Shown: in pieces, positions 1-64,000 of the stretch
How the letters are laid out: the number at the start of each line of letters is the position of its first letter
Numbering within the stretch: position 1 is the stretch's first letter
Source: Patescibacteria group bacterium
GTDB lineage: Bacteria; Patescibacteriota; WWE3; UBA101185; UBA10185
Reading direction: 5' to 3'
Assembly: GCA_016926555.1 (NCBI GenBank)
Contig: JAFGOI010000008.1
Coordinates: forward strand, 12,821 to 76,820
DNA: 64,000 nt
Translations under genes and position numbers: made by a program
Notes under the pieces: model-generated
Databases searched by the model: none
Told to the model about the DNA's origin: nothing
Seen by the model: only the letters and a program-made list of their open reading frames with translations

Positions 1-418
1 AAACAAACCCATGCGGAGAAACGGGAGATGTTTGACCTGTTGTCAAAGCATACAAACCATTATCATGAATTACAATTGTTATATCGTGATTTCTTCGACA
101 AGCGTGAATAAAATGATTGCCTCCTTCACCTAAACAATCCCCATCACCCGTAAACGCGAAAACATTTAGCTTGTGGTCTGATAACTTTATGCCTGTGGCA
201 ACTGGTATGGGCCTGCCATGCAGCCCTTCAAGAGAGGTAATTTTTGTAAAATTAACTATGTGCCCGTGACATCCTATTCCCGCGGCCAAAGCTGTGTTTG
301 TATTATCCCAGCCCTCTTGAACTGCTGCATTTTTAAACGCCGCCCATAAGGACATATTTCCGCAGCCTGGGCACCAATTTGGAGTGTATGGAGTTGCTAA
401 TTCGCTCAAAGTGGTCAT
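1..418 (-). CDS. 2-oxoacid:ferredoxin oxidoreductase beta subunit (TPP-binding). Partial: the gene starts at 418 and runs off the window edge.
   Basis: Minus-strand translation MTTLSELATPYTPNWCPGCGNMS...GIGCHG...FTGDGD matches the OFOR beta TPP-binding N-terminus. Its ATG overlaps the korA stop (ATGA). Confidence 0.8.
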   Translation of the reverse strand, partial: MTTLSELATPYTPNWCPGCGNMSLWAAFKNAAVQEGWDNTNTALAAGIGCHGHIVNFTKITSLEGLHGRPIPVATGIKLSDHKLNVFAFTGDGDCLGEGGNHFIHACRRNHDITIVIHDNGLYALTTGQTSPVSPHGFV

Positions 419-2151
419 TTTTTACCTCCTAATATACTATCAATTTTTTGCTGTATTTCATGAGTGTAAAACGGTCTTCCGTCATATTTAAGCAGTTTGT
501 CTTTTACCTCAATACCTGTTTTTTCTTTTACTAAACCTAAAAATTGCGCGCTAAAACTCGCTTCAACCCCTAAAACGTGCTTCGACTCCTCAAGCACTTT
601 CTTTATCTGCCCAGTTGGAAACGGATTCATCCAGGTTATATGCAAATAATTAACATTCTCATGCTCTTTTATGGCCTGCAGAATGCTGCCTTTATTGCTT
701 CCCCAAGAAATTATTGTCACATCAGCATCTTTTGATCCATACAGAGTTTGTGGAGGCATATCAGTACTAGCGCATGTCTCCAACTTTTTCATTCTCTTAT
801 TCATTTGGCTATTTCTGTTATCAATTTCCTCGGAAGAATAGCCGTATTCGTTATGTTCGTCAGAATTCGCGATAAAGAAATTACCAACACCCGGAATACT
901 TCGTATGGAAATACCGTCTGCAGATAGTTCGTACCTTTTATAATCTTCTATTTTATCCACTGAAAACTTACCGCGGTCTACAACATACTCTTTTGAATCA
1001 AAAATCGGATAACTCTGATCGTTTTCGCATATGTTTTTATCTATCAGTAAAACAACGGTTGTTTGGTACCTTTCGGCCAAATTAAACGCTGCTAAAGTTA
1101 AATAATAAGCTTCCTGAGGATCTCCCGCGGCAAGAACAATACGCGGGAAATCACCTTGATGCATATGTAAAACCATTCTAAGGTCGCCCTGCTCGCTCCA
1201 AGTGGGAAGACCCGTTCCCGGGCCGCCGCGCATACCCTCAACAATAACGAGCGGAACTTCAGCTATACCTGCAAGACCGTAACCTTCCCCCATTAAACAG
1301 AAACCTCCTCCAGACGTCGCCGTCATAGCTCTCGCACCTGCAAATGATGCGCCGATAGACATGTTTATCGCTGAAATTTCATCTTCCGGTTGTTTGTATA
1401 CATAACCGTATTCTTCTTGATACTTTGCTAACACGTGCAAAATGTTAGAAATCGGAGACATGGGATAAATAGCGGCAAATTGGAGACCCGCTCGGATAGC
1501 TCCCAAAGCAACGGCCTCATTTCCGTTTATAAGTATTCTATCTTTTGTTTCATTTAAACTTTGAACATGTTTTAGTTTATCTGTAAGATCATCTTTATAT
1601 TTATCCAACACAAAACTGTATCCTTTTTCCGCCGCATCCTGGTTTAATTTAATTACGTTTTCGCCTTTATCTTCAAACTCTTCTTTTAATAGGACCTTCA
1701 ACACTTCTATGTCACCACTCTTTAACCCAATAAGCGCCCCTAAAGCAACCGTGTTTATATGCAGTTCAGATCCCCCGCATTCTCTAGCGAGATCTAAAAG
1801 GGGCAGGGGATACTTAGAAACATTTTCCGGCAATTTGGATAGGTCCAGATTTGTTTCGCTGTCGTACAAAACAGATGAGTTTTCTTTATACTCATCCAAA
1901 TGAAAATCAATCGAATCCTGATTAAGCGCAATCAGAAAATCTATTTTATAGCTGGGACCGGTCACTTCATCTAACGAGATATTTATCTGCATAACATTGT
2001 GGCCCCCGCGTATAATTGACGGATATTCTATATAATTAAAAACATTGTACCCGGATCTTTTAGCAAATTTAGCCAGCAAAATCCCCGAGGATTTTATTCC
2101 TTGCCCCGCTTGACCGGCAATTTTTATTGTTAGTACCTCTTGCTTGCTCAT
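415..2151 (-). CDS. 2-oxoacid:ferredoxin oxidoreductase alpha subunit (fused gamma-alpha type, KorA/PorA-like).
   Basis: 578 aa. N-terminus IKIAGQAGQGIKSSGILLAKF is gamma-domain-like, followed by the alpha domain. Operon arrangement with the downstream beta subunit. Ends in TGA. Confidence 0.85.
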   Translation of the reverse strand: MSKQEVLTIKIAGQAGQGIKSSGILLAKFAKRSGYNVFNYIEYPSIIRGGHNVMQINISLDEVTGPSYKIDFLIALNQDSIDFHLDEYKENSSVLYDSETNLDLSKLPENVSKYPLPLLDLARECGGSELHINTVALGALIGLKSGDIEVLKVLLKEEFEDKGENVIKLNQDAAEKGYSFVLDKYKDDLTDKLKHVQSLNETKDRILINGNEAVALGAIRAGLQFAAIYPMSPISNILHVLAKYQEEYGYVYKQPEDEISAINMSIGASFAGARAMTATSGGGFCLMGEGYGLAGIAEVPLVIVEGMRGGPGTGLPTWSEQGDLRMVLHMHQGDFPRIVLAAGDPQEAYYLTLAAFNLAERYQTTVVLLIDKNICENDQSYPIFDSKEYVVDRGKFSVDKIEDYKRYELSADGISIRSIPGVGNFFIANSDEHNEYGYSSEEIDNRNSQMNKRMKKLETCASTDMPPQTLYGSKDADVTIISWGSNKGSILQAIKEHENVNYLHITWMNPFPTGQIKKVLEESKHVLGVEASFSAQFLGLVKEKTGIEVKDKLLKYDGRPFYTHEIQQKIDSILGGKK

Positions 2152-5027
2152 ACAAATTTCTCCGTATAGATTCTTTCTTCAGGACAACCATTCGCTATTA
2201 ATACATCCGTGGCATCCTTAACCATATACTTGTTTCCGCATAAATACGCGGAAACCTTTGAAGCATCTTTATAATCTTTCTTTACTAGATCAGTAATGAA
2301 ACCCTGATGGCCTTTCCATCCCTCATTCGGTTTAAAAACGGCTATATCATATTTAAAGTTCGGATACTCATTCTTTAAGGAATCCAGATAATCCGTCCAA
2401 AAAATGTCCTCGACAAAATTCAGACCTATATATAAATGTATCGTACCTTTAAATTTATGTTCTTTTAGCGCGGATTCAATCATACACCTAAGTGGGCTGA
2501 CACCCGATCCTGTACCCAAAAACAAAAGTGTTTCTGCGTCGTCCTCCGGTTTATACGTAAACACACCAAAGGGTCCTAAAAATGTTATTTTGTCGTTTAC
2601 TTTGAGATTTTCAAAAAACTTTGAACCGGGCCCTCCAGGTTTTGTATCTACCAATAAAGAAAACTGTTTTGTATCCACATGAGAAGCCACCGAATAACAC
2701 CTTATTGTGTTTTCGGCCACTTTAACACTTATATACTGGCCCGGATTAAATTCAAATGGTTCATCCGGAATAAAATCATATGAGTGATATGTTGTTGCTA
2801 AGACAGCGTGCCGTGAAGTCTTTGCCGTTAAAAACTGCGGTTTTTTAGCTTTCTGCGCATGTTCACCCTCTTTTAGTATAACTTTTGTGTCTACAGCCCA
2901 AACAGTATCTAAAGTAACTATAACAGGGTTAATCTCAATAGATTCCGCCTCCGGTATCATTTCGGACAGTTTAGATACTTTCACTATCAATTCGCATAGT
3001 TCGTTTAATTCATAAGGAGGACTTCCTCTGTAACCTTTGAGCAAAGTGTAAACTTTAGAATTTTCGACGAGTTTTTTTGCCGTTGGAATATCTATAGGCA
3101 GTAAATGAAGATTTCTATCTACTATCAATTCGGCCAAACTTCCCCCGGCGCCAAATAACAGCACACTCCCGAATACCGGATCCCTTTTGAACCCGACTAT
3201 AACCTCTATTCCGTTTAATATCTCCTTCTGAATCTGGATTTTTATACCCGATTTAATATTTTCGTCAAATTCTTCTATCCTCTTTTGAAGCTTATCCCAA
3301 GAGGACTCCAATTGCGCTTCGTTCATAATATCAACAATAACCCCGCCTAATTCTTTCTTGTGCACAATCTGATTTGACGAAAGCTTTAAAACCATCGGCC
3401 AGCCATTTATTTTTGAAAACTCTAAAGCCTCCTCAAACGTGTTTACTATTGATGTTGGCGGTGTTAGAAGCCCAAGAGAAACTGATATATTGTTAGAAGC
3501 TATTGCATCTAACGCTTTTACTTTTTTCGAGAGCGCTTCATTTACTATTTTTTTCATTCTTGTATCATCTGCTTCTATTTCAAAAGCCTCACTTATACTT
3601 ATCTTTTGCTTTTCAATCTGCATCTGTCTAAATCTCCACATTGAAGAAATAGCTTTTACAGCGCGTTCCGGATACCTGAAATTAGGTATTTTGTGTTTAT
3701 TTAAAATCTCTTCCCCTTTGTTAACATGGCTTCCCCCTATAAAAGAGCAGAAAATGGGTTTCTTATATTCCGCCGATAAATTACCTATGTACTCAGCGGT
3801 TTGTTCTATTTGGGTCATTAATTGAGGGGTTAATATAAAAATCAGCGCGTCAACTTTATCCGTTTCCAAAATTACTTCCGCCGCTTTCAGATATCTATCC
3901 GCTAAAGCATCACCCAAAACATCGACCGGATTTACTATATTGGCAGTTCTTGGAAGTATCTCTGCTAGTTTATTCCTTGTTTCATCCGATAACTCAGGCA
4001 GCTGCAGACCTTCAAGAACTGCGGCATCTGTGCTGATTACGGCAGGACCTCCTGCGTTTGAAATTATGTGCACATTTGGTCCCTCCGGTAGATTTTCCCA
4101 CGCAAACGCCTTTGAAAGGTCGAATAAATCCTCGAGTGTGTCGCATCTAAAAACACCGGCTTGTTTAACTACTACATCCATTACTGCGTCTTCCCCCGCG
4201 ATTGAACCTGTGTGAGATTGCATAGCTGTTGAAGATTCCCGAGTTTTTCCAGGTTTTAGAAGCAAAATAGGATCTCTATTAGATATTTCGCTGCAGATCT
4301 GTAAGAATTTCTCGCCGTCAGTTATCGATTCCAGATACATTCCAATGGGCGAGACACTGGATAGGCCATCAAATTCTGTATCACTACTTGAAACAGCATT
4401 ATTTTTATCTGGCGCGCGCATAAAATACTCTAGAGCATCATTCTCGCTTAGCACAGCTTTGTTTCCCAAGGTAATAAACTCACTATAGCCAATTCCATTT
4501 GTTTCACACCAATCAAATATACTCGAAGCTAATGCCCCTGACTGAGAAATAAACCTTAGGTTTCCCGTTTTTTCATAAATGTCCGAGAAAGTAGTATTTA
4601 AAGAGCATTTGTTATTTACAAATCCAAGACAATTTGGTCCTAAAACGTTTAAATCGTACTTCTTTGAGATCTCAACTAATTCATTTTCCAGTTCCAGCCC
4701 CGCTTCACCAATCTCTTTAAATCCTGCGGCAAGCACAACAACATTTTTTATTCCCTTTTCTCCAATCTCTTTAAGAACTCCGTTCACGGCACTCGCGGGA
4801 ACTGCTAAAACAGCTAAATCGGGTATTTCAGCAATCTCAGACACATTTTTATAGCACTTTAAGTTCAATATGCTTTCAGAAGAAGGATTTACCGGGTATA
4901 CATTTCCCTTAAAATTGGATTCTGCTATATTTTTAAGTACTATGTGCCCAATCTTTTGAGTATTACTTGACGCGCCTACAACAGCAACAGATTTTGGACA
5001 GAAAAAATCTTCTAGATTACTGGGCAT
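2148..5027 (-). CDS. Acetyl-CoA synthetase (ADP-forming, fused alpha/beta) with a C-terminal ferredoxin-NADP reductase-like FAD/NAD(P)-binding domain (about 2151-2830).
   Basis: N-terminal CoA-binding region VAVVGAS..GPNCLGF plus ATP-grasp regions. The C-terminal ~225 aa carry RxYS (RCYSVAS), GGxxS (GGPGSKF), GTGxxP (GTGSGVSP) and a CG (YLCGNKYM) motif typical of FNR-like reductases. Overlaps the korA start by 4 bp. Confidence 0.75.
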   Translation of the reverse strand: MPSNLEDFFCPKSVAVVGASSNTQKIGHIVLKNIAESNFKGNVYPVNPSSESILNLKCYKNVSEIAEIPDLAVLAVPASAVNGVLKEIGEKGIKNVVVLAAGFKEIGEAGLELENELVEISKKYDLNVLGPNCLGFVNNKCSLNTTFSDIYEKTGNLRFISQSGALASSIFDWCETNGIGYSEFITLGNKAVLSENDALEYFMRAPDKNNAVSSSDTEFDGLSSVSPIGMYLESITDGEKFLQICSEISNRDPILLLKPGKTRESSTAMQSHTGSIAGEDAVMDVVVKQAGVFRCDTLEDLFDLSKAFAWENLPEGPNVHIISNAGGPAVISTDAAVLEGLQLPELSDETRNKLAEILPRTANIVNPVDVLGDALADRYLKAAEVILETDKVDALIFILTPQLMTQIEQTAEYIGNLSAEYKKPIFCSFIGGSHVNKGEEILNKHKIPNFRYPERAVKAISSMWRFRQMQIEKQKISISEAFEIEADDTRMKKIVNEALSKKVKALDAIASNNISVSLGLLTPPTSIVNTFEEALEFSKINGWPMVLKLSSNQIVHKKELGGVIVDIMNEAQLESSWDKLQKRIEEFDENIKSGIKIQIQKEILNGIEVIVGFKRDPVFGSVLLFGAGGSLAELIVDRNLHLLPIDIPTAKKLVENSKVYTLLKGYRGSPPYELNELCELIVKVSKLSEMIPEAESIEINPVIVTLDTVWAVDTKVILKEGEHAQKAKKPQFLTAKTSRHAVLATTYHSYDFIPDEPFEFNPGQYISVKVAENTIRCYSVASHVDTKQFSLLVDTKPGGPGSKFFENLKVNDKITFLGPFGVFTYKPEDDAETLLFLGTGSGVSPLRCMIESALKEHKFKGTIHLYIGLNFVEDIFWTDYLDSLKNEYPNFKYDIAVFKPNEGWKGHQGFITDLVKKDYKDASKVSAYLCGNKYMVKDATDVLIANGCPEERIYTEKFV

Positions 5028-5133
5028 AAGTTCAGTCTAATTAAGTTTTTATACTGTGTCAAAGACAAGTACAAAAATGTTTTTTACACCTTTCGCACAC
5101 TTTTATAAATAAGAGAAAATTCTAAGATATAAT

Positions 5134-5478
5134 TTGTATATGAATATAGTATCCGGCATCGATATGGTTTATATTGAAGAATTCGGGGAACAGCTTAAAT
5201 TATCCGAAGATAATTTTGTAAAAAGATGTTTCACGACAAAGGAGCAGAATATAAAGGAAACCAAGACGTTAGCGGGAATATTTGCAGTAAAAGAATCCGT
5301 AATAAAAGCTTATTCTCTGGCACCGGGTAGTTGGTTGAATATAGAGGTTGATAACAGGAACAGCGGAAAACCTTATGTAACAATTAAAAATATAGACGAA
5401 AAGGTCTTATCTCAAGACGTGAGTATATCTCACTCTAAAGATTACGTAATAGCTTCATATACTGCTTTGATAGAATAA
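5134..5478 (+). CDS. acpS: Holo-[acyl-carrier-protein] synthase (4'-phosphopantetheinyl transferase, AcpS type).
   Basis: 114 aa. GIDMVYIEEF...FAVKESVIKA...ISISHSKDYVIA matches the AcpS pattern. Confidence 0.7.
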   Translation: MYMNIVSGIDMVYIEEFGEQLKLSEDNFVKRCFTTKEQNIKETKTLAGIFAVKESVIKAYSLAPGSWLNIEVDNRNSGKPYVTIKNIDEKVLSQDVSISHSKDYVIASYTALIE

Positions 5479-5482
5479 AATA

Positions 5483-7975
5483 ATGTACAAAGATTTTACA
5501 CACTTTCTTAAAGATTTGACGGATCGTTTCGATGACAAAACAGCCCTTTATATAAGACGTATTTTTAAGATAGAAAGAATTACATACAGACAATTACACG
5601 AAAATGTAAAGAAACTCGGAATATTTTTTAAAAATAGCGACGTAAAAGCGGGGGATAGAGTGCTCATATGGGGCCCTAATATACCTGAATGGGTAGTTGC
5701 TCTTTTAGGCTGTTTTTACCATGGAGTAATTGTAGTACCAGTAAATGTACACACATCGCAGGCGACATTCGAAAAATACTTCGCCGAAACGGAGGCCAAG
5801 TTAATTTTCATATCAAAGTCTATCCCCAAACTACCCGAACAATACAAAGAAAAAATCTTTTATCTGGAAGATCTTTTGAACATTATTAGAGATTTAGATG
5901 AACAAGAGAGTTTTGACCAAAATGAAGATGAAGTAATAGAAATAGTATACACATCTGGCACAACGGGAGAACCGAAAGGTCTAATGATTACACATAGAAA
6001 CATTTTTTCAGAACTTGATAGCCTGTGGGATATTGCTCCCAGAGATCCGGATTATAGACTGTTATCACTACTGCCTTTAAGTCATGTTATGGAGCAGGTA
6101 ATAGGTTTAATTCTCCCACTATCTCTCGGCGGAACTATATATTATTTACCAAAAATAAACACTGTGACTATAAGCAAAGCACTTAATAAATATAAAATAT
6201 CTTATCTTGGCGTAGTTCCTCAAATGCTTAGGATTCTTTTAGATTCCATAGAAAACGAGGTTGAAAAACAGGGAATCGAAAAAGAATTTAAGAAAATGTT
6301 GGAAATATCAGAAAGACTACCTTTCTTTTTGAGGAAATACATTTTTAGAAAAGTTCACAGAAAATTTGGCGGCCACTTAAAAATGATGATGTGCGGAAGC
6401 GCCCCTTTGCCGCCAAAACTCGGTCAGACATGGGAAAATATGGGTTTTAAAGTTATTGAGGGATATGGCGCGTCTGAAACTTCCGCTGCCGCAACGTGCA
6501 ATACAGTAAATAAGCGAGTTTTTGGAACAGTAGGAAAACCCATGAGGTGTAACGATGTAAAAATAATAGAAGACGGGGAAGTGGTAATAAAAGGATCTAA
6601 TGTCACTCCAGGTTACTTTAAAAATCCTGAAAAAACTAAAGAATCTTTTACAGAAGATGGCTATTTTAAAACAGGCGATATTGGTTATTTTGATGAAAAC
6701 GGATACTTACGGCTTTCGGGAAGGACAAAATTTAGAATTGTTACACCCGCAGGCGAAAAAGTGTATCCGGAAGATCTAGAAGTCAAACTAAACTCACATG
6801 GCGATATTTGGGATAACTGTGTAATAGGTATACCTGTAGAGGGCGGGGAAGAGGTCTATGCGGTTGTAATAACAAAAGAAGGTGCTAATTTAGATAAAGT
6901 TATTGAAGAAGTAAATAATAATTTAGAAGCGCATCAGAAAATAAGACAATATAGTAAATGGGAGGAAAAGGATTTTCCAAGACTACACACATTAAAAGTT
7001 GATAGAAAAGCCGTAAAAGAGAGAATTTTAGAGAACAAACCCCAAACGCCAGAAAATATCCCGAATAAAAAAGCTGATAACGATAATGAATTGAAAGATA
7101 TCATTTCATTAGTATGTAAAGTAAACCCCGCAGAGATAGGTAAAAATAAGGTACTTACCAAGGATTTTCACCTGGATTCCTTAAGGAGAGTCGCGCTCGT
7201 TTCCTTAATAGAAGAAGAATACGGGGTCATTGTAGAAGAAAGTGATATCACGCAAGATACCACTGTAAGTGATCTAGAAAAACTCATTAAAATTGGCAAA
7301 AAACGTGTAGATTTTACGCTACCGGCAGAGTGGCCTCTTAATCCTTTTTTGTTTAAAATTAGGGATTTTCTAAGAAATTTGATAGTAACACCAATACAAA
7401 ACTATTACATTACCGATTTAAAAGTAGAGGGTATTGAAAACCTTAAAGGCTTAAAACCACCTTTAATAATAGTATTTAACCATATAGGTCACTACGACCA
7501 TGCCCTAATATATAGAATATTGCCAAAAGAACTAAGATTAAAACTCACTGGTTTGGCTGACAAAGAGCTGTATAGAACTAAATTTAAAGCATTTTTACAG
7601 TATTTCTTCGGTGGTGCTTATCCCGTGGATAAATATGGAGGCCCGGTTAGAAAGTCCCTTGAATTGGCTACAGATCTATTAGATAGGGGATTCGTTTTAT
7701 TACTATCACCAGAAGGGGAAATAAGTTATAGCGAAAAAATGCTTGAATTCAAAAAAGGCGTTGGCATGCTGGCGGTTGAAACCGGCGTTCCTGTTTTACC
7801 TATAAGAATAAAGGGTTACCACAAGATTTATAAAAAGAGACACGAATGGCCGTTTTTGCCGCCGGATGGAAGGGGTGAGGTTACTGTTGTTATTGGAAAA
7901 TCACGTACTTTTGAAAAAGGTACTACTTACGATAAATCTACTAAAATCATAAGAGATATACTCGAAGAATTGTAG
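5483..7975 (+). CDS. Tri-domain fusion: acyl-AMP/acyl-CoA ligase (AMP-binding), acyl carrier domain, and 1-acylglycerol-3-phosphate acyltransferase (PlsC-like). Aas-like lysophospholipid acylation enzyme.
   Basis: AMP-binding motif YTSGTTGEPKG in the N-terminal half. Carrier-domain motif DFHLDSL with the serine at 7178-7180. PlsC HX4D motif NHIGHYDH at 7481-7498 and a PEGE motif in the C-terminal part. Confidence 0.8.
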   Translation: MYKDFTHFLKDLTDRFDDKTALYIRRIFKIERITYRQLHENVKKLGIFFKNSDVKAGDRVLIWGPNIPEWVVALLGCFYHGVIVVPVNVHTSQATFEKYFAETEAKLIFISKSIPKLPEQYKEKIFYLEDLLNIIRDLDEQESFDQNEDEVIEIVYTSGTTGEPKGLMITHRNIFSELDSLWDIAPRDPDYRLLSLLPLSHVMEQVIGLILPLSLGGTIYYLPKINTVTISKALNKYKISYLGVVPQMLRILLDSIENEVEKQGIEKEFKKMLEISERLPFFLRKYIFRKVHRKFGGHLKMMMCGSAPLPPKLGQTWENMGFKVIEGYGASETSAAATCNTVNKRVFGTVGKPMRCNDVKIIEDGEVVIKGSNVTPGYFKNPEKTKESFTEDGYFKTGDIGYFDENGYLRLSGRTKFRIVTPAGEKVYPEDLEVKLNSHGDIWDNCVIGIPVEGGEEVYAVVITKEGANLDKVIEEVNNNLEAHQKIRQYSKWEEKDFPRLHTLKVDRKAVKERILENKPQTPENIPNKKADNDNELKDIISLVCKVNPAEIGKNKVLTKDFHLDSLRRVALVSLIEEEYGVIVEESDITQDTTVSDLEKLIKIGKKRVDFTLPAEWPLNPFLFKIRDFLRNLIVTPIQNYYITDLKVEGIENLKGLKPPLIIVFNHIGHYDHALIYRILPKELRLKLTGLADKELYRTKFKAFLQYFFGGAYPVDKYGGPVRKSLELATDLLDRGFVLLLSPEGEISYSEKMLEFKKGVGMLAVETGVPVLPIRIKGYHKIYKKRHEWPFLPPDGRGEVTVVIGKSRTFEKGTTYDKSTKIIRDILEEL

Positions 7976-8015
7976 CATATTGCTTTTATTACAATAAAAT
8001 ATCAGATTATCTGAT

Positions 8016-8044
8016 TTGACTATCGCAGTAACCTATAGTATAAT
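8016..8044 (+). promoter_or_regulatory. Near-consensus sigma70-type promoter (TTGACT-17 bp-TATAAT), preceded by a small palindrome ATCAGAT-T-ATCTGAT at 8001-8015.
   Basis: Read directly: TTGACT at 8016-8021, a 17-nt spacer, then TATAAT at 8039-8044. AGGAGG lies 7 nt before the ATG at 8091. Confidence 0.5.
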
Positions 8045-8090
8045 ATGCCCGTTGACATTTAATATCCACATAACAAAACAGGAGGTAAAA

Positions 8091-8588
8091 ATGACTGCAG
8101 TAATAAGAAGAGGGCTAGTAGGTTTGGGTTTCATTTTTATAGGGGCCTTAATGGGCATGTACTTAGTGCTACAGACGCTGGGGACGTCGTCGTATATCCC
8201 GGTGTCCCAGGGACACCACGGGACACATGACGTCGGTACCGATCCAGCGGCTACGGCCAGGTTTAACCACCTGGTCAATAGCTGGAACGTAGCAAATTTC
8301 AGTAATCCTGAGGATCCAAACAAGATCAACAGGATAGTTTGCTACGTTGTGAAAGAAGGTTCCAAGATAGCCAGGTACGTGGCCTGGCACGGAACCAGAG
8401 TTTCCTCACTGGGCACCCAGTATGGAAACTTAAACTGGTGGCAGCTCGGTGAGGAGGGGTGGGAAGCCTATTCATATGACGACATGAATTTTAGTCGTCT
8501 GGGACTCCCAAAAGATCTTGATCCCCAGCGATTTTCCTGGGAGAACGTTAATTGTGACAGTATGTATCCTCCGGGGGTTTCTCCCTAG
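8091..8588 (+). CDS. Hypothetical signal-anchored or secreted protein (165 aa) with strongly atypical GC content (about 55-60%).
   Basis: Strong Shine-Dalgarno AGGAGG before the ATG at 8091. An N-terminal hydrophobic segment is followed by a soluble domain. GC sampled at 8161-8220 is 60% and at 8341-8400 is 55%, against about 33% in flanking genes. The track ORF starting at 8016 uses TTG inside the promoter and is rejected. Confidence 0.55.
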   Translation: MTAVIRRGLVGLGFIFIGALMGMYLVLQTLGTSSYIPVSQGHHGTHDVGTDPAATARFNHLVNSWNVANFSNPEDPNKINRIVCYVVKEGSKIARYVAWHGTRVSSLGTQYGNLNWWQLGEEGWEAYSYDDMNFSRLGLPKDLDPQRFSWENVNCDSMYPPGVSP

Positions 8589-8617
8589 AAACCCCGATAT
8601 ATACATACTGCCAAATC

Positions 8618-8692
8618 CTCCCCATTCCCTGCTTAGAGCACAAACATTTTGATGAAAATCAGGTGTTAGTGTAAAGAGCAGGGAATGGGGAG
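8618..8692. other. GC-rich perfect 16-bp stem-loop (CTCCCCATTCCCTGCT ... AGCAGGGAATGGGGAG) with a 43-nt loop, between convergent genes.
   Basis: The exact reverse-complement arms are at 8618-8633 and 8677-8692. No U-tract follows on either strand, so it is not a canonical intrinsic terminator. Confidence 0.5.
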
Positions 8693-8793
8693 ATGACAAA
8701 CTCAAAATCTTATTTCTCCAAGAATCAAAATACAATTTCAGCTATAAAAATAGGAAAAACAAATAGTATATAAAAAACTTTACAAAACGAAAT

Positions 8794-9486
8794 TTATTTT
8801 TCTATTCCTGAAGTGCCAGCTACTGATCTAAATCTGTTAATCTGTTCAACAATAGAAGTACCCGTTTTAATTCCACTTTCATCAAGTTTTGTAGTTACAA
8901 CACTATCTACATAATCCAAAATACTTTTTAAATCCTTCTTCCTAATATACGTACTACCAACAGATCCTTCTTCGGGTAATTTGGTAAACTGAGTACTTTC
9001 AACTGCTCTCGTAGCAATGTCGGCTACTAGTTTAAACCTCTCTAAAAGAAGGTCGTCATCGCTAGACTGAAGTGCATCCTCAATACCTTCTTGAAGACTT
9101 GTTACTAAAAAATCAAGTGTTTCATCACTTACAGGACTTAAATTTATCCCATCAATTCTTTCTAATTCGGATTCCTCTTCAAAGCACGCCGTCAAGAAAT
9201 AAACTGATACATCAAATCTATCACTTGGTGTACTTAGTGATTCTTTTAATCTTTCTATAAAATCTTGAGCTTCTTGTTCTTCAGTGCTATGTTCCCCGAC
9301 TTCTCCTGCATATATGCCACTATCAGCTAATCTTAGAGCTATTGCCGCCCCCTCCGGGTCAAAAAATGCTCTTCCACCTACAGCTTCTATCACATTTTTT
9401 TGTACATCTTTCATTCTCTCTAGAAACTCGCCTTTTTGAGCTTCATCGCTATATGTAGGACCTGTAAATGTTAATCTTCTTGTCAT
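8794..9486 (-). CDS. Hypothetical acidic protein (230 aa).
   Basis: Long ORF in the expected orientation. No motif recognised. Confidence 0.45.
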   Translation of the reverse strand: MTRRLTFTGPTYSDEAQKGEFLERMKDVQKNVIEAVGGRAFFDPEGAAIALRLADSGIYAGEVGEHSTEEQEAQDFIERLKESLSTPSDRFDVSVYFLTACFEEESELERIDGINLSPVSDETLDFLVTSLQEGIEDALQSSDDDLLLERFKLVADIATRAVESTQFTKLPEEGSVGSTYIRKKDLKSILDYVDSVVTTKLDESGIKTGTSIVEQINRFRSVAGTSGIEK

Positions 9487-9544
9487 ATTTAAAATTATAC
9501 CATTCCTTGACCGATATAAAAATGTACAATAGTATGATTAAGAT

Positions 9545-9841
9545 ATGCCGGGAAATCATTCGAAAAATAAGGGGCGTCGTTTTGAGCAGGAATTAGTGAA
9601 TCTCTTTAAAGAAAAAGGCCATGATGCCCAAAGAATAAGTATGCTTGAAACAGGCAGAATATTAAAAGGGGATGTTGAAGTAGAAAAACTAGGGCAGGTA
9701 GAAGTGAAAGGCGGGTCACAGGTACCGGTTTTTCTTTACAAGGCAAGGAAAAAGGAAGAACATTGTCTCATTGTACGAAGGGATCGTGAGAAGTGGGTCA
9801 TATGTATGGATCTTGAAGAGTTTATCGAAAAATTCATGTAA
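9545..9841 (+). CDS. Small Hjc-like (archaeal Holliday-junction resolvase-like) PD-(D/E)XK nuclease-fold protein. Tentative.
   Basis: 98 aa. The N-terminus KGRRFEQELVNLFKEKGHDAQRI resembles the Hjc N-terminus (KGSxxEReLvxxLxxxGfxxxR). A downstream GDVEVEK may be the D..ExK motif. Confidence 0.35.
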   Translation: MPGNHSKNKGRRFEQELVNLFKEKGHDAQRISMLETGRILKGDVEVEKLGQVEVKGGSQVPVFLYKARKKEEHCLIVRRDREKWVICMDLEEFIEKFM

Positions 9842-9876
9842 TTATCTTTAACTAGCTTAAAATAAATTTTATCTTA

Positions 9877-11094
9877 ATGTATACTTTTATTATGCAATTT
9901 CCTGCTGATTTTTTATGGGGAACAGCAACTTCTGCATATCAAACAGAAGGTTACAACACCAATTCTGACTGGTGGTACTGGGAAAAGGGAAAATATCCAA
10001 AGTCAAAAAGAAAAGCGTTCATTGGCGAAACATCAGGTATGGCTTGTGATTCTTACAACAGATATGAAGAGGACTTTAATTTCGCAAAAAATATGAACAA
10101 CAACGCGATTAGGTTTTCTATTGAGTGGGCAAGAATTGAACCAAGAAAAGGTGAGTGGGACCAAACGGAAGTAGAGCACTATAAAAAGGTAATTAAAGCA
10201 GCAAAAGAACGCGGTTTAAAAACATTTGTTACATTACACCACTTTACAAAACCTATCTGGTTTTCAAAATTGGGAGGTTGGCTAAATCCATTCGCGCCTA
10301 AATGGTTCGCAAATTACGCGAAAAAATGCGCGGAGGAATACAGCGACTACATAGATTTTTTTATAACTCTTAACGAACCCCAAGTATATTCGTTGCAAGC
10401 ATATTGGAGAGCTACATGGACACCAAAAATCAAATGTAAATTATTCGCGCTAATATCTCAATTAACTCAAATTAAAGCTCATAAGAAAGCTTACACGGCA
10501 ATAAAATTTGTAGATAACTCAGCAAAGGTTGGTTTGTCTAAACATATAGTCAGATACGAGAGGGTCACAAATGACAGAGGAAAAGCGAGTATATGCACTA
10601 AACTAGTATGTAAAGTACTACATTATTTGACGACAAACTTCTTTTTAGATCCGATAAAAAAACACTTGGATTTCATAGGACTCAATTACTATTTCACTGC
10701 GTGGATGAAAAACTTCAAGGAAAAAAATCCCGAAATGGAATCAAGTGACCTGGGGTGGATACTTTACCCTGAGGGCCTAAAACATATTTTACTAAATCTA
10801 AAAAAATATAACTTGCCAATATACATAACTGAACATGGCCTGGCGGATGCTTGGGATCAAAAAAGACAATGGTATATCAATGAATCACTTAAATTTGTTT
10901 ATGAAGCAATGGAAAGCGGTGTTGATGTAAGAGGTTATTTACATTGGTCACTTATCGACAATTTCGAATGGCACATAGGATTTTGGCCTAAATTCGGATT
11001 AATTGAAATAGACAGAGAGCATAATCTCACAAGAAAACCAAGACCGTCATTCTATATGTACAGTCAAATATGCCGGACTGGAAAAGTAGAATAG
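9877..11094 (+). CDS. Glycoside hydrolase family 1 (beta-glucosidase/beta-galactosidase-like).
   Basis: FLWGTATSAYQTEG at the N-terminus, the TLNEP acid/base region, and the I/YITEHG nucleophile motif (YITEHGLAD). Confidence 0.85.
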   Translation: MYTFIMQFPADFLWGTATSAYQTEGYNTNSDWWYWEKGKYPKSKRKAFIGETSGMACDSYNRYEEDFNFAKNMNNNAIRFSIEWARIEPRKGEWDQTEVEHYKKVIKAAKERGLKTFVTLHHFTKPIWFSKLGGWLNPFAPKWFANYAKKCAEEYSDYIDFFITLNEPQVYSLQAYWRATWTPKIKCKLFALISQLTQIKAHKKAYTAIKFVDNSAKVGLSKHIVRYERVTNDRGKASICTKLVCKVLHYLTTNFFLDPIKKHLDFIGLNYYFTAWMKNFKEKNPEMESSDLGWILYPEGLKHILLNLKKYNLPIYITEHGLADAWDQKRQWYINESLKFVYEAMESGVDVRGYLHWSLIDNFEWHIGFWPKFGLIEIDREHNLTRKPRPSFYMYSQICRTGKVE

Positions 11095-11107
11095 AGGAAC
11101 TCAAAAA

Positions 11108-12175
11108 GTGAAAAACTTTATTTCAAGAGAACTAAGAAATGCAAAATACTTCCTGGCAAAACTTTTAGGTATAAGAATAATCCGCGTAATCCTAGTTTTA
11201 ATCTTTATAGCCATGATAACTCCACTAATTGTGTTTTTCTTCCTCAGACCCAAGCCGCATCCTAATATTGAGTACGGCATCACTTTTAGTAATAAATATG
11301 CTTCGGAACTGGGTTTAGACTGGAAGGACACTTATTTGGGGATTTTGGATAATCTTAAAGTAAAAAATCTGCGATTGGTTGCGTATTGGGATGAGATTGA
11401 AGAAATTCAAGGTAATTTTGATTATTCGATAATCAAATGGCAGCTTGATGAAGCTGAAAAAAGGAATTTAAATGTGATTCTCACTGTAGGTAGAAAAGTG
11501 CCCAGATTCCCCGAATGCTTCGAACCAAACTGGTGGAAAGAAATACAAGATGAAGATACAAGAGATCAGAAATTATACAAATACATCGAACAAAGTATAA
11601 ATGAGCTAAAAAACTACAAGTCAATAAAGATGTGGCAAATAGAAAACGAACCATTTTTTCCCTTTGGTGAGTGCTTAAAAATAAGAAAAGAAACTGTTAT
11701 GAAAGAAGTCGAAATCACCAAGTCATTAGATAGCAGACCTATACTTATTCAAGACAGCGGAGAAGGCGGGTTTTGGTTCCCCAGTTACCAAATGGCCGAC
11801 TATCTTGCTATATCTATGTATAGAAAGATCTGGTATGACTTCTGGGGAGCATTTCTAGGAAACTTTATATATTTCAAATACCCTTTGGCGCACTGGTCGT
11901 ACAAAATAAAAGCCGATTTTGTCGGCGTACCCTTTCAAAAAATAATCGTAACAGAATTACAAGCGGAACCGTGGGGGCCCGGAATCAATTCAAAGCTTAC
12001 TGAAGATGAAAAAAATCATACTATGTCCAGAAACGATTTCTTAGCCACAATTTCATACGCTCAAAAGGCCGGTTTTAAGTATCTATATATGTGGGGAGTA
12101 GAGTGGTGGTACTGGGAAAAGGAACAAAATAATAATCCTTTCTACTGGGATACGGTAAAGTCTCTGATAAACTAA
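11108..12175 (+). CDS. Membrane-anchored glycoside hydrolase, clan GH-A (GH5/cellulase-like).
   Basis: GTG start. An N-terminal transmembrane segment, then a TIM-barrel-like region with the QIENEP catalytic acid/base motif. Confidence 0.6.
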   Translation: MKNFISRELRNAKYFLAKLLGIRIIRVILVLIFIAMITPLIVFFFLRPKPHPNIEYGITFSNKYASELGLDWKDTYLGILDNLKVKNLRLVAYWDEIEEIQGNFDYSIIKWQLDEAEKRNLNVILTVGRKVPRFPECFEPNWWKEIQDEDTRDQKLYKYIEQSINELKNYKSIKMWQIENEPFFPFGECLKIRKETVMKEVEITKSLDSRPILIQDSGEGGFWFPSYQMADYLAISMYRKIWYDFWGAFLGNFIYFKYPLAHWSYKIKADFVGVPFQKIIVTELQAEPWGPGINSKLTEDEKNHTMSRNDFLATISYAQKAGFKYLYMWGVEWWYWEKEQNNNPFYWDTVKSLIN

Positions 12176-13011
12176 CCGGACTTTGATCTTTTTATCAAAG
12201 ACAAGGCGCCATATAAACCCGCGTCATCTCCAAATTTGGATTTCACAATAGGGGGAATCTTTACGAATTCAGTTTTTTTAAGATTTTCCATCAGGTGAGG
12301 ATAAAAATTATCGAATTGGTTGTAACCAAGCCCCCCGCCTAATATAACAATATCAGGACTCCACATATTAATTACATTGTGTATACCGATCGCTAAATAC
12401 GACGCGTATTCTTCCCAGAGGTTTATATCCTCACATTTTTCCGAATCAACACCGTAATTATCTTCAAAAAAATATCCGGAAGCGTAAACTTCAAAATCAC
12501 CTTTTATACCTGAATTCGTATTTAGCTTTCCATCTTTTACTATAATATGATGTCCGGGTTCAAAGCATCCCGAATTATCTATCTTTTTATCAATGATTCT
12601 CGCACCGCCTATTCCCGTGCTAATTGTTAAATAAGTAACCACACTATAATTTTTTCCCGCTCCATTTTGCGCTTCAGCCAAACCCGCCACAGTGGCATCA
12701 TTTTCGACAAAAATTCTGGAAAGATCATATTTATTGTCAAAAAGTTCAGTGAATTTTTTACCGTCAAGAGAAGAATAATTCGGCATTTTTACAAATTTTT
12801 TGGAACTTTTATTTATCATTCCGTGTATTCCCATTCCTATAAAACTCACCTCAAGATTATTAGACACATCCTTTATAGCCTCATTTAGAAAACTTTTCTG
12901 TTCTTCTAAATTCATGGATGTTCTAAATTTTCTTATGTTATTAAATGAATTTAAATCTAATGAAGACGCAACTCTTGTATTTGTATTGCCAAAATCTATA
13001 GAAATGTACAT
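12172..13011 (-). CDS. ROK-family sugar kinase (glucokinase-like).
   Basis: MYISIDFGNTNTRVA N-terminal ATPase motif, LTISTGIGGARI, and ILGGGLG. The start was chosen at the second Met (13011) rather than the track start at 13050. Confidence 0.65.
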   Translation of the reverse strand: MYISIDFGNTNTRVASSLDLNSFNNIRKFRTSMNLEEQKSFLNEAIKDVSNNLEVSFIGMGIHGMINKSSKKFVKMPNYSSLDGKKFTELFDNKYDLSRIFVENDATVAGLAEAQNGAGKNYSVVTYLTISTGIGGARIIDKKIDNSGCFEPGHHIIVKDGKLNTNSGIKGDFEVYASGYFFEDNYGVDSEKCEDINLWEEYASYLAIGIHNVINMWSPDIVILGGGLGYNQFDNFYPHLMENLKKTEFVKIPPIVKSKFGDDAGLYGALSLIKRSKSG

Positions 13012-13061
13012 CGGCACAAAAATAATACAATTAAAAGTGCGAAAATACAAAATTTTTCATT

Positions 13062-13709
13062 ATGGAAGTAAACTCAATTAAAATGTATCATGTTTTTATG
13101 AAACTTAAATCCAAAAGGGCATTCGCGGAATTGGCGGAAGTCTTGAAAAATCCCGAAGAGGGCGGACCGGAAATTGCGTACTGGGTTTTTGAAGATATAT
13201 CAAGCAGCAAATGGAAGAATCTCACATTAATAACCCCGGGAAGATATGGAGACGAGTACCCAAAAACTTACGGGCACTACCACACATCAGAACAAATGTT
13301 TGAATCCAGCAAGTTAATAAGCGGAGAGGGAATATTTCTGTTACAAAAAAAGTTTTACGATAGAAACGGAAACTGGATACAGAATCGCGTAGAATCGGTA
13401 TATTTCATTCAAGCCATGCCCGGTGATGAAATGGTGTATATCCCAAGAGAATTTGCTCATTCCTGGTCAAATGTAGGCAATTTGCCATTAATAACCTACG
13501 ATGACTGGATAGAAACAGGTCAACCGACTCATACATACGCTGAAATTAGAAATCTAAAAGGAATGGCGTATTATTTAGTGGAAAATCCAAATGGACAAAT
13601 AGATTACGTATCAAATTTAAATTATATAGATAATCCGGAACCAAAGTGGGTTACTCCGGAGGAATTCAACTACCTGACCCAGAATAAATACCATGAAAAA
13701 AAACAATAA
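13062..13709 (+). CDS. Cupin-type glucose-6-phosphate isomerase (archaeal-type cPGI).
   Basis: Metal-binding TYGHYHTSEQMFE (the GHxH...E motif of Pyrococcus-type PGI), VYIPREFAHSWSNVGN, and a C-terminal YIDNPEPKW all align to the cPGI pattern. Confidence 0.75.
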   Translation: MEVNSIKMYHVFMKLKSKRAFAELAEVLKNPEEGGPEIAYWVFEDISSSKWKNLTLITPGRYGDEYPKTYGHYHTSEQMFESSKLISGEGIFLLQKKFYDRNGNWIQNRVESVYFIQAMPGDEMVYIPREFAHSWSNVGNLPLITYDDWIETGQPTHTYAEIRNLKGMAYYLVENPNGQIDYVSNLNYIDNPEPKWVTPEEFNYLTQNKYHEKKQ

Positions 13710-14421
13710 ACTTTTTTTTCTATTGTTACTTCCCGTAATAATTGTTCTTGTCGTGCTTTTAATTAACAACAATGAAGTAAATACTGTACCTATTGAAAGC
13801 AGTATCCAAAGACAGGCACAAATCTTAGAAGATAATGTACAAAGTGAATCTTCAGAGTCGGTTGCACCTGAAGACAATAAAGGAGAAACTAACATGCCAG
13901 AAGAAGATAATAAAACACCTGATGAAAAGGACACAAAGACTCGGGAAAAGGTTTATGTCGTGTTAAATACATCCGCGGGCCCAATAAAATTGGAACTTAA
14001 CGCAGATGAAACGCCAAAGACCGTAGAAAATTTCATTACTCTTTCAAGAAAAGGCTTTTACAACGGAACAATTTTCCACAGAGTTATTGAAGACTTTATG
14101 ATACAGGGGGGAGATCCAAAAGGAGATGGCACCGGCGGGCCGGGTTATACAATCGAGGACGAGACATTTACTGGTGACTATACAAGGGGAACACTCGCGA
14201 TGGCTAGAACATCCGCGCCAAACAGCGCGGGCAGCCAGTTTTTTATAATGCACAAAGATTATACACTGCCTAAGCAGTACGTGATATTCGGCAAGGTTAT
14301 TGAGGGTATTGAAGTTGTGGATCAAATAGCTACAGCTCCTGTTGAACGAAGTTTAAACGGCGAGATGAGCAAACCCATTAATCCCGTGACAATCGATAGT
14401 ATCGAAGTAATACAGAGCTAA
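13693..14421 (+). CDS. Peptidyl-prolyl cis-trans isomerase, cyclophilin type, with an N-terminal membrane anchor.
   Basis: FHRVIEDFMIQGGDP...GTGGPGY...FFIM cyclophilin signature. Confidence 0.85.
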   Translation: MKKNNKLFFLLLLPVIIVLVVLLINNNEVNTVPIESSIQRQAQILEDNVQSESSESVAPEDNKGETNMPEEDNKTPDEKDTKTREKVYVVLNTSAGPIKLELNADETPKTVENFITLSRKGFYNGTIFHRVIEDFMIQGGDPKGDGTGGPGYTIEDETFTGDYTRGTLAMARTSAPNSAGSQFFIMHKDYTLPKQYVIFGKVIEGIEVVDQIATAPVERSLNGEMSKPINPVTIDSIEVIQS

Positions 14422-16256
14422 TTTAGAAATCTACCAAAAGGCGTGTCAGACTCTTTTTCTTCAGGTACTGTCGGTATCGGTGTCGTACTGACATCTTCAG
14501 GCACTTCTACACTTAGAGGACTATACATTGACCAATCTATTTCCTCAATCCCATAACCTTTAAGAAGTTCATTGGCTTCGGCTTCGCTATAATATTCCTC
14601 ACTTTCCTCGGATTTATCGTCGATAACAGTCATCAATATCGGTTTTAAGGGGTCATCGCTAAGAGGATCATACCCGTATATTACCACTACTTCCTCATTT
14701 GGTACTTTCGTAAAACCTATATACTCATCCGGAGGAACTGATGAATACTCCTCAAGGTCTGCATAAGTCTCTGGCGGTGTATTGTTCTCAATCCATTTCA
14801 AAAGAATAGAGATTTTCACATTATAGTGATCCATCATAAATTGCTGATGCTTAGCCTGTGACCCCATATCTAGCAGATACCCCATACCAAAAGCCGACAA
14901 CAAGTCTTCTACCCAAGATTCAATGTCAACGTATTCTTCCGGCGCAACTATTCCGAAATTACTTCCAAAATCAGAAAACTTAATTACAAATGTCAGGTCT
15001 ACTGGCTCTGTAGTTGTACTATCTCCTAGGACCATCGGTAACACTTCGGACCCGCCCATACTTGAAGTAGATTTACTTAAAGCTTCACCATCAAGTCTTA
15101 CTATTATGCTTGTCTTTCTCATGTAATAATCTTTTTTATCCACCCACAAATTAATCGATAAACTTTCTACGACATCGACATCATCTAAATCAAAATCGTA
15201 AGTACTAAAATCAGTGCCATTTAGAGAGTCTCTTTTTTCAGATTCACTCATTTCATCGTACACTTGTTGTAGTTCTTCACCCAGTTTTCTGTAAAGATCT
15301 TTAATTTCCTCTCCCTCCATACGCACGCTCAACTTATATGTTTTAAAACCGTCTACTTCTTCAGTAGTTTGTGTAAACTTAGGTACGATTTCGTCACGCA
15401 CAAACTCTCTAAAAACCGTTATTTCCGGCTTTTCGGGCGTTTCTTCAGTTTCTTTAAACTCATCCAAGGTATCTCTTGCTTCCGATTCAAAGGGAGATAT
15501 ATCCTGCTGTACCCATACACCGAGCAGATCATCAAATGCCTCTCCGCTAGTCACACCAAAAAAAGACTTTATTAGTGTAGGTAGAGTATTAACCTTGAAA
15601 TAAAGAAAGTTATCCAATACCCGCAATTCCATATCTAACTGGTTAGTAACATTAATGTTTAATGACATTTTCATATTCTCTTCATCTCGTAAATCTATCG
15701 GTCCTTTTACGCTCATATCGAAATCTGTCATTCCTATGACATCTTGTAATCCAGCAGCTGATGTAGCAAAAGAGGCATCTAGATACACAGATTTCAGATT
15801 CTTATGTGCTTCGGCCATAGACTTAAAGATATATGACTTAGTTTTAGGCAAAAATGGCACTTTCATTACAATATCTGTTATTGCGTTTTTGACTTCTTCG
15901 TTTTTCATTGGGATTATTTCATACGCAATTAACGCCAATACCGTTCCCACAGTTAGAATAAAAAATATTACCACAAATAACATCACACCAAGAACAGATA
16001 TAGTTTTCCTGCCTTTATCATCTTTTTGGGTAGGTAATGGATCTAATGGAGATGGTATCTGGACCTTCGGCTCTTGGGAAACCTCCTGCGGGCTCTCTTT
16101 TTTTTCTACTTCGCCTTTTCCCGGAGTAGTTTGTTCGACTCGCTCTTCTTGCGGAGATGCACTGGGTACAGCACTTTTTATGTTATCATCTAACGGTTTC
16201 TGCACTGGAACTTGTTTACTATTTTGTATATTATTTTGGGCAGAAGTTTCATCCAT
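14418..16256 (-). CDS. Hypothetical single-pass membrane protein with a large acidic extracytoplasmic domain (612 aa).
   Basis: A transmembrane segment ISVLGVMLFVVIFFILTVGTVLALIAY follows a Pro/Glu-rich N-terminus. No catalytic motif recognised. Confidence 0.5.
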   Translation of the reverse strand: MDETSAQNNIQNSKQVPVQKPLDDNIKSAVPSASPQEERVEQTTPGKGEVEKKESPQEVSQEPKVQIPSPLDPLPTQKDDKGRKTISVLGVMLFVVIFFILTVGTVLALIAYEIIPMKNEEVKNAITDIVMKVPFLPKTKSYIFKSMAEAHKNLKSVYLDASFATSAAGLQDVIGMTDFDMSVKGPIDLRDEENMKMSLNINVTNQLDMELRVLDNFLYFKVNTLPTLIKSFFGVTSGEAFDDLLGVWVQQDISPFESEARDTLDEFKETEETPEKPEITVFREFVRDEIVPKFTQTTEEVDGFKTYKLSVRMEGEEIKDLYRKLGEELQQVYDEMSESEKRDSLNGTDFSTYDFDLDDVDVVESLSINLWVDKKDYYMRKTSIIVRLDGEALSKSTSSMGGSEVLPMVLGDSTTTEPVDLTFVIKFSDFGSNFGIVAPEEYVDIESWVEDLLSAFGMGYLLDMGSQAKHQQFMMDHYNVKISILLKWIENNTPPETYADLEEYSSVPPDEYIGFTKVPNEEVVVIYGYDPLSDDPLKPILMTVIDDKSEESEEYYSEAEANELLKGYGIEEIDWSMYSPLSVEVPEDVSTTPIPTVPEEKESDTPFGRFLN

Positions 16257-16300
16257 ACATTAATGATACCAAAAAAAAATTTTGTTGTATTATATATATT

Positions 16301-17005
16301 ATGAAAAAGAAACACTTAATTCTAATAATACTATTAATCTTGCCCCTGTTTGTCACAGCCTGTAAGAAAAATCAAACCACACAAGAAGTAGAAGATACTA
16401 CTCCCAAAGCAAGTGATACAACGGAAACTACTTCAGGAAAAATTAAAGGATCTATCTTGGATCTTTTGAGTGTGGGCAAAAACTACAAATGCACATATTC
16501 AAAGACAGATGAAAACTTTTCTTTCGAGGGAGTAAGTTATATAGCGGGAGATAAAGTAAGAAGCGACACAAAAATGACATTAATAGCAGAAAATGAGGAT
16601 GAGGATAATGAAGAAATGGAATTTGAATCCCATTCCCTAGTAAAAAACAAGGTCGCGTACACTTGGGGATCCATGATGGAAAAGGGTGTGAAAATTGACC
16701 TAAACGAAATCGAAGACAAAACAGATCAGGAATTACCAGATACCCCAAATGGTGAAGCCGTTAAAAACATGCGGGAGGAATTTGAGTATGATTGTAATCC
16801 TTGGGTTGTCGACAATTCAAAGTTTGATGTCCCAACAGACGTTGAATTTGTAGATATGAATGAAATGCTAGACACAATGACGGAAGTCAATGAGGACATG
16901 CAGGAAGGTATGGAAACCATGAAAGAGGCAGCCTGTAAGGCGTGCAACTCTCTTCCTGATGCCGCTGCAAAAGCGGATTGCCTAGCAGATCTTGAGTGTA
17001 ACTAA
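16301..17005 (+). CDS. Hypothetical acidic lipoprotein.
   Basis: Start taken at MKKKHLILIILLILPLFVTAC (lipobox-like FVTAC) instead of the track start at 16157. Confidence 0.45.
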   Translation: MKKKHLILIILLILPLFVTACKKNQTTQEVEDTTPKASDTTETTSGKIKGSILDLLSVGKNYKCTYSKTDENFSFEGVSYIAGDKVRSDTKMTLIAENEDEDNEEMEFESHSLVKNKVAYTWGSMMEKGVKIDLNEIEDKTDQELPDTPNGEAVKNMREEFEYDCNPWVVDNSKFDVPTDVEFVDMNEMLDTMTEVNEDMQEGMETMKEAACKACNSLPDAAAKADCLADLECN

Positions 17006-17046
17006 CTGATTGAGGTAATTTTAGAAAAAAGTACAAAATTTATATG

Positions 17047-18813
17047 CTATAGGACCTTTTGCATATAAAGACCGTTTTCTTTGTAACCTATATTTCTGTA
17101 GTATTCTTTTGTGCCAACTGCGGATATAATTGATATTCTACTAAAGCCGTGTTTTCTGGATATTTTTTCAGCCTTTTCAATAAGATTCCTTCCCAACCCC
17201 ATATGCTGAGCTACAGCATTTTCCTCAGAGCCTATTCTTATACTTCTGCCGTAAATATGTACTTCTCTAATTATCGCCGAATTATCTAGTTCCGACATGA
17301 ATGGCTTCTTATGCGGTAGAGACAAACGAAGGAAGCCTAATATAATATCACTCTCGCAGATATACTCTATAAAATACTCCGTAGACACATCAGTTTTGTA
17401 TTCTGTGATCTTAAAACTCGATTTTCTTACATTTACGTCCTTGTTTCTTATTTCTCTAAACCTTATCTCTTTTGGCTTCTTATTTTCCCTAAGGAGTTCT
17501 TTTTCCACAATCTGTCTAAAATTTGTTTTCTTGTTTCCAGCAACTATATCGTCTGACGAGATGTCACGCACAACCCGAGTTATCCTGCAATACCGCGGTG
17601 TCGCCATTATTACACTTTTCAAAACCTTAAGAAGTTCTTGTTCAGAATAAGGCTTCCACTTACCTTTTTTGTAATAATCCATGAGTTTTGTCCCATTTAT
17701 AAGCGAGCAGGGATATATTTTTAATTCATCAGGTTTTAGACACTTGTCACTAAATAGTTTTTTAAAGTCTTTAATATCTTTTTCCACATTGGAGCCTAAT
17801 AAGTTAGGCATCCAGTGGGCGTGTATTTTGAAACCTGCCTGTCTGATTAATGAGAACGCTGCCTTTGTTTGTTCTGAAGTATGTCCTCTTTTATTAAGCT
17901 TTAAAATTTCGTCATCCAAACTTTGTACTCCAACTTGAATTTTTGTACCTCCCAGTCTTCTTATTCTTTTCAACTCTTCTTCTGTGACAAAATCTGGTCT
18001 TGTCTCTACAACTAGACCTACACACCGCGTTTTTGATTTTTCGTTTATTTTCTGCGATTTTGACAATTCTTCCCATATGGACCTCTCCTTTTCATTTCTT
18101 TTCAATATTTTTGAAATCTTGCTACTATAATCACTTGTTGCTCCCTCTTCTACCTCTTCTTCGTTATAGGGCATTTCAACATCGACCTCTTTTTTATCTG
18201 AAATAATATCTGGGTTAAAATCATTCATAGCATCGAAACATCTTTTTACGAACCATATTTGATATTCTTCCGGATACACCGTCCATGTCCCGCCTAAGAT
18301 TATCAACTCAACTTTATCCGTAGGATGGCCGATATCATTGTAAGTAACGAGACGGTTGTATGTTTGGAGATACGGATCGAATTTGTTCGCTTCAGCCCTT
18401 TGAGCGCCAGGTTCATCCCTCAGATAGCTTTTGGGCATACTCAAATCACCCGGGCAATAAATACATTCACCCGGGCACGGGTAGGGTTTTGTCAAAACAG
18501 TAACAGGAGTAACGCCAGATATAGTTCGAGTTTTCTTTAAACGTAGTACTTTTAATAATTTTTTCTCTTCGGATTCCGTTAAATTCAACTTGTTCACAGA
18601 TTTCAATTTTCTATATTCTGATAGCACTTTACTCTTCTTAAACACTCTCTTTGTTTCAGAAGTGTATTTCAAAAATATTTTGTGGACAGATTTCTCTGTT
18701 ACTTCGACTAAATCAAGAATCTCTAATATTATTTTCTGTATACTCTCGCGATTTTTCACAGGGGAATTATAAATTAAATATGTAATATAATCACATTGTG
18801 AAACCGGAAACAT
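17047..18813 (-). CDS. Elp3-like radical SAM plus GNAT acetyltransferase (tRNA wobble-uridine modification family).
   Basis: Radical SAM cluster motif CPGECIYCPG, a central VGVQSLDDEIL region and a C-terminal GNAT-like segment, in the Elp3 domain order. Confidence 0.7.
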   Translation of the reverse strand: MFPVSQCDYITYLIYNSPVKNRESIQKIILEILDLVEVTEKSVHKIFLKYTSETKRVFKKSKVLSEYRKLKSVNKLNLTESEEKKLLKVLRLKKTRTISGVTPVTVLTKPYPCPGECIYCPGDLSMPKSYLRDEPGAQRAEANKFDPYLQTYNRLVTYNDIGHPTDKVELIILGGTWTVYPEEYQIWFVKRCFDAMNDFNPDIISDKKEVDVEMPYNEEEVEEGATSDYSSKISKILKRNEKERSIWEELSKSQKINEKSKTRCVGLVVETRPDFVTEEELKRIRRLGGTKIQVGVQSLDDEILKLNKRGHTSEQTKAAFSLIRQAGFKIHAHWMPNLLGSNVEKDIKDFKKLFSDKCLKPDELKIYPCSLINGTKLMDYYKKGKWKPYSEQELLKVLKSVIMATPRYCRITRVVRDISSDDIVAGNKKTNFRQIVEKELLRENKKPKEIRFREIRNKDVNVRKSSFKITEYKTDVSTEYFIEYICESDIILGFLRLSLPHKKPFMSELDNSAIIREVHIYGRSIRIGSEENAVAQHMGLGRNLIEKAEKISRKHGFSRISIISAVGTKEYYRNIGYKENGLYMQKVL

Positions 18814-19544
18814 TTAGGAAAATAATCGAACTTAACAAGGATTTCTATAATGAAATCGGACAGTCATTTTCTTCAAAAAGACAATATCCCTGGGAAGGCT
18901 GGGGTAGGGTAGTAGTACACATAAAAACACTACTTGATGAAAAAGATACTATAAAGGTATTAGACTTAGGATGCGGCAACGGAAGATTTTATGACTACTT
19001 AGCCAGTAACTTGACGACCAACAAATTTGAGTACACAGGCTGCGATATTTCTGAACCTTTATTGAGTATATCAAAAAGCAAATATCCAAATACTGAGTTT
19101 CTGCAACTTGATATAATTTCTGATCTAGAAAAAATACACGAAAAATACGATGTTGTTGCCTGTTTTGGAATCACTCACCACATTCCATCCTTCGAATTTC
19201 GAAAAAAATGGTTTGAGAAATTATCTAAACTAGTCGAATCAAAGGGATTACTAATCCTTACATTTTGGGAGTTTAACAATGACAAAAGATTTTCCAAATC
19301 TAGCCGGAACATAACATCAGGTTCAGTAAAAATTGGCGAAAACGATATTGAAGAAGGAGACTACTTTTTAGGGTGGGATAAAAAGAATAACGCCTTTAGA
19401 TATGTTCATATTTACAGCGAAGAGGAATATAAACTATTAGACAGCCTTCTTATACGAGAAAAATTACATTTTGAGGATACCTATAGATCGGACGGCAAAT
19501 CTGACTTATTAAATCTTTACAAGATATATAAAAAAATCACATAA
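18798..19544 (+). CDS. Class I SAM-dependent methyltransferase.
   Basis: Motif I VLDLGCGNGRF and downstream acidic-residue motifs. GTG start. Divergent from the Elp3-like gene. Confidence 0.7.
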   Translation: MKPETFRKIIELNKDFYNEIGQSFSSKRQYPWEGWGRVVVHIKTLLDEKDTIKVLDLGCGNGRFYDYLASNLTTNKFEYTGCDISEPLLSISKSKYPNTEFLQLDIISDLEKIHEKYDVVACFGITHHIPSFEFRKKWFEKLSKLVESKGLLILTFWEFNNDKRFSKSSRNITSGSVKIGENDIEEGDYFLGWDKKNNAFRYVHIYSEEEYKLLDSLLIREKLHFEDTYRSDGKSDLLNLYKIYKKIT

Positions 19545-19551
19545 TTTCTTC

Positions 19552-19986
19552 ATGGAAGATTGCATTTTCTGCAAAATAATAAACGGGAATATTCCATCCT
19601 ATAAAATACACGAAACAGCTGATTTTGTTTCAATACTGGACATTAACCCAAATGTAAAAGGAACAACTCTTGTAATATCTAAGAAACATCACGCATCGAA
19701 TCCCATGGAAATACCCAATGAAATATTGAAAAAAGGCATCATCGCGGCAAAAGAAATATCAAAGATATTAAGCAGTAAACTAAACGTCGAAAGAGTTGGT
19801 ATGGCCATTGACGGGACAGGCGTAAATCACTTTCATATTAAACTTTATCCGTTCCACAAGGGAGAATCTGGCTTAGGTGAAGCACACGAACGGGTATATT
19901 TTGAACATTACCCCGGATATCTAACGACTCAACTCGGTCCGCAGGAAGATTTCTCCGAATTAGAAAAACTTGCGAAAAGCTTTTAG
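19552..19986 (+). CDS. HIT-family (histidine triad) hydrolase.
   Basis: MEDCIFCKII N-terminus and histidine triad region VNHFHIKLYP. Confidence 0.75.
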   Translation: MEDCIFCKIINGNIPSYKIHETADFVSILDINPNVKGTTLVISKKHHASNPMEIPNEILKKGIIAAKEISKILSSKLNVERVGMAIDGTGVNHFHIKLYPFHKGESGLGEAHERVYFEHYPGYLTTQLGPQEDFSELEKLAKSF

Positions 19987-20519
19987 TCTTTGATTAGCCT
20001 CTTTTCAATAGCAGCCTGCACCTTGGGATTTCCCCAAACATACAAATAGAACCCAAGAAGAAGCACGCCAGCACTCATAGTTACACCAATAAACTGATTA
20101 AACCCTGTTTCAGGCACTGTACCCGTGCTTTCAGAAGTTTCCGATGTACCTGAACCGCCCAAGTCTGCCGGAAGATTTTGCCCGAGATGGAGAGTAAAAG
20201 AGTAAGAATCATCTCCTTGAGACAATTCAATAGAATAATCTCCCGCGGCCAATGTCAAACTAAGGGACCAATTGCCGCTTCCATCTGCAGTCGTTTCATG
20301 GGAATCACCATCAACTTTGACCTTCACTTCAGTATCGGCTTCTCCCGTACCCGTCAGTGTTGGATTTACTCCCGTATACCACCAATCGGAATACGTTGCG
20401 CCCCCTGTATTAAGCGCGCCTATCTCTGTTAAAGAAAAATCCGCCGCGTAGGTTTTGGCTAAAAGTAATAATATCAATGAAAAGAAAGAAAAAAGAGTTA
20501 GCAGATTTTTCTTTTGCAT
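19983..20519 (-). CDS. Secreted surface protein with a C-terminal LPXTG-like sorting signal (VPETG, hydrophobic segment, KRLIKD).
   Basis: N-terminal signal peptide. The C-terminus reads TVPETGFNQFIGVTMSAGVLLLGFYLYVWG...KRLIKD. Confidence 0.5.
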   Translation of the reverse strand: MQKKNLLTLFSFFSLILLLLAKTYAADFSLTEIGALNTGGATYSDWWYTGVNPTLTGTGEADTEVKVKVDGDSHETTADGSGNWSLSLTLAAGDYSIELSQGDDSYSFTLHLGQNLPADLGGSGTSETSESTGTVPETGFNQFIGVTMSAGVLLLGFYLYVWGNPKVQAAIEKRLIKD

Positions 20520-20576
20520 ATATCTAGTCTAGCTGATAATAAAAACAGATGTCAAATAAAATGTTTCTCATTTAGT

Positions 20577-20610
20577 GATTTAATCTGTTAATATATAATC
20601 AGATTAAATA
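20577..20610. promoter_or_regulatory. Operator-like inverted repeat GATTTAATCTG-N12-CAGATTAAAT enclosing a TATAAT hexamer.
   Basis: Arms at 20577-20587 and 20600-20610 match 10 of 11 positions. TATAAT lies at 20594-20599, in the divergent intergenic region. Confidence 0.35.
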
Positions 20611-20692
20611 GGCTAAACGCAGGTGGTATATGATATAAAAGAGAATAGTATATGAAGATTCTCAGATAAAGGAGAAAATTTGCTAACTCACT

Positions 20693-21352
20693 ATGTTCTT
20701 CGCAAATGCTAAAGAAGAAAATCAACGAAAGCAGGTCGTAAGTAATCTTGTTACTGAAAGCAAAACCACGGGAGGATATTATTTTCTACTCGGTATTTCA
20801 GCTATTATCGCTTCTCTAGGTTTATTAACCAATAACAGCACAGCTATACTTGGCGCCATGCTTATTACTCCCTTATTAACACCTATATTAGCCCTTGGAT
20901 TAGGTGTAACTACATTAAGTGGAGAAGCAATTTTCAGGTCTTCAATCGGAATAATAAACTCAATCGCTACTATAGTATTTATCTCATTCATAATTGGTCT
21001 GAGTACGAGTTCGGATCACTACAGAACACCTGAGGTTCTATTAAAAGGATCCTACTCAGTTGCTTACTTAGTAATTGCTTTTTTCTCCGGATTGGGCGCC
21101 ACATATGCGTGGATAGAACACAAAATAAGTTCGGCCTTAACAGGAGTTGCGGTTGCGGTATCCTTGCTTCCTCCTCTTTCCGTAACAGGGATATCCATCG
21201 CACAAGCGGATTATATTCTTTTCATAGGCTCGTTAAGGGTTTTCTCCGCAAATTTCGTTGGAATAGTTATGGCATCCACTTTAATGTTCACTATCTTCAA
21301 TTTTACAAAACTCAAAGGTTTTGAGGAACGTAAAATTAAATATGAAGAATAA
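20693..21352 (+). CDS. Polytopic membrane protein (DUF389-like). Tentative.
   Basis: Multiple predicted transmembrane helices and Gly-rich loops. The family assignment is from memory only. Confidence 0.4.
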   Translation: MFFANAKEENQRKQVVSNLVTESKTTGGYYFLLGISAIIASLGLLTNNSTAILGAMLITPLLTPILALGLGVTTLSGEAIFRSSIGIINSIATIVFISFIIGLSTSSDHYRTPEVLLKGSYSVAYLVIAFFSGLGATYAWIEHKISSALTGVAVAVSLLPPLSVTGISIAQADYILFIGSLRVFSANFVGIVMASTLMFTIFNFTKLKGFEERKIKYEE

Positions 21353-22615
21353 GTGAAAACACCCTATATACTAAATATTAAAAATGGATTAACTCTATGT
21401 ATTATTGAAAATGAGTATTCGGAGTCTGTTACTCTACACCTAAAAGGCCACGCGGGAAGTAATTATGAGGGCAGAGATGAAATAGGAGCAGCTCACTTTA
21501 TAGAACACTATCTATTAAACCTGCCGCAAAATGAAAAGATAACTAGACAAAAGGACGCTATTTTAAAAGGTGGGGGAAAGATAATTGGAGTTACAAGCCG
21601 AGACGATGTTCTCTTTATGGTCAAGGTTCTTAAAGAGTACTTTGATACAGCCCTTCTTTACATACTAACTATCCTGAATAACGATATAACTTATAACGAA
21701 GCCGCCTTTGAGAGCACACGCAATGCAGTTTTGCAGGAGATCGAGGCTAATAATTTAAAATTATCAAGAATACTAAGTAATTCCACATATAGCATAATGT
21801 TTCCAAAACAAAGAATAGGACTGCCTAATACCGGCAAAACGGAACATGCTAAAAAATTGACATTCTCCAGTCTGAAATCTTTTCATGCAGGAAATTACTC
21901 TTACGACAATTTTACACTTGTGATATCCGGAAATATTAAAAAGAAACAAGTTTTAGAATTTCTGAATGGATTTGACTTTCCAACGGGCTCTCAAGAACTA
22001 CAGAATAAAAACACAATTGACTTAAAAAACAGCCATAACTATAAACTAAACACCTTAATCAAACCCGGATTTCTACCCTGCCACATAAAAATAGACTTCC
22101 CAAGCCTCAAATATTCGGATGACAAATCTTACATACTTAACCTCTTAGCACTAATACTTAAACTTAGCTTGAATAGAGCCCTTAAAGAAAACCTACCATA
22201 CATCAACGTAGAATGTTTTAACTACAGCTCGGGTACATTTGGCATATTTTCTGTTTATGCAACATTAGAAGGGAACAATTTGATCTCTTACTTAAACATA
22301 CTAAGAAACGTAATAGATGGTATTAATAGTATTAGCCCAGAATGCCTTTATGACTGTAAGAAAGTATATAAATCCAATTTGCTATTTTCTTTAGAAAAAA
22401 CCTCATCTATAGCGGAATACTATTCAAACTGCATTACTCACGGGAACAAAAATCAGAACCACTCATATGAACTGCGCTATATAGACAAGCTAATTAGAGA
22501 AGAGCTGATCCGCACAACAAACAACCTGTTTAAATACAAACCGAAAGTAACGTTACTGCTAAACAGCCCGATATCTGGAAAAACCGAGAACAAAATAAAA
22601 CAAATTCTAGGATGA
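21353..22615 (+). CDS. M16 (pitrilysin/insulinase) family metallopeptidase-like protein.
   Basis: Inverted zinc motif HFIEH (HxxEH) near residue 47. GTG start. Confidence 0.55.
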   Translation: MKTPYILNIKNGLTLCIIENEYSESVTLHLKGHAGSNYEGRDEIGAAHFIEHYLLNLPQNEKITRQKDAILKGGGKIIGVTSRDDVLFMVKVLKEYFDTALLYILTILNNDITYNEAAFESTRNAVLQEIEANNLKLSRILSNSTYSIMFPKQRIGLPNTGKTEHAKKLTFSSLKSFHAGNYSYDNFTLVISGNIKKKQVLEFLNGFDFPTGSQELQNKNTIDLKNSHNYKLNTLIKPGFLPCHIKIDFPSLKYSDDKSYILNLLALILKLSLNRALKENLPYINVECFNYSSGTFGIFSVYATLEGNNLISYLNILRNVIDGINSISPECLYDCKKVYKSNLLFSLEKTSSIAEYYSNCITHGNKNQNHSYELRYIDKLIREELIRTTNNLFKYKPKVTLLLNSPISGKTENKIKQILG

Positions 22616-23524
22616 AAGATATACTTTTGTAATCCTGATAAATTCCAAGACTCTAATTACATTGAATATTACGCTTGTAATCCACATCGGATATTTATCC
22701 ATATAATGTTTTCTATAGAACAATCTCATTGCTTCGGTAGATGCCCTCGCCATTTTTACTTTCGTCTCAATAGGAATCCTTCTAATATTCTTATTTTCCC
22801 CTAATATCTTCTTTGATTGTTTTCTTCCTATTGAAGCACCTTTGTAATGAAGTACCTCAATTTGAGGCAAATAATATATTTTATATCCTTTTTCTTTTAC
22901 TCTATAACAAAAATCTATATCTTCACCAAACACAAAGTAATCCTCATCCCATTTAATACCATCCTCATATATCTTCCCTTTAGTAAACATAAAATGTGAG
23001 ATGCATGCATCAATCTCATGGGGTTTACTTAGGTTTTTCCATCCCTGAAAATACTGATTGAACAATTCTGACTTAAAAAATAATTTATCCAAACTCAGAA
23101 AATGTGTCATCGCCGCCAAAGGTGTTGGGAAACCTCTATGCGCATCCCAATCGATAGAACCATCTCTCAAAACCAATTTGGGAGATAATATTCCTGCACC
23201 ATCTGAAATCTCCATGAAACCAAATAGTTTCTTAATAGCATCTTTTGTAGGAAACGCATCCGTACCCAAATAACAGATGTAATCCGCCTTGGAAATATTT
23301 AAAGCCTTGTTATGTGCAGAAGCCAATCCCTCGTTTTTACTCCTTATAAATCGGATTTTTCCTTTCTGACTATATTCTTCACAAATTTCTCTGGAACCAT
23401 CGCTGGAATCATTGTCAATAACGATAATTTCCATATTCGGCCATATATCAGCCAGATTATCCACACACTTCTTCAGCAATTCTGCCGTATTATAATTAAC
23501 TATCACAAAATCAATCTTTTTCAT
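22607..23524 (-). CDS. Family 2 glycosyltransferase (GT-A fold).
   Basis: IDFVIVNYNTAELL...IIVIDNDSSDGS matches GT2 N-terminal motifs. Confidence 0.8.
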   Translation of the reverse strand: MKKIDFVIVNYNTAELLKKCVDNLADIWPNMEIIVIDNDSSDGSREICEEYSQKGKIRFIRSKNEGLASAHNKALNISKADYICYLGTDAFPTKDAIKKLFGFMEISDGAGILSPKLVLRDGSIDWDAHRGFPTPLAAMTHFLSLDKLFFKSELFNQYFQGWKNLSKPHEIDACISHFMFTKGKIYEDGIKWDEDYFVFGEDIDFCYRVKEKGYKIYYLPQIEVLHYKGASIGRKQSKKILGENKNIRRIPIETKVKMARASTEAMRLFYRKHYMDKYPMWITSVIFNVIRVLEFIRITKVYLSS

Positions 23525-23536
23525 ATTTTCACTAGT

Positions 23537-25033
23537 CTATTCCCCTGGGCACTTTAATACAAATACGGTTGAGAAATCTTTTGGACCGAATTCTTCCTCT
23601 ACAACCTCGCACCCCGGAAAGTAATTCAACCTTTTTCTATCTGTATCCATTGAGTAAACAACATAGTCCACATCACCATCAAAATCCCTTTTTATATTAC
23701 CCTTAAAATAATAGGAAAATGACTCAATATTATTCGGAACATATACAGTGATATCTCTACCTTTACCATTTAAATATATTGCCGCATTCGCAAAATATTC
23801 GCCGCTATTATCGTAAAATCCGTTTTCAAGAGCTGTTTTCGTGCCTCCTAAAACACCTGAGTAGTACGCGGAATAAACCGGGTGATATTTTTCCACGGCT
23901 ATAAGAAACACCATCATAGACAGAAAAACCGGCAATCCAGGTTTCATAAGGTAATTCGTAAAACATATAGAGATTGTTAGAATTATCGAAGGTAAAAACA
24001 CTATGGAATACCTATCAATTTTCTGGGATGTTATAGTTAGGAACAAGAAGCTCAATAATATATTTGCGAGTACAATCAGAATATTAAAATCTTTTGTCTT
24101 CCTTATTTCCCATAACGAAACTAAAAAAAGCGTTACAGTAACAAAAGAGTATTTATACAAAAAAACGGCGGGGTAATACAAAAAAGATGTTATACCGCTA
24201 TAATCACTTTTTCTTATTTCGCCATTTATCGATCCTGTAATACCGCGGAAAATATTACTAAACACATAGAACGAATCTGTCCACATTGCAGGGAAAAATA
24301 AATAAAAAGTAAGAATTACCAACAATGGAAAAGAAATCAATATTAGCACATTTCTATGCTCCTTAAACTTCAGCAGCAACACTAAAAAAATAGCCGGAAT
24401 TACTATTACGGCACTTATTTTTGTAAGCAGAGCTAACGCCAACAGCACTGCCGACAGATTTAAAGCTCTTTGGTCATAACATTTCGACCAATACATAACA
24501 AACAGCAGAGATGTAAACATCAAATTTATCTCCAGAGAAGTCAGATGAAACCATCTATTAATGCCTATATAGTAAGGCTCTATGGATATGAGCATCACGT
24601 AAATAAGCGCGGTTTTTACTGAAAACAACCTTCCTATCAGCTCATATTGAATTGTCACAAGAGCAAGGAGAGATAATATAACAAACAGACGCGTAATTAG
24701 GTGTATAACTGGATAGAAATCAGCATTTTCAAGTGTTTTGGGTTCCATATTGCGTATTAGCTGGTACCTGAATAAAATTTCTTCCGAGATCGCGCCAATC
24801 CACATTATAGTCACACCTGGGTGATAACTTTGGTATGTCTCTTTGAAATCGCCAGATTTTAACGACTCCAAGAATCCTATAGACCTTCTGTGCCATCTCG
24901 CTGCATCTGAATTCGACATGTCGTATTTCAAGGATGTGGTTCTGGGAAGTAGAAACAACAGCGATATGATGATATATATTTCCTTTCCCCTCAAGAGAAT
25001 AAGTAAGCTTTTAATTTTACTCATTAACACCAT
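23537..25033 (-). CDS. GT-C fold membrane glycosyltransferase (GT39/PMT-ArnT-like). Paralog of 40718-42226.
   Basis: More than 10 predicted transmembrane helices. N-terminal region similar to the 40718 protein (HPGVTIMW versus KPGITVHW). Confidence 0.55.
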   Translation of the reverse strand: MVLMSKIKSLLILLRGKEIYIIISLLFLLPRTTSLKYDMSNSDAARWHRRSIGFLESLKSGDFKETYQSYHPGVTIMWIGAISEEILFRYQLIRNMEPKTLENADFYPVIHLITRLFVILSLLALVTIQYELIGRLFSVKTALIYVMLISIEPYYIGINRWFHLTSLEINLMFTSLLFVMYWSKCYDQRALNLSAVLLALALLTKISAVIVIPAIFLVLLLKFKEHRNVLILISFPLLVILTFYLFFPAMWTDSFYVFSNIFRGITGSINGEIRKSDYSGITSFLYYPAVFLYKYSFVTVTLFLVSLWEIRKTKDFNILIVLANILLSFLFLTITSQKIDRYSIVFLPSIILTISICFTNYLMKPGLPVFLSMMVFLIAVEKYHPVYSAYYSGVLGGTKTALENGFYDNSGEYFANAAIYLNGKGRDITVYVPNNIESFSYYFKGNIKRDFDGDVDYVVYSMDTDRKRLNYFPGCEVVEEEFGPKDFSTVFVLKCPGE

Positions 25034-25188
25034 ATTATAAAATTAGTTTCCGACCCAATATAATTCACACACCTGAAATTACAAAATCTAAGATATATTG
25101 CTGTCGAAATAATAACTGCAAGAAACGACTGCGTCTTCAAATTTTTAAGATTATATTTTATATTTCTCATTTTTACCCAAATATATAA

Positions 25189-26286
25189 TTATGGATGCCA
25201 AACATGAAAACCGTCTTTCCATTGAACCAAGTAAAAGTAAAAGAACAACCAATACCCGCAAAGCAATGCATAACATGCGACTTTGTTATTAAATTTAAAA
25301 CCGCACATAACCAAAAATGGAATTGCCCAAAGGATGTAAGTTCTATTAAATACCGGCGTAATTACATAGAAAGTAAGGAAAGAAACCGTAGCTAGAATAT
25401 ATTTGTCTATTCCCTTGAGCACAGTACCCAGCACAGACACGAGTATCCAAGGAGCTACTATGGATAAGAAACTATAAACTTTAAATGGAATTATTTGGAA
25501 AAACTCTATATTGTAGTAATAACTAATATAAAACAACAGCGGTCGCCCCTGAATAAATCTGTTTCCATGTATAAAAAAAGTTCCGTTTAACATAGTAACA
25601 AAGTCATTTAAATCAAATAAGAAAGGCAGAAAGAATAATAGCGAAACTAATAAACCTGATAGAAGAAACTTCATTTTATTTTCTGACCTTATTATAAAAA
25701 TAGGAAATAAAATAATCGGGAACGTCTTCACCAATACAGATAACGCATAAAATGTCCCCGAAAGCACACTATCTCTTTCGAGATATATTATTGCCAGTAG
25801 CGCCAATAGAGTAGGTAAAGGATCTATATACGTATATCCAGATCTCAGAAAAGAGTATGGATTAAAAAGCCATAAACAAACCCCCAAAAGTCTCTCAGTA
25901 TATTTTTTATCTTTAAGTAGGCGAAATATCAAAAATGCGACCCCAAAGTCAGCCAAGAGAATCGGTATCTTCCATAAAACTACATATGGAAGCTGAAATA
26001 ATAGACAGAATATATAAATGGAGCCGTATAAATACAATATACCAGGTAAATAAACAAAACCATGATTGCCGGGGTCATCCGGGTTCGAATAGGATTCTAT
26101 TGACCATAAGTAGGGATTTGTTCCTGAAAAAAGATCTGAGATCGCCCTTTCATATGCATATATATCCTTGCTTGTTTGACTAATATACAGAATTCTTTTC
26201 TTAAAAGCTAAAAATAGGAGAACAACATAAATTATAACTTTTATTATGCTGACAGCTTTGTATCTGTTGTTCATTACTTTATTCAA
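25189..26286 (-). CDS. GT-C fold membrane glycosyltransferase (DUF2029/GT87-like). Paralog of 39429-40622.
   Basis: Polytopic. Shared motifs with 39429-40622 (NPY..., ALSVLVKTFPIILFPIF versus ALSVTLKTFPIILISIF). Confidence 0.5.
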   Translation of the reverse strand: MNKVMNNRYKAVSIIKVIIYVVLLFLAFKKRILYISQTSKDIYAYERAISDLFSGTNPYLWSIESYSNPDDPGNHGFVYLPGILYLYGSIYIFCLLFQLPYVVLWKIPILLADFGVAFLIFRLLKDKKYTERLLGVCLWLFNPYSFLRSGYTYIDPLPTLLALLAIIYLERDSVLSGTFYALSVLVKTFPIILFPIFIIRSENKMKFLLSGLLVSLLFFLPFLFDLNDFVTMLNGTFFIHGNRFIQGRPLLFYISYYYNIEFFQIIPFKVYSFLSIVAPWILVSVLGTVLKGIDKYILATVSFLTFYVITPVFNRTYILWAIPFLVMCGFKFNNKVACYALLCGYWLFFYFYLVQWKDGFHVWHP

Positions 26287-27766
26287 CTAAGTATATTCTA
26301 CCAAGAGTTTTCCCTCTATCCCTTACTGTTGTTAAATGTTCCTTTCCTCTTATCTGCGAAAACTTGTAATCCTGAACAAATGAAAGCGGATTTTTTATCC
26401 CTATAATAAAATAGCCAGCTTTGCTCTCCTTTTTCTCAATATCCATGTACATGTCCGCTATGCTTCTATGTTCATTTGTTATGTAGGTTAAATCTCTTCC
26501 CAACTTCTTATTTTGATCATTTATATACGAATTTATTTCCATCCAGTTTCTCCTTAATGGAAACCCTATAATATTGTTCGTGAGAGATTTATGATTATAT
26601 TGCTTTGTCTCCAAAAACAAAATTTTCTCACTAACAAAAGGATATTCAAGCCTATTATCAACAATGATCATATATGTTTGATAATACAAAAAGCAGCAGA
26701 TTACTGCCCCTGAGACATATCCAATATATTTACATGTGCCCCTCAACCTATTTTGGATTTCAACAAAAGACGATCCAACTAAAATGGATATCGGATATAA
26801 AAAATTGTAAACATGTGTCCCCGAACTTTTTATAAAAATTACAAAGAACAACAGAACCGCTACCAGCCATAGCAAATAATATTTATGCTTTTTAAACGAG
26901 ACCATACTTAATACTATTGCCGAAACCATTACTAATCTAAATAAAAATGGGTTGTAAAGAGTATATCTAAAATCATACTCATATATCTTCTCAACAACGT
27001 TCAAGCTTAGCCCCACCCTGGATCTGAAATAATCCATTGTATCCGCGTTTTTGCTATACTGAGCAAAATATACTGAAACAATCAAAATCGACATAACTAC
27101 CGGAAGTAGAAAGGCTAGTATTTTATAACTTCTCTTATTGTAAGTACCTCTTAACTGGGTCACACAACAGATAAACAAAAATGGCATAATAAATACCGCA
27201 TCCCAATGAGATAGAAGAGAAAGGAGATAAAACACATTACCCAGCGCCACATTACGCACAAAATTACCAGAGTCGCCCTTAAGTATATCCGAATAGAAAT
27301 ACATGCAAACAGTTGAGAAAAACAGGTTTAAACTTTGATACTGTACTATTCTCCCAAATGCGACCGTGAAACCGTTCACACCAAATATAAATGAACTCAA
27401 GAAAGCGACTTTATCCGACTTAGTAATATTTTTAACTGCTAAATAGAAGAACAAGATTGAGAAAGAATTAAATAGGGCATAGGGAACACGAAAAGTCAAT
27501 TCGGGAAAAACACTCCCATTAACTAAGTACACTAAATATGTGACTAAAAACTGAATAGGCCCTTTCCTCTCACTAAGAAACCTATCCCATCCATAAAAAT
27601 TCCCACTTATCTTCAGCGGCATAAGCAAATATGTTTCGTCGGGAATATATTCGGAGTAACCAAGATTTACAAATCTGAGTGCTCCCATAAATAGAAGCAA
27701 CAGCGCCAGATATTTAGTCTCCTTATTTAGTTTTAGCCTTGTTCCGAGTTTTTTTGTATTAAACAT
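26279..27766 (-). CDS. GT-C fold membrane glycosyltransferase (ArnT/GT83-39-like). Paralog of 28683-30134.
   Basis: Polytopic. Shared RKGP(I/M)QFLV motif with the 28683 protein. Confidence 0.55.
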   Translation of the reverse strand: MFNTKKLGTRLKLNKETKYLALLLLFMGALRFVNLGYSEYIPDETYLLMPLKISGNFYGWDRFLSERKGPIQFLVTYLVYLVNGSVFPELTFRVPYALFNSFSILFFYLAVKNITKSDKVAFLSSFIFGVNGFTVAFGRIVQYQSLNLFFSTVCMYFYSDILKGDSGNFVRNVALGNVFYLLSLLSHWDAVFIMPFLFICCVTQLRGTYNKRSYKILAFLLPVVMSILIVSVYFAQYSKNADTMDYFRSRVGLSLNVVEKIYEYDFRYTLYNPFLFRLVMVSAIVLSMVSFKKHKYYLLWLVAVLLFFVIFIKSSGTHVYNFLYPISILVGSSFVEIQNRLRGTCKYIGYVSGAVICCFLYYQTYMIIVDNRLEYPFVSEKILFLETKQYNHKSLTNNIIGFPLRRNWMEINSYINDQNKKLGRDLTYITNEHRSIADMYMDIEKKESKAGYFIIGIKNPLSFVQDYKFSQIRGKEHLTTVRDRGKTLGRIYLVE

Positions 27767-27808
27767 TATTATTGAACCAAATTAATTATATGGGTATCAT
27801 CATATTTA

Positions 27809-28681
27809 GTGAATAAAAACAAATTAGCATCCCTTTTTAATAGAAATAGTTTGTTATACATCTTAACTTTCGCTGTGGTCTTGCTGTCTCTACAAGTATT
27901 TTTCCCTGATGTGTCAAGGACAATCTTTGGCTCCAGTTTAACTTCATATAATTCAGGCGCAAGTTTGAAGTCAGCAAACTTATCGAGCAAATCGGAAACA
28001 AGTAACGCAAATTACGATCACACCAAATCTATATTTTCCATCCTGGTAAATAACACTGATTACACACTGGGGTCACTCAGAAATAAAGTTGAAGAATTAG
28101 AGGGGGAGGTTTTATCCTGGGACAATAATAGAGGAACTATAGATCAAATCGCGGAGTTGCTAATAAGGCTCCCAAAGGATAATTTCGAAACATTTGCCGG
28201 ATTCCTACGAAGTGAATCAATAAGAGTAGTATCAGAGAATATAAAAAATACCTCATACACTGAGAACGCCTACGAAAATCTAGACGAAAAAATAGAAAAG
28301 CTACAATCTACAATTAATACACTGGAAGATATCAAAACAAAGACTGAGGATTCCGTTAAGGTAATGAACGTTCAAAGACAGATTGATACGGTACAAGAGG
28401 ACATTGAAGCATTTAAGGCAAGAAAAGACTTTCTGGATCTGGAATTAAACACGATTTTGGTCCAAGTCAACTTAACTACCGATGAACAGGCTCTGCCATA
28501 TTTACCTTCTGATCCTTGGAGTCCAGAAACCGTATTCAAGAAAGCAGTCCGCAGTTTACTAATATCCGCGCAAAAAATCGGTACGGCGGCAATTTGGCTC
28601 TTTGTATACTCACCGATAATACTAGGTGTTTTGACTATACTAGTAACTTTAAGAAACTTATATCTGAGGTTTAAGAGATAG
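27809..28681 (+). CDS. Hypothetical membrane protein with an N-terminal transmembrane segment, a coiled coil and a C-terminal transmembrane segment (DUF4349-like architecture).
   Basis: Hydrophobic N- and C-terminal segments and heptad-like central region. Confidence 0.4.
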   Translation: MNKNKLASLFNRNSLLYILTFAVVLLSLQVFFPDVSRTIFGSSLTSYNSGASLKSANLSSKSETSNANYDHTKSIFSILVNNTDYTLGSLRNKVEELEGEVLSWDNNRGTIDQIAELLIRLPKDNFETFAGFLRSESIRVVSENIKNTSYTENAYENLDEKIEKLQSTINTLEDIKTKTEDSVKVMNVQRQIDTVQEDIEAFKARKDFLDLELNTILVQVNLTTDEQALPYLPSDPWSPETVFKKAVRSLLISAQKIGTAAIWLFVYSPIILGVLTILVTLRNLYLRFKR

Positions 28682-28682
28682 C

Positions 28683-30134
28683 CTACCAGTGAGTATTCGA
28701 GGAGCCCTTTAATCTATAAACTTCAGCCAAAACTAGGCCACCTTGCGTAAACTCTTTCTCTTTCTCGTAGTAATCCTTGTAAACCTTATTAAAGTTGACA
28801 TCCTTAATAAAGAACTCCTGCGGATTATTCACATGAATATAAAATTGAGGCAAAAAGTTGGATCCAGGAGGAGTGTAGTCTATCCCATTTAAATAATACT
28901 GGGCTATTGTGTCATTATCATTTGTGTAAATACCTCTGACACCTTCTTTTGATTCAAAATATTTTCTTAGCTCTCTCCAAGATCGATTATAGGGAAATCC
29001 ATATAAATATAAATGGTATTTGGTCGATATTTTACTATTCCATGGATACCCTGTATTTATTCTCGGCACATAAATAAATAGAGAGTTTACTAAAGTTACG
29101 GAGATTACGAAAACCGCTAAAACATTTGCCAGTTTGAGACCGACACGATCAGAAATTCCTTCGTATATTTCAACAAATGAGTAGCCACACATAATAGTCA
29201 GGGGAATGACGTATATATAAATATGTGTTCCAGGATTAAGAATAACCAATTCATATATAAGAAGGGCGCTGATAAACCAGAATAACTGAAGTTTCATACA
29301 TTTTTCTTTTATCTTTATAAAAAACAATACAAATGGAACAAGAAATATATAAAACGCTAGTATTGTGCGGTTGTAAACCAAATACGTATACAAGGAGTTA
29401 TTGAGCGAAAAATCTCCACCCGTCATCCTCCGCAATACATAATTAACCGTGTTATCCTCAAAATAGCCGCCGGTATAATAAGGTATATAGAAAACCGATG
29501 CTACAAGTAAAAAGGGTGCAACAAAATATACAAGAATAGGTATAAACTTCAACTTGTTTCTAATTACTAAATAAAATATCGGTATTAGAAAAAATACAGC
29601 ATCATAATGGCAGAGTAGGGAAGCGCTGAAAGATATAGCCGATAATAACAGTAGAACACAATTTTCCTTCTTTTTACACTGATTAACATACTTAACAAAA
29701 AGCAGAATACCCGATAGACCAAATAATATGAGTATGCTCTGGTACTGAATAGTTCGTGAAAACGCTATAAAAAAGCCACTCACCGAAAATAAATATGCAG
29801 CCGCTATTCCCGTTTTCCATCCGTAGAGACTTTTCACAAGAAGATACAAAACAAAAACAGATATCACCCCCGCAATTCCAAAAGGTATCCTAGTCCATAA
29901 TTCATGATAACCTCCAATAATTTTCTCGGTAAACCAAACCACAAGAAACTGCATCGGCCCCTTTCGCTGATCTAACAGAAATTCTTTCGCGGGAATTGTT
30001 TTATCCTGATAAAAAGTTTTTGTCTCATCCCCATAGAAATCCGAATATCCAAGAAACAATAAGCGGAGTAACACAGTAACAACAGCCAGAAAAATCAGCA
30101 ATTCTTTTTCATGTTTCTTGAACGAGAGCTTCAT
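28683..30134 (-). CDS. GT-C fold membrane glycosyltransferase (ArnT-like).
   Basis: Polytopic, with the RKGPMQFLV motif. Paralog of 26279-27766. Confidence 0.55.
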   Translation of the reverse strand: MKLSFKKHEKELLIFLAVVTVLLRLLFLGYSDFYGDETKTFYQDKTIPAKEFLLDQRKGPMQFLVVWFTEKIIGGYHELWTRIPFGIAGVISVFVLYLLVKSLYGWKTGIAAAYLFSVSGFFIAFSRTIQYQSILILFGLSGILLFVKYVNQCKKKENCVLLLLSAISFSASLLCHYDAVFFLIPIFYLVIRNKLKFIPILVYFVAPFLLVASVFYIPYYTGGYFEDNTVNYVLRRMTGGDFSLNNSLYTYLVYNRTILAFYIFLVPFVLFFIKIKEKCMKLQLFWFISALLIYELVILNPGTHIYIYVIPLTIMCGYSFVEIYEGISDRVGLKLANVLAVFVISVTLVNSLFIYVPRINTGYPWNSKISTKYHLYLYGFPYNRSWRELRKYFESKEGVRGIYTNDNDTIAQYYLNGIDYTPPGSNFLPQFYIHVNNPQEFFIKDVNFNKVYKDYYEKEKEFTQGGLVLAEVYRLKGSSNTHW

Positions 30135-31078
30135 TGCGTCTGTAGATCAGAAATATACTTTTCTGCGTCAAGCGCGGCCATACAGCCAAAACCTGCGGCC
30201 GAGACAGCTTGTCTGTACTTATAATCTGCGACATCCCCAGCAACAAAAACACCCCCCACAGAGGTTTTCGTACCTTCATGCACAATCACATAGCCTTTTC
30301 TATCCAAATCCAAAAAACCTTGTAAAAAGTCCGTATTTGGTTTATGCCCAATTGCTATAAATAAACCTTTTACGCCATCCAGCTTTGTATCCTCTCTTTT
30401 AATATTGTCATGTAGGATCAATCCTTCTACAACCTTTTCTCCAAGAATCTCTTTTACTTCGGTATTGAACAGGAATTCTATCTTCCTAGTTCGAAAAGCC
30501 TTATCCTGCATTATTTTACTTGCTCTTAGATTCTCCTTATCTCTTCTGACGAGAACATATACTTTTGGACTAAACTTCGATAGAAACAACGCCTCTTCCA
30601 TTGCGGCATCTCCGCCGCCCACTACCGCAGTAACTTTATCCTTAAAAAAGGGGCCGTCACACGTTGCACAAACTGAAACTCCTCTGCCTTTTAACCTCTC
30701 TTCACTTTCCAAACCCAACCATTTCGCCGAAGCCCCCGTTGCAATAATTAAAGCCTTTGCTTCCAACACACTTCCGTTTTCCAGAACTGCTTTAAAAGAA
30801 TCTTCTCCCGTTTTTTCAACATAATCTACATCGTAATCCATAAATTCAGCTCCAAATTTTTCTGCTTGAGAACGCATTCGTTCAATCAATTCAGGCCCTT
30901 TTACACCCTTGGGAAACCCAGGAAAATTTTCAACATCTGTAGTAATCATTAATTGCCCACCAGAAGTACTCCCGGAAACGACACACGTAGAGAGAAACCC
31001 TCTAGATGTATAAATTGCTGCCGTCAAACCCGCGCAACCCCCTCCCACTATCACAATTTCAAAACTTGTATTAGACAT
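30131..31078 (-). CDS. trxB: Thioredoxin-disulfide reductase.
   Basis: FAD motif IVIVGGGCAGLTAA, redox-active CATC (CATCDG), and NADPH motif VVGGGDAAMEEA. Confidence 0.9.
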   Translation of the reverse strand: MSNTSFEIVIVGGGCAGLTAAIYTSRGFLSTCVVSGSTSGGQLMITTDVENFPGFPKGVKGPELIERMRSQAEKFGAEFMDYDVDYVEKTGEDSFKAVLENGSVLEAKALIIATGASAKWLGLESEERLKGRGVSVCATCDGPFFKDKVTAVVGGGDAAMEEALFLSKFSPKVYVLVRRDKENLRASKIMQDKAFRTRKIEFLFNTEVKEILGEKVVEGLILHDNIKREDTKLDGVKGLFIAIGHKPNTDFLQGFLDLDRKGYVIVHEGTKTSVGGVFVAGDVADYKYRQAVSAAGFGCMAALDAEKYISDLQTQ

Positions 31079-31129
31079 AAGACCAGTATACTATATTTAC
31101 ACCGCAACAAGATTATGCATAATTAATTT

Positions 31130-31372
31130 ATGTCCAACAAAAGAAAAAAAACTCATACAAATAATAAAAAAAATGATGGCACAGATACTATAGTCACAGG
31201 AGGTGATGAAGTAACAGAAGAAGAAAATATAAGAGAAGAACTTGATCCTGATATTGCTAAAGCACTTAATGTGAAACCCAAGAAAAACAATACCGTAATA
31301 GAAATAGACTATATACCAGAAACAGACCTCACTGGAGTTGGACTAGACGAATATCCTGAGGATGAAATATAA
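31130..31372 (+). CDS. Hypothetical small acidic protein (80 aa).
   Basis: ORF only. Confidence 0.3.
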   Translation: MSNKRKKTHTNNKKNDGTDTIVTGGDEVTEEENIREELDPDIAKALNVKPKKNNTVIEIDYIPETDLTGVGLDEYPEDEI

Positions 31373-31834
31373 ATGGCAACACTGCTACTTAAGATAAATG
31401 GTTATTACGCTTTAAATAAAACCCTATTCCCGCCAAATTTATATATATATGATGATCTAGTAGTATATAAAAAGAGGAAATTTTTTTTCTGGGGTGACGA
31501 AATAACATATTCCTATAACCAAATAGCACAGGTTTCACTAAAAACAGGTCTTCTGTTTTCTCATTTGGAACTCTCTACAACGGGAAAGGACGAAATAACA
31601 GTTAAGTATGTTTTTAAGTGGAAAGCAAAATTAGCAAAGAAAATCATAGACCAGAAAATATACCATGCTCACGCCAAAATGCATCCTCATAAAGACACCA
31701 GTACGGAAAACTATAAGAATATGACATCTTTTGAAAAGGCGCTAAGCCGGCTCGAGGAACTTGCTCTGCGCGGGAAAATCTCAAAATCTTTCTACAAAAA
31801 GAAGAAAAATGAGCTTTTGAAAAAAATAGGGTAA
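31373..31834 (+). CDS. Bacterial PH-domain-like protein with a C-terminal SHOCT-like motif.
   Basis: The C-terminus LEELALRGKISKSFYKKKKNELL resembles SHOCT. The N-terminal region resembles bPH_2. Confidence 0.4.
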   Translation: MATLLLKINGYYALNKTLFPPNLYIYDDLVVYKKRKFFFWGDEITYSYNQIAQVSLKTGLLFSHLELSTTGKDEITVKYVFKWKAKLAKKIIDQKIYHAHAKMHPHKDTSTENYKNMTSFEKALSRLEELALRGKISKSFYKKKKNELLKKIG

Positions 31835-31848
31835 AATATACTATATAT

Positions 31849-31924
31849 GCGGCGGTAGTTCAGTTGGTAGAACGTCTCCCTTCCAAGGAGAAGGTCGCCG
31901 GTTCGAGCCCGGTTCGCCGCTCCA
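31849..31924 (+). tRNA. tRNA-Gly (anticodon TCC).
   Basis: Cloverleaf read by eye: acceptor GCGGCGG/CCGCCGC, anticodon loop CTTCCAA, T-loop GGTTCGAGCC, CCA encoded. Confidence 0.85.
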
Positions 31925-31952
31925 AATTCATTCAACACATGGTCACTTATTT

Positions 31953-32750
31953 ATGTCTTCTTCTTTAACCGAAAAAAACGAAAAATTTAAGGGATATAAA
32001 TATCAATATCTTGATTCCATAACCGGCGAACATATTATTTTGGCTATACACGGCTTGGCCGGAAGCAAGGAAAGCATGTCTGAATTAATTGAAACGAAGG
32101 ACAATTTCAGATACATATTTATAGACTTACCGGGCCATGGAAATTTGGAAACTCAAGGTATAACTTGTTTACTCGATTTCGCAAAGTATATCGAGTCATT
32201 TCTTACCTTTAAAAATATAAGCAGGATCGGGATAATAGGATTTTCTCTTGGCGGATTGGTCGCTTTAAAGACTATTCAGCTAATCGAAAGCTCTACCCAA
32301 ACGTATGGGATAATATGGGCTGCTCCTTTAAACCTTAAACACAACTTCCTTAGATTTAACTCTAAGCTTAGTATTTGGCTAACTAAAATATTGCCGATGT
32401 TCGTATACCGTAAACTTTATAAATCTTTTCTACCGGATCTGCTATTAAAAACGGGTGCAATATCTCTGTCAAAGCGGGAAAATGAAGCTCTCGGGCAGTA
32501 TGATAGCAAATTAATCAATAAAGCGCCTACCATATTTAAGGAAAAAACCTATACAAACGTTAAATCCCCACTCTTATATATTTTTGGTACAAATGATAGT
32601 TTAGTAAAAGAAAAATATCTTGATGAGTTACAGCTTACTAATGAACACCAGAAGATAGAAATAATAGAGAGTGGGGGACATTTTCCATCAAGAGAAGGTC
32701 TACATAGTGCTAACTTAGCTATGCAAAAGTTTTTTGGCTCGTATTTATAG
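31953..32750 (+). CDS. Alpha/beta-fold hydrolase.
   Basis: HGLAGS oxyanion region and nucleophile elbow GFSLGG. Confidence 0.7.
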   Translation: MSSSLTEKNEKFKGYKYQYLDSITGEHIILAIHGLAGSKESMSELIETKDNFRYIFIDLPGHGNLETQGITCLLDFAKYIESFLTFKNISRIGIIGFSLGGLVALKTIQLIESSTQTYGIIWAAPLNLKHNFLRFNSKLSIWLTKILPMFVYRKLYKSFLPDLLLKTGAISLSKRENEALGQYDSKLINKAPTIFKEKTYTNVKSPLLYIFGTNDSLVKEKYLDELQLTNEHQKIEIIESGGHFPSREGLHSANLAMQKFFGSYL

Positions 32751-32811
32751 CTTATCTACAGTTATAATTACTTCCTAAATAACCTAAAAAAGGTTAAAAT
32801 AGCTGTGTCCT

Positions 32812-32887
32812 GCGCCCGTAGCTCAGCGGATAGAGCAGTTCCCTTCTAAGGAAAAGGTCGGGGGTTCAATTCCCTCCGGGCGCGCCA
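32812..32887 (+). tRNA. tRNA-Arg (anticodon TCT).
   Basis: Acceptor GCGCCCG/CGGGCGC, anticodon loop CTTCTAA, T-loop GGTTCAATTCC, CCA encoded. Confidence 0.8.
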
Positions 32888-32934
32888 AAAAAACTTGTCA
32901 CCATTTATTAGCTAAACGTATAATCTTTTTACAC

Positions 32935-33020
32935 GCCCGGGTGGTGGAATGGCAGACACGAGAGACTTAAAATCTCTTGTCCTTTTGGACGTGTGGGTTC
33001 GACTCCCACCCCGGGCACCA
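32935..33020 (+). tRNA. tRNA-Leu (anticodon TAA), with a long variable arm.
   Basis: Acceptor GCCCGGG/CCCGGGC, anticodon loop CTTAAAA, long variable arm, T-loop GGTTCGACTCC, CCA encoded. Confidence 0.8.
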
Positions 33021-33038
33021 CAAATATATCTCCTAACT

Positions 33039-33311
33039 ATGGAGAATAAATGGCATCACTTAAAAGATATACTCACTCAGCACACATCAAAATCCCGCAG
33101 ACCGGACTACATCACACACGCAGAGACCACTCTAGATTGGCCACTAAAACTTGAACCAAATGCGACTTGGGAAATGGAGTTAGCGGCATTTGCGCATGAT
33201 ATCGAAAGGTGCTGGTTTGACAAGATGGCACACATAGAGAACGAACAATATATTGATTATAAAATCAGACATTCGCAAAGAAGCGCTAGATTCAGAGTTA
33301 TAAACAGGTGA
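33039..33311 (+). CDS. Short HD-motif protein (90 aa). Possibly a truncated HD-domain phosphohydrolase fragment.
   Basis: AFAHDIER motif. Start trimmed to the ATG at 33039 because the track ORF beginning at 32949 overlaps tRNA-Leu. Confidence 0.3.
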   Translation: MENKWHHLKDILTQHTSKSRRPDYITHAETTLDWPLKLEPNATWEMELAAFAHDIERCWFDKMAHIENEQYIDYKIRHSQRSARFRVINR

Positions 33312-33386
33312 GAATTATTGGTACAACCTCTCACGCACAATCGAGTAATCGATTCCAGTCCACTTTTTAATTACCCAATTTTTAAA

Positions 33387-34550
33387 TCAATACCTAATAA
33401 ATTTATGAGTATATGAGGTCGACGTAAGCTCTCCTTCAATTAATTCTTTATATTTTTCCTGTAGATCTTTCAGTGGTATACCGCTTGCCTCTGAGTAAGC
33501 TTTAAAGAAAGTATTTAGTGAATTTACAGCTATTCCACGGGCCATTTCGTGCGCAGTAGTTTCTTCTAAAATATTATTATCAACACAAAAAGTTTGAAAC
33601 GCATGAGTATACAGTTCGGGTATTGACATTACTGTTTGTGATAAATCACAATGGACATCTTCAAGTGTGAAATCTTTAGATTGTAATGGTTTTGCACCTT
33701 CCAAATCAACCAATTCTCCAGTTAGAGTCCAGTTATGAGTTGTAGGATATTTATGAAAGTAACCCGTACCATGAAATCTTGCTAAGTAATTACCCATAAG
33801 TGCGGGAAGATCCTGAGTATAATATTTATAAAATCCCTCCGGAGTAGGTTCAAAGTCAACTCCACGATAATTGTCCATAAAGTACGTTGATAAATTATGC
33901 ATTAACCTTTGTGCTTCAGAAGAATCTATGTCTTTTATAATTTGCGGTGTATCTCTGAGTCTTTCCTGAAATGGAACTATTCTTATGATCTCGTAGTATT
34001 GAACTCTTTCTAAATATACATCTACTTCTTCTTCAGTAAAATCCAGTGTTTGTTTCTCACTGTCTGATCCGAAATATTCTTCCTTTAGGCGTTTTTTTAA
34101 TTCTTCTATAGTTAGTTTTTCACCATCTATATTCATTTTGGACAGTTTTTTTGCAACTACCATTGTCTCGGTCGGCAAACCAGCTGCCCTAACTGACTCT
34201 GATATTTTTTGAAGACGTTCAAGTTTAGAATCATCTGATACATGATATAAGTAATGAGTGCGAAGATGCCCGTAATCCGGATCTCTTTCTAAATAAGGAG
34301 ACTTGCCTTCCGGAACACTTCCTTTCAAAGAGACTGCCGTAAACCTATTACCATGCTCATCCGCCCAAAGAACATTACCATCAATTATCTCACTGCCAAG
34401 AGACCTCATATGATGTTCAGAAACACGGTAGGTATCCATTATCTTTTCGGGTAATTTAAATGGCACACCGGGTGTTCTGAAAAATATACAGTCACTCTCT
34501 GTTGGCACAGGATCGACCTTTTCGTAATTTTCGACTACTCCTAACGCCAT
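33387..34550 (-). CDS. Hypothetical protein (387 aa).
   Basis: Long ORF. No motif recognised. Confidence 0.5.
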   Translation of the reverse strand: MALGVVENYEKVDPVPTESDCIFFRTPGVPFKLPEKIMDTYRVSEHHMRSLGSEIIDGNVLWADEHGNRFTAVSLKGSVPEGKSPYLERDPDYGHLRTHYLYHVSDDSKLERLQKISESVRAAGLPTETMVVAKKLSKMNIDGEKLTIEELKKRLKEEYFGSDSEKQTLDFTEEEVDVYLERVQYYEIIRIVPFQERLRDTPQIIKDIDSSEAQRLMHNLSTYFMDNYRGVDFEPTPEGFYKYYTQDLPALMGNYLARFHGTGYFHKYPTTHNWTLTGELVDLEGAKPLQSKDFTLEDVHCDLSQTVMSIPELYTHAFQTFCVDNNILEETTAHEMARGIAVNSLNTFFKAYSEASGIPLKDLQEKYKELIEGELTSTSYTHKFIRY

Positions 34551-34609
34551 AAAGTTATTTTAAATTAATTTACAGTTATAAGCTATAAATCTGTTTTGAA
34601 AATTATCTC

Positions 34610-34706
34610 TTGACAACCCATACAATTTTTAGTAAATTGATCTTCGTCTCAATAGGAATTTATTCCTATTGAGACACTGAAGAAACCACCTAACGGTGGT
34701 TTTTTC
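34610..34706 (+). ncRNA. Putative small leader RNA or attenuator: a promoter-like TTGACA-17 bp-TAAATT, then a perfect 12-bp hairpin (34646-34675), then an intrinsic-terminator hairpin AAACCACC-TAAC-GGTGGTTT with a T-run (34684-34706).
   Basis: All elements read directly from the sequence. Located in a divergent intergenic region immediately upstream of the CDS at 34745. Confidence 0.4.
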
Positions 34707-34744
34707 ATTTACTGATTAAAATAGTGTAAAATAACATAGCTAAA

Positions 34745-35152
34745 ATGAAAGTATATATCGGTTATAAATATACAAACGTTGAAGACAAAAATTCCCTTAA
34801 AAAAGGCCTTGAAGAGGTCTCTGATATTATTTCTGATTTGGGACACACTACATTTTTATTAGGCAGAGACAAGAAAAACTGGAGCAGCAGCAGATTTCCG
34901 CTATGGAAAACTATTCCTTACATCTTCATAAACCTGATTAACTCGGAGCTACTTTTTGCATATATTGTAAATGATGAAAAAAGCTATGGATTATCATTTG
35001 AACTCGCACTTGCTAAGTTGATGAAGAAGAAAATTATTGTAGCCTTGACTAACAAAAATCTATCATGCGAATTCGAAAAAAGAATGGCGGATCAAATAGT
35101 GGAACTTAGTAGTTTTAGCGAATTGAAAGAATATCTCGCCCGCGAACTATAG
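34745..35152 (+). CDS. Nucleoside 2-deoxyribosyltransferase-like (PF05014-like) small protein.
   Basis: MKVYIGYKY N-terminus (NDT-like KIYxAGP pattern) and C-terminal YGLSFELALAKLMKKKIIVAL resembling the conserved catalytic Glu region (DxGTxFEiGyA). Confidence 0.4.
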   Translation: MKVYIGYKYTNVEDKNSLKKGLEEVSDIISDLGHTTFLLGRDKKNWSSSRFPLWKTIPYIFINLINSELLFAYIVNDEKSYGLSFELALAKLMKKKIIVALTNKNLSCEFEKRMADQIVELSSFSELKEYLAREL

Positions 35153-35213
35153 AGTCTCAAACACTTAACTCTCATCGTAACGTAAGCCAATTGACTGTGC
35201 TATCATCATACTG

Positions 35214-35900
35214 ATGAAAGATAAATTGATATATTACTTGACAGGTTGCATTTTTCTTCTCGTAGCCCTCGGTGTTGGGATCAATATCAAACAGCAGTTT
35301 GAAGTAGATTACTCAAAAATCCCAAATAAGGTTGAGGAAAACAGTGGCTTTCAAAGATGGATAACGAACTTGAAAAATAAAGATATAGAAATTGAAGCAG
35401 ACGAATTTAGACTAATTGAAGAAAACGAAATATATAATACAAAATGGATGCAGGTATTTTCTATCGACCAAGATGGAAAAAAAGAAGAGTTTGAGAACAA
35501 CCTGTTAAAACATAGAGATATTAAAAAAGTAATATTTTCGCCCAGTGATAGGGAATACATTGACTATAGATACGAATATAGGGATGGCTACGCGCCAAAC
35601 GAAGTCCATTTCTACGGCCTCAAAGAAGATAAAATTATAGACGCTAGAATTCTTGACTGCTCCACAAGGGCCAATTGCTACTTTGATAGAGCCTATTTTT
35701 TGGACAATAATGTTTTTGTGATATCTGAGATATCCCGAAACATACACAAACACGATGAAACCTCGCCATTTTGCTCCCAAAGCGAAACGTGCACATACAC
35801 TTTCAAGATTCACGTTATAGATCTCATTAATAACTCGAGGTATGTTTACGAATCAAAACCACTTGAACTAATCATGGAAGAAGTAAGACCGGAACTATAA
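35214..35900 (+). CDS. Hypothetical membrane-anchored protein (228 aa).
   Basis: N-terminal transmembrane segment, Cys-containing C-terminal domain. No recognisable motif. Confidence 0.4.
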   Translation: MKDKLIYYLTGCIFLLVALGVGINIKQQFEVDYSKIPNKVEENSGFQRWITNLKNKDIEIEADEFRLIEENEIYNTKWMQVFSIDQDGKKEEFENNLLKHRDIKKVIFSPSDREYIDYRYEYRDGYAPNEVHFYGLKEDKIIDARILDCSTRANCYFDRAYFLDNNVFVISEISRNIHKHDETSPFCSQSETCTYTFKIHVIDLINNSRYVYESKPLELIMEEVRPEL

Positions 35901-35945
35901 TCCATCTTTTATGCCACATTCTATTATGTTACTATTCTATTAGAA

Positions 35946-36371
35946 ATGACTATACCAAAAAGATTAGTAAAAAGTAAAAAAGACAGAGTTTTCGCAGGAG
36001 TATGTTCAGGACTTGCTCATTATCTGGATATTGATCCGTTAGTAGTCAGAATCGTGTTTGTATTACTCGCTATTTTCGGAGGAAGTGGATTAGTAATATA
36101 CATCATTTTATGGCTGTTTGTGCCCGGCGAGAATCAAGAATCAAACGCCACTCAAGAAGAGATACTGAAAGACAATCTTGATGATATACAGGACAGAGTC
36201 AACGATTTCACAAAGAAATTTGAGAGGGTTGATAAAAAGTACCTTCCTGGTGCCATATTTATCTTTTTTGGCTTGCTAATTCTACTCAAGAACATTGGCA
36301 TATTAAACGCGGGATATGTAGTACCTCTAATTCTTTTTGCATTTGGGTTTTATCTAATACTTAGACAATAG
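35946..36371 (+). CDS. PspC-domain membrane protein.
   Basis: RVFAGVCSGLAHYLDIDPLVVRIVFVLLAIFGGSGLVIYIILWLFVP is the canonical PspC domain. Confidence 0.8.
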   Translation: MTIPKRLVKSKKDRVFAGVCSGLAHYLDIDPLVVRIVFVLLAIFGGSGLVIYIILWLFVPGENQESNATQEEILKDNLDDIQDRVNDFTKKFERVDKKYLPGAIFIFFGLLILLKNIGILNAGYVVPLILFAFGFYLILRQ

Positions 36372-36388
36372 TTATCAGTAGTTATCAG

Positions 36389-36844
36389 TTATCTGCTAAT
36401 TTCAATTGTTTCACCTAGTTCAGCTAATAAAGAGTGCACTGTTATTTTTCCATACTGAGTCCTTGATATTTCATATCCGGTTCCGTTGAATGTTTTATCT
36501 TGAGGATCCACAGGGATTAGGGTCAGATACTGCTCATTTTTTAGTAAAACGGACAAATCGACGTACCCGGTACAATCAACTGCATGTTCTTTGCATATTT
36601 CCTTGGGTTCTTGAGTAATAGAAAGCGGCAGATCTCCATTTTGCGCCTGATAACTCTTTACTCCGAGTGCGATCATGTGAATATCAATTCTTCTTCTTGT
36701 ATTCCTGGCCCGAGCTATTTGTCTATAGGGCTTAATCACTGAAACAACAACAACAGCTAAAATACCTAATATAATCACTACAAGTATTATTTCGACAAGT
36801 GTAAATCCCACCTTGGTACCAAATTCCTTTTTACCAAGAAGCAT
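36389..36844 (-). CDS. Type IV pilin / pseudopilin (prepilin-type N-terminal cleavage/methylation domain).
   Basis: KVGFTLVEIILVVIILGILA class III signal (G/FTLVE). Confidence 0.75.
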   Translation of the reverse strand: MLLGKKEFGTKVGFTLVEIILVVIILGILAVVVVSVIKPYRQIARARNTRRRIDIHMIALGVKSYQAQNGDLPLSITQEPKEICKEHAVDCTGYVDLSVLLKNEQYLTLIPVDPQDKTFNGTGYEISRTQYGKITVHSLLAELGETIEISR

Positions 36845-36882
36845 ATGTTCATTTTATCACGGTATAATCCTGTACTTTGCAA

Positions 36883-38649
36883 CTAGTGTATTTCGGCACT
36901 CTTTTCTTTTATAAACTTTCGCCAATCAGCAATAAAGGACAAAAAAGTAGAGAAGGGCACATCTATCAGCGCACTTAAAAACACACTCACAAAGTTATAT
37001 TCTTTCCATTTATTTGATAACCACATGCCAATTTTGGCCATAGGAACCGAAAAAAAGTTTAGAAACATTTCCACCAGACCGCCATCTTCTTCAATGGTTA
37101 GTTCCCGCGACTTTTGTCTTATCAACATAGCGGCAAAAACTACTATAGCAACATTCGCCGCATCAATATACAAAGATGTCCATGGCACACCGGCGAATAA
37201 AAACACTATATACACCAAATATAACGATCCTATACCTCCTATCACATAAATCAGTGTAAATATTAAAGAAAATATCGGATTTTTCCTCTTATTTAGAATT
37301 ATTTCGTACTCATCTTCCTTTTCACTGCCATAAATAATATTGTATATCTCATCGAGAAGTCTCTTAAAATTATCAGGCGATGGTAATTTAATAATAGCTA
37401 CAAGAATAAACATCATCGCCGTAGGGATCATAATATCTACAACAATCGCCCATGGTTTAAACTCGCCATATATCCATTTCGCTATCGGAAACTCGAACAC
37501 TATCAAACTTGCTCCACCAGCCACAAAAATGGAAATAGTAGAATATATCGCGGACCTGGTTAACCGTCTTTTTAACGTAGACATACGCTGTTTATACTGT
37601 TCTTTTATGTACCAACCAAACTTTGCCCTGTCACTTACTATACTTTTTAACGATGCCCTATCTTTTGATATACGCTCAAAAGCATCCCCAATTATCAAAT
37701 AAGCCGCATCGTATTTCTCACATATCTCAAAAAATTTACCTTTCCATGGGTGTTCTAAATACTCCGTAATTTCGTTCCATATTTTTTCTATATTGTCGCT
37801 AAAATATTTGAAATCTTTTTCCGTATACTTGCAGAAATTATTGTATTTATACTTAAGAAGCCTGAATGAAATTATAGGAGAATCCAGATTAAATATACTC
37901 CTATGAACCGCTACATATGTTTGGATATACTTTTCTTCATTAGTAATAGCTTTAGCCGGTTTTACCTTTATTCTAGTGTAAATAACATTTGTCATTAAGT
38001 TCATCAGCGCGTGCTCTTTATATGCTGGCTCTAATGCCTCTTCTATTTCACTCGCAGCTACTTCAGTTATCCAGTTATAGAATTCTATTTTTCTTTTTAT
38101 CGAAAGGTTCCCGGTTTTATTAGAAAGGGGATTGTTTTTTAATATGTAATCGTATTTTTTTAGAATACTAAGAATCTCAGGTACCTTTTTCTTAGATATC
38201 AATTTATGAGAGAAGTATCCGGTGCGTAACAATTCGTCCATAAAAGATTCCGCAAAATCATAATTTAGATCCCCGTTTAGAATAAGGTTCTTTCCGGTAG
38301 CTCTTGTTATGAGCCTCCTTTTTAGAATCCTTTCAATTGCGGACCGCCTGACAAGGTGCTCCTCCTTCCAATCTACAACTTGCCTGATTCTCTCGTAAAA
38401 CCGGCCAATTCTAGTAGCCAATCTATCAACTTCAATAGGCGATTCAACCTCTTTAGCATCGTATTCCAAAGCTTTCATATAATCACCAATATATTTGATG
38501 ATGAATGTATTAAGTTCTGCAGGTCCCGCATCTTTTTCTAAATCACTCTCCGTATCTCCAAATGTGATATCCGGGATATATCTATCTAAACTAGATAATC
38601 TTATTTTCTCATTGTATTGTTTTGAACCTAGAAATGTGAATAAATTCAT
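36883..38649 (-). CDS. Hypothetical protein (588 aa) with C-terminal transmembrane helices.
   Basis: Soluble N-terminal ~360 aa followed by 4-6 hydrophobic helices. Confidence 0.5.
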   Translation of the reverse strand: MNLFTFLGSKQYNEKIRLSSLDRYIPDITFGDTESDLEKDAGPAELNTFIIKYIGDYMKALEYDAKEVESPIEVDRLATRIGRFYERIRQVVDWKEEHLVRRSAIERILKRRLITRATGKNLILNGDLNYDFAESFMDELLRTGYFSHKLISKKKVPEILSILKKYDYILKNNPLSNKTGNLSIKRKIEFYNWITEVAASEIEEALEPAYKEHALMNLMTNVIYTRIKVKPAKAITNEEKYIQTYVAVHRSIFNLDSPIISFRLLKYKYNNFCKYTEKDFKYFSDNIEKIWNEITEYLEHPWKGKFFEICEKYDAAYLIIGDAFERISKDRASLKSIVSDRAKFGWYIKEQYKQRMSTLKRRLTRSAIYSTISIFVAGGASLIVFEFPIAKWIYGEFKPWAIVVDIMIPTAMMFILVAIIKLPSPDNFKRLLDEIYNIIYGSEKEDEYEIILNKRKNPIFSLIFTLIYVIGGIGSLYLVYIVFLFAGVPWTSLYIDAANVAIVVFAAMLIRQKSRELTIEEDGGLVEMFLNFFSVPMAKIGMWLSNKWKEYNFVSVFLSALIDVPFSTFLSFIADWRKFIKEKSAEIH

Positions 38650-38664
38650 AAGTTAACCAGAAAA

Positions 38665-39249
38665 TTAATTACTTTCTATAGATTTTGACAACATACTACT
38701 AAACTTCTCCGTAATCTCATCAGAATCCTGCAAGTCTTGAATAAAAGGGTTTAAAGCAAAACTCAGTATATTCATGCTTACAACTGATAAGACCTTAAAA
38801 GTCCATTTCTTAAACAAACTCACACTTCCAAGCAACTCCCTTATAAAAATTAGAAGTTCTGTTCTGAGTTCAACGATGAACTTTGTTACTGGAAACTCAT
38901 CCTGACCTGTTATACCTAACGAGGTTAACAATTTTATCTCGGGATTAGCTATACCGTAATCAACGATCATACGCACAATACTGAAAATAAAATCTATTGG
39001 ATCTTTGCTGTCATATACCACCTCACTCAGTTTTTCTTTAAGTCTGGTGCAAGAAGTATTTAGTACTGTTTTTAGAAGCTGTTCTTTACTTTCAAAGTAG
39101 TAATAGAGTGTCGATTTACTAACACCAACCTCAAAAGCTATTTTGTCCATAGATACACCATAATAACTCCTCTGAGAAAATAGTCTTGCGGCAGTCTTTA
39201 TAATCTTATCCTTAGTATTAACGTTACTAGTATTTTTATTTATAGACAT
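38665..39249 (-). CDS. TetR/AcrR family transcriptional regulator.
   Basis: N-terminal HTH KIIKTAARLFSQRSYYGVSMDKIAFEVGVSKSTLYYYF. Confidence 0.8.
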   Translation of the reverse strand: MSINKNTSNVNTKDKIIKTAARLFSQRSYYGVSMDKIAFEVGVSKSTLYYYFESKEQLLKTVLNTSCTRLKEKLSEVVYDSKDPIDFIFSIVRMIVDYGIANPEIKLLTSLGITGQDEFPVTKFIVELRTELLIFIRELLGSVSLFKKWTFKVLSVVSMNILSFALNPFIQDLQDSDEITEKFSSMLSKSIESN

Positions 39250-39428
39250 ATTATCTACTGACCGTTCGGTCAGTCTTACTTTATACTACATACAACAAAT
39301 GATGTCAATTCAATCCTTCATCAAGCCCATCTACAGTATCACTTCTTGCATCGAAACTCGATAAATAATGGGACTTATCATCGTCGAGTGCGGGGTAGGT
39401 GGGTTTAGAGTTTCTGGACCAAACTACC

Positions 39429-40622
39429 TTAAATCCCCTTAATGAATCTACTTCTCAATTCGTAAATCAAGGAAAAGGTCGGCTTATAAACTAATACGGG
39501 ATCCAGCCACACCCTTCCGCCAAAAGTAGCGGGCTCTTTCAGACCTTTATTCCATATCGCTAAATAAAAGCACAAAAATACATATAGAACAGTCATAGAA
39601 ACAAAGTGTTTTTTAAGTTTATTCTTAAAAATAGTTGCACTTCCTAAATATATAAAAGGAGTACCCCATATAAAATGGGTTCTATTTAGCACAGGCGTAA
39701 ACAAATAATAAACAGAAAAAGAAGTTATTATTAGTATCCAGATATTATTAACTTTCTTCTTAAAAAACAAATACAACGGCAAAATTTGCGCTCCCAGCAA
39801 AGCACACATCGTATAGATTTCGTTAAACTCCGCCTGGTAGAAATTAACTCCATAATCCTGGAGATAATAGGTAAAAGTACCAAAAAAGGGCCGGCCCTGA
39901 ATACTCCTACTTCCATGAACAAGCAAAGCACCATTTATATACAGCATAGCGTCTTGTACAGACGTGATAAAGGGTAGAGAAAGAAGTATCGTTATCAAAA
40001 AACCTCCTAAAATAAACTTTTTCAGATCTTTTGTCTTTATTAAAAATATTGAGATTAGTATTATAGGAAATGTTTTTAAAGTGACCGATAACGCGTACAT
40101 CACACCCGATATAAAATCTTTTTTCCCTACAGTAAAAACACTTATCAGCAGAAACAACACGGGCAGCACATCATAATTTGTATACTCGTATTTCATAAAA
40201 AAATACGGATGTATAAACCAGAATAACAAACCAAAAATAATCACAGAGTAGGGAAACTTTTCCTTCTTTAAAATTTTACAAAGCAAAATACCCACAATTA
40301 TATCCGCTATAAGAACGGGAACTTTCCACATATACTTTGTCGGTAAATCAAGATCAAAAATCATATTCACTTTTGTAAAAAAAGTCTGAATGTATAAAAG
40401 AGTAGGCATATAAGAGTATCCATGTTTAAGTTTTTCATCTTCAAACGACTGGACAGTGTATATATAAGGATTCACGCCGCCAAGAAAATTCATAACCGTG
40501 GTTTTAAATGTACTGTGATCACCACCTTCTTGATCAAAAACTAATAGTCTCAAAATTACAGATATCACAAAAATGAACAAGATCACCGCTTTGTAGAATC
40601 TTTCCAAACTTTGCACTTTCAT
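39429..40622 (-). CDS. GT-C fold membrane glycosyltransferase (DUF2029/GT87-like). Paralog of 25189-26286.
   Basis: Polytopic. Shared motifs with 25189-26286. Confidence 0.5.
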   Translation of the reverse strand: MKVQSLERFYKAVILFIFVISVILRLLVFDQEGGDHSTFKTTVMNFLGGVNPYIYTVQSFEDEKLKHGYSYMPTLLYIQTFFTKVNMIFDLDLPTKYMWKVPVLIADIIVGILLCKILKKEKFPYSVIIFGLLFWFIHPYFFMKYEYTNYDVLPVLFLLISVFTVGKKDFISGVMYALSVTLKTFPIILISIFLIKTKDLKKFILGGFLITILLSLPFITSVQDAMLYINGALLVHGSRSIQGRPFFGTFTYYLQDYGVNFYQAEFNEIYTMCALLGAQILPLYLFFKKKVNNIWILIITSFSVYYLFTPVLNRTHFIWGTPFIYLGSATIFKNKLKKHFVSMTVLYVFLCFYLAIWNKGLKEPATFGGRVWLDPVLVYKPTFSLIYELRSRFIKGI

Positions 40623-40717
40623 ATACTAATTCCAATAAAATCAATATAATTATACACAACTATTTTGTAACGCCCTTTTATACAATATGTATATTATTGA
40701 GATAAAATTAAACTGGG

Positions 40718-42226
40718 ATGCTATCTAAGCTCAAGATTAAAAAACTGCAATTTACAGATATATTGTTTGTGATTACCCTAATCATCTACGCGTTCTTTGG
40801 GTACAGCAGAATAGGGAAGGCTTCAATAAATAATGACGCCCAATTCTGGTATACAAGAACGCAAAACTTTATTGACGCAGTACAAGAAAAAAGATGGGGA
40901 GAGACTCTTCAAAATCCAAAACCGGGAATCACGGTTCACTGGCTCTCCGGATTAAGTTTGGAAACTTTCTTGAGTTTGTACGAAAAGATATATCACTTTA
41001 GACCGGACATCTATACTTACGATACTTTTCATCTTGTTCACTTTTCAGTTATCGCACCTTTAATAACCGTAAATGTTGTTTTCATCGCGGTTTTTTACTT
41101 CTTGTGCAGTAAGATATTTTCTAAGGAGATTAGTCTTTTAGGTGTAATTCTTTTTAGTATGCAACCATTTTATGTTGGTATATCGAGAAATTTCCACTCC
41201 GATAGTATATTAGCTGCATTTATGACTTTATCCTCCATTATCCTTATTTACTACTTAAACAAAAAACCAATTGTTAAATACGCTATTTTTTCCGGAGTCT
41301 TCGCCGGTCTGGCTCTTTTAAGTAAATCATCCGCTGTTTTTCTGCTGCCATATATTTCTCTACTGCTATTACTGGATTTCGCTTTTAATAGAAGACCGCT
41401 CAAGTTTTATATCTCATCCTTCCTTTTATGGCTGATCACATGCTCAATCACTTTTTTTATCTTACTGCCCGATATGTGGATCGAACCTGCACAAAACTTA
41501 AAGGAAATATTCATTTACGAAGGGTACTTCCTGGCAACAACAGGAAGAGATGGTATTAACAACTTTTTCTACTACATTGAACCTATTTTAAGAGTGACAA
41601 CACCTATATTGTTAATGTGTTTTTTGACAAGCATTCTATATTTCATAGTCAACAGAAAAGAATTTAGACTAAAAAAAGAAACCTCGATTTTCTACATATT
41701 TTGCTATACCTTTTTTTATCTTCTACAAATATCTATCACAAAGCAAAAAATGGATAGGTATTTACTCCCCGTATTTCCCTTTATTGCACTACTAAGCGGT
41801 TACGGGATTATTAATTTTATCGATAAACATTTAAAAACCCACAAATACAATATTTTTCTACTACTTTTCATCGCCAACTTTATATTTATTCTAAGCTACT
41901 ACCCAAATTACTTAATATACCCAAGTCAAAAAGGCAAAGACCAATTTGGATGCTCGTTGTGCAGTGATATAGGTGAATATCTAAACAACAAACCAAACGC
42001 TTCCGATCTCAAAGTTATAAGCCTATCCGACAAAGTGCACAGAATTAAACCATTTGTTAAGGGAAAAGTATATACAATACACGAAATACTACCAGCAGGA
42101 TGGACTGCAGAGTACTTGATAGCTGCAAAAGATGAAACACTCCCAAATGAGTATCAACATTGTATTATAGAAAAAACCATTTCTTTTAAAGGAGTAGAGT
42201 ATTGGGATATTTATAGGTGCAAATAG
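40718..42226 (+). CDS. GT-C fold membrane glycosyltransferase (GT39-like). Paralog of 23537-25033.
   Basis: Polytopic. N-terminal loop similarity to the 23537 protein. Confidence 0.55.
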   Translation: MLSKLKIKKLQFTDILFVITLIIYAFFGYSRIGKASINNDAQFWYTRTQNFIDAVQEKRWGETLQNPKPGITVHWLSGLSLETFLSLYEKIYHFRPDIYTYDTFHLVHFSVIAPLITVNVVFIAVFYFLCSKIFSKEISLLGVILFSMQPFYVGISRNFHSDSILAAFMTLSSIILIYYLNKKPIVKYAIFSGVFAGLALLSKSSAVFLLPYISLLLLLDFAFNRRPLKFYISSFLLWLITCSITFFILLPDMWIEPAQNLKEIFIYEGYFLATTGRDGINNFFYYIEPILRVTTPILLMCFLTSILYFIVNRKEFRLKKETSIFYIFCYTFFYLLQISITKQKMDRYLLPVFPFIALLSGYGIINFIDKHLKTHKYNIFLLLFIANFIFILSYYPNYLIYPSQKGKDQFGCSLCSDIGEYLNNKPNASDLKVISLSDKVHRIKPFVKGKVYTIHEILPAGWTAEYLIAAKDETLPNEYQHCIIEKTISFKGVEYWDIYRCK

Positions 42227-42499
42227 ACAAACCACATCGTAGGAGTAAAAATAGGTAAGTATATCCTATTGCCCCAATTTAAAACGAACACAATTTTATT
42301 TTCAAAGATAAATCAAGGATCGTAAAGACAAAATTAGTCACTTATGATACCAAAACCCTTTATATAGTTGATTGTGAAAAAAACCTCGAGAAAATTTCGC
42401 ACGACGTACCACTAACAAACCAGTTACAGAGAGGATGGCAGGCAGGTCTTCGAAAGGAGTTCATTGAATATGCGCCTAAGGAACTGACCGCCAATAGAT

Positions 42500-42910
42500 T
42501 TGAACAACAAACGAGGTATGTTAAAAAGTGTAGATAAGGACGCTAAAGAGTTATCTTTATCAATAGCAAAGGGGATTTCAAATGAAGATGCAACCCCTTA
42601 CGTAAACCAAGAACTAGAGAATTTAATGATACAGAAAAGTGACTTGGAAGATGAGATTGAAAAAATTGAGGAGAAACTTCAAAAAGTTGAAGTTGATGTC
42701 ATAAGTCTCGACCAATTCTTGAACTTGTCGAAAAATGCTCCTAATACAATCAGAAATGGAGATGCCGTACTAAAAGATGCAATTTGCAGATTTATATTCT
42801 TGAACATTGATATTGGAGTTGACGAAGTGTTGTCATATAAGCTCAAAGAGCCATTTGATACCCTTATAAAACAGCGTAAAAAATCCAATGGTCGGGGTGG
42901 TCGGACTTGA
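42500..42910 (+). pseudogene. Possible C-terminal remnant of a large serine recombinase (coiled-coil plus terminal beta-strand region). The 3' end overlaps tRNA-Pro.
   Basis: Coiled-coil LEDEIEKIEEKLQKVEVDV followed by AICRFIFLNIDIGVDEVLSYKL, which resembles large serine recombinase C-termini. An upstream frame at 42320-42530 gives a Cys-containing fragment. No catalytic domain is present. Confidence 0.3.
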
Positions 42911-42966
42911 ACCGACGACCTCACGGTCCCAAACCGTGCACTCTAATCCAACTGAGCTACACCCCG
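42889..42966 (-). tRNA. tRNA-Pro (anticodon TGG).
   Basis: Reverse complement gives acceptor CGGGGTG/CACCCCG, anticodon loop TTTGGGA, T-loop GGTTCAAGTCC, CCA encoded. Confidence 0.8.
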
Positions 42967-43126
42967 CTAACTAAAATAGATATTAAATCCAAAGAAAGTA
43001 TAACAGAAGCGATTTTATAACAAAATTGACATTAAACCAACAAAATGGTTCCTTTAAAATAGGCATTTCCGCCGGCTTAAGCAAACCCGAAGATATTTGT
43101 TAACTTCTCACACAATGTGCTAGGCT

Positions 43127-43942
43127 ATGTGTGTGACTTCTAAAAACTCGAAGAAATTTTTCCAAAGAGACGGCAAACCTTTAAACAACACCATAGAAAC
43201 AATTAGTATTGTCCCAACATCCGAAATTCACATAAATCAGGCTATCTTTGATGAACTAAACAGTCCGCCAAAACCAAATAATCTGAGAAATCTTCTGAGT
43301 GAGAAGTTTGAGAAATTCGTGGATTCAAAGCCTAAACTGCCACTTCCTAACATCAAATCGTTCTCTCTACTTAAACTGAGCTCCTTTTCAGCAGCATCAC
43401 TTGCTATAGCGATAATTGTACTACTAGTAATACCGCTAAAGATAAAACCGAGGATAGACGCATACTCAATATATTCATCAAAACCGTTAACAATGGATGA
43501 GATGACTTATGACATCTATACGAAGGATTCCCGTTCTCAAAGAATAAATGAGGTGTTCAAAGAATACGGATGCCCGCTGGAGGGGATGGGGGAGACCTTT
43601 GTGCATGAGGCCGACGAAAACGACATTCCGTGGTGGATCGTAGCTGCTATAGCCTTTCAGGAGTCAAGTTGCGGCAAAAACTCGCCAAAAATTGATGGAC
43701 AGGAATCATATAATGCATGGGGATGGGCTGTTTACGGCGAGAGCGTACACTCTTTTGATAACTGGGCAAGAGGCATAGAAACTGTTTCTAAGTACTTATC
43801 TAATAGATTTTACTCTCAGGGCATAACTAATACCTGCGAAATAATGAAAATTTACACGCCTCCATCCAACGGCTCCTGGTGTGAAGGAGTTGAGCACTTC
43901 AAAGAGCTGATAGTTAACTATAAATCTCCCGCTGCAGAATAA
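43127..43942 (+). CDS. Membrane-anchored protein with a glucosaminidase-like (mannosyl-glycoprotein endo-beta-N-acetylglucosaminidase/FlgJ-type) peptidoglycan hydrolase domain. Tentative.
   Basis: C-terminal AIAFQESSCGKN...SYNAWGWAVYG...NWARGIETVSKYL...IYTPPSNGSW resembles the glucosaminidase consensus (ESgwG...NnlFGik...YAtdpnY). One transmembrane helix. Confidence 0.45.
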   Translation: MCVTSKNSKKFFQRDGKPLNNTIETISIVPTSEIHINQAIFDELNSPPKPNNLRNLLSEKFEKFVDSKPKLPLPNIKSFSLLKLSSFSAASLAIAIIVLLVIPLKIKPRIDAYSIYSSKPLTMDEMTYDIYTKDSRSQRINEVFKEYGCPLEGMGETFVHEADENDIPWWIVAAIAFQESSCGKNSPKIDGQESYNAWGWAVYGESVHSFDNWARGIETVSKYLSNRFYSQGITNTCEIMKIYTPPSNGSWCEGVEHFKELIVNYKSPAAE

Positions 43943-43952
43943 CCTGTAGTAT

Positions 43953-44570
43953 TTGCGGCTACACCCAAAAAATGATATAATTTCAATTCATATGCGGATA
44001 AAACTTAGAATTTACAGCTCAATAATTACCCCTGCGGCCATTTTAATGGCTCTGTTTACGTTGCTTAGTTTTAGTTCTTCTAACAGCAAAAACGCTATAA
44101 ATGGCCCGTTATTTTCGGATAAAATCGCGGTTTCAGAGGTAAATAGGGTAGAAGTACTAGAAAACTTCTTTGATAACTACAATTCACCTCTAAGAGATCA
44201 CGCGGACACTTTTGTTGAAGTAGCCGATAAATATGGTATGGACTACACAATACTCCCCGCTATTTCGTGTATGGAATCTACATGCGGAAAATACATGATA
44301 CCGGGCTCTTATAATCCTTTTGGATGGGGTATTCATGGAAATAGCTCCATTGCTTTCAACAGCTTCGATGAGGCAATAGAGACTGTAGGAAAAGGCATGA
44401 GTGACATTTATCTTTCAAAAGGCCTGGATACACCTGACAAAATAGCCCCTGTTTATACACCTCCTAACTCCAATGGATGGCTAAAAGGTGTTAATTTCTT
44501 TATCGAACAAATAGATAAAGAAGAGGTATCTAATCAAGTTAGATTAGCGAGCAATTTAGAATTACACTAA
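43953..44570 (+). CDS. Paralogous membrane-anchored glucosaminidase-like protein.
   Basis: ISCMESTCGKY...SYNPFGWGIHG...AIETVGKGM...VYTPPNSNGW. Same motif set as the upstream gene. Confidence 0.45.
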   Translation: MRLHPKNDIISIHMRIKLRIYSSIITPAAILMALFTLLSFSSSNSKNAINGPLFSDKIAVSEVNRVEVLENFFDNYNSPLRDHADTFVEVADKYGMDYTILPAISCMESTCGKYMIPGSYNPFGWGIHGNSSIAFNSFDEAIETVGKGMSDIYLSKGLDTPDKIAPVYTPPNSNGWLKGVNFFIEQIDKEEVSNQVRLASNLELH

Positions 44571-44691
44571 ATTCGCAGAGAAAATGTTGATACCTTACCA
44601 GGACAAACTTATAAGTATCAAACACAGAAAGGAATTCACTACAATCCTTTCTGCACTGAAAAATACATAGTATAATCGTAACGCTACTCCA

Positions 44692-44776
44692 GGGCGAGTG
44701 GCGGAATTGGTATACGCGCACGGCTTAGAACCGTGTTCCTTGCGGATTGTGGGTTCGAGTCCCACCTCGCCCACCA
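44692..44776 (+). tRNA. tRNA-Leu (anticodon TAG), with a long variable arm.
   Basis: Acceptor GGGCGAG/CTCGCCC, anticodon loop CTTAGAA, T-loop GGTTCGAGTCC, CCA encoded. TATAAT lies about 20 nt upstream. Confidence 0.8.
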
Positions 44777-44923
44777 AAAGTCGAATTTGATTTCACAAAA
44801 GAATTCTACAATTTACAGAAGATTTGCCTTTTACACGAAGTTGGACAAAAAAACATTAAAGCACAAATAGCTTTTATTATTCGCAAGTTCATCACCAAGA
44901 TATTTGTAGATTTTTTCGTGAGA

Positions 44924-45523
44924 TTACCGGTTATAAGTATAGGAACAATACCATTCCCCTCCAATGCAGTATGCCTCTTTGCCATGATACCCCTGACAAT
45001 GTATCATCTTCTCTCCACCCCTATCTAAACACTCTTGAAAATTATGATCATCCTCATAAATCCTTATACTACACTCCTCTTTGTCATATCTGTCCTTCAA
45101 TTCCAACACAAATACATAAGGACTTACCATACACTCATCAAAATCCTTGGGAAATCCTTTTAAAATATTCTTGTCATTTTGAAAATTAATATTACATATA
45201 ATCCTGTCGTGATCATCAGGACTATAAGAAACAGAAGAGATTTTTACTGTGCCACCATTACGTCTGCATGCGTCCTCATCCATTGTTTCTATGGGTACTT
45301 CTATCCCGCATGATACTGTTGACGTTAAATTAGGCAGTTTATACTTAATATCTAATAAACATTCTTCATAGTTAGTTGGTATCGACACTGATTTATCGAC
45401 AATTTCATTTTCAGTGCCACTTATTTTTATTTGCTCTTTCTGCAACAAAATCGTTATAAGTAAAGCAAATGAAATACCAAACACTGCTATTAATGATTTA
45501 ATCGTTTTTCTAATATCACTCAT
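44924..45523 (-). CDS. Hypothetical Cys-rich membrane-anchored or secreted protein (199 aa).
   Basis: N-terminal transmembrane segment and about 14 Cys in the extracytoplasmic part. Confidence 0.45.
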   Translation of the reverse strand: MSDIRKTIKSLIAVFGISFALLITILLQKEQIKISGTENEIVDKSVSIPTNYEECLLDIKYKLPNLTSTVSCGIEVPIETMDEDACRRNGGTVKISSVSYSPDDHDRIICNINFQNDKNILKGFPKDFDECMVSPYVFVLELKDRYDKEECSIRIYEDDHNFQECLDRGGEKMIHCQGYHGKEAYCIGGEWYCSYTYNR

Positions 45524-45587
45524 AAACTCATAAAAAGATGCTCAATCAAATTATAATAGCTTTAAGTATAGTTGTATAATTATCGTA

Positions 45588-47267
45588 ATGAAGAAAATAT
45601 TATTATTTACCTTCTTATCAGTTACTATACTTGCTATTTTCAATAAACACAGCTTTGGCTACGAAACTGAGAAAATTGAATTCTACGACAATTTAATTGA
45701 GATAAATAAAAACGGTACTATTAATGTGACCGAAAGAATCACTTACAACTTCGGAAGTAACGAAAAACATGGAATAACAAGAGAAATCCCCCTAATAAAA
45801 ACAAACGATGAGGGCAAGAATTTTATACTAACTATAAATAATGTCGAAGTTGAGAATTATCCAGCTGAAATTACTAAATCTAGAAAACATCTCAGTTTAA
45901 GAATAGGGGATCCGGACAAACTTATTTCAGGAACACACACATACACAATAAACTATCAGGTTGTAGGTGCTCTAACTTATTTTGAGGACCATGACGAACT
46001 ATTCTGGAATACGGTGGGAACCGAATCCGAGGTTCCTGTAACCAGAACAACAACTAAACTGATACTTCCGCATGATATTAAGGATGGAGTAGATTATATC
46101 TGCTACACCGGTGTAAAAGACTCAAAAGAAAGCAACTGTGATATTCAAAGAGTAAATGAAGCAATTTTCTTCAATAGTACAAAACCGCTCGAAGTAAATG
46201 AGACTTTAACGATAGCAGTGAAATTTCCAAAGGGATACGCTGATGTACTGCTGCCAAAAGAGGACAGATTTGATATTTTTATAGCAATAGTAGTTATTGT
46301 CCTATTAACTTTATACGTTCTATGGAACGTAGTAGTTCCTATATTGACTTTCTTAAAATGGCGCAAGGATAGGGTAAACACCAGGAACCACCAGCAAATT
46401 GTTGCAGCATGGTTTGAGCCGCCTGAGCGCGAAGACAGAAAGAAGTTTTCGCCTGCGGAAACGCTTGCTATAATAAGCAAATCAACAAATCACTCCGCTA
46501 TATCAGCAACAATAATTTATCTTGCTCAACAGGGGTTCTTTACAATATCTGTGGACGAAAAGGGCAAGGTAGCTTTCAAGAAAAAAACAGACACCTCCAG
46601 CAGTAAAAAGAACTTAACTCAGTTTGAAAAAGACATACTGAACTCGGTTACCGATAAAGACAAAGATTCTATTGATCTGGAAACACTAAAAAAATCGACT
46701 AAATTCTATAAAGTAATTGCCTCATTCCAAAATAAGGTATTAAACCACCTTTACGAAAACGGATATTTTCAAGACGATCCCAAGAAAATTCAAAATAAGT
46801 ATATGATTCTGTTTGTTTTGGCTATGATTACTATATCTTTGCTCCCAATGTTCACGTTCATACTACTCGGATACAAATCCTTCGCAAAGACCCTTAAAGG
46901 AATACAAAAATACTCGGAGGCGCTTTCTTTGAAGAATTTCCTATCGTCACAAGACGAACAGCTTAATTTTCAGTCCAAAAATCAGATGTTTTTCGAAAAG
47001 CTGCTACCATACGCAACAGCATTCGGTGTCGAAAAAGTCTGGGCTGATAGATTTTCTGATTTGAAATTCACACAATCTGATTGGTGTGAAGGTGATATCC
47101 TAAACGCTACAACATATTCCACGCTAAGCAGAACTATAGACAGCGGCGTGACATCGGCTAAAACATACGGAAGCAGCGGAAAAAGCCGCTCAGGGTTCTC
47201 AAGCGGCTTCTCATCCGGAGGTTCTTCCGGCGGGGGAGGCGGCGGAGGAAGTGTCGGAAGCTGGTAA
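45588..47267 (+). CDS. DUF2207-family membrane protein.
   Basis: Signal peptide, a central transmembrane pair, and the characteristic Gly/Ser-rich C-terminus SGFSSGFSSGGSSGGGGGGGS. Confidence 0.6.
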   Translation: MKKILLFTFLSVTILAIFNKHSFGYETEKIEFYDNLIEINKNGTINVTERITYNFGSNEKHGITREIPLIKTNDEGKNFILTINNVEVENYPAEITKSRKHLSLRIGDPDKLISGTHTYTINYQVVGALTYFEDHDELFWNTVGTESEVPVTRTTTKLILPHDIKDGVDYICYTGVKDSKESNCDIQRVNEAIFFNSTKPLEVNETLTIAVKFPKGYADVLLPKEDRFDIFIAIVVIVLLTLYVLWNVVVPILTFLKWRKDRVNTRNHQQIVAAWFEPPEREDRKKFSPAETLAIISKSTNHSAISATIIYLAQQGFFTISVDEKGKVAFKKKTDTSSSKKNLTQFEKDILNSVTDKDKDSIDLETLKKSTKFYKVIASFQNKVLNHLYENGYFQDDPKKIQNKYMILFVLAMITISLLPMFTFILLGYKSFAKTLKGIQKYSEALSLKNFLSSQDEQLNFQSKNQMFFEKLLPYATAFGVEKVWADRFSDLKFTQSDWCEGDILNATTYSTLSRTIDSGVTSAKTYGSSGKSRSGFSSGFSSGGSSGGGGGGGSVGSW

Positions 47268-47320
47268 GACTCCATTTAATGCCGACTTACATATAAAAAC
47301 TGTGCTAAAATAACTCCGTT

Positions 47321-48232
47321 ATGCAAGTAAAAGTTGAAAAACAACCTAAATCGACAGTTAAACTTACTGTTACTATACCCTTGAAGGATGTGAAATCCGC
47401 ACGCGAAGAGGTTATTGAGGAACAAGCTAAAACTGCGAATATCCAAGGCTTCAGAAGGGGAATGGCGCCAAAGGAGATTGTAGAGGAAAAATTAGGCATA
47501 GAAAAAATAAAAGGACTGGTAATAAATAAGATTTTAAAAAAAGGTTATACACAAGCACTAAAGGAAAATCATATCGCTGCCATATCAAACCCGAAGGTTG
47601 AGATTAAGGAATTTGATATAAACAAGGATTTCGAATTTACAGCTTTGGTCGCAACAAGGCCGGATGTGAAACTGAAAGACTACAAAAAAAAGCTCAGAAA
47701 AAGATACGAAAACAAAGTTGAACAGACAAAAAAAGATCTTGAAAAGATAAACAAGGAAAAACTAGCAAAGGGCGAAAAACTTGCAGAAGCAAAGGCACAA
47801 CTGAGCACAAGTGATGTTCTAGAAATATTAAACGAAGAATCCGAAGTTGAAATTCCTGATCTACTAATCGAAGAAGAAACGGATAGAATGATGTCTAAAC
47901 TAATAGATCAGACACAAAATCTTGGCATGTCAATAGAACAGTACCTAAGAGCCCAAAACAAAACAGCCGACGAACTGCGGGAAGACTATAGACAGGTAGC
48001 TGAAAAAAGCATAAAAGCCGAATTTGTGCTGGGACATCTAACTCAAGAAGAAAAAGTAGACGCAACGGATGAGGAAATCTTAGAGACTTTTAAAACCGCT
48101 GGATTACCCGACGCAAAAGAAAGACTTAATAATCCTCTAGAAAAAGCTTATGTAAAAAGTATCCTCCAAAAAAATAAATTACTTACAAAATTAATGGAGG
48201 AAGCAGAAGGAGAACAAAAAGATGAGCATTAA
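47321..48232 (+). CDS. tig: Trigger factor, short form lacking the PPIase domain.
   Basis: N-terminal ribosome-binding domain (GFRRGMAPKEIVEEKLG corresponds to the GFRxGxxP motif). The C-terminal arm domain joins directly, and the total is only 303 aa. Followed by clpP as in the conserved tig-clpP arrangement. Confidence 0.75.
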   Translation: MQVKVEKQPKSTVKLTVTIPLKDVKSAREEVIEEQAKTANIQGFRRGMAPKEIVEEKLGIEKIKGLVINKILKKGYTQALKENHIAAISNPKVEIKEFDINKDFEFTALVATRPDVKLKDYKKKLRKRYENKVEQTKKDLEKINKEKLAKGEKLAEAKAQLSTSDVLEILNEESEVEIPDLLIEEETDRMMSKLIDQTQNLGMSIEQYLRAQNKTADELREDYRQVAEKSIKAEFVLGHLTQEEKVDATDEEILETFKTAGLPDAKERLNNPLEKAYVKSILQKNKLLTKLMEEAEGEQKDEH

Positions 48233-48845
48233 CCAAACTTTAGTACCAATTGTCGTAGAAAAAGAACCGGGTGGTTTTGAAAGATCTTACGATATTTACT
48301 CAAGACTACTCAAAGACTTTATTGTATTTGTTACAGGACAGGTCGATATGGAAATGGCCAACACTTTTATTGCCCAAATGCTTTTTCTGGAAAGCCAGAA
48401 CCCTGAAAGAGACATAAGTGTTTATATAAACTCACCCGGAGGAGTAGCCTATGCTGGAAGAGCAATGTATGACACCGTAAAACATGTGAAAAACCCTGTT
48501 AGAACAATAAATGTGGGCTTAGCAGCATCAGCAGCCGCATTGATCTTGGGCTCCGGCACAAAAGGAAAAAGGTTTTCTTTGCCGGGATCATATACAATGA
48601 TTCATCAGGTTCTGGGAGGCGTAGAAGGACAAGCAACCGATATTGAAATTACTGCTAATCACATGATAAGACTTAAGCACCAATATGCTGAATGTATAGC
48701 AAAAGATACAGGGCAGCCAGTCAAAAAAGTCCTTGATGATATTGAGAGGGACAATTGGATGGATGCAGAAGCTACACTAAAATATGGAATTGTAGATAAG
48801 ATTATGGATCCCAGGAAGAATGACGAGGGGAGAAAAGACAAATAG
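48222..48845 (+). CDS. clpP: ATP-dependent Clp protease proteolytic subunit.
   Basis: RLLKDFIVFVTGQVDMEMANTFIAQMLFLESQNPERDISVYINSPGG and the rest of the catalytic triad regions. Confidence 0.9.
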   Translation: MSINQTLVPIVVEKEPGGFERSYDIYSRLLKDFIVFVTGQVDMEMANTFIAQMLFLESQNPERDISVYINSPGGVAYAGRAMYDTVKHVKNPVRTINVGLAASAAALILGSGTKGKRFSLPGSYTMIHQVLGGVEGQATDIEITANHMIRLKHQYAECIAKDTGQPVKKVLDDIERDNWMDAEATLKYGIVDKIMDPRKNDEGRKDK

Positions 48846-48894
48846 AGAAATATTGTTGAGCCCGAAAAAGTTTTGATTTATATTTCTACTGCTA

Positions 48895-48971
48895 GACCGG
48901 GTAGCTCAGTTGGTTAGAGCGCCACGTTGACATCGTGGAGGTCACAGGTTCGAGTCCTGTCTCGGTCACCA
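48895..48971 (+). tRNA. tRNA-Val (anticodon GAC).
   Basis: Acceptor GACCGGG/CTCGGTC (one G-U pair), anticodon loop TTGACAT, T-loop GGTTCGAGTCC, CCA encoded. Confidence 0.85.
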
Positions 48972-49139
48972 GAGAAAGGTGTATATCACCTTTAGGTGAT
49001 AGACAGCTCTCTAGTGAGAGAGACTGGACGAGAATAATTCGGACTGAGTGACCCCGAGTATTCGAGGGAACGAGGGAGAGGGGGTTGCGTGCTTTTGTAT
49101 GTTACGAACGAAGAGAGTTACAGACAAAAGACATGTAAC

Positions 49140-49160
49140 CGAGTCCTGTCTCGGTCACCA
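49140..49160 (+). repeat. 21-bp direct repeat CGAGTCCTGTCTCGGTCACCA, identical to the tRNA-Val 3' end (48951-48971). Att-like duplication.
   Basis: Exact copy read in the sequence 169 bp downstream of the tRNA. The intervening 168 bp is GC-rich and contains small hairpins. Confidence 0.7.
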
Positions 49161-49186
49161 TGAACAGGTAACCATAGAAAAGAAAG

Positions 49187-50686
49187 CTAACTAACCCATG
49201 CCAGTATTAAATCCTCAGTAACAGCTTCATGTTCTTGTGAATTTTCAAGATAACTTTCCCAAGCCAGCAAATGCTTTTTTAGTCTTTTACTTAAATACAA
49301 CTTAGAAGTTGCCTCATTATGCCGATATTCCTTGCCTTGGGAGTATGACTGAACAAACCTAGTTATACAATGAGTGCTCACAGCACTTAAGGTGGTACCC
49401 GATTCAGCCGGACTTACAGCTTCACTGGCATCTTCAGGATTGTCCATAGCATCCAGCTCTGCTACTTCCATTTGAATTACTTCAAAATCCTCAGTCTTCT
49501 TGATAATTTTGGGGCTTTCATAATCCTTTTTAATCAATTTGGCATTTACCCAAGCTACATATTCCCTAACATAATCGACCCGTTCCTCTTGCGGCATATC
49601 CTCTAAAACAGGTACTAATTCCGATAATATAGTAGCTTCAGCTTCACCTAATTTTTCATGGGCCACTCTTTCCTGAATTCTTGCGCGCTTGATATCTTCG
49701 TAGACTTCTTCAGCCATATCCCAAATCTCACCTGAAGAAAACGGAGATTGTTGTATATTTACTGTTCTAAACAAATCAATATAGTTATAAAGCACACGCT
49801 GTTCTTCTTCCTCGCTTAATGCCGCGCCATAAGAAGTCTCAAAGTTATCCTGTCCAAGAAGATTTCTGAGTTTTGCTACCTCAGCTCCTAAAACAGAATC
49901 AGATCGGATCAACTCCTTATACCGATCAAACGAGTCTAATCGTCTGAGAACACTTAAATCCGGTATTTCCCGATTTGCGGGTAACACAAGTACTTGTTCT
50001 AGATCGTCCGCAACACTGAGATAAATCTGTTCTTGTTCTACTGCCATTTCCGCGCTTAATACCCGATCTAATCCCACCCGCGCTAATCCTTCCGGAGACA
50101 TTTCATTTAATGCGTTTACAATTTGCCTCACGCCATAGCGCGCGCCTCGGTCTTCACTTAACTGCTTGAACGCTCTTCTGCTGAGCAAACCCAACTTTGC
50201 CTCTTTAATACCAGTTACTTCTCTCACACCCGCCTCATTAAGTCCAACTTCAGCCACATCCGGATCTCTTAATCTCTCAAGATTCCCGGATAATCCGTAT
50301 TTACGCGGTTCGTGAAAAATCCTAACTATAGTCTCTGACAGTTCGCGCTGATCAGTCTCCGCGATTTCCGAACCAGACATAATTAGAGCTTCAAATAAAT
50401 ATCCCGCGACATAAGCTTTTTCAAATGGTTCGGTCGAGGGTCTTTTTTCATCCGGATTAAACTTCTCGAAATTTACCCATGCCTGCTGAATATCCTGCTG
50501 CATTCTGTCAATAAAATCTACATGTAATCTCTCTAATGCCGTTCTTTTCTCTGTAGCACTTTCAAGTCCTCCACCACCAGCCAAAGACTCTAAAATGTCC
50601 ATATATTTATCGACATCAAGACCAGCAGTATCCTCATTCTGACGAGGTTCATCTCTGGGGAACATATCATTATAAAATCCACTCAT
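49187..50686 (-). CDS. Hypothetical acidic protein (499 aa) of atypical composition (about 44% GC).
   Basis: Long ORF, no transmembrane segment, no recognised motif. GC sampled 42-47% against a genome background of about 33%. Confidence 0.5.
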   Translation of the reverse strand: MSGFYNDMFPRDEPRQNEDTAGLDVDKYMDILESLAGGGGLESATEKRTALERLHVDFIDRMQQDIQQAWVNFEKFNPDEKRPSTEPFEKAYVAGYLFEALIMSGSEIAETDQRELSETIVRIFHEPRKYGLSGNLERLRDPDVAEVGLNEAGVREVTGIKEAKLGLLSRRAFKQLSEDRGARYGVRQIVNALNEMSPEGLARVGLDRVLSAEMAVEQEQIYLSVADDLEQVLVLPANREIPDLSVLRRLDSFDRYKELIRSDSVLGAEVAKLRNLLGQDNFETSYGAALSEEEEQRVLYNYIDLFRTVNIQQSPFSSGEIWDMAEEVYEDIKRARIQERVAHEKLGEAEATILSELVPVLEDMPQEERVDYVREYVAWVNAKLIKKDYESPKIIKKTEDFEVIQMEVAELDAMDNPEDASEAVSPAESGTTLSAVSTHCITRFVQSYSQGKEYRHNEATSKLYLSKRLKKHLLAWESYLENSQEHEAVTEDLILAWVS

Positions 50687-50744
50687 AAAAAAATTATATT
50701 ATGTCAAGTTGAAAATAACAAAAATATAATATATCATCCTCACG

Positions 50745-51269
50745 ATGACCTATAATATACCAGACTACAAAAGGGCAGTAATTGAGGCTGAAAAAATCCT
50801 AGATGAACTTGGATATGATGAGCCACCTGTATCACCACTGGAGATCGCTGAATATATTGGGCTTTCAGTTGTTCAAAATGTAAGTCTACAGTTACCAACT
50901 CCAACTTATATAGAAAACAAAAGGGAAATCGCTGCCAGGCTGGACGGACTTAATAAAACAATCTTTGTGAATACACAACAGCCCCCTAAAAACATGATAT
51001 TTGCAATAGCTCACCAAGTAGGTTACTTCGTGCTTAACAAGCAAAAAGTTGTAACAGATATCAATTCTGTTCGACCATTATTAAGAGGCAAAGAATTATT
51101 AAACCCAAACATAGATGAAATGAAAGAGGCTTACCATTTTGCGGCTAATCTGATGGTGCCATTTGATATGCTAAAAAAATATCGGAAAGAGTCAAATTCT
51201 GTGCTATCTACTATTTTTACGGTTCCCGTTACGGTAATTAATTATCAATTACAGGAGTTCCGAAAATGA
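50745..51269 (+). CDS. ImmA/IrrE-family (DUF955) metallopeptidase-like protein with a degenerate zinc motif (HQVGY instead of HExxH).
   Basis: PLEIAEYIGLSVV..., IFVNTQQPPKNMIFAIAHQVGYFVLN aligns to the ImmA HELGH region, and AANLMVPFDML aligns to the C-terminal helix. Confidence 0.45.
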   Translation: MTYNIPDYKRAVIEAEKILDELGYDEPPVSPLEIAEYIGLSVVQNVSLQLPTPTYIENKREIAARLDGLNKTIFVNTQQPPKNMIFAIAHQVGYFVLNKQKVVTDINSVRPLLRGKELLNPNIDEMKEAYHFAANLMVPFDMLKKYRKESNSVLSTIFTVPVTVINYQLQEFRK

Positions 51270-51586
51270 TCCAACACGACAACAAGGATATTAAAGAAGT
51301 AATAAGTGACATTACTATTGAATCTCAAAAAAAGCAGCTTGAGATAAGAGAAAAGGAAGAAGTTTTGGAAATGAGACGTAAATGGGCAAATTTCTTTAAG
51401 GGAATCGTGTTAGTTATACTTTTTTTTGAAATCATTATCACATTTTTAGTCGGCTCAAATCTTATGGTTTTTGAAGATGAGTGGTTCTTAAGGATTATTA
51501 TCACAGGGGGATTTGCACAAATAATGGTAATGCCTTTCACACTAACTAAATTTTTATTTAACGTTGAAAACAAAGATACAAAGTAA
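51266..51586 (+). CDS. Small membrane protein (106 aa), translationally coupled (ATGA) to the ImmA-like gene.
   Basis: Charged N-terminus and two hydrophobic helices. Confidence 0.4.
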   Translation: MIQHDNKDIKEVISDITIESQKKQLEIREKEEVLEMRRKWANFFKGIVLVILFFEIIITFLVGSNLMVFEDEWFLRIIITGGFAQIMVMPFTLTKFLFNVENKDTK

Positions 51587-51676
51587 AATAAACTAACGAC
51601 CTTCTATTGTCCTTTATCCAGCTACAATGCGGATACTCTCTTGCTATATGAAACCTAATATCATAATATTACTTAT

Positions 51677-54073
51677 ATGCCCGTTCAAGAAAGCATAAGT
51701 TCATTGGCTTCCAATTATCCTGGACCGGGTACCCCAGGATACGAACTTGTACCTCCACCTCTTCCAGTAGGAGATCCTCAAAAAGAACAACCTGGCGTGC
51801 GCAGAGAACTCCCAGCAGACGTGCAAGGAATCATTGATGCAACCGGACTTGAAGTACGTGATGCGGAGATAATGCCTACGGGCATATCCCAAACCCCCGC
51901 AGAATCGCGGGAACAACCCGTAAGTCTTCTTCATAGGATTAAACAGCAAGAACGTAAGGCCATGGAACAGGCTAAGGCCCCCACAGAGCAAGAGAGACAA
52001 GCTTTACAAAATGCACGTCTTGCAGGTGAAGCTTTTCAATTAGTAGTCGATAAATGGAGACGTGAGGGTGTTAGTACCACGTGGCTAGAAACTCTAAGAT
52101 TTGCTGATGTTCAATTCATAGTAGACCAGCTAAAAGAAATTGAGAGTCATGGAATTCATGTGAACGGAAATATTAGACAGGCTATTTCAGAAGGGGTACT
52201 CAATCTTCAAAATTCCGGTCCTTATTACTATCTGGCTGAAACACCTAATAAAGCTGCTGACCAGGCAGAACAACAAGCTCAAGACGAGAAACCAATTACG
52301 TTGGAGCAGTTCAATCAGACAGTAGCGGAACTAAAACTAAGAAGACAAGACGAATTAGCCGCTATAAACGGGGAATTGGCGGAAGATGGAGTATCAGGAT
52401 ATGACGCCATAAAAAGTCTATGCAGAAACACTTCACTGAAAGCCGGTCTAGAACTAGATCCTCTGGTTATACAATTAAGTAACAAACCCGAACTATACGG
52501 AGCGCTTAAACATTCTGTTGAAGAAACAATATGGAATGGTATGGAAAAATCTGGATTCCTTAAAATACCTGACGACAAGGATGGAATCTGGCGACGGAAA
52601 CTAGAACTGGGCGCAAAAATATCTCGGGCAAAATATACGACACTGCGTGAACAGCTTGAAGATGCTGATGTGATGGAACTCCCTCCTGGAACTCAATATT
52701 ATTTAGCTGCTGAAGCATTAGGTGAAGATATTAGGAGGATAAGAGAAACAAGTGATTTCGGGCCACTTCGACAAATTGCGAGACACGCCCTTAACTGGGT
52801 ACACGAAAGAGATGAATTCGCAGGAATTGATGCAGAACGAGGAGTATACAACGGAGAAGCAATAACTAGAATAGCCACGGCATCGAATATGCCTCATTTA
52901 TTCCCAGGTGTTGCTCAACATAGGATTGATGCACAGAAACCGCCAGGAGTATATAAAAGAGCATTCGTGGATATATACAATGATGGTAGCGCGTGGCAGA
53001 CTCAGGCAGAAAAACAAACCCGATCAACGGATCCCAGCATAGAAACAACACAGACTTGGGCAGCCCAGCTTCAGGAAATGAGACAACTAGTCGAGCTAAC
53101 AGCGGGCACTCCTGAGGAGGCTATAGAAACCTTAGCCCAAATTGAGGTCCTGGAAGCATTAGCATTTGCATTGGAACAAGTCCAAGTTGCTGACATGGAA
53201 AAAAAGATAGAGGAGAGAAGAGCAATATTTAAACAAGCATTAGGTGACGGATATGGGTGGTTTGACGCAGATTCCGCAGAGAACACAATGAACGAGGCAC
53301 TAAACAGATGCAGACCTCCTAATACACACAACCTCGAACTACTTTTTATGAACCCTGCAGACACAAATGAGCGCGGTCAATCAGAAATACTAGTTGACTC
53401 TGAAACTATTCGAAACAGAGTTGAGAGCCACTTTGGCACTTTATATGGTGGTCGAGAAAGCGCAACTTTCCGAGAACTGGGTATACATCTTGGGGATCAG
53501 TTTTTTGAAAACGTACCCCTCTTACTAAATATTCTAATTGAGGGAGGTATGTCCCCCACACAATCAGAGGAACTAGTAACTTATATGTTAATACAACACT
53601 TTGAGGCTGAAGCTCAAAGCCATAGAATGGGCCAGGAGCAAATGCAAAGTGCAACAATAGCAGCAGATTTAGGAAAAGTCAGAGGTTTATTCGATGAAAT
53701 TCAAAAAGAAGCTGAAGAGGGAACTCCGCCTGAACAAATACGTGCCGGTAGAGGAATGCACACTGTTCTAGACCTATCCGAGGAACGATGGACACAAGCT
53801 AAAGAAACCATTGCTCTACTTATTACTAAAGCGGAAGCTGCTAATACGAGACGTTGTGAACAGGCATTGGAACAGATGGAAGAGGCACGTGGGCAAATAG
53901 CTAGGGAATCAGAAACCCCGCAAACTACTGAAGCGGACACAGTTAACACTAGATTATCCGCCGTCCTAGAAAGAATTTCACCTGAGCGACTAAATTATGC
54001 TTTAGGACCAGCAGGATGGCTAGCTGCGCGAGAAGAGGAAAAGATAGCAAAAGAACAAAATGAGCTAACCTAA
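51677..54073 (+). CDS. Large hypothetical soluble acidic protein (798 aa) of atypical composition (about 47% GC).
   Basis: Long ORF without transmembrane segments or recognisable catalytic motifs. Glu/Gln/Ala-rich. Confidence 0.55.
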   Translation: MPVQESISSLASNYPGPGTPGYELVPPPLPVGDPQKEQPGVRRELPADVQGIIDATGLEVRDAEIMPTGISQTPAESREQPVSLLHRIKQQERKAMEQAKAPTEQERQALQNARLAGEAFQLVVDKWRREGVSTTWLETLRFADVQFIVDQLKEIESHGIHVNGNIRQAISEGVLNLQNSGPYYYLAETPNKAADQAEQQAQDEKPITLEQFNQTVAELKLRRQDELAAINGELAEDGVSGYDAIKSLCRNTSLKAGLELDPLVIQLSNKPELYGALKHSVEETIWNGMEKSGFLKIPDDKDGIWRRKLELGAKISRAKYTTLREQLEDADVMELPPGTQYYLAAEALGEDIRRIRETSDFGPLRQIARHALNWVHERDEFAGIDAERGVYNGEAITRIATASNMPHLFPGVAQHRIDAQKPPGVYKRAFVDIYNDGSAWQTQAEKQTRSTDPSIETTQTWAAQLQEMRQLVELTAGTPEEAIETLAQIEVLEALAFALEQVQVADMEKKIEERRAIFKQALGDGYGWFDADSAENTMNEALNRCRPPNTHNLELLFMNPADTNERGQSEILVDSETIRNRVESHFGTLYGGRESATFRELGIHLGDQFFENVPLLLNILIEGGMSPTQSEELVTYMLIQHFEAEAQSHRMGQEQMQSATIAADLGKVRGLFDEIQKEAEEGTPPEQIRAGRGMHTVLDLSEERWTQAKETIALLITKAEAANTRRCEQALEQMEEARGQIARESETPQTTEADTVNTRLSAVLERISPERLNYALGPAGWLAAREEEKIAKEQNELT

Positions 54074-54121
54074 CCCAAAATCTACTGCACCATAATCTCA
54101 TTCAAATGTTATTATGTTTAT

Positions 54122-55042
54122 GTGAAATCTGCCTCTTTTTATATTAAAACTGTATGTGTATCTTTATCGCTTTTTATAGAATCCTATATTCTTCTTCAGC
54201 TCATTTATGACTTGGTTTCATTTCACAACAATATAGAATTTGCTCTTGATATAGCAATAAAAGTTATACTCGTTATGCTACTTCTTATCTATACCTTTTC
54301 ACTAAGTATTGGCGCGTGGTATAAGTGGGAGCAATATATAATGGTGATAATTCCTATAATATTAGCCATATTTATTAAACTATTTATTTCAAACTCCAAA
54401 TATATACTTTCAACGTGCTGTATTGCTACTTTGCTGCTTGCATATGAAATTAGAAAATCCACTAGACTCAAAAACCTTTTAATAAAAGTCGATCCTAAAA
54501 TTATTATGAGATTTTCAGCAAAGAGTCTTTTGCTTCTTTTCTGTATTCTTGGCGGAATCATCAGTCTTATTGATCCAGATATGAAAAAAAGCTTTGATTT
54601 AGGAGAAAGAGTAGCAGAACTGTCGGGAAAACATGTCGAAAAATATTTAGACAAACAAATCTCGGAGCAAATACTGGAACAGGACTACGATGTAATAGAA
54701 GATGGCGGAACTGTTGTTTCTGAAGGCTATGAAATACCGGCGAAAGCCGAAATTTATGATGGATTTTATATTGACCTCCGTGAACTTTACGAAGATAAAG
54801 AACCTACTCAAGAACAACTAAAGTCTTTCATAAGCAGAAAAGTAAACGAAGCGACAGAACAGTATAAAGAGTTCTTTCAACCAATACTATCCTTGGTAAC
54901 ATTTAGTGTATTGCAAATATACGCCCTGATAGCTTTTTTCCTGTATGGACTAACGATAGATTTAATATTCTGGACTGCAAAAAGACTAAAATTAGTACAT
55001 ATACATACGGAAAATGTTGAGAAAGAAAATCTTATATTTTAA
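54122..55042 (+). CDS. Hypothetical polytopic membrane protein (native low-GC composition).
   Basis: ORF with several transmembrane helices. The start is uncertain. Confidence 0.4.
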   Translation: MKSASFYIKTVCVSLSLFIESYILLQLIYDLVSFHNNIEFALDIAIKVILVMLLLIYTFSLSIGAWYKWEQYIMVIIPIILAIFIKLFISNSKYILSTCCIATLLLAYEIRKSTRLKNLLIKVDPKIIMRFSAKSLLLLFCILGGIISLIDPDMKKSFDLGERVAELSGKHVEKYLDKQISEQILEQDYDVIEDGGTVVSEGYEIPAKAEIYDGFYIDLRELYEDKEPTQEQLKSFISRKVNEATEQYKEFFQPILSLVTFSVLQIYALIAFFLYGLTIDLIFWTAKRLKLVHIHTENVEKENLIF

Positions 55043-55712
55043 GTTCTGATACTTTCACTGCTTTTTCTAAAGTATATTCTCCAATTCGCGTTCGCACTAA
55101 ATCTACCAAAACTCCTCTTGTACCTAATTCATTGCCTAAATCAGCTGCTAACTGCCTGATGTAGCTTCCTGACGAGCACACAACTCTGCACTTTAAAACT
55201 GGCAAAGTTTTATTTCCTTTATTAGTCTCAAATTCCTTACTATAAACATCTAGAACATCAGACTCATATATATTTACTGTCTTTTTTTCCGGTTTGTATT
55301 CTCCCAATAGGTTTTTTCTCGCTTTTTTGTACAACGGCTTTCCTTTTACCTTTTTCGCTGAAAATTTGGGGATTTCCTGCTCAATTTCACCTTCATATTT
55401 ACTGAGCACTGCCGGAATTTCATTTCGTAACACTTCTTCCGTTACAAGGTTTTCACTCAGCACGGGTGTTTCTTCTAAATCAAGTGTTTCTGTAGAGGCG
55501 CCAAAAGCTATTTCTGCAACGTACTCCTTCTTCTGGTTCATTATTTCGCTTTGCTTCTTTGTATCTTTCTCCGTGAGAACTATAAGAACACCCTCCGCAA
55601 GCGGGTCAAGTGTTCCGGCGTGACCAGCTTTTTTTACTTTTAATAAGCTTTTAATTTTGGCGACAACGTCAAAACTCGTCCAGTTTTTTTGTTTGTAGAT
55701 ATTTAGAATCAT
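55032..55712 (-). CDS. truB: tRNA pseudouridine(55) synthase.
   Basis: KKAGHAGTLDPLAEGVLIV catalytic Asp motif. Confidence 0.85.
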   Translation of the reverse strand: MILNIYKQKNWTSFDVVAKIKSLLKVKKAGHAGTLDPLAEGVLIVLTEKDTKKQSEIMNQKKEYVAEIAFGASTETLDLEETPVLSENLVTEEVLRNEIPAVLSKYEGEIEQEIPKFSAKKVKGKPLYKKARKNLLGEYKPEKKTVNIYESDVLDVYSKEFETNKGNKTLPVLKCRVVCSSGSYIRQLAADLGNELGTRGVLVDLVRTRIGEYTLEKAVKVSELKI

Positions 55713-55996
55713 ATTCCGTATTATACTATTGCTATAATATTACCGAACACATACATACCCGTTAATATATAATCCACTTACAAAATCAGATCGGAGAGGT
55801 ATGTGATGATGGAAATAAACGAAAAATCTTGACCTCCCTTTAGGTTTATGAGATAAATTCATAGGTGATGTATTACATTTACGCATACAACACAACAACC
55901 ATGACAACAACCCCGTAAGGGGGAATTATTCTAATTAAACTTAATATTTTCTTTTCATTTAGACAAAAACAGGTAAAATTTAAAAAGGAGACTTAT

Positions 55997-57793
55997 ATGA
56001 ATAAACAAAAAGTAATAGACAAATTAAAAGACGATCCGTTGATGCCGCTTAGGCATTCCGCGGAACATGTACTTCACAAGAGTATGGAGATTTTATACCC
56101 GGGATTGCAGAAAGTTATGGGACCGCCAATAGAAGACGGATTTTACTTTGATTACAATTATGAAGGCAAGGTTTCCGAAGAAGATCTTTCCAAAATGGAA
56201 GCTAAAATGCAGGAGATCATTGACGCTGATCTACCTATCGTAGTAAGAAAATCTACATTCGATGAACTAAGAAAGATATTTAAAGACAATGAGTTTAAAC
56301 TTGAGCTCATTGATGACCTGGAACAAAAAGGTGAGAAGGTCACCGTTACCGAAATGGGAAAAGAGGGAGATGAGTTTTATGATATTGATCTTTGCGCGGG
56401 ACCGCATATTAAGTCTACAGGCAAAATCAAGGCTTTTAAACTTCTAAACTTAGCGGGAGCTTATTGGCGCGGGGACGAAAAAAATAAGATGCTGGGAAGG
56501 ATTTATGGAACCGCATTTGATTCCAAAGATAAATTGGGTAAATATCTTGAAAACCTAGAGGAAGCAAAGAAACGTGACCATAGAAGGATAGGCAAAGATT
56601 TAGAATTATTTATGCAGGATGATGAAGTGGGACAGGGTTTAATCCTATGGCTTCCAAAAGGAGCATACATAATGAATAAAGTTAAAGATTTTGCTTTCAA
56701 CACCTATTTGGATCGAGGATATGAACCAGTTTTTACACCCCATATAGCCAGCGAAAAACTTTGGTCTCATTCAGGACATTTAGATTTTTACTCAGAAAGT
56801 ATGTACAACCCATTTGGTATAGAAAATGAGCAGTATAGACTCAAGCCTATGAATTGCCCCTTACAAGTAAAGATGTACAACTACAGACCTAGAAGCTATA
56901 GGGAATTACCTTTAAGGTGGACCGAAATGGGCACTGTTTATCGTTACGAGAAAAGCGGCACTCTGCATGGACTAACCCGCGTGAGAGGATTTACCCAGGA
57001 CGATGCACATATAGTATGTACACCGGATCAGATCGAGGATGAACTTGTGAAAGCACTAGAATTAACTTTTTACATACTTGAGACAATGGGTTTTAAAGAG
57101 TTTGAATTACTACTGTCAGTAAGAAATCTCGCTGAAAAGGAAAAATACGTCGGAGACGACGGGGGCTGGAATATGGCCGAAAAAACTCTTGTTAAAGCAA
57201 TGAAGCGTGTGGGATGCACAGAATATACTGAGGATGCGGGCGGAGCTGTATTTTACGGCCCGAAAATCGACTTTAACCTAAAAGACTCTTTGGGTAGAAA
57301 ATGGCAGTTGTCCACTATTCAATTCGACTTTAACCTGCCGAGACGCTTTAATATGACTTATATAGGCGAAGATGGAAAGGAACACGTGCCCTATTTAATT
57401 CATAGAGCACTTCTTGGTTCACTAGAAAGATTTATGGGTGTATATATTGAACACACCGGCGGAGCGTTTCCCGTCTGGGTATGCCCGCAACATATAGAAA
57501 TAATCCCAATCAACGATAGTCATATCAAGTACGCGCAAAAACTGACCGAAAAACTTAGAGAAAACGGTCTTTTGGCAAAAATAAATGACAAAGACAATAC
57601 AATGCAAGCTAAGATACGTGACGCTCAGCTACAAAAGATCCCTTATATGTTCATAGTAGGGGATAGGGAAGTTGAAAGCAACACCGTAAGCGTAAGACTT
57701 AGATCAGGCGAAAACCTTGGATCAAAATCAATAGAAGAAGTAATGGGGAAAATTAAGAATATATATTTGACCAAGAGCCTTGAGTTGTGGTAA
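55997..57793 (+). CDS. thrS: Threonyl-tRNA synthetase (lacking the N-terminal TGS/editing extension).
   Basis: Class II aaRS motifs (RGFTQDDAHIV, HRALLGSLERFMGVYIEH) and a C-terminal anticodon-binding domain. Confidence 0.9.
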   Translation: MNKQKVIDKLKDDPLMPLRHSAEHVLHKSMEILYPGLQKVMGPPIEDGFYFDYNYEGKVSEEDLSKMEAKMQEIIDADLPIVVRKSTFDELRKIFKDNEFKLELIDDLEQKGEKVTVTEMGKEGDEFYDIDLCAGPHIKSTGKIKAFKLLNLAGAYWRGDEKNKMLGRIYGTAFDSKDKLGKYLENLEEAKKRDHRRIGKDLELFMQDDEVGQGLILWLPKGAYIMNKVKDFAFNTYLDRGYEPVFTPHIASEKLWSHSGHLDFYSESMYNPFGIENEQYRLKPMNCPLQVKMYNYRPRSYRELPLRWTEMGTVYRYEKSGTLHGLTRVRGFTQDDAHIVCTPDQIEDELVKALELTFYILETMGFKEFELLLSVRNLAEKEKYVGDDGGWNMAEKTLVKAMKRVGCTEYTEDAGGAVFYGPKIDFNLKDSLGRKWQLSTIQFDFNLPRRFNMTYIGEDGKEHVPYLIHRALLGSLERFMGVYIEHTGGAFPVWVCPQHIEIIPINDSHIKYAQKLTEKLRENGLLAKINDKDNTMQAKIRDAQLQKIPYMFIVGDREVESNTVSVRLRSGENLGSKSIEEVMGKIKNIYLTKSLELW

Positions 57794-57797
57794 CTTA

Positions 57798-58334
57798 ATG
57801 CCGTTGAAATACGTTAGAAATAATAAAAGAGGTCCAAAACATATCATAAACGAAAGGATACGCGAAAAAGAATTACGGGTCATTCATGGAAAAGAAAACC
57901 TAGGTGTAATTACCAAGGAAGAGGCCTTGAAAATCGCTAAAGACAATGAGCTAGATCTTGTTTTAATAGCTCCTCAGGCGAATCCTCCGGTAGCAAAAAT
58001 CTTGGATTATAATAAGTTTCTATACGCGGAGAATAAGAAACAGAGTGCAGCAAGGAGTAAAGCAAAAAAAAGCGAGTTGAAAGAGTTCAAGATGCGACCT
58101 ACGACCGGATCCGGCGATATTAAAAGATATGTTGACCGGGCAAAAGAGTTTATAAAAAGTGGAAATAGAGTTAAAATGAGCGTTGTCATGCGCGGAAGGG
58201 AGAACTCCTTTCCTCAGGTCGCTTTTGACAAGCTCGGGGAAACAGCGGAGGAGTTAAGAGACGTCGCTCGCATGGAAGATGAAAAACCGAAAAGGACTGG
58301 TAGTACAATATGGGTTGTCTTTGTAAGTAAATAG
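57798..58334 (+). CDS. infC: Translation initiation factor IF-3.
   Basis: INERIREKELRVI...LDLVLIAPQANPPVAKILDYNKF. The ATG at 57798 was chosen. The track uses an upstream TTG at 57780 overlapping thrS, and a non-canonical start is possible. Confidence 0.85.
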   Translation: MPLKYVRNNKRGPKHIINERIREKELRVIHGKENLGVITKEEALKIAKDNELDLVLIAPQANPPVAKILDYNKFLYAENKKQSAARSKAKKSELKEFKMRPTTGSGDIKRYVDRAKEFIKSGNRVKMSVVMRGRENSFPQVAFDKLGETAEELRDVARMEDEKPKRTGSTIWVVFVSK

Positions 58335-58335
58335 C

Positions 58336-58551
58336 ATGCCAAAACTAAAAACAAAAAAAACACTTAAAAAGAGAGTGAAAATAACAAAAACAGGCAAGCT
58401 TGTGACAAAACAAATAAGAACGGGTCATTTGAAGAGAAAATGGTCTGCTTCTAAAAAGTCAAGAAAGCTAAAACCACAGACTATAGATAATTCTGGACAT
58501 AAAAAAATTATTAAGAATTTATTAGCCAAAGAAGGTAAGGGGGTTAAATAA
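58336..58551 (+). CDS. rpmI: 50S ribosomal protein L35.
   Basis: MPKLKTKKTLKKRVKITKTGK. Confidence 0.9.
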   Translation: MPKLKTKKTLKKRVKITKTGKLVTKQIRTGHLKRKWSASKKSRKLKPQTIDNSGHKKIIKNLLAKEGKGVK

Positions 58552-58907
58552 TGCCAAGAGTAAAAGGGGGGCCAAGAGCTCGTCAAAGACATAAAAAAGT
58601 CCTCAAATTAGCAAAAGGGTATAGAGGAACAAGAAGCACACTCTATAGACGAGCTAATGAAGCTGTTATCCGGGCAGGGGAACATAGTTTCAAAGGAAGA
58701 AAAGAAAGGAAAAGACAGTTCAGAAGACTGTGGATAGCCAGACTAAACGGCGCACTGGACAAGTATGAAATTAAATATAGCAAGTTTATCAACGCATTGA
58801 AAAATTCACATATTGACTTGGACAGGAAAACGCTTTCTCAATTAGCGATAGAAGACCCCAACGCATTCGAAAAAATTGTCGAAAAAGTAAAACCCAGCAT
58901 CAAATAG
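58551..58907 (+). CDS. rplT: 50S ribosomal protein L20.
   Basis: MPRVKGGPRARQRHKKVLKLAKGYRG. Confidence 0.9.
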   Translation: MPRVKGGPRARQRHKKVLKLAKGYRGTRSTLYRRANEAVIRAGEHSFKGRKERKRQFRRLWIARLNGALDKYEIKYSKFINALKNSHIDLDRKTLSQLAIEDPNAFEKIVEKVKPSIK

Positions 58908-58934
58908 TTACTTCCTTGTGCTAAAATCTAACAC

Positions 58935-59939
58935 ATGGACAAAGAAATTCAGCAGATTAGAGACGATTTAGCAAATAAACTGGAAAATGCCTTTTCAGTG
59001 GATAAAATAGACCAGCTGTACCTCCAGTACTTCTCAAAAAAACATGGAATTATAACCCAATTGATAAAAGATCTTCCAAAATTAGCTACTGATCAAAAGA
59101 AAATCTACGGACCCGCATTAAATACACTACAAGATGAATTCAAACAGAAACTTGATGAAAAAAAGAAAAAGCTAATACAAAATTCTATTGAAGACCCATC
59201 AATAGACTTAACATACGCGGAAAAACCCTTAAATTCGGGTATGCTACATCCCACCACACAAGTAATCAGGGAAATGAACACATTCTTTAGGTATTACGGA
59301 TTTTCAATCGCGGAAGGACCCGAAATTGAAACTGCCGAATATAACTTTAGAAAGCTAAACCTTCCCGAGGATCATCCAGCAACCGACCTGCAAGATACTC
59401 TATTTATAAAAGAACCTGATATTCTATTGACCACACACGCTTCCTCCGTTGAAGCTAGAGTATTGACTGATTATGATCCTCCAATTAGAGTCGCATTTCC
59501 CGGTAAAGTTTTCAGAAATGAGACTGTAAATACAACGAATGGGTCTTTTTTTCACCACTATCAGGGTGTTGTGGTCGATAAAGGAACTACTATCCAGAAT
59601 CTAAAAGCGACTCTTACAGATTTCCACAAATTCTTATTCGGAGACGATGTGGTAATAAGATTTAGATATAAATACTACCCTGAGGTATCTCCCGGCATGG
59701 GAACAGATATGATCTGCCAATTTTGCGGCGGGAATGGCTGTAATGTTTGCAAACAAAGGGGCTGGATCGAAGTGCTTGGTTCAGGAATGATTCATTACAA
59801 TACTCTAAAAATGTGCGGAATAGATCCCGAAGAGTACACCGGGTTTGCTTTCGGAATGGGCTTGGATAGGTTAGTGATGCAGAAATTTAATATTCCCGAC
59901 ATAAGAAAATTGTATGGGGGAGGTATCGTTTACGCCTAA
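58935..59939 (+). CDS. pheS: Phenylalanyl-tRNA synthetase alpha subunit.
   Basis: FPGKVFRNETV...GFAFGMGLDRLVM class II motifs. Confidence 0.9.
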   Translation: MDKEIQQIRDDLANKLENAFSVDKIDQLYLQYFSKKHGIITQLIKDLPKLATDQKKIYGPALNTLQDEFKQKLDEKKKKLIQNSIEDPSIDLTYAEKPLNSGMLHPTTQVIREMNTFFRYYGFSIAEGPEIETAEYNFRKLNLPEDHPATDLQDTLFIKEPDILLTTHASSVEARVLTDYDPPIRVAFPGKVFRNETVNTTNGSFFHHYQGVVVDKGTTIQNLKATLTDFHKFLFGDDVVIRFRYKYYPEVSPGMGTDMICQFCGGNGCNVCKQRGWIEVLGSGMIHYNTLKMCGIDPEEYTGFAFGMGLDRLVMQKFNIPDIRKLYGGGIVYA

Positions 59940-59944
59940 ATAAT

Positions 59945-61885
59945 ATGAAAGTACCTTATGAATGGCTAAAAGAATATGTTAAAACAGATAGATCCCCTGA
60001 TGAGGTTGCCGAATCTTTTACCTATCTTGGACTACTGTTAGACAAACCCATAGAAAAATATATCTCGGGAAGTTACGAAACGGATATACTAGATCTTGAA
60101 CACAGAATGGACAGATCAGACTGGTTATCCATTTTGGGCTGTGCCAGAGATTTGGCTGCCTTTGATAGTAATAAGCTCTTATACCCGGAGTTACAAACGG
60201 AAAAACCTATAAAACCTGCCAAAAACCAGATTGTTGATATTCAGGTTTTGTGCCCTGATATTGTAAACAGGTTTACCACTGTTGTGTTCAGGAATGTAAA
60301 GGTTAAAGATTCACCCGACTGGCTAAAGAACCGGCTAGAAGCGTATGGTATTCCATCAATTAATAACATTGTAGATATAACTAATTATGTGATGGTCGAG
60401 CTGGGACAGCCTATGCATGCACAAGATTTAACTAAAATGGAAGCTCAAGAAATAGTTATACGAAAGGCTAAAGCAGGGGAATCCGTCACAACACTGCTGG
60501 GTGAAACTGTAGAAGTTGTACCAGACGCATTTGTATTAACTCAAAACGATAAACCGACCGTAATCGGAGGCATTGTAGGGGGTATAAAGACAGGCGTGGA
60601 TAAATCTACAACAAACATTATTCTCGACGCGGGAAACTACAACCAAAATACTGTCAGAAAAGTGTCTCGATTACTAAAAATCCAAAATGAGACTGTAATA
60701 CGATATGATAAATTCTTACACCCCAATCTTACTGAAATTGCTATAAAGAGAGCAGCAAGGCTAATTTTAGATCTTGCCGGAGGAGATTATTATGAAAACA
60801 TCGATTGGTATCCTGAAAAACATGCAGAAAAAGAGATGAAAATTAGATACGAAAGAGTAAAAAAAGTAAGCGGCATGGACATTGATACTAAAAGAGTAGA
60901 AGATATTCTCAATAAACTCGGATACGAAATAATATTGGCTGACGAAGAGGGATTTTATGTAAAAGTACCCTACTTTAGAACAGACGTCGAAGTTGAAGAT
61001 GACATTGTGTCTGATGTTCTCCGGATTGGAAATTACCAAAACATACCGATAACATCTATTTCCGAAACCCCGCCAAAAGAAATCACGCCGCCTATATACA
61101 AATTCGAGGATGAGTTAAAAGATATATGCGTTAAATTAGGGCTACATGAACATATAACGGAACCCCTTGTTAAGAGAGGAGAATCAAATCCCAATCAGAT
61201 CATGTTAGAAAACGCTTTGAGCTCTGAACAAAACGCGTTGAGAACTACTCTTTACGAAACGTTGGCCCCTGTTCTCAATATATACACCAAACACAAAATA
61301 TCGGATATTGGAGTTTTCGAGATCGGGAAATTTTATACAAAAGAAACTCACAATAAGTCCGAAAAATATAATGAGATAAGAGTACTTGAAGTGGTATATA
61401 AAAACTCCACAAACGACCCAAAAATTATCTCTCAGAGAGTTAAGACATATTTGTCTACTATTTTATACGAACTTGGTATTTCCGGCTTTGTTCAATCAAA
61501 AAGCAATGAAAACACAGAGATTCTATTCAACAAAGATCTCATTGGATACCTAAAATACGATTCACTCACACTTTTTACGGAAAAATTACTAAAATATAAA
61601 AGACAAAATGATCGAGTCCTATCAGACTTCAGAAACTACAAAACGGAGGATCTATCATTATCTATTAAGAAACATCGCCCTATTGGTCCGATAATAGATA
61701 AAATAACAAACATGGACACCGACATACTGGGTATAGAACTAGCTGAAACCTATATAGGAGATAACGTTGAAAAAGGCGAGAAAGGAATACTCCTAAGAGT
61801 AACACACAATTCGCAGAAATTTGACAAACTGCGAGACAAAATAAAAACAGTACTGCAAGAAGAATTTGATATTGAATTCAGATAA
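59945..61885 (+). CDS. pheT: Phenylalanyl-tRNA synthetase beta subunit (short form, 646 aa).
   Basis: Follows pheS. B3/B4 and B5-like regions, and a C-terminal FDSE-like domain. Confidence 0.85.
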   Translation: MKVPYEWLKEYVKTDRSPDEVAESFTYLGLLLDKPIEKYISGSYETDILDLEHRMDRSDWLSILGCARDLAAFDSNKLLYPELQTEKPIKPAKNQIVDIQVLCPDIVNRFTTVVFRNVKVKDSPDWLKNRLEAYGIPSINNIVDITNYVMVELGQPMHAQDLTKMEAQEIVIRKAKAGESVTTLLGETVEVVPDAFVLTQNDKPTVIGGIVGGIKTGVDKSTTNIILDAGNYNQNTVRKVSRLLKIQNETVIRYDKFLHPNLTEIAIKRAARLILDLAGGDYYENIDWYPEKHAEKEMKIRYERVKKVSGMDIDTKRVEDILNKLGYEIILADEEGFYVKVPYFRTDVEVEDDIVSDVLRIGNYQNIPITSISETPPKEITPPIYKFEDELKDICVKLGLHEHITEPLVKRGESNPNQIMLENALSSEQNALRTTLYETLAPVLNIYTKHKISDIGVFEIGKFYTKETHNKSEKYNEIRVLEVVYKNSTNDPKIISQRVKTYLSTILYELGISGFVQSKSNENTEILFNKDLIGYLKYDSLTLFTEKLLKYKRQNDRVLSDFRNYKTEDLSLSIKKHRPIGPIIDKITNMDTDILGIELAETYIGDNVEKGEKGILLRVTHNSQKFDKLRDKIKTVLQEEFDIEFR

Positions 61886-61908
61886 ACACGAACTACGAGT
61901 TTAAAAAC

Positions 61909-64000
61909 TTATAGGTATCCTGCAACTACAAGCTCTACTTCATCATCATCTTTATGCCCTTTTTCGTCCTCAACAACTACTTTGAACTTATGTTTACCCA
62001 TTTGAGAACTATCCAATTCAAAATTATATCCATACGGTTCGGAACTATCCTCAGCCACTTTGTTGTCGTCCATATATATTCTTATTTCGGCAATATCATA
62101 GTAACCGGATACTTCCGCACTCAACCTAAACTCCAGGGATACCTCATCTCCATCTTCGAAACCGGTTATCTCTATAAATACTTTATCTTTATTTTCAACT
62201 TCATCTCCATCAAACTCCAAACGTGACTCCATTTGCGGCGGAAAATACTTATCATCGTCATAGTTTTCCTTAACCCATGCATCTACATAAGTCTGCCACT
62301 GCGGAAGTTCGGCTTGGATTTTTATATATGTCTTCTCATCTGTCTCATCTGCCTTTCTGCACTCACTATTTGCTAATCTGCCATCTTTTTTACAGATTTC
62401 CAAATGCTGATACCACCCACTGATTGCAGTAGGTTCCGTATCTTTTATAAACCACTCATATCTTTTTTCACTATCTCCATAGGGAAGCCCTCCTGTTAGC
62501 TTATCTACCTCAAGTTTATTTACATTTTCAGGAGGTTCAAAAGTATCTTCCGCTGCATTTTCGACCATCTCTTTCAAATACGTCGCCATAAATGTATTCC
62601 AAATGGGAGTCGCCCCAGTGATACCGGAAGCAACATAGGGATTCATTTTCTCATTATTGTTATTTCCTACCCACACACCAGCCACAATAGAAGGTGTAAA
62701 TCCTATTGCGTAGTTATCTCTTTTATCGTCAGTAGTACCAGTTTTTACAGCCACTTCATACCCGGGTATATGCAACAATGTACCAAGACCGAAAGCATCG
62801 CTTCTCGCACCGTCATCAGATAAAATATCAGAGATCAGAAACGCCACATCTTCTCCTAAAACACGTATATCAGGACTTTGATGTTTATATATAATTTCAC
62901 CCTTGGAATTTTTGACTTCTATAATAGAGGTAGGTGGGTGAAATACACCTTTAGATGTAAAAACGCTATATGCACCTGTTAATTCAAGTAATTTCACTTC
63001 ACCACCGCCCAAAGTTAATGCTAATCCATATCTTTCTCTATCTTTAAAAGTCGATATGCCCATTTTTTCAGCCATATCTATCATATTATCTATCCCCACA
63101 ATAGCTAAAGCTTTTACTGCGGGAATATTCAATGAATTACCAAGAGATTTTCTCAAAGGCATAACACCTCGAAAAATGCCATCATAATTTTCTGGTATAT
63201 AAGGTTTATCGACAGCCGCACCGGGAAATCTTGTCGGAACATCTAAAAGGGGATAGGCAGCTGAGTAACCCTGGTTTAACATAGTGGCATAAGTAATCGG
63301 TTTAATTGCCGATCCCGGCTGACGTAATGCAGTCGTTACATTTACGTAAGGATCAAACTTGCAACCTTTTTCTCCAGTACCCCCGGATATGCAATTTTCG
63401 GGCTCGGGAGAGAGATTATACCCTTTGGAACCTACCATAGATAGGATATAGCCCGTTTTCGGATCTAAAACGATCATTGAACCATTCCACACATTTAGCA
63501 GCTCCTCTGATTTTTCAATCTCATCAGTAACCGTTCTCTGTGCCAACTCATGAATCTTCAAATCTAGTGTCGTAGTAACTTGAAGACCTCCATTTTCTAC
63601 AGCTTCCTCTCCAAACATTTCGGATAATAGCTGCTTTGTATAAAAGATAAAATGAGGGGCGATCAGCGGTGTTTTCGCCGCTTCAAAATTAAGCGGGGCC
63701 TCTTTTACTCTTTCATACTCATCGTCATTTAGATAATGACGCTTTACTGACTCATCCAACCAACCTCTCTCATTCATAAGGTATAGCACATAGTTTTTTC
63801 TTTCAATACCTGCCTCAGGATTGGAACCAAACTGCGAGTAATAACTGGGACTCTGAGGTAATCCTGCAAGATAAGCCGCTTCTTCAATAGTTAAATCTTT
63901 GGGCTCCTTGTTAAAGTACGCTTTAGACGCCGAGTAAATTCCGTAATTCATACCACCATAAGGTGTTTCGTTAAGATACATCTGGAGAATCTCATTCTTC
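61909..64000 (-). CDS. Class A penicillin-binding protein (transglycosylase-transpeptidase). Partial: the N-terminus lies beyond the window end. A C-terminal Ig-like extension is present.
   Basis: GT51 region ...MYLNETPYGG.GIYSASKAYF, transpeptidase KTG motif (KTGTTDDKRDNYAIGF), and SxN. The ORF is open to the window edge. Confidence 0.8.
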   Translation of the reverse strand, partial: KNEILQMYLNETPYGGMNYGIYSASKAYFNKEPKDLTIEEAAYLAGLPQSPSYYSQFGSNPEAGIERKNYVLYLMNERGWLDESVKRHYLNDDEYERVKEAPLNFEAAKTPLIAPHFIFYTKQLLSEMFGEEAVENGGLQVTTTLDLKIHELAQRTVTDEIEKSEELLNVWNGSMIVLDPKTGYILSMVGSKGYNLSPEPENCISGGTGEKGCKFDPYVNVTTALRQPGSAIKPITYATMLNQGYSAAYPLLDVPTRFPGAAVDKPYIPENYDGIFRGVMPLRKSLGNSLNIPAVKALAIVGIDNMIDMAEKMGISTFKDRERYGLALTLGGGEVKLLELTGAYSVFTSKGVFHPPTSIIEVKNSKGEIIYKHQSPDIRVLGEDVAFLISDILSDDGARSDAFGLGTLLHIPGYEVAVKTGTTDDKRDNYAIGFTPSIVAGVWVGNNNNEKMNPYVASGITGATPIWNTFMATYLKEMVENAAEDTFEPPENVNKLEVDKLTGGLPYGDSEKRYEWFIKDTEPTAISGWYQHLEICKKDGRLANSECRKADETDEKTYIKIQAELPQWQTYVDAWVKENYDDDKYFPPQMESRLEFDGDEVENKDKVFIEITGFEDGDEVSLEFRLSAEVSGYYDIAEIRIYMDDNKVAEDSSEPYGYNFELDSSQMGKHKFKVVVEDEKGHKDDDEVELVVAGYL

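Follow-up and report, generated by a model that had tools for sequence, protein, structure and literature searches.

The 64-kb stretch of the WWE3 (Patescibacteria) contig that was analysed here is referred to as the window. Two glycosyltransferase genes identified by Pfam, GT87 (39429-40622, minus strand) and PMT_2 (40718-42226, plus strand), are followed by a non-coding spacer (42227-42499) and by a plus-strand open reading frame (ORF; 42500-42910), which converges on a minus-strand tRNA-Pro(UGG) gene (42889-42966). This tRNA gene is complete, with its CCA encoded (ARAGORN; Rfam RF00005, 65.8 bits). Beyond it lie two plus-strand genes, designated p1 (43127-43942) and p2 (43953-44570), and a plus-strand tRNA-Leu(UAG) gene (44692-44776; ARAGORN and Rfam).

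The ORF converging on tRNA-Pro resembles the C-terminus of a large serine recombinase

The ORF encodes 136 amino acids and ends with a TGA stop codon at 42908-42910. Its product comprises a coiled-coil and then a conserved C-terminal block, KD.ICR.IFLN...SY.LKEPF..L.K. An exhaustive phmmer search with this product as the query returned 182 matches, with E-values down to 1.7e-24 against non-self proteins, in which the query aligned to the extreme C-terminus of large serine recombinases (LSRs) of 510-566 aa. The full-length homologs carry the Pfam Resolvase, Recombinase and Zn_ribbon_recom domains (seen in P0136, P0162, P0166, P0182, P0196 and P0268). A hidden Markov model (HMM) built from 28 full-length LSRs matched the ORF with an E-value of 1.5e-34, over positions 390-524 of 524 only, and the LSR homology covers 42503-42907; when 149 LSR homologs were compared to the window by tblastn, 42497-42940 was the sole matching region. 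Word-indexed protein searches were too weak for this sequence, the 136-aa query recovering only itself and a query made from the C-terminal alignment only 18 short fragments; the homologs came from the exhaustive search of representatives. These comparisons argue that the ORF is a genuine fragment, the C-terminal ~135 codons, of an LSR gene, related to it by real homology, and they bear out the earlier reading made from the letters of the window alone (the sequence-only reading), which had likened the tail of the ORF to LSR C-termini.

The rest of the recombinase gene is missing. Pfam detected no catalytic (Resolvase, PF00239), Recombinase (PF07508) or zinc-ribbon (PF13408) domain in the ORF, the latter two having been proposed for checking and being present in its full-length homologs. 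Lacking all three of these domains, the stump cannot recombine DNA. The sequence-only reading had described a degraded upstream part; there is no LSR signal in any frame left of 42503, as judged by tblastn of the 149 homologs and by the six-frame HMM search (best E-value 0.63), and positions 1-389 of the HMM had no match in any frame of 41800-43130, so that a degraded upstream part is unsupported. Because no LSR is recognisable upstream of the stump, the remainder of the gene seems to have been deleted and not to have eroded in place, and the 42227-42499 spacer, which has neither recombinase homology nor a match to an Rfam family, is probably the deletion junction. No phage or element genes remain upstream of the stump, and tblastn against GenBank phages was negative for it, as it was for p1.

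The stump is an uninterrupted frame of 136 codons that keeps all the invariant residues of the family. An alternative reading is that it works as a stand-alone, domesticated coiled-coil/C-terminal module, for example as a modulator of incoming recombinases from its own clade. In another genome, P0122 is a 130-aa ORF whose start position is the same, and many short, C-terminal-only ORFs are found among the matches. However, the P0122 ORF belongs to a gene that is visibly decayed, being closely preceded by N-terminal Resolvase pieces, frameshifts and an internal deletion; the breakpoints are unequal across loci (see below); and the promoter-like sites directly upstream of the window stump do not exceed chance (4 versus 8.0 expected from shuffled sequences), the same scan detecting no terminator-like site. 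A dedicated function of this kind is thus very improbable. Some residual function of the stump may nonetheless persist, since its frame is intact and every invariant residue is present.

The recombinase gene ends inside the 3' end of tRNA-Pro

The sequence-only reading had placed the end of the ORF within the 3' end of tRNA-Pro on the minus strand, and this is exactly the case: the two overlap by 22 nt (42889-42910), the last codons (GRGGRT) and the TGA stop being the antisense of the CCA, the 3' strand of the acceptor stem, the T-stem and the T-loop (TTCAA). The same layout was found in relatives. In four other loci (L051, L053, L054 and L055), a recombinase gene overlaps a convergent tRNA by 20-22 nt, the tRNAs being tRNA-Pro(GGG), tRNA-Leu(UAG) and tRNA-Leu(CAG); with the window included, the geometry occurs at five loci and in four tRNA species. 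Tail lengths fit it in 65 of the 149 homologs, the tail motifs of the homologs follow the tRNA acceptor sequence, and the tail of P0166 shares 94% identity with the L058 tRNA-Pro translated in antisense. Taken together, these sequence comparisons indicate that ending inside the 3' end of a convergent tRNA is a feature of a Patescibacteria LSR clade, beyond what chance would produce. The best match of this clade to a solved structure is 3g13 (E-value 7e-7), for the catalytic domain only.

Intact and decayed copies were also found beside tRNA-Pro itself. The contig of the closest relative (P0003, JGI 3300072015) encodes an intact, 559-aa Resolvase-domain protein that ends 167 bp before the p1 ortholog, with phage-like ORFs upstream and the DUF2207, trigger factor and ClpP genes downstream. 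LSR remnants abut tRNA-Pro in L008 and in L023, the latter also carrying, 8 kb away, a direct repeat of the tRNA 3' end (17/19 nt; 8422-8440). LSR sequence adjoins tRNA-Pro in L008, L023 and apparently the P0003 contig and is absent from the other tRNA-Pro(UGG) loci, a presence/absence polymorphism. Of nine recombinase copies with DNA context, seven are truncated, internally deleted or frameshifted. The breakpoints vary by locus (139, 160, 343/354, 390, 394 and 413), which rules out that the recombinase gene is repeatedly broken at one specific site. Neither of two scans of IMG/VR found a free copy, whether in a phage or in an element.

In ten relatives, the first ORFs downstream of tRNA-Pro include housekeeping genes (TrpRS, NAD kinase) and an M78 peptidase, and a reverse transcriptase gene lies directly downstream of the tRNA in L058. 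The idea of the interval between tRNA-Pro and the p1/p2 pair as a pure mobile-element hotspot is tempered by the housekeeping genes that occur there in relatives.

p1 and p2 are predicted cell-wall hydrolases with conserved synteny

p1 and p2 had been described as two paralogous, transmembrane-anchored proteins, and both attributes were recovered: the proteins align by BLASTP with an E-value of 4e-26 and 32% identity, and each has a single hydrophobic anchor. p1 is composed of an N-terminal cytoplasmic segment, a transmembrane helix (~aa 79-101) and a catalytic domain (~aa 130-265) containing the invariant E179 and Y243; p2 has an N-terminal signal-anchor (aa ~20-43) and a GH73-like domain with the catalytic-motif Glu (CMESTCGK). 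The pair had further been assigned to the glucosaminidases. Scores against PF01832 (20.8 bits for p1; 17.6 bits for p2, E-value 6.6e-3) are below the gathering cutoff of 30.2, and 9 of 45 family members match it at E<0.01, the best at 2.6e-5. The catalytic-Glu motif, E-(S/T)-x-x-G, and the conserved downstream Tyr are present in the pair: all 45 sequences of the alignment, p2 included, have E179 and Y243, which align to HETGNG and KYAP of 8yxk. From established knowledge of GH73 enzymes, we take these two positions to be the catalytic residues. By remote homology and predicted fold, p1 and p2 probably adopt the GH73 lysozyme-like fold, so that the assignment stands for the fold and the catalytic Glu and Tyr and falls short of the Pfam threshold. 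Compared to known GH73 N-acetylglucosaminidases (S. aureus AtlE and SagB, S. pneumoniae LytB, FlgJ, and the 8yxk domain of the C. difficile endolysin Ecd09610; PF01832), p1 and p2 are divergent and score below the Pfam gathering threshold, and they differ by family-specific invariant Cys, Trp and Pro positions (C182, W251, TPP) and by their tandem arrangement tied to tRNA-Leu(UAG). The catalytic domain would lie outside the membrane, with Glu179 (p1) and Glu108 (p2) as the predicted general acids.

The genomic context of the pair is highly conserved. A p2 ortholog is located directly 3' of the p1 ortholog in 34 distinct tandem loci, tRNA-Leu(UAG) follows the pair at a distance of at most 2.5 kb in all 33 informative loci, including those of Roizman- and Levybacteria, and synteny is conserved with trigger factor, ClpP and tRNA-Val. 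No compositional anomaly was found. Directly upstream of the pair and in the same orientation as in the window, L059 has a GT87 ortholog and L058 a PMT_2 ortholog; both glycosyltransferase genes are native neighbours of the pair and not element cargo. The pair itself appears from this distribution to be an ancient tandem duplicate on the conserved chromosome of WWE3 and Microgenomates, and it presumably serves cell-wall remodelling or division.

The sequence-only reading had interpreted the whole segment from tRNA-Pro to tRNA-Leu as what is left of a decayed integrative element or prophage, with p1 and p2 as retained lysis (endolysin) genes. The segment is indeed flanked by two tRNAs and a recombinase fragment, and the best GH73 matches include the phage endolysin domain 8yxk and phrog_25820, annotated 'endolysin' (E-value 2e-3). 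However, the pair and tRNA-Leu(UAG) occur together in 33/33 informative relatives, even in other Patescibacteria classes, and the core synteny around the pair is kept; none of 50,697 phage records was matched by the pair in tblastn; and each protein has an N-terminal membrane anchor, as is typical of resident autolysins. The recombinase gene, moreover, enters the tRNA from the opposite side: because it points into tRNA-Pro from the left, the element would have lain on the left, on the other side of the tRNA from the pair. With the conservation in 33/33 relatives, the core synteny and the lack of any phage match, p1 and p2 are therefore not retained prophage lysis cargo, and a prophage origin for the whole segment is extremely improbable. 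Conservation of the segment together with these tRNAs in relatives is also what the sequence-only reading had itself named as evidence against its view, and for the hydrolase half of that view this evidence is now at hand. The proposed decayed integrative element keeps its recombinase fragment at tRNA-Pro and loses the tRNA-boxed segment as its cargo; the pair was never part of the element.

tRNA-Pro is displaced and inverted in the window

The tRNA-Pro of the window is near-identical to the tRNA-Pro of 20 relatives, in all of which it is on the plus strand; in the window it is on the opposite strand, 7 kb away from the position it has in these relatives. In relatives, the plus-strand tRNA-Pro is directly preceded by a conserved gene encoding a 228-aa protein, located at 35214-35900 (plus strand) in the window as established from a tblastn synteny table and the tRNA positions. 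This gene appears to mark the ancestral position of tRNA-Pro, which would now be empty in the window. The displacement and inversion are seen only in the window and need an extra, unexplained rearrangement.

One way of accounting for this layout is that the stump and tRNA-Pro form the right end of a surviving island of ~35.9-42.97 kb (PspC, TetR, GT87, PMT_2 and others) that was inverted as a block together with the tRNA. Where tRNA-Pro directly follows the 228-aa gene in relatives, the window has 7 kb of mostly lineage-specific genes, and a block inversion would place the LSR gene running into a minus-strand tRNA beside the pair. Yet the PMT_2 (plus) and GT87 (minus) orthologs have the same orientation upstream of the pair in L058 and L059, both of which lack the stump, and this rules out an inversion of the whole 35.9-43.0 kb segment as the cause of the inverted tRNA-Pro. 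There are, in addition, no mobile-element genes in 35.9-42.2 kb and no compositional shift, and the predicted ends carry no att-like repeats, either direct or inverted. We consider such an island very unlikely.

A second possibility is that the element itself delivered or relocated the tRNA-Pro now at 42889-42966, through tRNA capture or replacement, the ancestral copy after the 228-aa gene then being lost. Only the window has tRNA-Pro in this place and on this strand, coupled with the recombinase stump, and the closest relative seems to have the same layout with an intact recombinase. A repeat search also revealed a weak, unproven likeness to the 5' half of tRNA-Pro (20/28 nt; 36416-36443, plus strand) near the ancestral position. 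This candidate relic is not statistically significant, since 5 of 300 shuffled sequences reach its score, as do 11 of 252 other 1-kb windows. Against capture also stand the near identity between the window tRNA-Pro and the native tRNA-Pro of relatives, the recombinase sequences of L008 and L023, which adjoin tRNAs at the native position, and the failure of the two IMG/VR scans to find any free element sequence with a complete tRNA in its attP. Capture or replacement of the tRNA therefore seems rather unlikely.

No second copy of the 25-nt 3' end of tRNA-Pro was found in the 64-kb window with up to 3 mismatches, and blastn-short with the tRNA-Pro 3' end gave, in the same 64 kb, only matches of 9-13 nt due to chance or to other tRNAs. 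Without a second copy of the tRNA 3' end, an element boundary is not demonstrable in the window.

An element probably lost from tRNA-Pro

The homology of the stump, the geometry of its overlap, and the intact and decayed copies at the same tRNA in relatives are the observations from which a model can be drawn. We consider it quite probable that an element once present at tRNA-Pro has been lost, leaving the recombinase stump, and that the hydrolase pair represents core genes outside this element. tRNA-Pro(UGG) would be the past integration site of a mobile element or prophage, and we infer that integration occurred at this tRNA by means of an attP carrying a replacement tRNA 3' end. The LSR gene of the element would have run convergently into tRNA-Pro, stopping inside its 3' end. 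The element would later have been lost, most plausibly by deletion, taking everything left of ~codon 390 of the recombinase gene and leaving a 135-codon stump (42503-42910) attached to tRNA-Pro. The stump most likely persists because it is young and overlaps a tRNA gene that would be indispensable to the cell.

The full-length homologs of the stump have the same three-domain architecture and coiled-coil-rich C-terminal region as LSRs and phage serine integrases of the phiC31, Bxb1 and A118/LI integrase type, whereas the window copy lacks all three defining domains and matches the C-terminal region only. As a rule, the target sites of characterised serine integrases lie within genes that encode proteins. 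The genes of the stump's clade differ in ending inside tRNA 3' ends. Targeting of tRNAs is ascribed to tyrosine integrases (PMC4383910, PMC8092301). As in Islander-type tRNA islands (tyrosine integrase, regenerated tRNA and displaced 3' fragment), the integrase fragment of the window abuts and converges on an intact tRNA 3' end, a displaced repeat of the tRNA 3' end is found in the relative L023, and decayed integrase stumps beside tRNAs are common. Unlike in these islands, the recombinase here is a serine and not a tyrosine enzyme, the stop codon of the ORF lies within the antisense of the tRNA T-loop, and the window has no displaced tRNA fragment and no cargo. The streptococcal ICEs inserted in rumA have their att site inside the gene for their serine integrase (PMC4701971), a precedent for overlap between such a gene and its own attachment site at an element end; there, the target is the protein-coding rumA and not a tRNA, and the host belongs to another phylum. 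The stump is an ordinary pseudogene remnant, and tRNA targeting a modestly unusual habit for a serine integrase.

We tentatively extend the model to an undescribed Patescibacteria LSR clade specifically targeting tRNA 3' ends (Pro-UGG, Pro-GGG, Leu-UAG and Leu-CAG at least). In this proposal, which we regard as possible rather than probable, attP would carry a replacement tRNA 3' end encoding the last 6-7 codons of the integrase and its stop, and the element may also have moved (by 7 kb) and inverted the single tRNA-Pro(UGG) in the lineage of the window.

For the window, the main outcome is a correction of the annotation of the hydrolase pair and of the stump: the annotation of JXA34_02725 should read recombinase pseudogene fragment, and p1 and p2 should be described as conserved, membrane-anchored GH73-like cell-wall enzymes of WWE3/Microgenomates and not as prophage lysis genes. 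More broadly, the reduced genomes of Patescibacteria contain numerous decayed members of a serine-integrase clade whose attachment sites would be the 3' ends of tRNA genes. If this holds true experimentally, intact members such as P0268/L057 and P0136 would be serine integrases with a short, highly conserved and naturally ubiquitous attB in tRNA genes. Such tRNA-targeting serine integrases might help in building genetic tools for CPR bacteria that are uncultivated or have only recently been cultivated, and the stumps would be convenient markers of past integration.

Layout of the tRNA-Pro/tRNA-Leu interval

ARAGORN and Rfam both detected tRNA-Pro(UGG) on the minus strand (42889-42966) and tRNA-Leu(UAG) on the plus strand (44692-44776). 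ORF calling on the plus strand gave a 136-aa ORF (42500-42910) that ends inside tRNA-Pro and, between both tRNAs, the tandem genes p1 (43127-43942, 271 aa) and p2 (43953-44570, 205 aa). The window derives from a Patescibacteria MAG; the NCBI proteins JXA34_02725 and JXA34_02735, encoded on a contig of 170 kb, are identical to the studied ORFs, and the relatives of these genes come mainly from candidate division WWE3. No GC or skew anomaly was found across the region. Further downstream, a cysteine-rich ORF of 199 aa that starts with a hydrophobic segment near the N-terminus (44924-45523, minus strand) had no match in Pfam, PHROGs or NCBIfam, and none by tblastn against the relatives' loci. The DUF2207 membrane protein that follows (45588-47267, plus strand) has a long C-terminal Gly/Ser-rich tail (…SGFSSGFSSGGSSGGGGGGGS…), and a DUF2207 gene occupies the equivalent position in the closest relative's contig.

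The 136-aa ORF is the C-terminal stump of a large serine recombinase gene

The sequence-only reading had taken this ORF for the C-terminus of a serine recombinase with a degraded upstream part. Pfam, PHROGs, NCBIfam and PDB sequence searches returned coiled-coil noise only and a word-indexed protein search the self match only; the homologs were revealed by an exhaustive phmmer search, with 182 matches at E<=1e-3, of which 67 reached E<=1e-10. The ORF aligned to the extreme C-terminus of every long match (e.g., residues 396-530 of the 530-aa protein P0136). Six long homologs carry the Pfam Resolvase domain, usually with Recombinase and Zn_ribbon_recom, a set that is the large serine recombinase architecture. 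A profile HMM of 28 full-length members matched the window at 42503-42907 only, over profile positions 390-524 of 524 (E 1.5e-34). The C-terminus was thus correctly recognized, as phmmer, HMM and tblastn all place the ORF there. The upstream part appears to be gone and not recognizably degraded: profile positions 1-389 had no match in any frame of 41800-43130 (best other match, E 0.63), tblastn with all homologs agreed in finding no further recombinase sequence, and the 273 bp between the PMT_2 glycosyltransferase gene and the stump (42227-42499) held no detectable recombinase signal. The ORF is what remains of a large serine recombinase gene of the canonical kind; by all membership tests it falls outside the functional enzymes.

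The recombinase genes of the clade end inside tRNAs

As had been noticed from the sequence, the stump ends inside the 3' end of the minus-strand tRNA-Pro: its stop codon finishes at 42910, 22 nt within the tRNA. The final codons, GGT CGG GGT GGT CGG ACT TGA (GRGGRT*), run antisense through the encoded CCA, the acceptor 3' strand, the T-stem and finally the T-loop TTCAA. Homolog tails read ...LKEPFxTLLK-x8-GRGxRT, and many run on as ...RTRTxDLxVPNRA(R/L)(YQLSYAP), the antisense reading of a tRNA 3' half. A TTCAA T-loop yields the stop codon in antisense; where the T-loop is TTCGA, the open frame continues. Past the EPF motif, the tail measures exactly 17 residues in 49 of 149 homologs and 29 residues in 16 of them.

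Wherever DNA was at hand, the geometry was identical, the ORF ending 20-22 nt inside a convergent tRNA. The ORF end lies at 8510 in L051 (8001-8564; tRNA-Pro(GGG) 8489-8564), at 239 in L053 (3-302; tRNA-Leu(UAG) 218-302), at 8321 in L054 (6725-8386; tRNA-Leu(CAG) 8300-8386) and at 8393 in L055 (7049-8446; tRNA-Pro(GGG) 8374-8446), all four tRNAs being on the minus strand; L057 (9183-10862) and the window itself (42503-42966, tRNA-Pro(UGG)) are further clade members with tRNA-embedded ends. The tRNA species concerned are thus Pro-UGG, Pro-GGG, Leu-UAG and Leu-CAG, and the tail motif tracks the acceptor stem (Pro-UGG, GRG.RT; Pro-GGG, GRDDRT; Leu, GADERT). In the homolog P0166, the final 17 residues share 94% identity with the antisense translation of the tRNA-Pro of another relative, L058. 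On these comparisons, the overlap is a property of the entire Patescibacteria large serine recombinase clade, the antisense strand of the tRNA supplying the final codons and the stop. At L054, tRNA-Leu(CAG) (8300-8386, minus strand), which adjoins a nearly intact recombinase, and tRNA-Leu(UAG) (10286-10370, plus strand) lie 2 kb apart in inverted orientation; their 3' ends are identical over 31 nt and their 5' ends over 24 nt.

Recombinase decay, and copies at tRNA-Pro in WWE3 relatives

Seven of the nine recombinase copies with DNA context are decayed. Intact copies are limited to L057 and the contig encoding P0003, the closest p1 relative (58% identity). The decayed copies are truncated, internally deleted or frameshifted. 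L052 (7783-8339) and L055 (7049-8384) keep N-terminal ~70-210 and C-terminal ~130-180 residues, the L052 deletion joining profile position 74 to 394, and L054 carries a single frameshift near position 413. As the breakpoints vary among loci, the decay is generic and not site-specific. WWE3 relatives carry recombinase sequence at the tRNA-Pro that is occupied in the window. In L008 a 390-aa remnant (5186-6358, minus strand) abuts tRNA-Pro (5121-5197, plus strand). In L023, tRNA-Pro (351-427, plus strand) is closely followed by remnants (1017-2210) that cover profile positions 37-413, and the tRNA 3' end recurs as a 17/19-nt direct repeat at 8422-8440, immediately before conserved genes; by this classical attL/attR signature, L023:351-8440 probably represents an integrated element of 8 kb.

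Other genes also occur here: a reverse transcriptase (RVT_1, 382 aa) directly 3' of tRNA-Pro(UGG) in L058 (755-2038), and an M78/IrrE peptidase domain in the first ORF past tRNA-Pro in L027. Relatives differ in the distance between tRNA-Pro and the hydrolase genes (0.5-9.6 kb), and in some the interval holds housekeeping genes.

An integrase abutting a regenerated tRNA and, in L023, a displaced 3' fragment make up the architecture of tRNA-integrating islands. That architecture is ascribed to tyrosine integrases (PMC4383910, PMC8092301, PMC4701971), whereas the recombinase here is of the serine type; PMC4701971 also notes serine-integrase ICEs with the att site inside the integrase gene. A literature search of incomplete coverage, which does not prove novelty, turned up no account of serine integrases that target tRNAs in Patescibacteria.

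The hydrolase pair belongs to the core genome

With 32% identity over 181 residues (E 4e-26), the proteins p1 and p2 are paralogous, and each has a single strongly hydrophobic segment (residues 79-101 and 20-43, respectively), which bears out their description as tandem membrane-anchored paralogs. As to the glucosaminidase pattern also ascribed to them, PF01832 stayed below threshold for both and reached E<0.01 in 9 of 45 family members. A PDB search with the family profile retrieved the GH73 domain of the C. difficile endolysin Ecd09610 (8yxk, E 1e-6), aligning the invariant Glu of QESSCGK with HETGNG and the invariant Tyr of YTP with KYAP, and the AlphaFold hydrolase model has a mean pLDDT of 74.9, mostly >90 in the C-domain. 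Because of this profile match, the aligned Glu and Tyr and the predicted structure, we assign p1 and p2 as GH73-like, membrane-anchored, putative peptidoglycan glycosidases. The N-terminal cytoplasmic segment of p1 (residues 1-78, 43127-43360), predicted with low confidence, bears around residue 12 the conserved motif FFxKNGKxL, in which F12 hardly varies.

More than 250 p1 homologs were found, some on contigs of 0.48-0.90 Mb, and p1 and p2 are in tandem in 34 of 48 distinct loci. Among the 33 tandem loci with enough downstream sequence, tRNA-Leu(UAG) lies within 2.5 kb downstream in all, on the same strand in 32; tRNA-Val(GAC), trigger factor and ClpP come next in relatives. The Roizmanbacteria and Levybacteria loci (L041, L042) likewise have the pair and then tRNA-Leu(UAG). 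In L025 alone the tRNA (11401-11483) is on the minus strand, a local inversion. Orthologs of the GT87 (39429-40622, minus strand) and PMT_2 (40718-42226, plus strand) glycosyltransferase genes, in L059 and L058 respectively, immediately precede the pair in the window orientation; by this synteny both genes are native. Comparison by tblastn with 50,697 phage records gave no match to p1. By conservation, p1 and p2 are core genes and not element cargo. The sequence-only reading had named conservation of the tRNA-flanked segment in relatives as evidence against itself; since the pair and tRNA are conserved, the neighbours native and p1 without phage match, its retained lysis genes cannot be upheld. 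Its interpretation is partly supported: the recombinase remnant is real, whereas the hydrolases are not prophage genes.

A displaced, inverted tRNA-Pro

In 20 distinct relatives the ortholog of the conserved ORF 35214-35900 is immediately followed by tRNA-Pro(UGG) on the plus strand, and in none is this tRNA on the minus strand. In the window it is absent from 35900-36450 and lies 7 kb off in inverted orientation, joined to the stump and 160 bp ahead of p1; it is apparently intact and nearly identical to that of relatives. A 20/28-nt resemblance to the tRNA-Pro 5' half at 36416-36443 was not significant. Block inversion is excluded as the cause because the GT87 and PMT_2 orientations are conserved. 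The P0003 contig seems to share the window layout: there, 167 bp separate the p1 ortholog from the end of a co-oriented gene for a 559-aa protein with a Resolvase domain, the ORFs preceding that gene show a faint small-terminase-like match, and the downstream order (p2, DUF2207, trigger factor, ClpP) is that of the window. On the simplest reading, the tRNA-Pro would have been displaced by the time of the common ancestor, and an element would later have integrated and decayed. Alternatively, an element may itself have relocated or replaced the tRNA-Pro.

The locus as such is an ordinary pseudogene stump adjoining conserved housekeeping genes; mildly unusual are only the displacement of tRNA-Pro and the way in which serine integrase genes across the clade end inside tRNAs.

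Follow-up and report, generated by a model that had tools for sequence, protein, structure and literature searches.

An exactly duplicated tRNA-Val 3' end around a gene-less 168-bp segment in a WWE3 genome, plausibly a solitary microCIME-like relic of tRNA-targeted integration

In a bacterium of candidate division WWE3 (CPR/Patescibacteria), the 3' end of an intact tRNA-Val gene is repeated exactly a short distance downstream, and the two copies enclose a segment without genes. The locus raises the question of what kind of event placed a second tRNA end at this position, and whether the lineage-specific genes lying beyond it belong to the same event. The window, meaning the whole stretch of 64,000 nucleotides (64 kb) that was analyzed, contains the following features at this locus:

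48895..48971, + strand: tRNA-Val(GAC), intact, with encoded CCA; putative target gene (attB-bearing tDNA) with an attL-like copy at its 3' end (ARAGORN; Rfam RF00005, 71.5 bits)
48951..48971, + strand: core copy 1 (attL-like), tRNA positions C56-A76 (exact 21-mer; numbering from sequence)
48972..49139, no strand: gene-less segment between the copies, 46% GC; putative leftover of an integrated element, its former P' and P arms
48975..49001, no strand: hairpin cluster directly 3' of the tRNA, AAAGGTG/CACCTTT competing with TATCACC/GGTGATA
49084..49139, + strand: long imperfect hairpin adjoining copy 2, with G-U pairs on the + strand (MFE and centroid structures)
49135..49158, no strand: imperfect 9-6-9 inverted repeat GTAACCGAG-TCCTGT-CTCGGTCAC, to which the end of the spacer and copy 2 contribute, with a layout like that of a recombinase core site
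49140..49160, + strand: core copy 2 (attR-like), putative displaced tRNA-Val 3' fragment (exact 21-mer)
49161..54121, no strand: lineage-specific block of four ORFs (499 aa, M78 peptidase, 106-aa membrane protein, 798 aa), absent at this position in the WWE3 relatives L003 and L009; outside the att-like pair, no attR
49187..50686, - strand: 499-aa ORF, convergent with the tRNA and outside the repeat-bounded segment; member of a CPR-only family with a PD-(D/E)xK-like motif

As can be seen from these features, the last 21 nt of the tRNA gene (CGAGTCCTGTCTCGGTCACCA) occur exactly twice in the window, co-oriented on the + strand, with a start-to-start distance of 189 bp and an intervening segment (48972-49139) of 168 bp. 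The recurrence at 49140-49160, which an earlier note made from the letters of this DNA had pointed out, was confirmed as exact by an exact-match scan, and the tRNA gene by ARAGORN and Rfam. No further copy with 3 or fewer mismatches exists in the window, and the 21-mer was matched in 0 of 100 dinucleotide shuffles. An exact, co-oriented repeat of this kind is far beyond chance. Copy 1 comprises the last 5 nt of the T-loop, the 3' strand of the T-stem, the 3' strand of the acceptor stem, the discriminator base and the CCA. The identity block thus runs from the third base of the 7-nt T-loop (C56) to A76 of the CCA. The flanks of the copies differ on both sides, with GGTT before copy 1 and GTAAC before copy 2, and with GAGAAAGG after copy 1 and TGAACAGG after copy 2. 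No similarity extends past the 21-bp identity on either side, and the borders are sharp; judged by their sequence, they appear to be recombination-type junctions. The 5' strands of the T-stem and acceptor stem were not found upstream of copy 2 by ARAGORN or Rfam, and copy 2 is therefore not a tRNA. Given the unlike flanks of the two copies, it is also not the end of a decayed duplicate tRNA, and the sharp identity borders rule out a decayed tandem duplication of the gene. A tmRNA and a group I intron were ruled out by the ARAGORN and Rfam results.

The sequence belongs to a metagenome-assembled genome, and an assembly artefact or a chimera formed at a tRNA shared among community members has to be weighed. 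In the Logan assembly of SRR13394437, which derives from the same reads as the assembly of the window and is not fully independent of it, contig L001 agrees with the window at every base over the 3' half of the tRNA, the 168-bp spacer, copy 2 and the ORF that follows. The Logan contigs L001 and L002 do break within tRNA-Val, which speaks for an artefact; however, this break lies in the anticodon region (window ~48925-48930), with a 6-nt overlap, and not at either 21-mer. On L001, no break or branch interrupts the path that leads from the 3' half of the tRNA across spacer and copy 2 to the ORF, and therefore no abundant empty-site variant is evident in the SRR13394437 sample. The Logan k-mer is presumably 31, and since the 21-bp repeat is shorter than this, no false join is expected from it. 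An artefact is hardly credible at this position, and the repeat structure is real as far as short-read assembly can show.

The segment between the copies had been described as GC-rich. This holds only mildly: at 46% GC, with 37% as the mean of the window, the segment is in the top 5% of 168-bp windows. No ORF longer than 48 aa is present in the spacer. No Rfam match was obtained for it, even at E<=10 (Rfam 15); the tRNA itself is the sole true match, and the best non-tRNA match is mir-743, with 26.6 bits against a threshold of 67. Searches were made with exact patterns (the core and three spacer segments) in IMG/VR and the JGI metagenomes, and with blastn against phages and plasmids. No similarity to the spacer was found in any of these collections, in the relatives or in the rest of the window, and neither a parental element nor an attP was found in IMG/VR, the JGI metagenomes, the phages or the plasmids.

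Both hairpins named in the earlier note are present in the spacer. The hairpin AAAGGTG-TATAT-CACCTTT occupies 48975-48993, and GTTAC/GTAAC forms part of the long hairpin at 49084-49139, in which pairing is poorer on the - strand. A further hairpin, CTCTCT/AGAGAG, lies at 49007-49022. The motif GGTGATA occurs in both orientations (48984 on the - strand and 48995 on the + strand), so that 2 of its 9 occurrences in the whole window are located here. Folding z scores of -4.3 (168 nt), -5.3 (189 nt) and -5.2 (minus strand) were obtained, and no shuffle folded as well. Because both strands fold equally well, this signal represents inverted repeats at the DNA level and carries no information on the transcribed strand. 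Four inverted near-copies of the half-site CTCGGTCAC were counted in the spacer, with a post-hoc P of ~0.0005. Enrichment of the spacer in inverted core half-sites was nevertheless rejected, as the fair test, with all core 9-mers and dinucleotide-preserving shuffles, gave a count of 16 where 8.5 +/- 4.6 were expected (P = 0.075), mostly a composition effect of the purine-rich spacer. On the - strand, the inverted repeat at 49135..49158 has a weak intrinsic terminator score, 26 nt past the stop of the 499-aa ORF; with 1 terminator-like site found against 1.8 expected by chance, this is not significant alone.

Recombinases and further copies of the core were searched for on a wider scale. No integrase, resolvase or transposase was detected with Pfam among the ~50 window ORFs scanned (~135 aa and longer). 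The tyrosine integrase domain PF00589 is absent from the 168-bp interval and from the scanned ORFs of the 64-kb window. Motif regex searches of the window gave no recombinase, nor was one found among the ORFs of the downstream block by Pfam, PHROGs or PADLOC, and no ICE or IME was found next to the repeat. A 387-aa ORF beside tRNA-Leu (33387-34550) was considered as a candidate integrase and set aside, since on reading it does not look like one. A third copy of the 21-mer bounding a foreign segment, as envisaged in the earlier note, is absent: the whole window was scanned with 7 or fewer mismatches, Smith-Waterman alignments were made at every intergenic junction, and the right junction at 54074-54121 is at background. 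No degenerate copy is present at this expected right end, where the core match is no better than 85% of random tiles; TCTACTGCACCA at 54084-54095 matches the core at 8 of 12 bases, which is also background. Of the att scar proposed in that note, the anatomy of an att pair is supported (co-oriented copies, identity from T-loop to CCA, sharp borders), and a bounding third copy is not.

Comparison with other WWE3 genomes bears on the origin of the duplication. The gene order in the window is DUF2207, trigger factor, ClpP, tRNA-Val, the spacer with copy 2, the 499-aa ORF (-), an M78/ImmA-IrrE peptidase, the 106-aa membrane protein, the 798-aa ORF, a 306-aa ORF, TruB (-), ThrRS, IF3, L20 and PheST. 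The order trigger factor-ClpP-tRNA-Val is kept in every WWE3 relative fetched. No WWE3 relative carries a duplicate of at least 12 nt of its own tRNA-Val 3' end within the fetched loci, whose extent beyond the tRNA is 10 kb or less, in many cases far less, and the duplication is therefore regarded as a derived, lineage-specific event. In L003, a complete curated WWE3 genome, and in L009, tRNA-Val is followed by 0-1 small gene, a homologue of the 306-aa ORF, TruB and ThrRS; relative to both, 48972-54121 is extra DNA. The interval between tRNA-Val and the 306-aa ORF, TruB and ThrRS is variable, with 0-5 unrelated ordinary genes per lineage (L003, L006, L007, L009, L029-L037). One lineage has NUDIX, MFS, DUF389 and short-chain dehydrogenase genes there; others have aldose epimerase, VTT and adenine glycosylase genes, or HD with LPG synthase, or, in one case, an ATP synthase operon. 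Neither an integrase nor a tRNA fragment was ever found in the interval of these other lineages, and the idea that tRNA-Val is an integrase hotspot in WWE3 was rejected, since the interval is variable with ordinary genes.

Two side observations were made on the genes of this region. The trigger factor (47321-48232, + strand) is only 303 aa long and consists of Trigger_N and Trigger_C without the PPIase (FKBP) domain; a short trigger factor (289-293 aa) is common to the WWE3 relatives. In L003, ARAGORN reports a 'tRNA-???' with a two-base anticodon at 17481-17556 (-), between pheS and pheT of RIFOXYC1_FULL_40_10, and no gap is present at the corresponding place in the window.

The organism stands far from all others in the databases. 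Its nearest ClpP sequences are those of candidate division WWE3, at 69-79% identity. All ten of the flanking and block proteins compared (10/10) are singleton clusters at 90% identity among ~15 billion proteins, and their records come solely from the NCBI Patescibacteria MAG (locus tags JXA34_*) and from Logan contigs of the single run SRR13394437. No close relative of the organism was found through the 90%-identity clusters of these 10 proteins or the ClpP homologue search. Because the organism has no close relative in the databases, no empty site is findable, and because the organism and its mobilome are unsampled elsewhere, the absent matches for the spacer and its parent are uninformative.

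The genes beyond copy 2 had been taken as compositionally foreign, and this is not borne out. The 499-aa and 798-aa ORFs have GC contents of 0.415 and 0.442, and their GC3 values of 0.333 and 0.305 are native against a window mean of 0.34; the raised GC is therefore a matter of amino-acid composition and not of foreign codon usage. Both proteins are ORFans, being singletons among 5.8 billion proteins in a word-indexed search. For the 499-aa protein, an exhaustive HMMER search retrieved 68 distant metagenomic homologues, from a family of ~290-aa proteins with the motif E...PD...ExK...Q (PD-(D/E)xK-like). Two homologue contigs were long enough to show neighbours, and both (2/2) are ordinary chromosomal contexts. 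Its AlphaFold (AF2) model has a pLDDT of 80.8 and no significant PDB neighbour. The protein was considered as a novel recombinase and rejected, because the modelled fold does not appear recombinase-like, the motif is PD-(D/E)xK-like and the contexts of the homologues are ordinary. The remaining genes, at 50745-54073 (+), encode the ImmA/IrrE M78 peptidase (a weak CapP-like PADLOC match, 3.7e-7), the 106-aa membrane protein and the acidic 798-aa ORFan, and they could represent a small regulatory or defence module. Not enclosed by the repeats, the 5-kb block is a separate, compositionally native, lineage-specific gene set. The ORF that deviates most in composition within the window lies elsewhere, at 8016-8588 (+); it has 190 aa, a GC of 0.479, a GC3 of 0.537 (z = +4.2) and no Pfam match, and nothing next to the tRNA-Val repeat looks as foreign.

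Among known systems, the closest likeness is to microCIMEs, which in Streptococcus salivarius are what is left of ICEs or IMEs, 130-220 bp without any gene, flanked by att sites (PMC7563491). CIMEs, or cis-mobilizable elements, are without integrase, relaxase, coupling-protein and VirB4 genes, derive from ICEs or IMEs by deletion, and are mobilized in cis after accretion; those of S. agalactiae are located at the 3' end of a tRNA-Lys gene (PMC7563491). In S. salivarius, microCIMEs were seen in no other setting than a tandem with ICEs or IMEs, in which they are distal to the target gene (PMC7563491). Like them, the WWE3 segment is bounded by direct repeats at the 3' end of a target gene, with a presumed att function of the 21-bp repeats. 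It is likewise gene-less, with no ORF above 48 aa and no Pfam or Rfam match, and its 168 bp (189 bp with one core) compare with 130-220 bp. However, microCIMEs were recognized because they resemble a resident ICE or IME and are accreted to it in tandem, whereas the WWE3 segment is solitary and adjoins the tRNA. Unlike the known microCIMEs, it has no identifiable parent or cognate integrase, and it resides in a CPR (WWE3) genome.

Two other standards of comparison concern the tRNA end itself. The Islander algorithm searches for an intact tDNA together with a co-oriented displaced 3' fragment in the same replicon, with an identity block that reaches the tRNA 3' end, and then filters for a tyrosine integrase (PF00589) in the interval and for a length of 2-200 kb (PMC4383910). 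The locus presents this island signature, with an intact tRNA-Val and an exact 21-nt 3' fragment on the same strand, but without PF00589 in the interval and with 168 bp instead of 2-200 kb it would be discarded by the algorithm. By the scheme attributed to Williams (2002), a T-loop-class att site reportedly shows identity across the T-loop crossover region to the tRNA 3' end and has a cognate tyrosine integrase. Mycobacteriophage Ms6, whose attP/attB lies in tRNA-Ala with a 26-bp core, belongs to the T-loop class (PMC1762012, citing Williams 2002). As in Ms6, the core at the WWE3 locus covers the T-loop region through the 3' strand of the acceptor at the tRNA 3' end, with 21 bp here against 26 bp. 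The Ms6 core holds the whole 7-nt T-loop and the 5' strand of the T-stem, whereas here the identity starts at the third base of the loop; the block C56-A76 reaches the CCA terminus exactly but omits T54 and T55, and the cognate tyrosine integrase belonging to a T-loop-class assignment is absent from the 64-kb window.

The repeat with its borders, the missing genes, integrase and third copy, and the lack of a duplication in the relatives are best accounted for by a solitary microCIME-like relic of an element that integrated at tRNA-Val by tyrosine-integrase-type recombination, a reading that we favour on balance and by no great degree. Under this explanation, a mobile element with an attP containing the last 21 nt of tRNA-Val would have integrated site-specifically into the 3' part of the tRNA gene, with a crossover within the 21-bp identity, whose 5' border is the T-loop. 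On integration, the tRNA would have been made whole again by copy 1 (attL), and its original 3' end shifted downstream as copy 2 (attR). The interior of the element, including its integrase, would have been deleted later, or the element may have been gene-less from the start. Left behind would be the two cores, both intact, with 168 bp of what had been arm DNA separating them. A cognate attP, on a phage, ICE or plasmid or on a 189-bp circle, would read ...GACATGTAAC-core-GAGAAAGGTG..., and an empty site would read ...CACAGGTT-core-TGAACAGGTAACC. In favour of this model, the identity from T-loop to CCA is the signature of a tDNA plus a displaced fragment, the size of 168 bp lies within the microCIME range, and the 9-6-9 inverted repeat at copy 2 resembles a recombinase core site. 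Against it stand the strong folding of the spacer (z -4.3 to -5.3), which is not required of a pure relic, the lack of a recombinase in the 64-kb window, and the lack of a parental element, an attP or a spacer relative in the databases searched. Also counting against it are the first two T-loop bases, which the Ms6 core includes and this identity does not, and the solitary position next to the tRNA, which departs from the tandem and distal microCIMEs of S. salivarius. We infer both the recombination mechanism and the history of deletion, and also that the relic is probably inert today; the hairpins may, at most, separate the convergent transcripts of tRNA-Val and the 499-aa gene. Among the options offered in the earlier note, a decayed integration or a miniature integrative element fits best.

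Several other explanations compete with this relic. The block at 49161-54121 may be an older island, with copy 2 as its attL and a decayed attR, and the 168 bp would then be a later, second integration. Such a tandem array would extend the relic model and is compatible with it. An insertion of the four ORFs is suggested by the shorter arrangement in L003 and L009, where at most one small gene separates tRNA-Val from the 306-aa homologue, TruB and ThrRS; the 499-aa and 798-aa proteins are singletons among the 5.8 billion; and ImmA/IrrE M78 peptidases are a typical cargo of mobile elements. Newer elements are also known to integrate beside the target gene, pushing older ones away (PMC7563491). 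However, no third copy exists, with 54074-54121 no better than random tiles as given above, and the block has no integrase and a native GC3. In addition, every other WWE3 lineage carries its own set of ordinary housekeeping-type genes in this interval, in no case with an integrase, so that ordinary gene turnover is an equally good account of the block. A tandem array is unlikely on this evidence. The insertion may instead have been independent of a dedicated integrase, either when a small piece of foreign DNA with a tRNA-Val 3' end entered by Campbell-type or homology-facilitated illegitimate recombination, or through repair or slippage. The searches that yielded no integrase and no related mobile element agree with such an event, and tRNA 3' ends are so well conserved that they can serve as microhomology across lineages. 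Nevertheless, efficient RecA recombination usually needs more than 21 bp, and both identity borders fall on tRNA landmarks (the T-loop and the CCA end), which is unexpected of random microhomology and expected of an evolved attP, because such an attP must restore the tRNA. A MITE or a transposon target-site duplication was rejected as well, since there are no terminal inverted repeats and 21 bp is too long for a duplication made by a transposase. Insertion of a non-site-specific kind is accordingly judged distinctly unlikely.

The folding of the spacer bears on a different type of explanation, in which the 168 nt and copy 2 would form a functional structured or regulatory RNA, co-transcribed with tRNA-Val as a mimic of its 3' end, or else the 3'-UTR or terminator of the 499-aa gene on the opposite strand, with 21 nt of perfect antisense. 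The z scores on both strands, unequalled by any shuffle, are in line with this, as is a GC content above the mean, which is usual for ncRNAs in AT-rich genomes. A promoter-like site is found upstream of the tRNA, no terminator on the + strand precedes copy 2, and on the minus strand a hairpin with a U-tract lies 26 nt past the stop of the 499-aa ORF. Yet equal folding of both strands points to inverted repeats of the DNA, no Rfam family was matched at E<=10, and copy 2 lacks the opposite strands with which it could form a T-arm or acceptor helix. No homologue of the spacer was found in the relatives, the window, IMG/VR, the JGI metagenomes, phages or plasmids, hence there is no covariation or conservation to draw on, and the terminator-like match is within chance. 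We consider a functional RNA quite improbable. Highly improbable, in our judgement, is a 189-bp unit (the 168 bp and a core) that is still a live gene-less mini-element, moved at tRNA-Val by an integrase encoded elsewhere in the ~1-Mb genome or by a phage, or whose folded transcript acts as a tRNA-end mimic or antisense partner.

The relic proposed here is a known and ordinary kind of genomic scar, in an unusual host lineage (WWE3/CPR) and with no identifiable parent; no long-standing question is opened by it. A caution follows for the reading of such loci: an element that left a tRNA fragment behind need not have contained the lineage-specific genes found beside that fragment. Stubs of this type are thrown out by island finders, as they do not pass the integrase and length filters. 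If the explanation is true, the locus would provide modest direct evidence for tRNA-targeting site-specific integration in a Katanobacteria/WWE3 (CPR) genome, and it would imply that such integrations can decay to a gene-less, att-bounded stub of ~170 bp.

Follow-up and report, generated by a model that had tools for sequence, protein, structure and literature searches.

We estimate a probability of roughly 0.55 that the segment between tRNA-Val and truB in this Patescibacteria group bacterium is an old, domesticated accessory region derived from one or more elements integrated at tRNA-Val, with a phage cassette homologous to RosmerTA as its core. The window analysed here is the whole 64,000-nucleotide stretch that contains this segment (GCA_016926555.1, JAFGOI010000008.1:12821-76820). 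The earlier note had placed four genes beside tRNA-Val, two of them encoding large acidic orphan proteins around an ImmA-like pair; the coordinates and strands of all four (499, 174, 106 and 798 aa) and the adjoining tRNA-Val(GAC) were confirmed (Table 1), and an independent Logan assembly carries the tRNA 3' half, the spacer, all genes and thrS at 100% identity. Intergenic gaps across the segment are 215, 58, 90 and 48 bp. The uncertain right boundary is marked by a 306-aa gene of native composition (GC 0.320, K/(K+R) 0.77) whose 3' end overlaps that of the convergent truB by 11 nt; its product has nothing above the curated cut-offs in Pfam, PHROGs, PADLOC and NCBIfam, the Pfam matches all being sub-threshold, and a search of metagenome contigs returned no relatives. 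As the earlier note had stated, integrase, XRE and structural phage genes are absent, and so are HTH genes, here on the basis of Pfam, PHROGs, PADLOC and NCBIfam scans of the ORFs of 49187-55042, and scanning every segment ORF against Pfam, PHROGs and NCBIfam found no mobility gene.

Table 1 Features of the tRNA-Val-to-truB segment (positions counted from the first letter of the window).
Feature	Coordinates	Strand	Basis or remark
tRNA-Val (anticodon GAC)	48895..48971	+	ARAGORN; Rfam tRNA 71.5 bits
att-like core copy 1, CGAGTCCTGTCTCGGTCACCA	48951..48971	+	exact 21-nt repeat
Strongly structured non-coding spacer between core copies, 168 nt	48972..49139	+	folding, closed frames
att-like core copy 2	49140..49160	+	exact 21-nt repeat
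Gene for acidic singleton protein, predicted all-helical, 499 aa	49187..50686	-	ORF
Divergent control region, 58 bp, back-to-back promoter-like sites	50687..50744	.	promoter scan
Gene for RmrA-like M78-fold protein, 174 aa, putative antitoxin	50745..51269	+	ORF, Pfam PF06114
Gene for RmrT(D5)-like two-TM protein, 106 aa, putative toxin	51266..51586	+	ORF, phage-partner HMM
Gene for acidic singleton protein, predicted all-helical, Pro/Gly-rich N-terminus, 798 aa	51677..54073	+	ORF
Gene for multi-TM orphan protein, 306 aa	54122..55042	+	255 aa if started at ATG 54275

Integration has occurred at tRNA-Val, since the last 21 nt of the gene, from the T-loop to the CCA end (core copy 1), recur as an exact direct repeat for which 0 matches are expected (100 shuffles). 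The earlier note had overlooked this repeat. The spacer together with core copy 2 (48972-49165) folds with a minimum free energy of -70.4 kcal/mol versus -48.9 kcal/mol for shuffled sequence (z = -5.1); the spacer itself is closed in all six frames, matches no Rfam family at gathering score, has no second copy in the window and no match in phages or plasmids, and probably remains from an integrated element that has been deleted. On the minus strand, core copy 2 lies in a terminator-like hairpin (49158-49135), 29 nt past the stop of the 499-aa gene. A search near the distal end found no third core copy within 7 mismatches, and the 21-mer has 0 matches in viral and metagenome contigs. The earlier suggestion of a decayed integrative element stands in part: a link to a past element is plausible because the adjoining tRNA-Val carries an integration scar, but the repeats bracket only 168 bp and all genes lie outside them.

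Contrary to the view of the locus as a compositionally foreign island, its silent sites, its codon usage and its type of promoter are native. GC content is 0.415 in the 499-aa gene and 0.441 in the 798-aa gene, where 44-48% had previously been given for the two, and the window gene mean is 0.370 (s.d. 0.033) where about 33% had been given for native genes. Because GC3 (0.334 in the 499-aa gene and 0.304 in the 798-aa gene; window mean 0.340) and synonymous-codon usage (z = -0.60, -0.72, -0.43 and -1.27 for the four genes; window s.d. 1.47) are native, the GC excess must come from codon positions 1 and 2, that is, from amino-acid composition. Both large proteins are rich in Ala, Arg, Glu and Gln, poor in Lys, Ile, Phe, Asn and Tyr, and contain more Arg than Lys; their K/(K+R) values (0.41 for the 499-aa and 0.37 for the 798-aa protein) are the lowest in the window (z about -2.5 and -2.8), the 798-aa protein has the most deviant amino-acid composition among window genes of more than 500 codons, and the two are mutual nearest compositional neighbours (cosine 0.70, 12th of 1540 pairs). 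Such a make-up is what one expects of a proteome of higher GC. In the divergent control region, positional analysis puts the ends of the -10 boxes 6 nt ahead of the start codon of the 499-aa gene and 7 nt ahead of that of the rmrA-like gene, and the promoters match the native leaderless type.

The two central genes form a translationally coupled pair, as previously described, with a 4-nt ATGA overlap on the same strand (51266-51269), an AGGAG Shine-Dalgarno site 8 nt upstream of the 106-aa gene and two hydrophobic helices in its product. Gordonia phages Polly and Kita and Clostridium phage c-st share this arrangement of a short M78 gene followed by a small membrane gene overlapping it by 4 nt, and on IMG/VR contigs about 17 of 30 M78 genes of the short form have a two-TM gene downstream that is coupled to them or follows closely; one phage contig (L025) has the cassette as a moron on the opposite strand, between the endolysin and late activator genes. 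An HMM built from the phage partners only gave the 106-aa protein 43 bits (E = 6.5e-13) and matched no other window ORF, although composition can inflate the profile scores of TM proteins. BLASTP links the 106-aa protein to CST123 of c-st (E = 1e-5) and a cluster path leads from it to Kita gp33, whose group aligns with it in hhalign at 97.3% probability (E = 2.6e-11); compared pairwise with Kita gp33 itself, the protein gives no significant match, so this link is one of profiles and intermediates only. The invariant C-terminal LF is kept. Kita gp32/gp33 (YP_009301393.1/YP_009301394.1) are the validated pair RmrA(D25)/RmrT(D5), of which RmrT depolarises membranes and which together protect E. 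coli against phages Bas54 and Bas59 (Ernits et al. 2023, PMC10440598). Judged from sequence, the 174/106-aa pair is homologous to the phage cassette of a short M78 peptidase and a two-TM protein, which bears out the earlier reading of the ImmA-like pair as a mobile-element or conflict module, here related to a cassette that includes a validated RosmerTA. The notion of an undescribed defence module is not supported, the core being a RosmerTA-like variant of a described defence family with the zinc site of the antitoxin lost.

The 174-aa protein was rightly called ImmA/IrrE-like, matching Pfam Peptidase_M78 (PF06114) at 33.2 bits (gathering cutoff 22), as well as phrog_1914 and the metallo-protease phrog_87 (E = 5.6e-7) in PHROGs. 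In PADLOC its best match is capP (E = 3.7e-7, 27.9 bits); the RmrA model PDLC03949 scores lower (E = 0.0036, 14.2 bits), and tblastn against Kita gp32 and Polly gp29 gives 26% identity over 83% of the query at a weak E of 0.4, so that its apparent kinship to RmrA comes mainly from profile matches and conserved gene order. Its zinc site is degenerate, with HQVGY where HExxH is expected (E91Q, H94Y), Met126 in place of the in-register third-ligand Glu and Gln in place of an invariant Arg (R168Q). HExxH is intact in all 59 phage homologues examined, the 174-aa protein alone having HQVGY, and is kept in 57/57 IMG/VR relatives; the active-site residues that it has lost are conserved in 16/16 cassette-linked phage proteins. 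It is thus most likely a pseudo-peptidase. The earlier note had overlooked the degenerate HExxH.

Our preferred reading is that the segment is most likely the residue of at least one element that integrated at tRNA-Val and has since been fully domesticated, leaving as its recognisable core a cassette of two translationally coupled genes that came from phage. The RosmerTA family, reportedly named in Millman et al. 2022, suggests how such a pair might act: there a small two-TM toxin (RmrT, D5 type) permeabilises and depolarises the membrane, the M78-fold RmrA encoded just upstream restrains it, and phage infection frees the toxin and aborts the infection. With its catalytic Glu, a zinc-binding His and the in-register third ligand all gone, the 174-aa protein would not be expected to work as a zinc protease; in a pair that still functions, it would have to neutralise the toxin by binding alone. 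The active-site loss may also mean that the cassette is in decay and has ceased to function.

The large proteins lie outside the conserved cassette. As the earlier note had it, they are soluble, acidic and E/A/Q-rich and without motifs; they also have no internal repeats (499-aa protein, pI 4.65, net charge -38, no TM segment; 798-aa protein, pI 4.81, net charge -46). In a word-indexed search of 5.8 billion clusters the 499-aa protein finds itself only, as does the 798-aa protein in the word-indexed search and in an exhaustive HMMER scan of 1.84 billion representatives. Neither matches PDB, phages, plasmids, IMG/VR or any of the 3622 ORFs of all fetched loci; the 499-aa protein has no match in Pfam, PHROGs, PADLOC or NCBIfam, and the 798-aa protein none in any profile library. 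AlphaFold modelling had been proposed in the earlier note, and both AF2 models are too low in pLDDT for use (36 for the 499-aa and 40.6 for the 798-aa protein). Ten control proteins of the organism, including ClpP, ThrRS, PheS and TruB, are likewise singletons at 90% identity (the best match of ThrRS is 50% identical), and since even ClpP and ThrRS behave in this way, the lineage is simply unsampled: it is represented a single time, and the data hold no relatives whose synteny could be compared. About 40% of scanned window genes have no Pfam family, among them those for large proteins at 14418-16256 and 36883-38649. The two proteins are best regarded as cargo that has long been resident or as cytoplasmic proteins peculiar to the lineage.

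A possible, though clearly less probable, account is that the large and 306-aa proteins come from ordinary, lineage-specific genes of Patescibacteria, that the Rosmer-like cassette hopped in alone as a selfish moron or toxin-antitoxin unit, and that the 189-bp tRNA scar stems from an unrelated integration and deletion. Several observations count for this account or against our reading: genes that were never foreign fit the native codon usage, GC3 and leaderless promoters equally well, the att-like repeats leave the genes outside, the locus has neither a third copy nor an integrase or any other gene for mobility, and the cassette occurs as an autonomous moron in phages. Pfam-less genes, some of them large, are common in the window, and fast-evolving genes can be expected to be orphans in a lineage whose ClpP, ThrRS, PheS and TruB are themselves singletons at 90% identity. 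However, the joint compositional deviation of the large proteins is extreme for the window (R>K, lowest K/(K+R)) and is not seen in Pfam-less genes such as 14418-16256, and their genes adjoin a scarred tRNA on either side of a phage cassette.

That the four genes jointly make up a single undescribed system for defence or effector action, in line with the suggestion of the earlier note and with the acidic giants as sensors, decoys or effectors under the ImmA-like/TM pair, appears improbable. The 499-aa gene and the cassette do share a compact 58-bp divergent promoter region, the 798-aa gene begins 90 bp after the toxin gene with no terminator-like site between, both large proteins are alike in composition, and the known defence systems of Patescibacteria are few (10.1101/2025.02.28.640651); but no large acidic protein lies beside the cassette in Polly, Kita, c-st or the IMG/VR contigs L025 and L034, the large proteins match 0/3622 ORFs of the fetched loci, RosmerTA works with two genes (PMC10440598), and co-occurrence lends no support because the locus is a single instance. 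We give still less weight to its more specific form, a Patescibacteria-specific conflict module in which the large proteins would be decoys, sensors or effectors gated by the membrane toxin and the M78 partner would be purely binding or regulatory. Least probable of all is that the 174-aa protein acts as an anti-repressor protease of the classical ImmA/IrrE or CapP type, cleaving an XRE repressor and so switching on a mobile element or defence operon: the Peptidase_M78 match and the PADLOC preference for capP (E = 3.7e-7) fit it, but there is no HTH/XRE partner, integrase or CBASS gene in or beside the locus, the intergenic gaps are too short to conceal one, the protein has lost its catalytic Glu along with two metal ligands, and its conserved partner sits in the membrane and is no repressor.

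Under the preferred reading of a domesticated accessory region, a Patescibacteria chromosome has acquired and fully domesticated a cassette that is typically found in temperate phages of Actinobacteria and Firmicutes, and that now has native codon usage and leaderless promoters. Its pseudo-peptidase antitoxin would be a natural experiment on whether the RosmerTA M78 protein neutralises by proteolysis or by mere binding. The large singletons add to CPR 'dark matter' and are not interpretable on present evidence; were the four-gene module true, its defence architecture would be undescribed in any phylum.

Among known systems, the CapP/CapH regulators of CBASS resemble the locus in that capP is the best PADLOC profile match of the 174-aa protein, whereas the locus has no CapH HTH partner or CBASS genes and its active site is degenerate. 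ImmA/ImmR (ICEBs1, phage phi105) and IrrE/DdrO share the M78 (COG2856) fold and the association with mobile elements but, unlike the locus, include a cognate XRE repressor; the locus also lacks an integrase, and its 174-aa protein lacks catalytic residues and is partnered by a membrane protein. Like tRNA-linked islands and prophage remnants, the locus follows immediately on the 3' side of a tRNA gene whose 3' end is exactly duplicated, and it includes an accessory cassette of phage type, but its repeats flank 168 bp and no genes, it has no integrase and its silent-site nucleotide composition is native. From RosmerTA of Kita the window pair differs in lacking the HExxH zinc site and an in-register third ligand in the antitoxin, in the shorter N-terminal cytoplasmic part of the toxin (106 aa versus 119-178 aa) and in its place on a Patescibacteria chromosome and not in a phage; the PADLOC RmrA model gives its putative antitoxin only 14 bits. 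The two nevertheless have in common the order antitoxin then toxin with a 4-nt overlap, a short M78-fold antitoxin of about 170 aa without an HTH domain, and a small toxin with a C-terminal two-TM hairpin and a conserved LF end, and both window genes are related to their Kita counterparts at the profile level.

The four ORFs beside tRNA-Val are present exactly as an earlier note gave them, with trigger factor and ClpP as left neighbours and a 306-aa membrane orphan, truB, thrS, infC, rplT and pheST to the right. The source MAG is deposited at NCBI as "Patescibacteria group bacterium" (locus tags JXA34_02775 to 02790), and an independent Logan assembly of SRR13394437 recovered the 3' half of the tRNA, the entire segment and thrS at 100% identity; thus, the gene arrangement is not a binning chimaera. 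Two Logan contigs (L079 and L018) start or end inside tRNA genes, at window position 44707 in tRNA-Leu and at 48925-48930 in the tRNA-Val anticodon loop. The break in tRNA-Val was rejected as evidence of excision because the contig concerned also starts within tRNA-Leu, and such breaks are probably generic artefacts of tRNA k-mers common to organisms in the metagenome. The neighbouring trigger factor is short, consisting of Trigger_N and Trigger_C without an intervening PPIase domain.

Coordinates of the features discussed, as window positions except for the three phage loci.
Feature	Coordinates	Strand	Remark
tRNA-Val(GAC)	48895-48971
Spacer	48972-49139	+	168 nt
Second copy of tRNA-Val 3' end	49140-49160		21 nt
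499-aa ORF	49187-50686	-
174-aa ORF	50745-51269	+	Peptidase_M78
106-aa ORF	51266-51586	+	ATGA overlap with 174-aa gene
798-aa ORF	51677-54073	+
Trigger factor	47321-48232	+	303 aa
Pyruvate:ferredoxin oxidoreductase gene	415-2151	-
959-aa fusion protein	2148-5027	-
Silent-site outlier ORF	8016-8588	+
Neighbour of outlier ORF	8794-9486	-	Example of a -10-like hexamer
612-aa protein	14418-16256	-	Example of a -10-like hexamer
588-aa protein	36883-38649	-
Further gene	45588-47267		Example of a -10-like hexamer
Further gene	55032-55712		Example of a -10-like hexamer
Cassette in phage contig L025	5968-6875	+
Cassette in phage locus L019	2929-3794
Cassette in phage locus L078	2402-3294

The ImmA-like call on the 174-aa protein was upheld by Pfam (33.2 bits against a cutoff of 22). 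In tblastn searches of phage genomes, this protein gave weak full-length matches (26-28% identity) to "metalloprotease" genes of Gordonia phages (Polly, Kita and others) and Clostridium phage c-st; in Polly, Kita and c-st the gene is followed, with a 4-nt overlap, by a small gene that is annotated in Polly as a membrane protein. Across 57 IMG/VR loci with M78 relatives, about 17 of 30 short-form M78 genes had a coupled or close downstream 2-TM gene (119-178 aa). An HMM of the phage partners only matched the 106-aa protein (43 bits, E 6.5e-13) and no second ORF in the window. The 106-aa protein also matched c-st CST123 (BLASTP E 1e-5), shared one homology cluster with Kita gp33 via intermediates and aligned with the Kita group over 84 collinear columns in a profile-profile comparison (97.3% probability, E 2.6e-11). 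Kita gp32 (YP_009301393.1) and gp33 (YP_009301394.1) are the validated pair RmrA(D25)/RmrT(D5) of RosmerTA, a toxin-antitoxin phage-defence family with an M78-fold antitoxin, RmrA, and a membrane toxin, RmrT (PMC10440598). The C-terminal region of RmrT(D5) is membrane-localized. E. coli cells are depolarized and permeabilized by this toxin, and cells carrying both genes are protected from phages Bas54 and Bas59 (PMC10440598). Homology and gene order shared with Kita, Polly and c-st argue that the window operon is a copy of a phage-borne Rosmer-type cassette, and the suggestion of an undescribed defence module does not hold for this core operon, which is homologous to the validated pair. In phages, the M78 and 2-TM gene cassette behaves as a moron: in L025, which carries the toxin closest to the 106-aa protein, it lies on the opposite strand between the endolysin and late activator genes, beside terminase genes, and in Polly and Kita it is found between tail genes and an HTH/integrase region.

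When the 174-aa protein was aligned with 16 phage RmrA-like proteins having a 2-TM partner, the hydrophobic core of the fold was seen to be kept (F86, A89, H90, F132, A133 and P139), whereas every other invariant catalytic position differed from the phage set: the catalytic Glu (91) is Q, the second zinc-binding His (94) is Y, the in-register third ligand (126), E in phages, is M, and the invariant Arg (168) is Q. HExxH was kept in 57/57 IMG/VR relatives, retrieved with a search pattern that permitted Q there. Judged from these substitutions, the putative antitoxin is most likely a pseudo-peptidase. The putative toxin looks intact: both TM helices and the invariant LF at its C-terminus are retained, and a Gln in TM2 (Gln85) also occurs in two phage members (L021 and L034). 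The pseudo-peptidase would then have to neutralize the toxin purely by binding, unless the cassette is a domesticated or decaying remnant.

The adjoining tRNA gene carries a mark of integration. Its final 21 nt, CGAGTCCTGTCTCGGTCACCA, recur as an exact second copy, a match that 0/100 shuffles gave by chance. Such a repeat is classically left by site-specific integration at the 3' end of a tRNA gene, and tRNA-Val has therefore served as an integration target on at least one occasion. The two copies bracket just 168 nt, with the four genes outside, and thus do not delimit the proposed island; no third copy of the core was found within 7 mismatches, including at the far end of that island, and the exact 21-mer was absent from the viral and metagenome contigs searched. 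On the minus strand, the second copy forms a terminator-like hairpin 29 nt past the stop of the 499-aa gene. The spacer between the copies is non-coding and far better folded than shuffled controls (z = -5.1). It matched nothing in Rfam or in phage and plasmid genomes and is not repeated elsewhere in the window; a small RNA and a hairpin stack remaining from a deleted element are both conceivable.

As the earlier note described, the two large proteins are soluble, acidic and free of recognizable motifs. We measured a pI of 4.65 and a net charge of -38 for the 499-aa protein and a pI of 4.81 and a net charge of -46 for the 798-aa protein; neither contains a TM segment, an internal repeat or a catalytic motif. 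Each recovered itself only in a word-indexed search of 5.8 billion clusters, as did the 798-aa protein when 1.84 billion representatives were scanned exhaustively with HMMER. No matches to either were found in Pfam, PHROGs, PADLOC, NCBIfam, the PDB (phmmer, E up to 10), phage and plasmid genomes (tblastn), IMG/VR or 3622 ORFs of fetched loci (phmmer), and they were rejected as paralogues of each other (BLASTP E 0.32). Single-sequence AlphaFold2 models were unusable (pLDDT 36.2 for the 499-aa and 40.6 for the 798-aa protein), suggesting at most that both may be all-helical.

We caution against reading much into this orphan status. No Pfam family was assigned to about 40% of the window genes that were scanned, among them genes for two other large proteins (612 aa, acidic, and 588 aa) that are singletons at 90% identity and native in composition; unannotatable large proteins are common in this genome. 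All ten control proteins, including ClpP, ThrRS, PheS, TruB and thioredoxin reductase, were likewise singletons at 90% identity among ~15 billion sequences, and these controls and Pfam-less neighbours leave the orphan status limited weight. The closest ThrRS among GTDB species genomes was 50% identical and from other phyla, the 306-aa neighbour had no relatives in metagenome contigs, and exact ClpP and TruB were found solely in SRR13394437. With only one sampling of this organism on record, genes that are lineage-specific and evolve fast are expected to look like orphans.

Composition is atypical at the amino-acid level only. GC was measured at 41.5% (499-aa gene) and 44.1% (798-aa gene) against a window gene mean of 37.0% (sd 3.3), not the 44-48% against 33% first reported, and the excess is confined to codon positions 1 and 2 (GC1 0.56, GC2 0.35 and GC3 0.334 for the 499-aa gene; 0.61, 0.41 and 0.304 for the 798-aa gene; window mean GC3 0.340). 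Silent sites of all four genes are native, with synonymous codon choice at z = -0.60, -0.72, -0.43 and -1.27 in a leave-one-out likelihood test (window sd 1.47). Both large proteins are indeed rich in E, Q and A, and also in R, and low in Lys, Ile, Phe, Asn and Tyr; their K/(K+R) values (0.41 for the 499-aa and 0.37 for the 798-aa protein) are the lowest in the window (0.68 ± 0.11 overall), and they are mutually closest in composition (cosine 0.70, 12th of 1540 gene pairs). The ImmA-like gene, its 106-aa partner and the 306-aa gene are native in composition. Proteins from higher-GC proteomes have few FYMINK and many GARP residues, with R exceeding K, and silent sites are the fastest to ameliorate after transfer; an ancient, since-ameliorated transfer therefore fits, and functional constraint on highly charged helical proteins fits equally well. 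A recent foreign island does not fit.

Elsewhere in the window, a single ORF, 8016-8588, is a true outlier at silent sites (GC 0.478, GC3 0.539, synonymous z = -4.74); its acidic neighbour has very low GC3 (0.199) and K/(K+R) of 0.48. Neither has a Pfam match, and recent acquisition is more plausible for these two ORFs than for the segment flagged in the earlier note. The 959-aa protein is an unusual fusion of ADP-forming acetyl-CoA-synthetase-like domains (CoA_binding, Succ_CoA_lig and ATP-grasp_5) to FAD_binding_6 and NAD_binding_1, and its gene directly adjoins that of pyruvate:ferredoxin oxidoreductase.

Expression signals of the segment follow the native pattern. Shine-Dalgarno sites occur in just 7/56 window genes, while -10-like hexamers, often extended to TGnTAnAAT, were seen in 16/55, ending 6-9 nt upstream of the start codon (background ~1 per position), which implies that leaderless mRNAs are widespread in this genome. 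The 499-aa and ImmA-like genes conform, with hexamers at 6 and 7 nt forming back-to-back promoter-like sites in their 58-bp divergent region. The internal 106-aa gene is among the few with a strong Shine-Dalgarno site (AGGAG, 8 nt upstream), as a translationally coupled second cistron would require.

In the best explanation, at a probability of about 0.55, the accessory segment beside the integration-scarred tRNA-Val is old and domesticated. Its recognizable part would be a Rosmer-like toxin-antitoxin cassette of phage origin whose antitoxin is a pseudo-peptidase, and the flanking genes would encode two long-resident proteins of atypical composition. A tentative alternative is that the large proteins are native lineage-specific genes and the cassette inserted by itself; the orphan look expected in a lineage sampled once fits this reading. 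A novel four-gene system is unlikely: it is weakly linked by the divergent promoter region common to the cassette and the 499-aa gene and by the lack of a terminator-like site ahead of the 798-aa gene, but no large acidic protein accompanied the cassette in any phage locus examined, and there is thus no evidence tying the two proteins to the toxin-antitoxin module. A classical ImmA or CapP anti-repressor is least probable, and the ImmA/ImmR and CapP/CapH readings were rejected because the HTH partner is absent.

The locus is modestly interesting because few defence-type modules have been seen in Patescibacteria. We found no literature on whether RmrA needs protease activity, and nature offers a test of this in the putative pseudo-peptidase copy: must RmrA be proteolytic to neutralize its toxin? 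The antitoxin of RosmerTA has a Zn-peptidase feature that the window protein was tested for and lacks; thus, we describe the cassette as a Rosmer-like variant rather than a plain member of the family.
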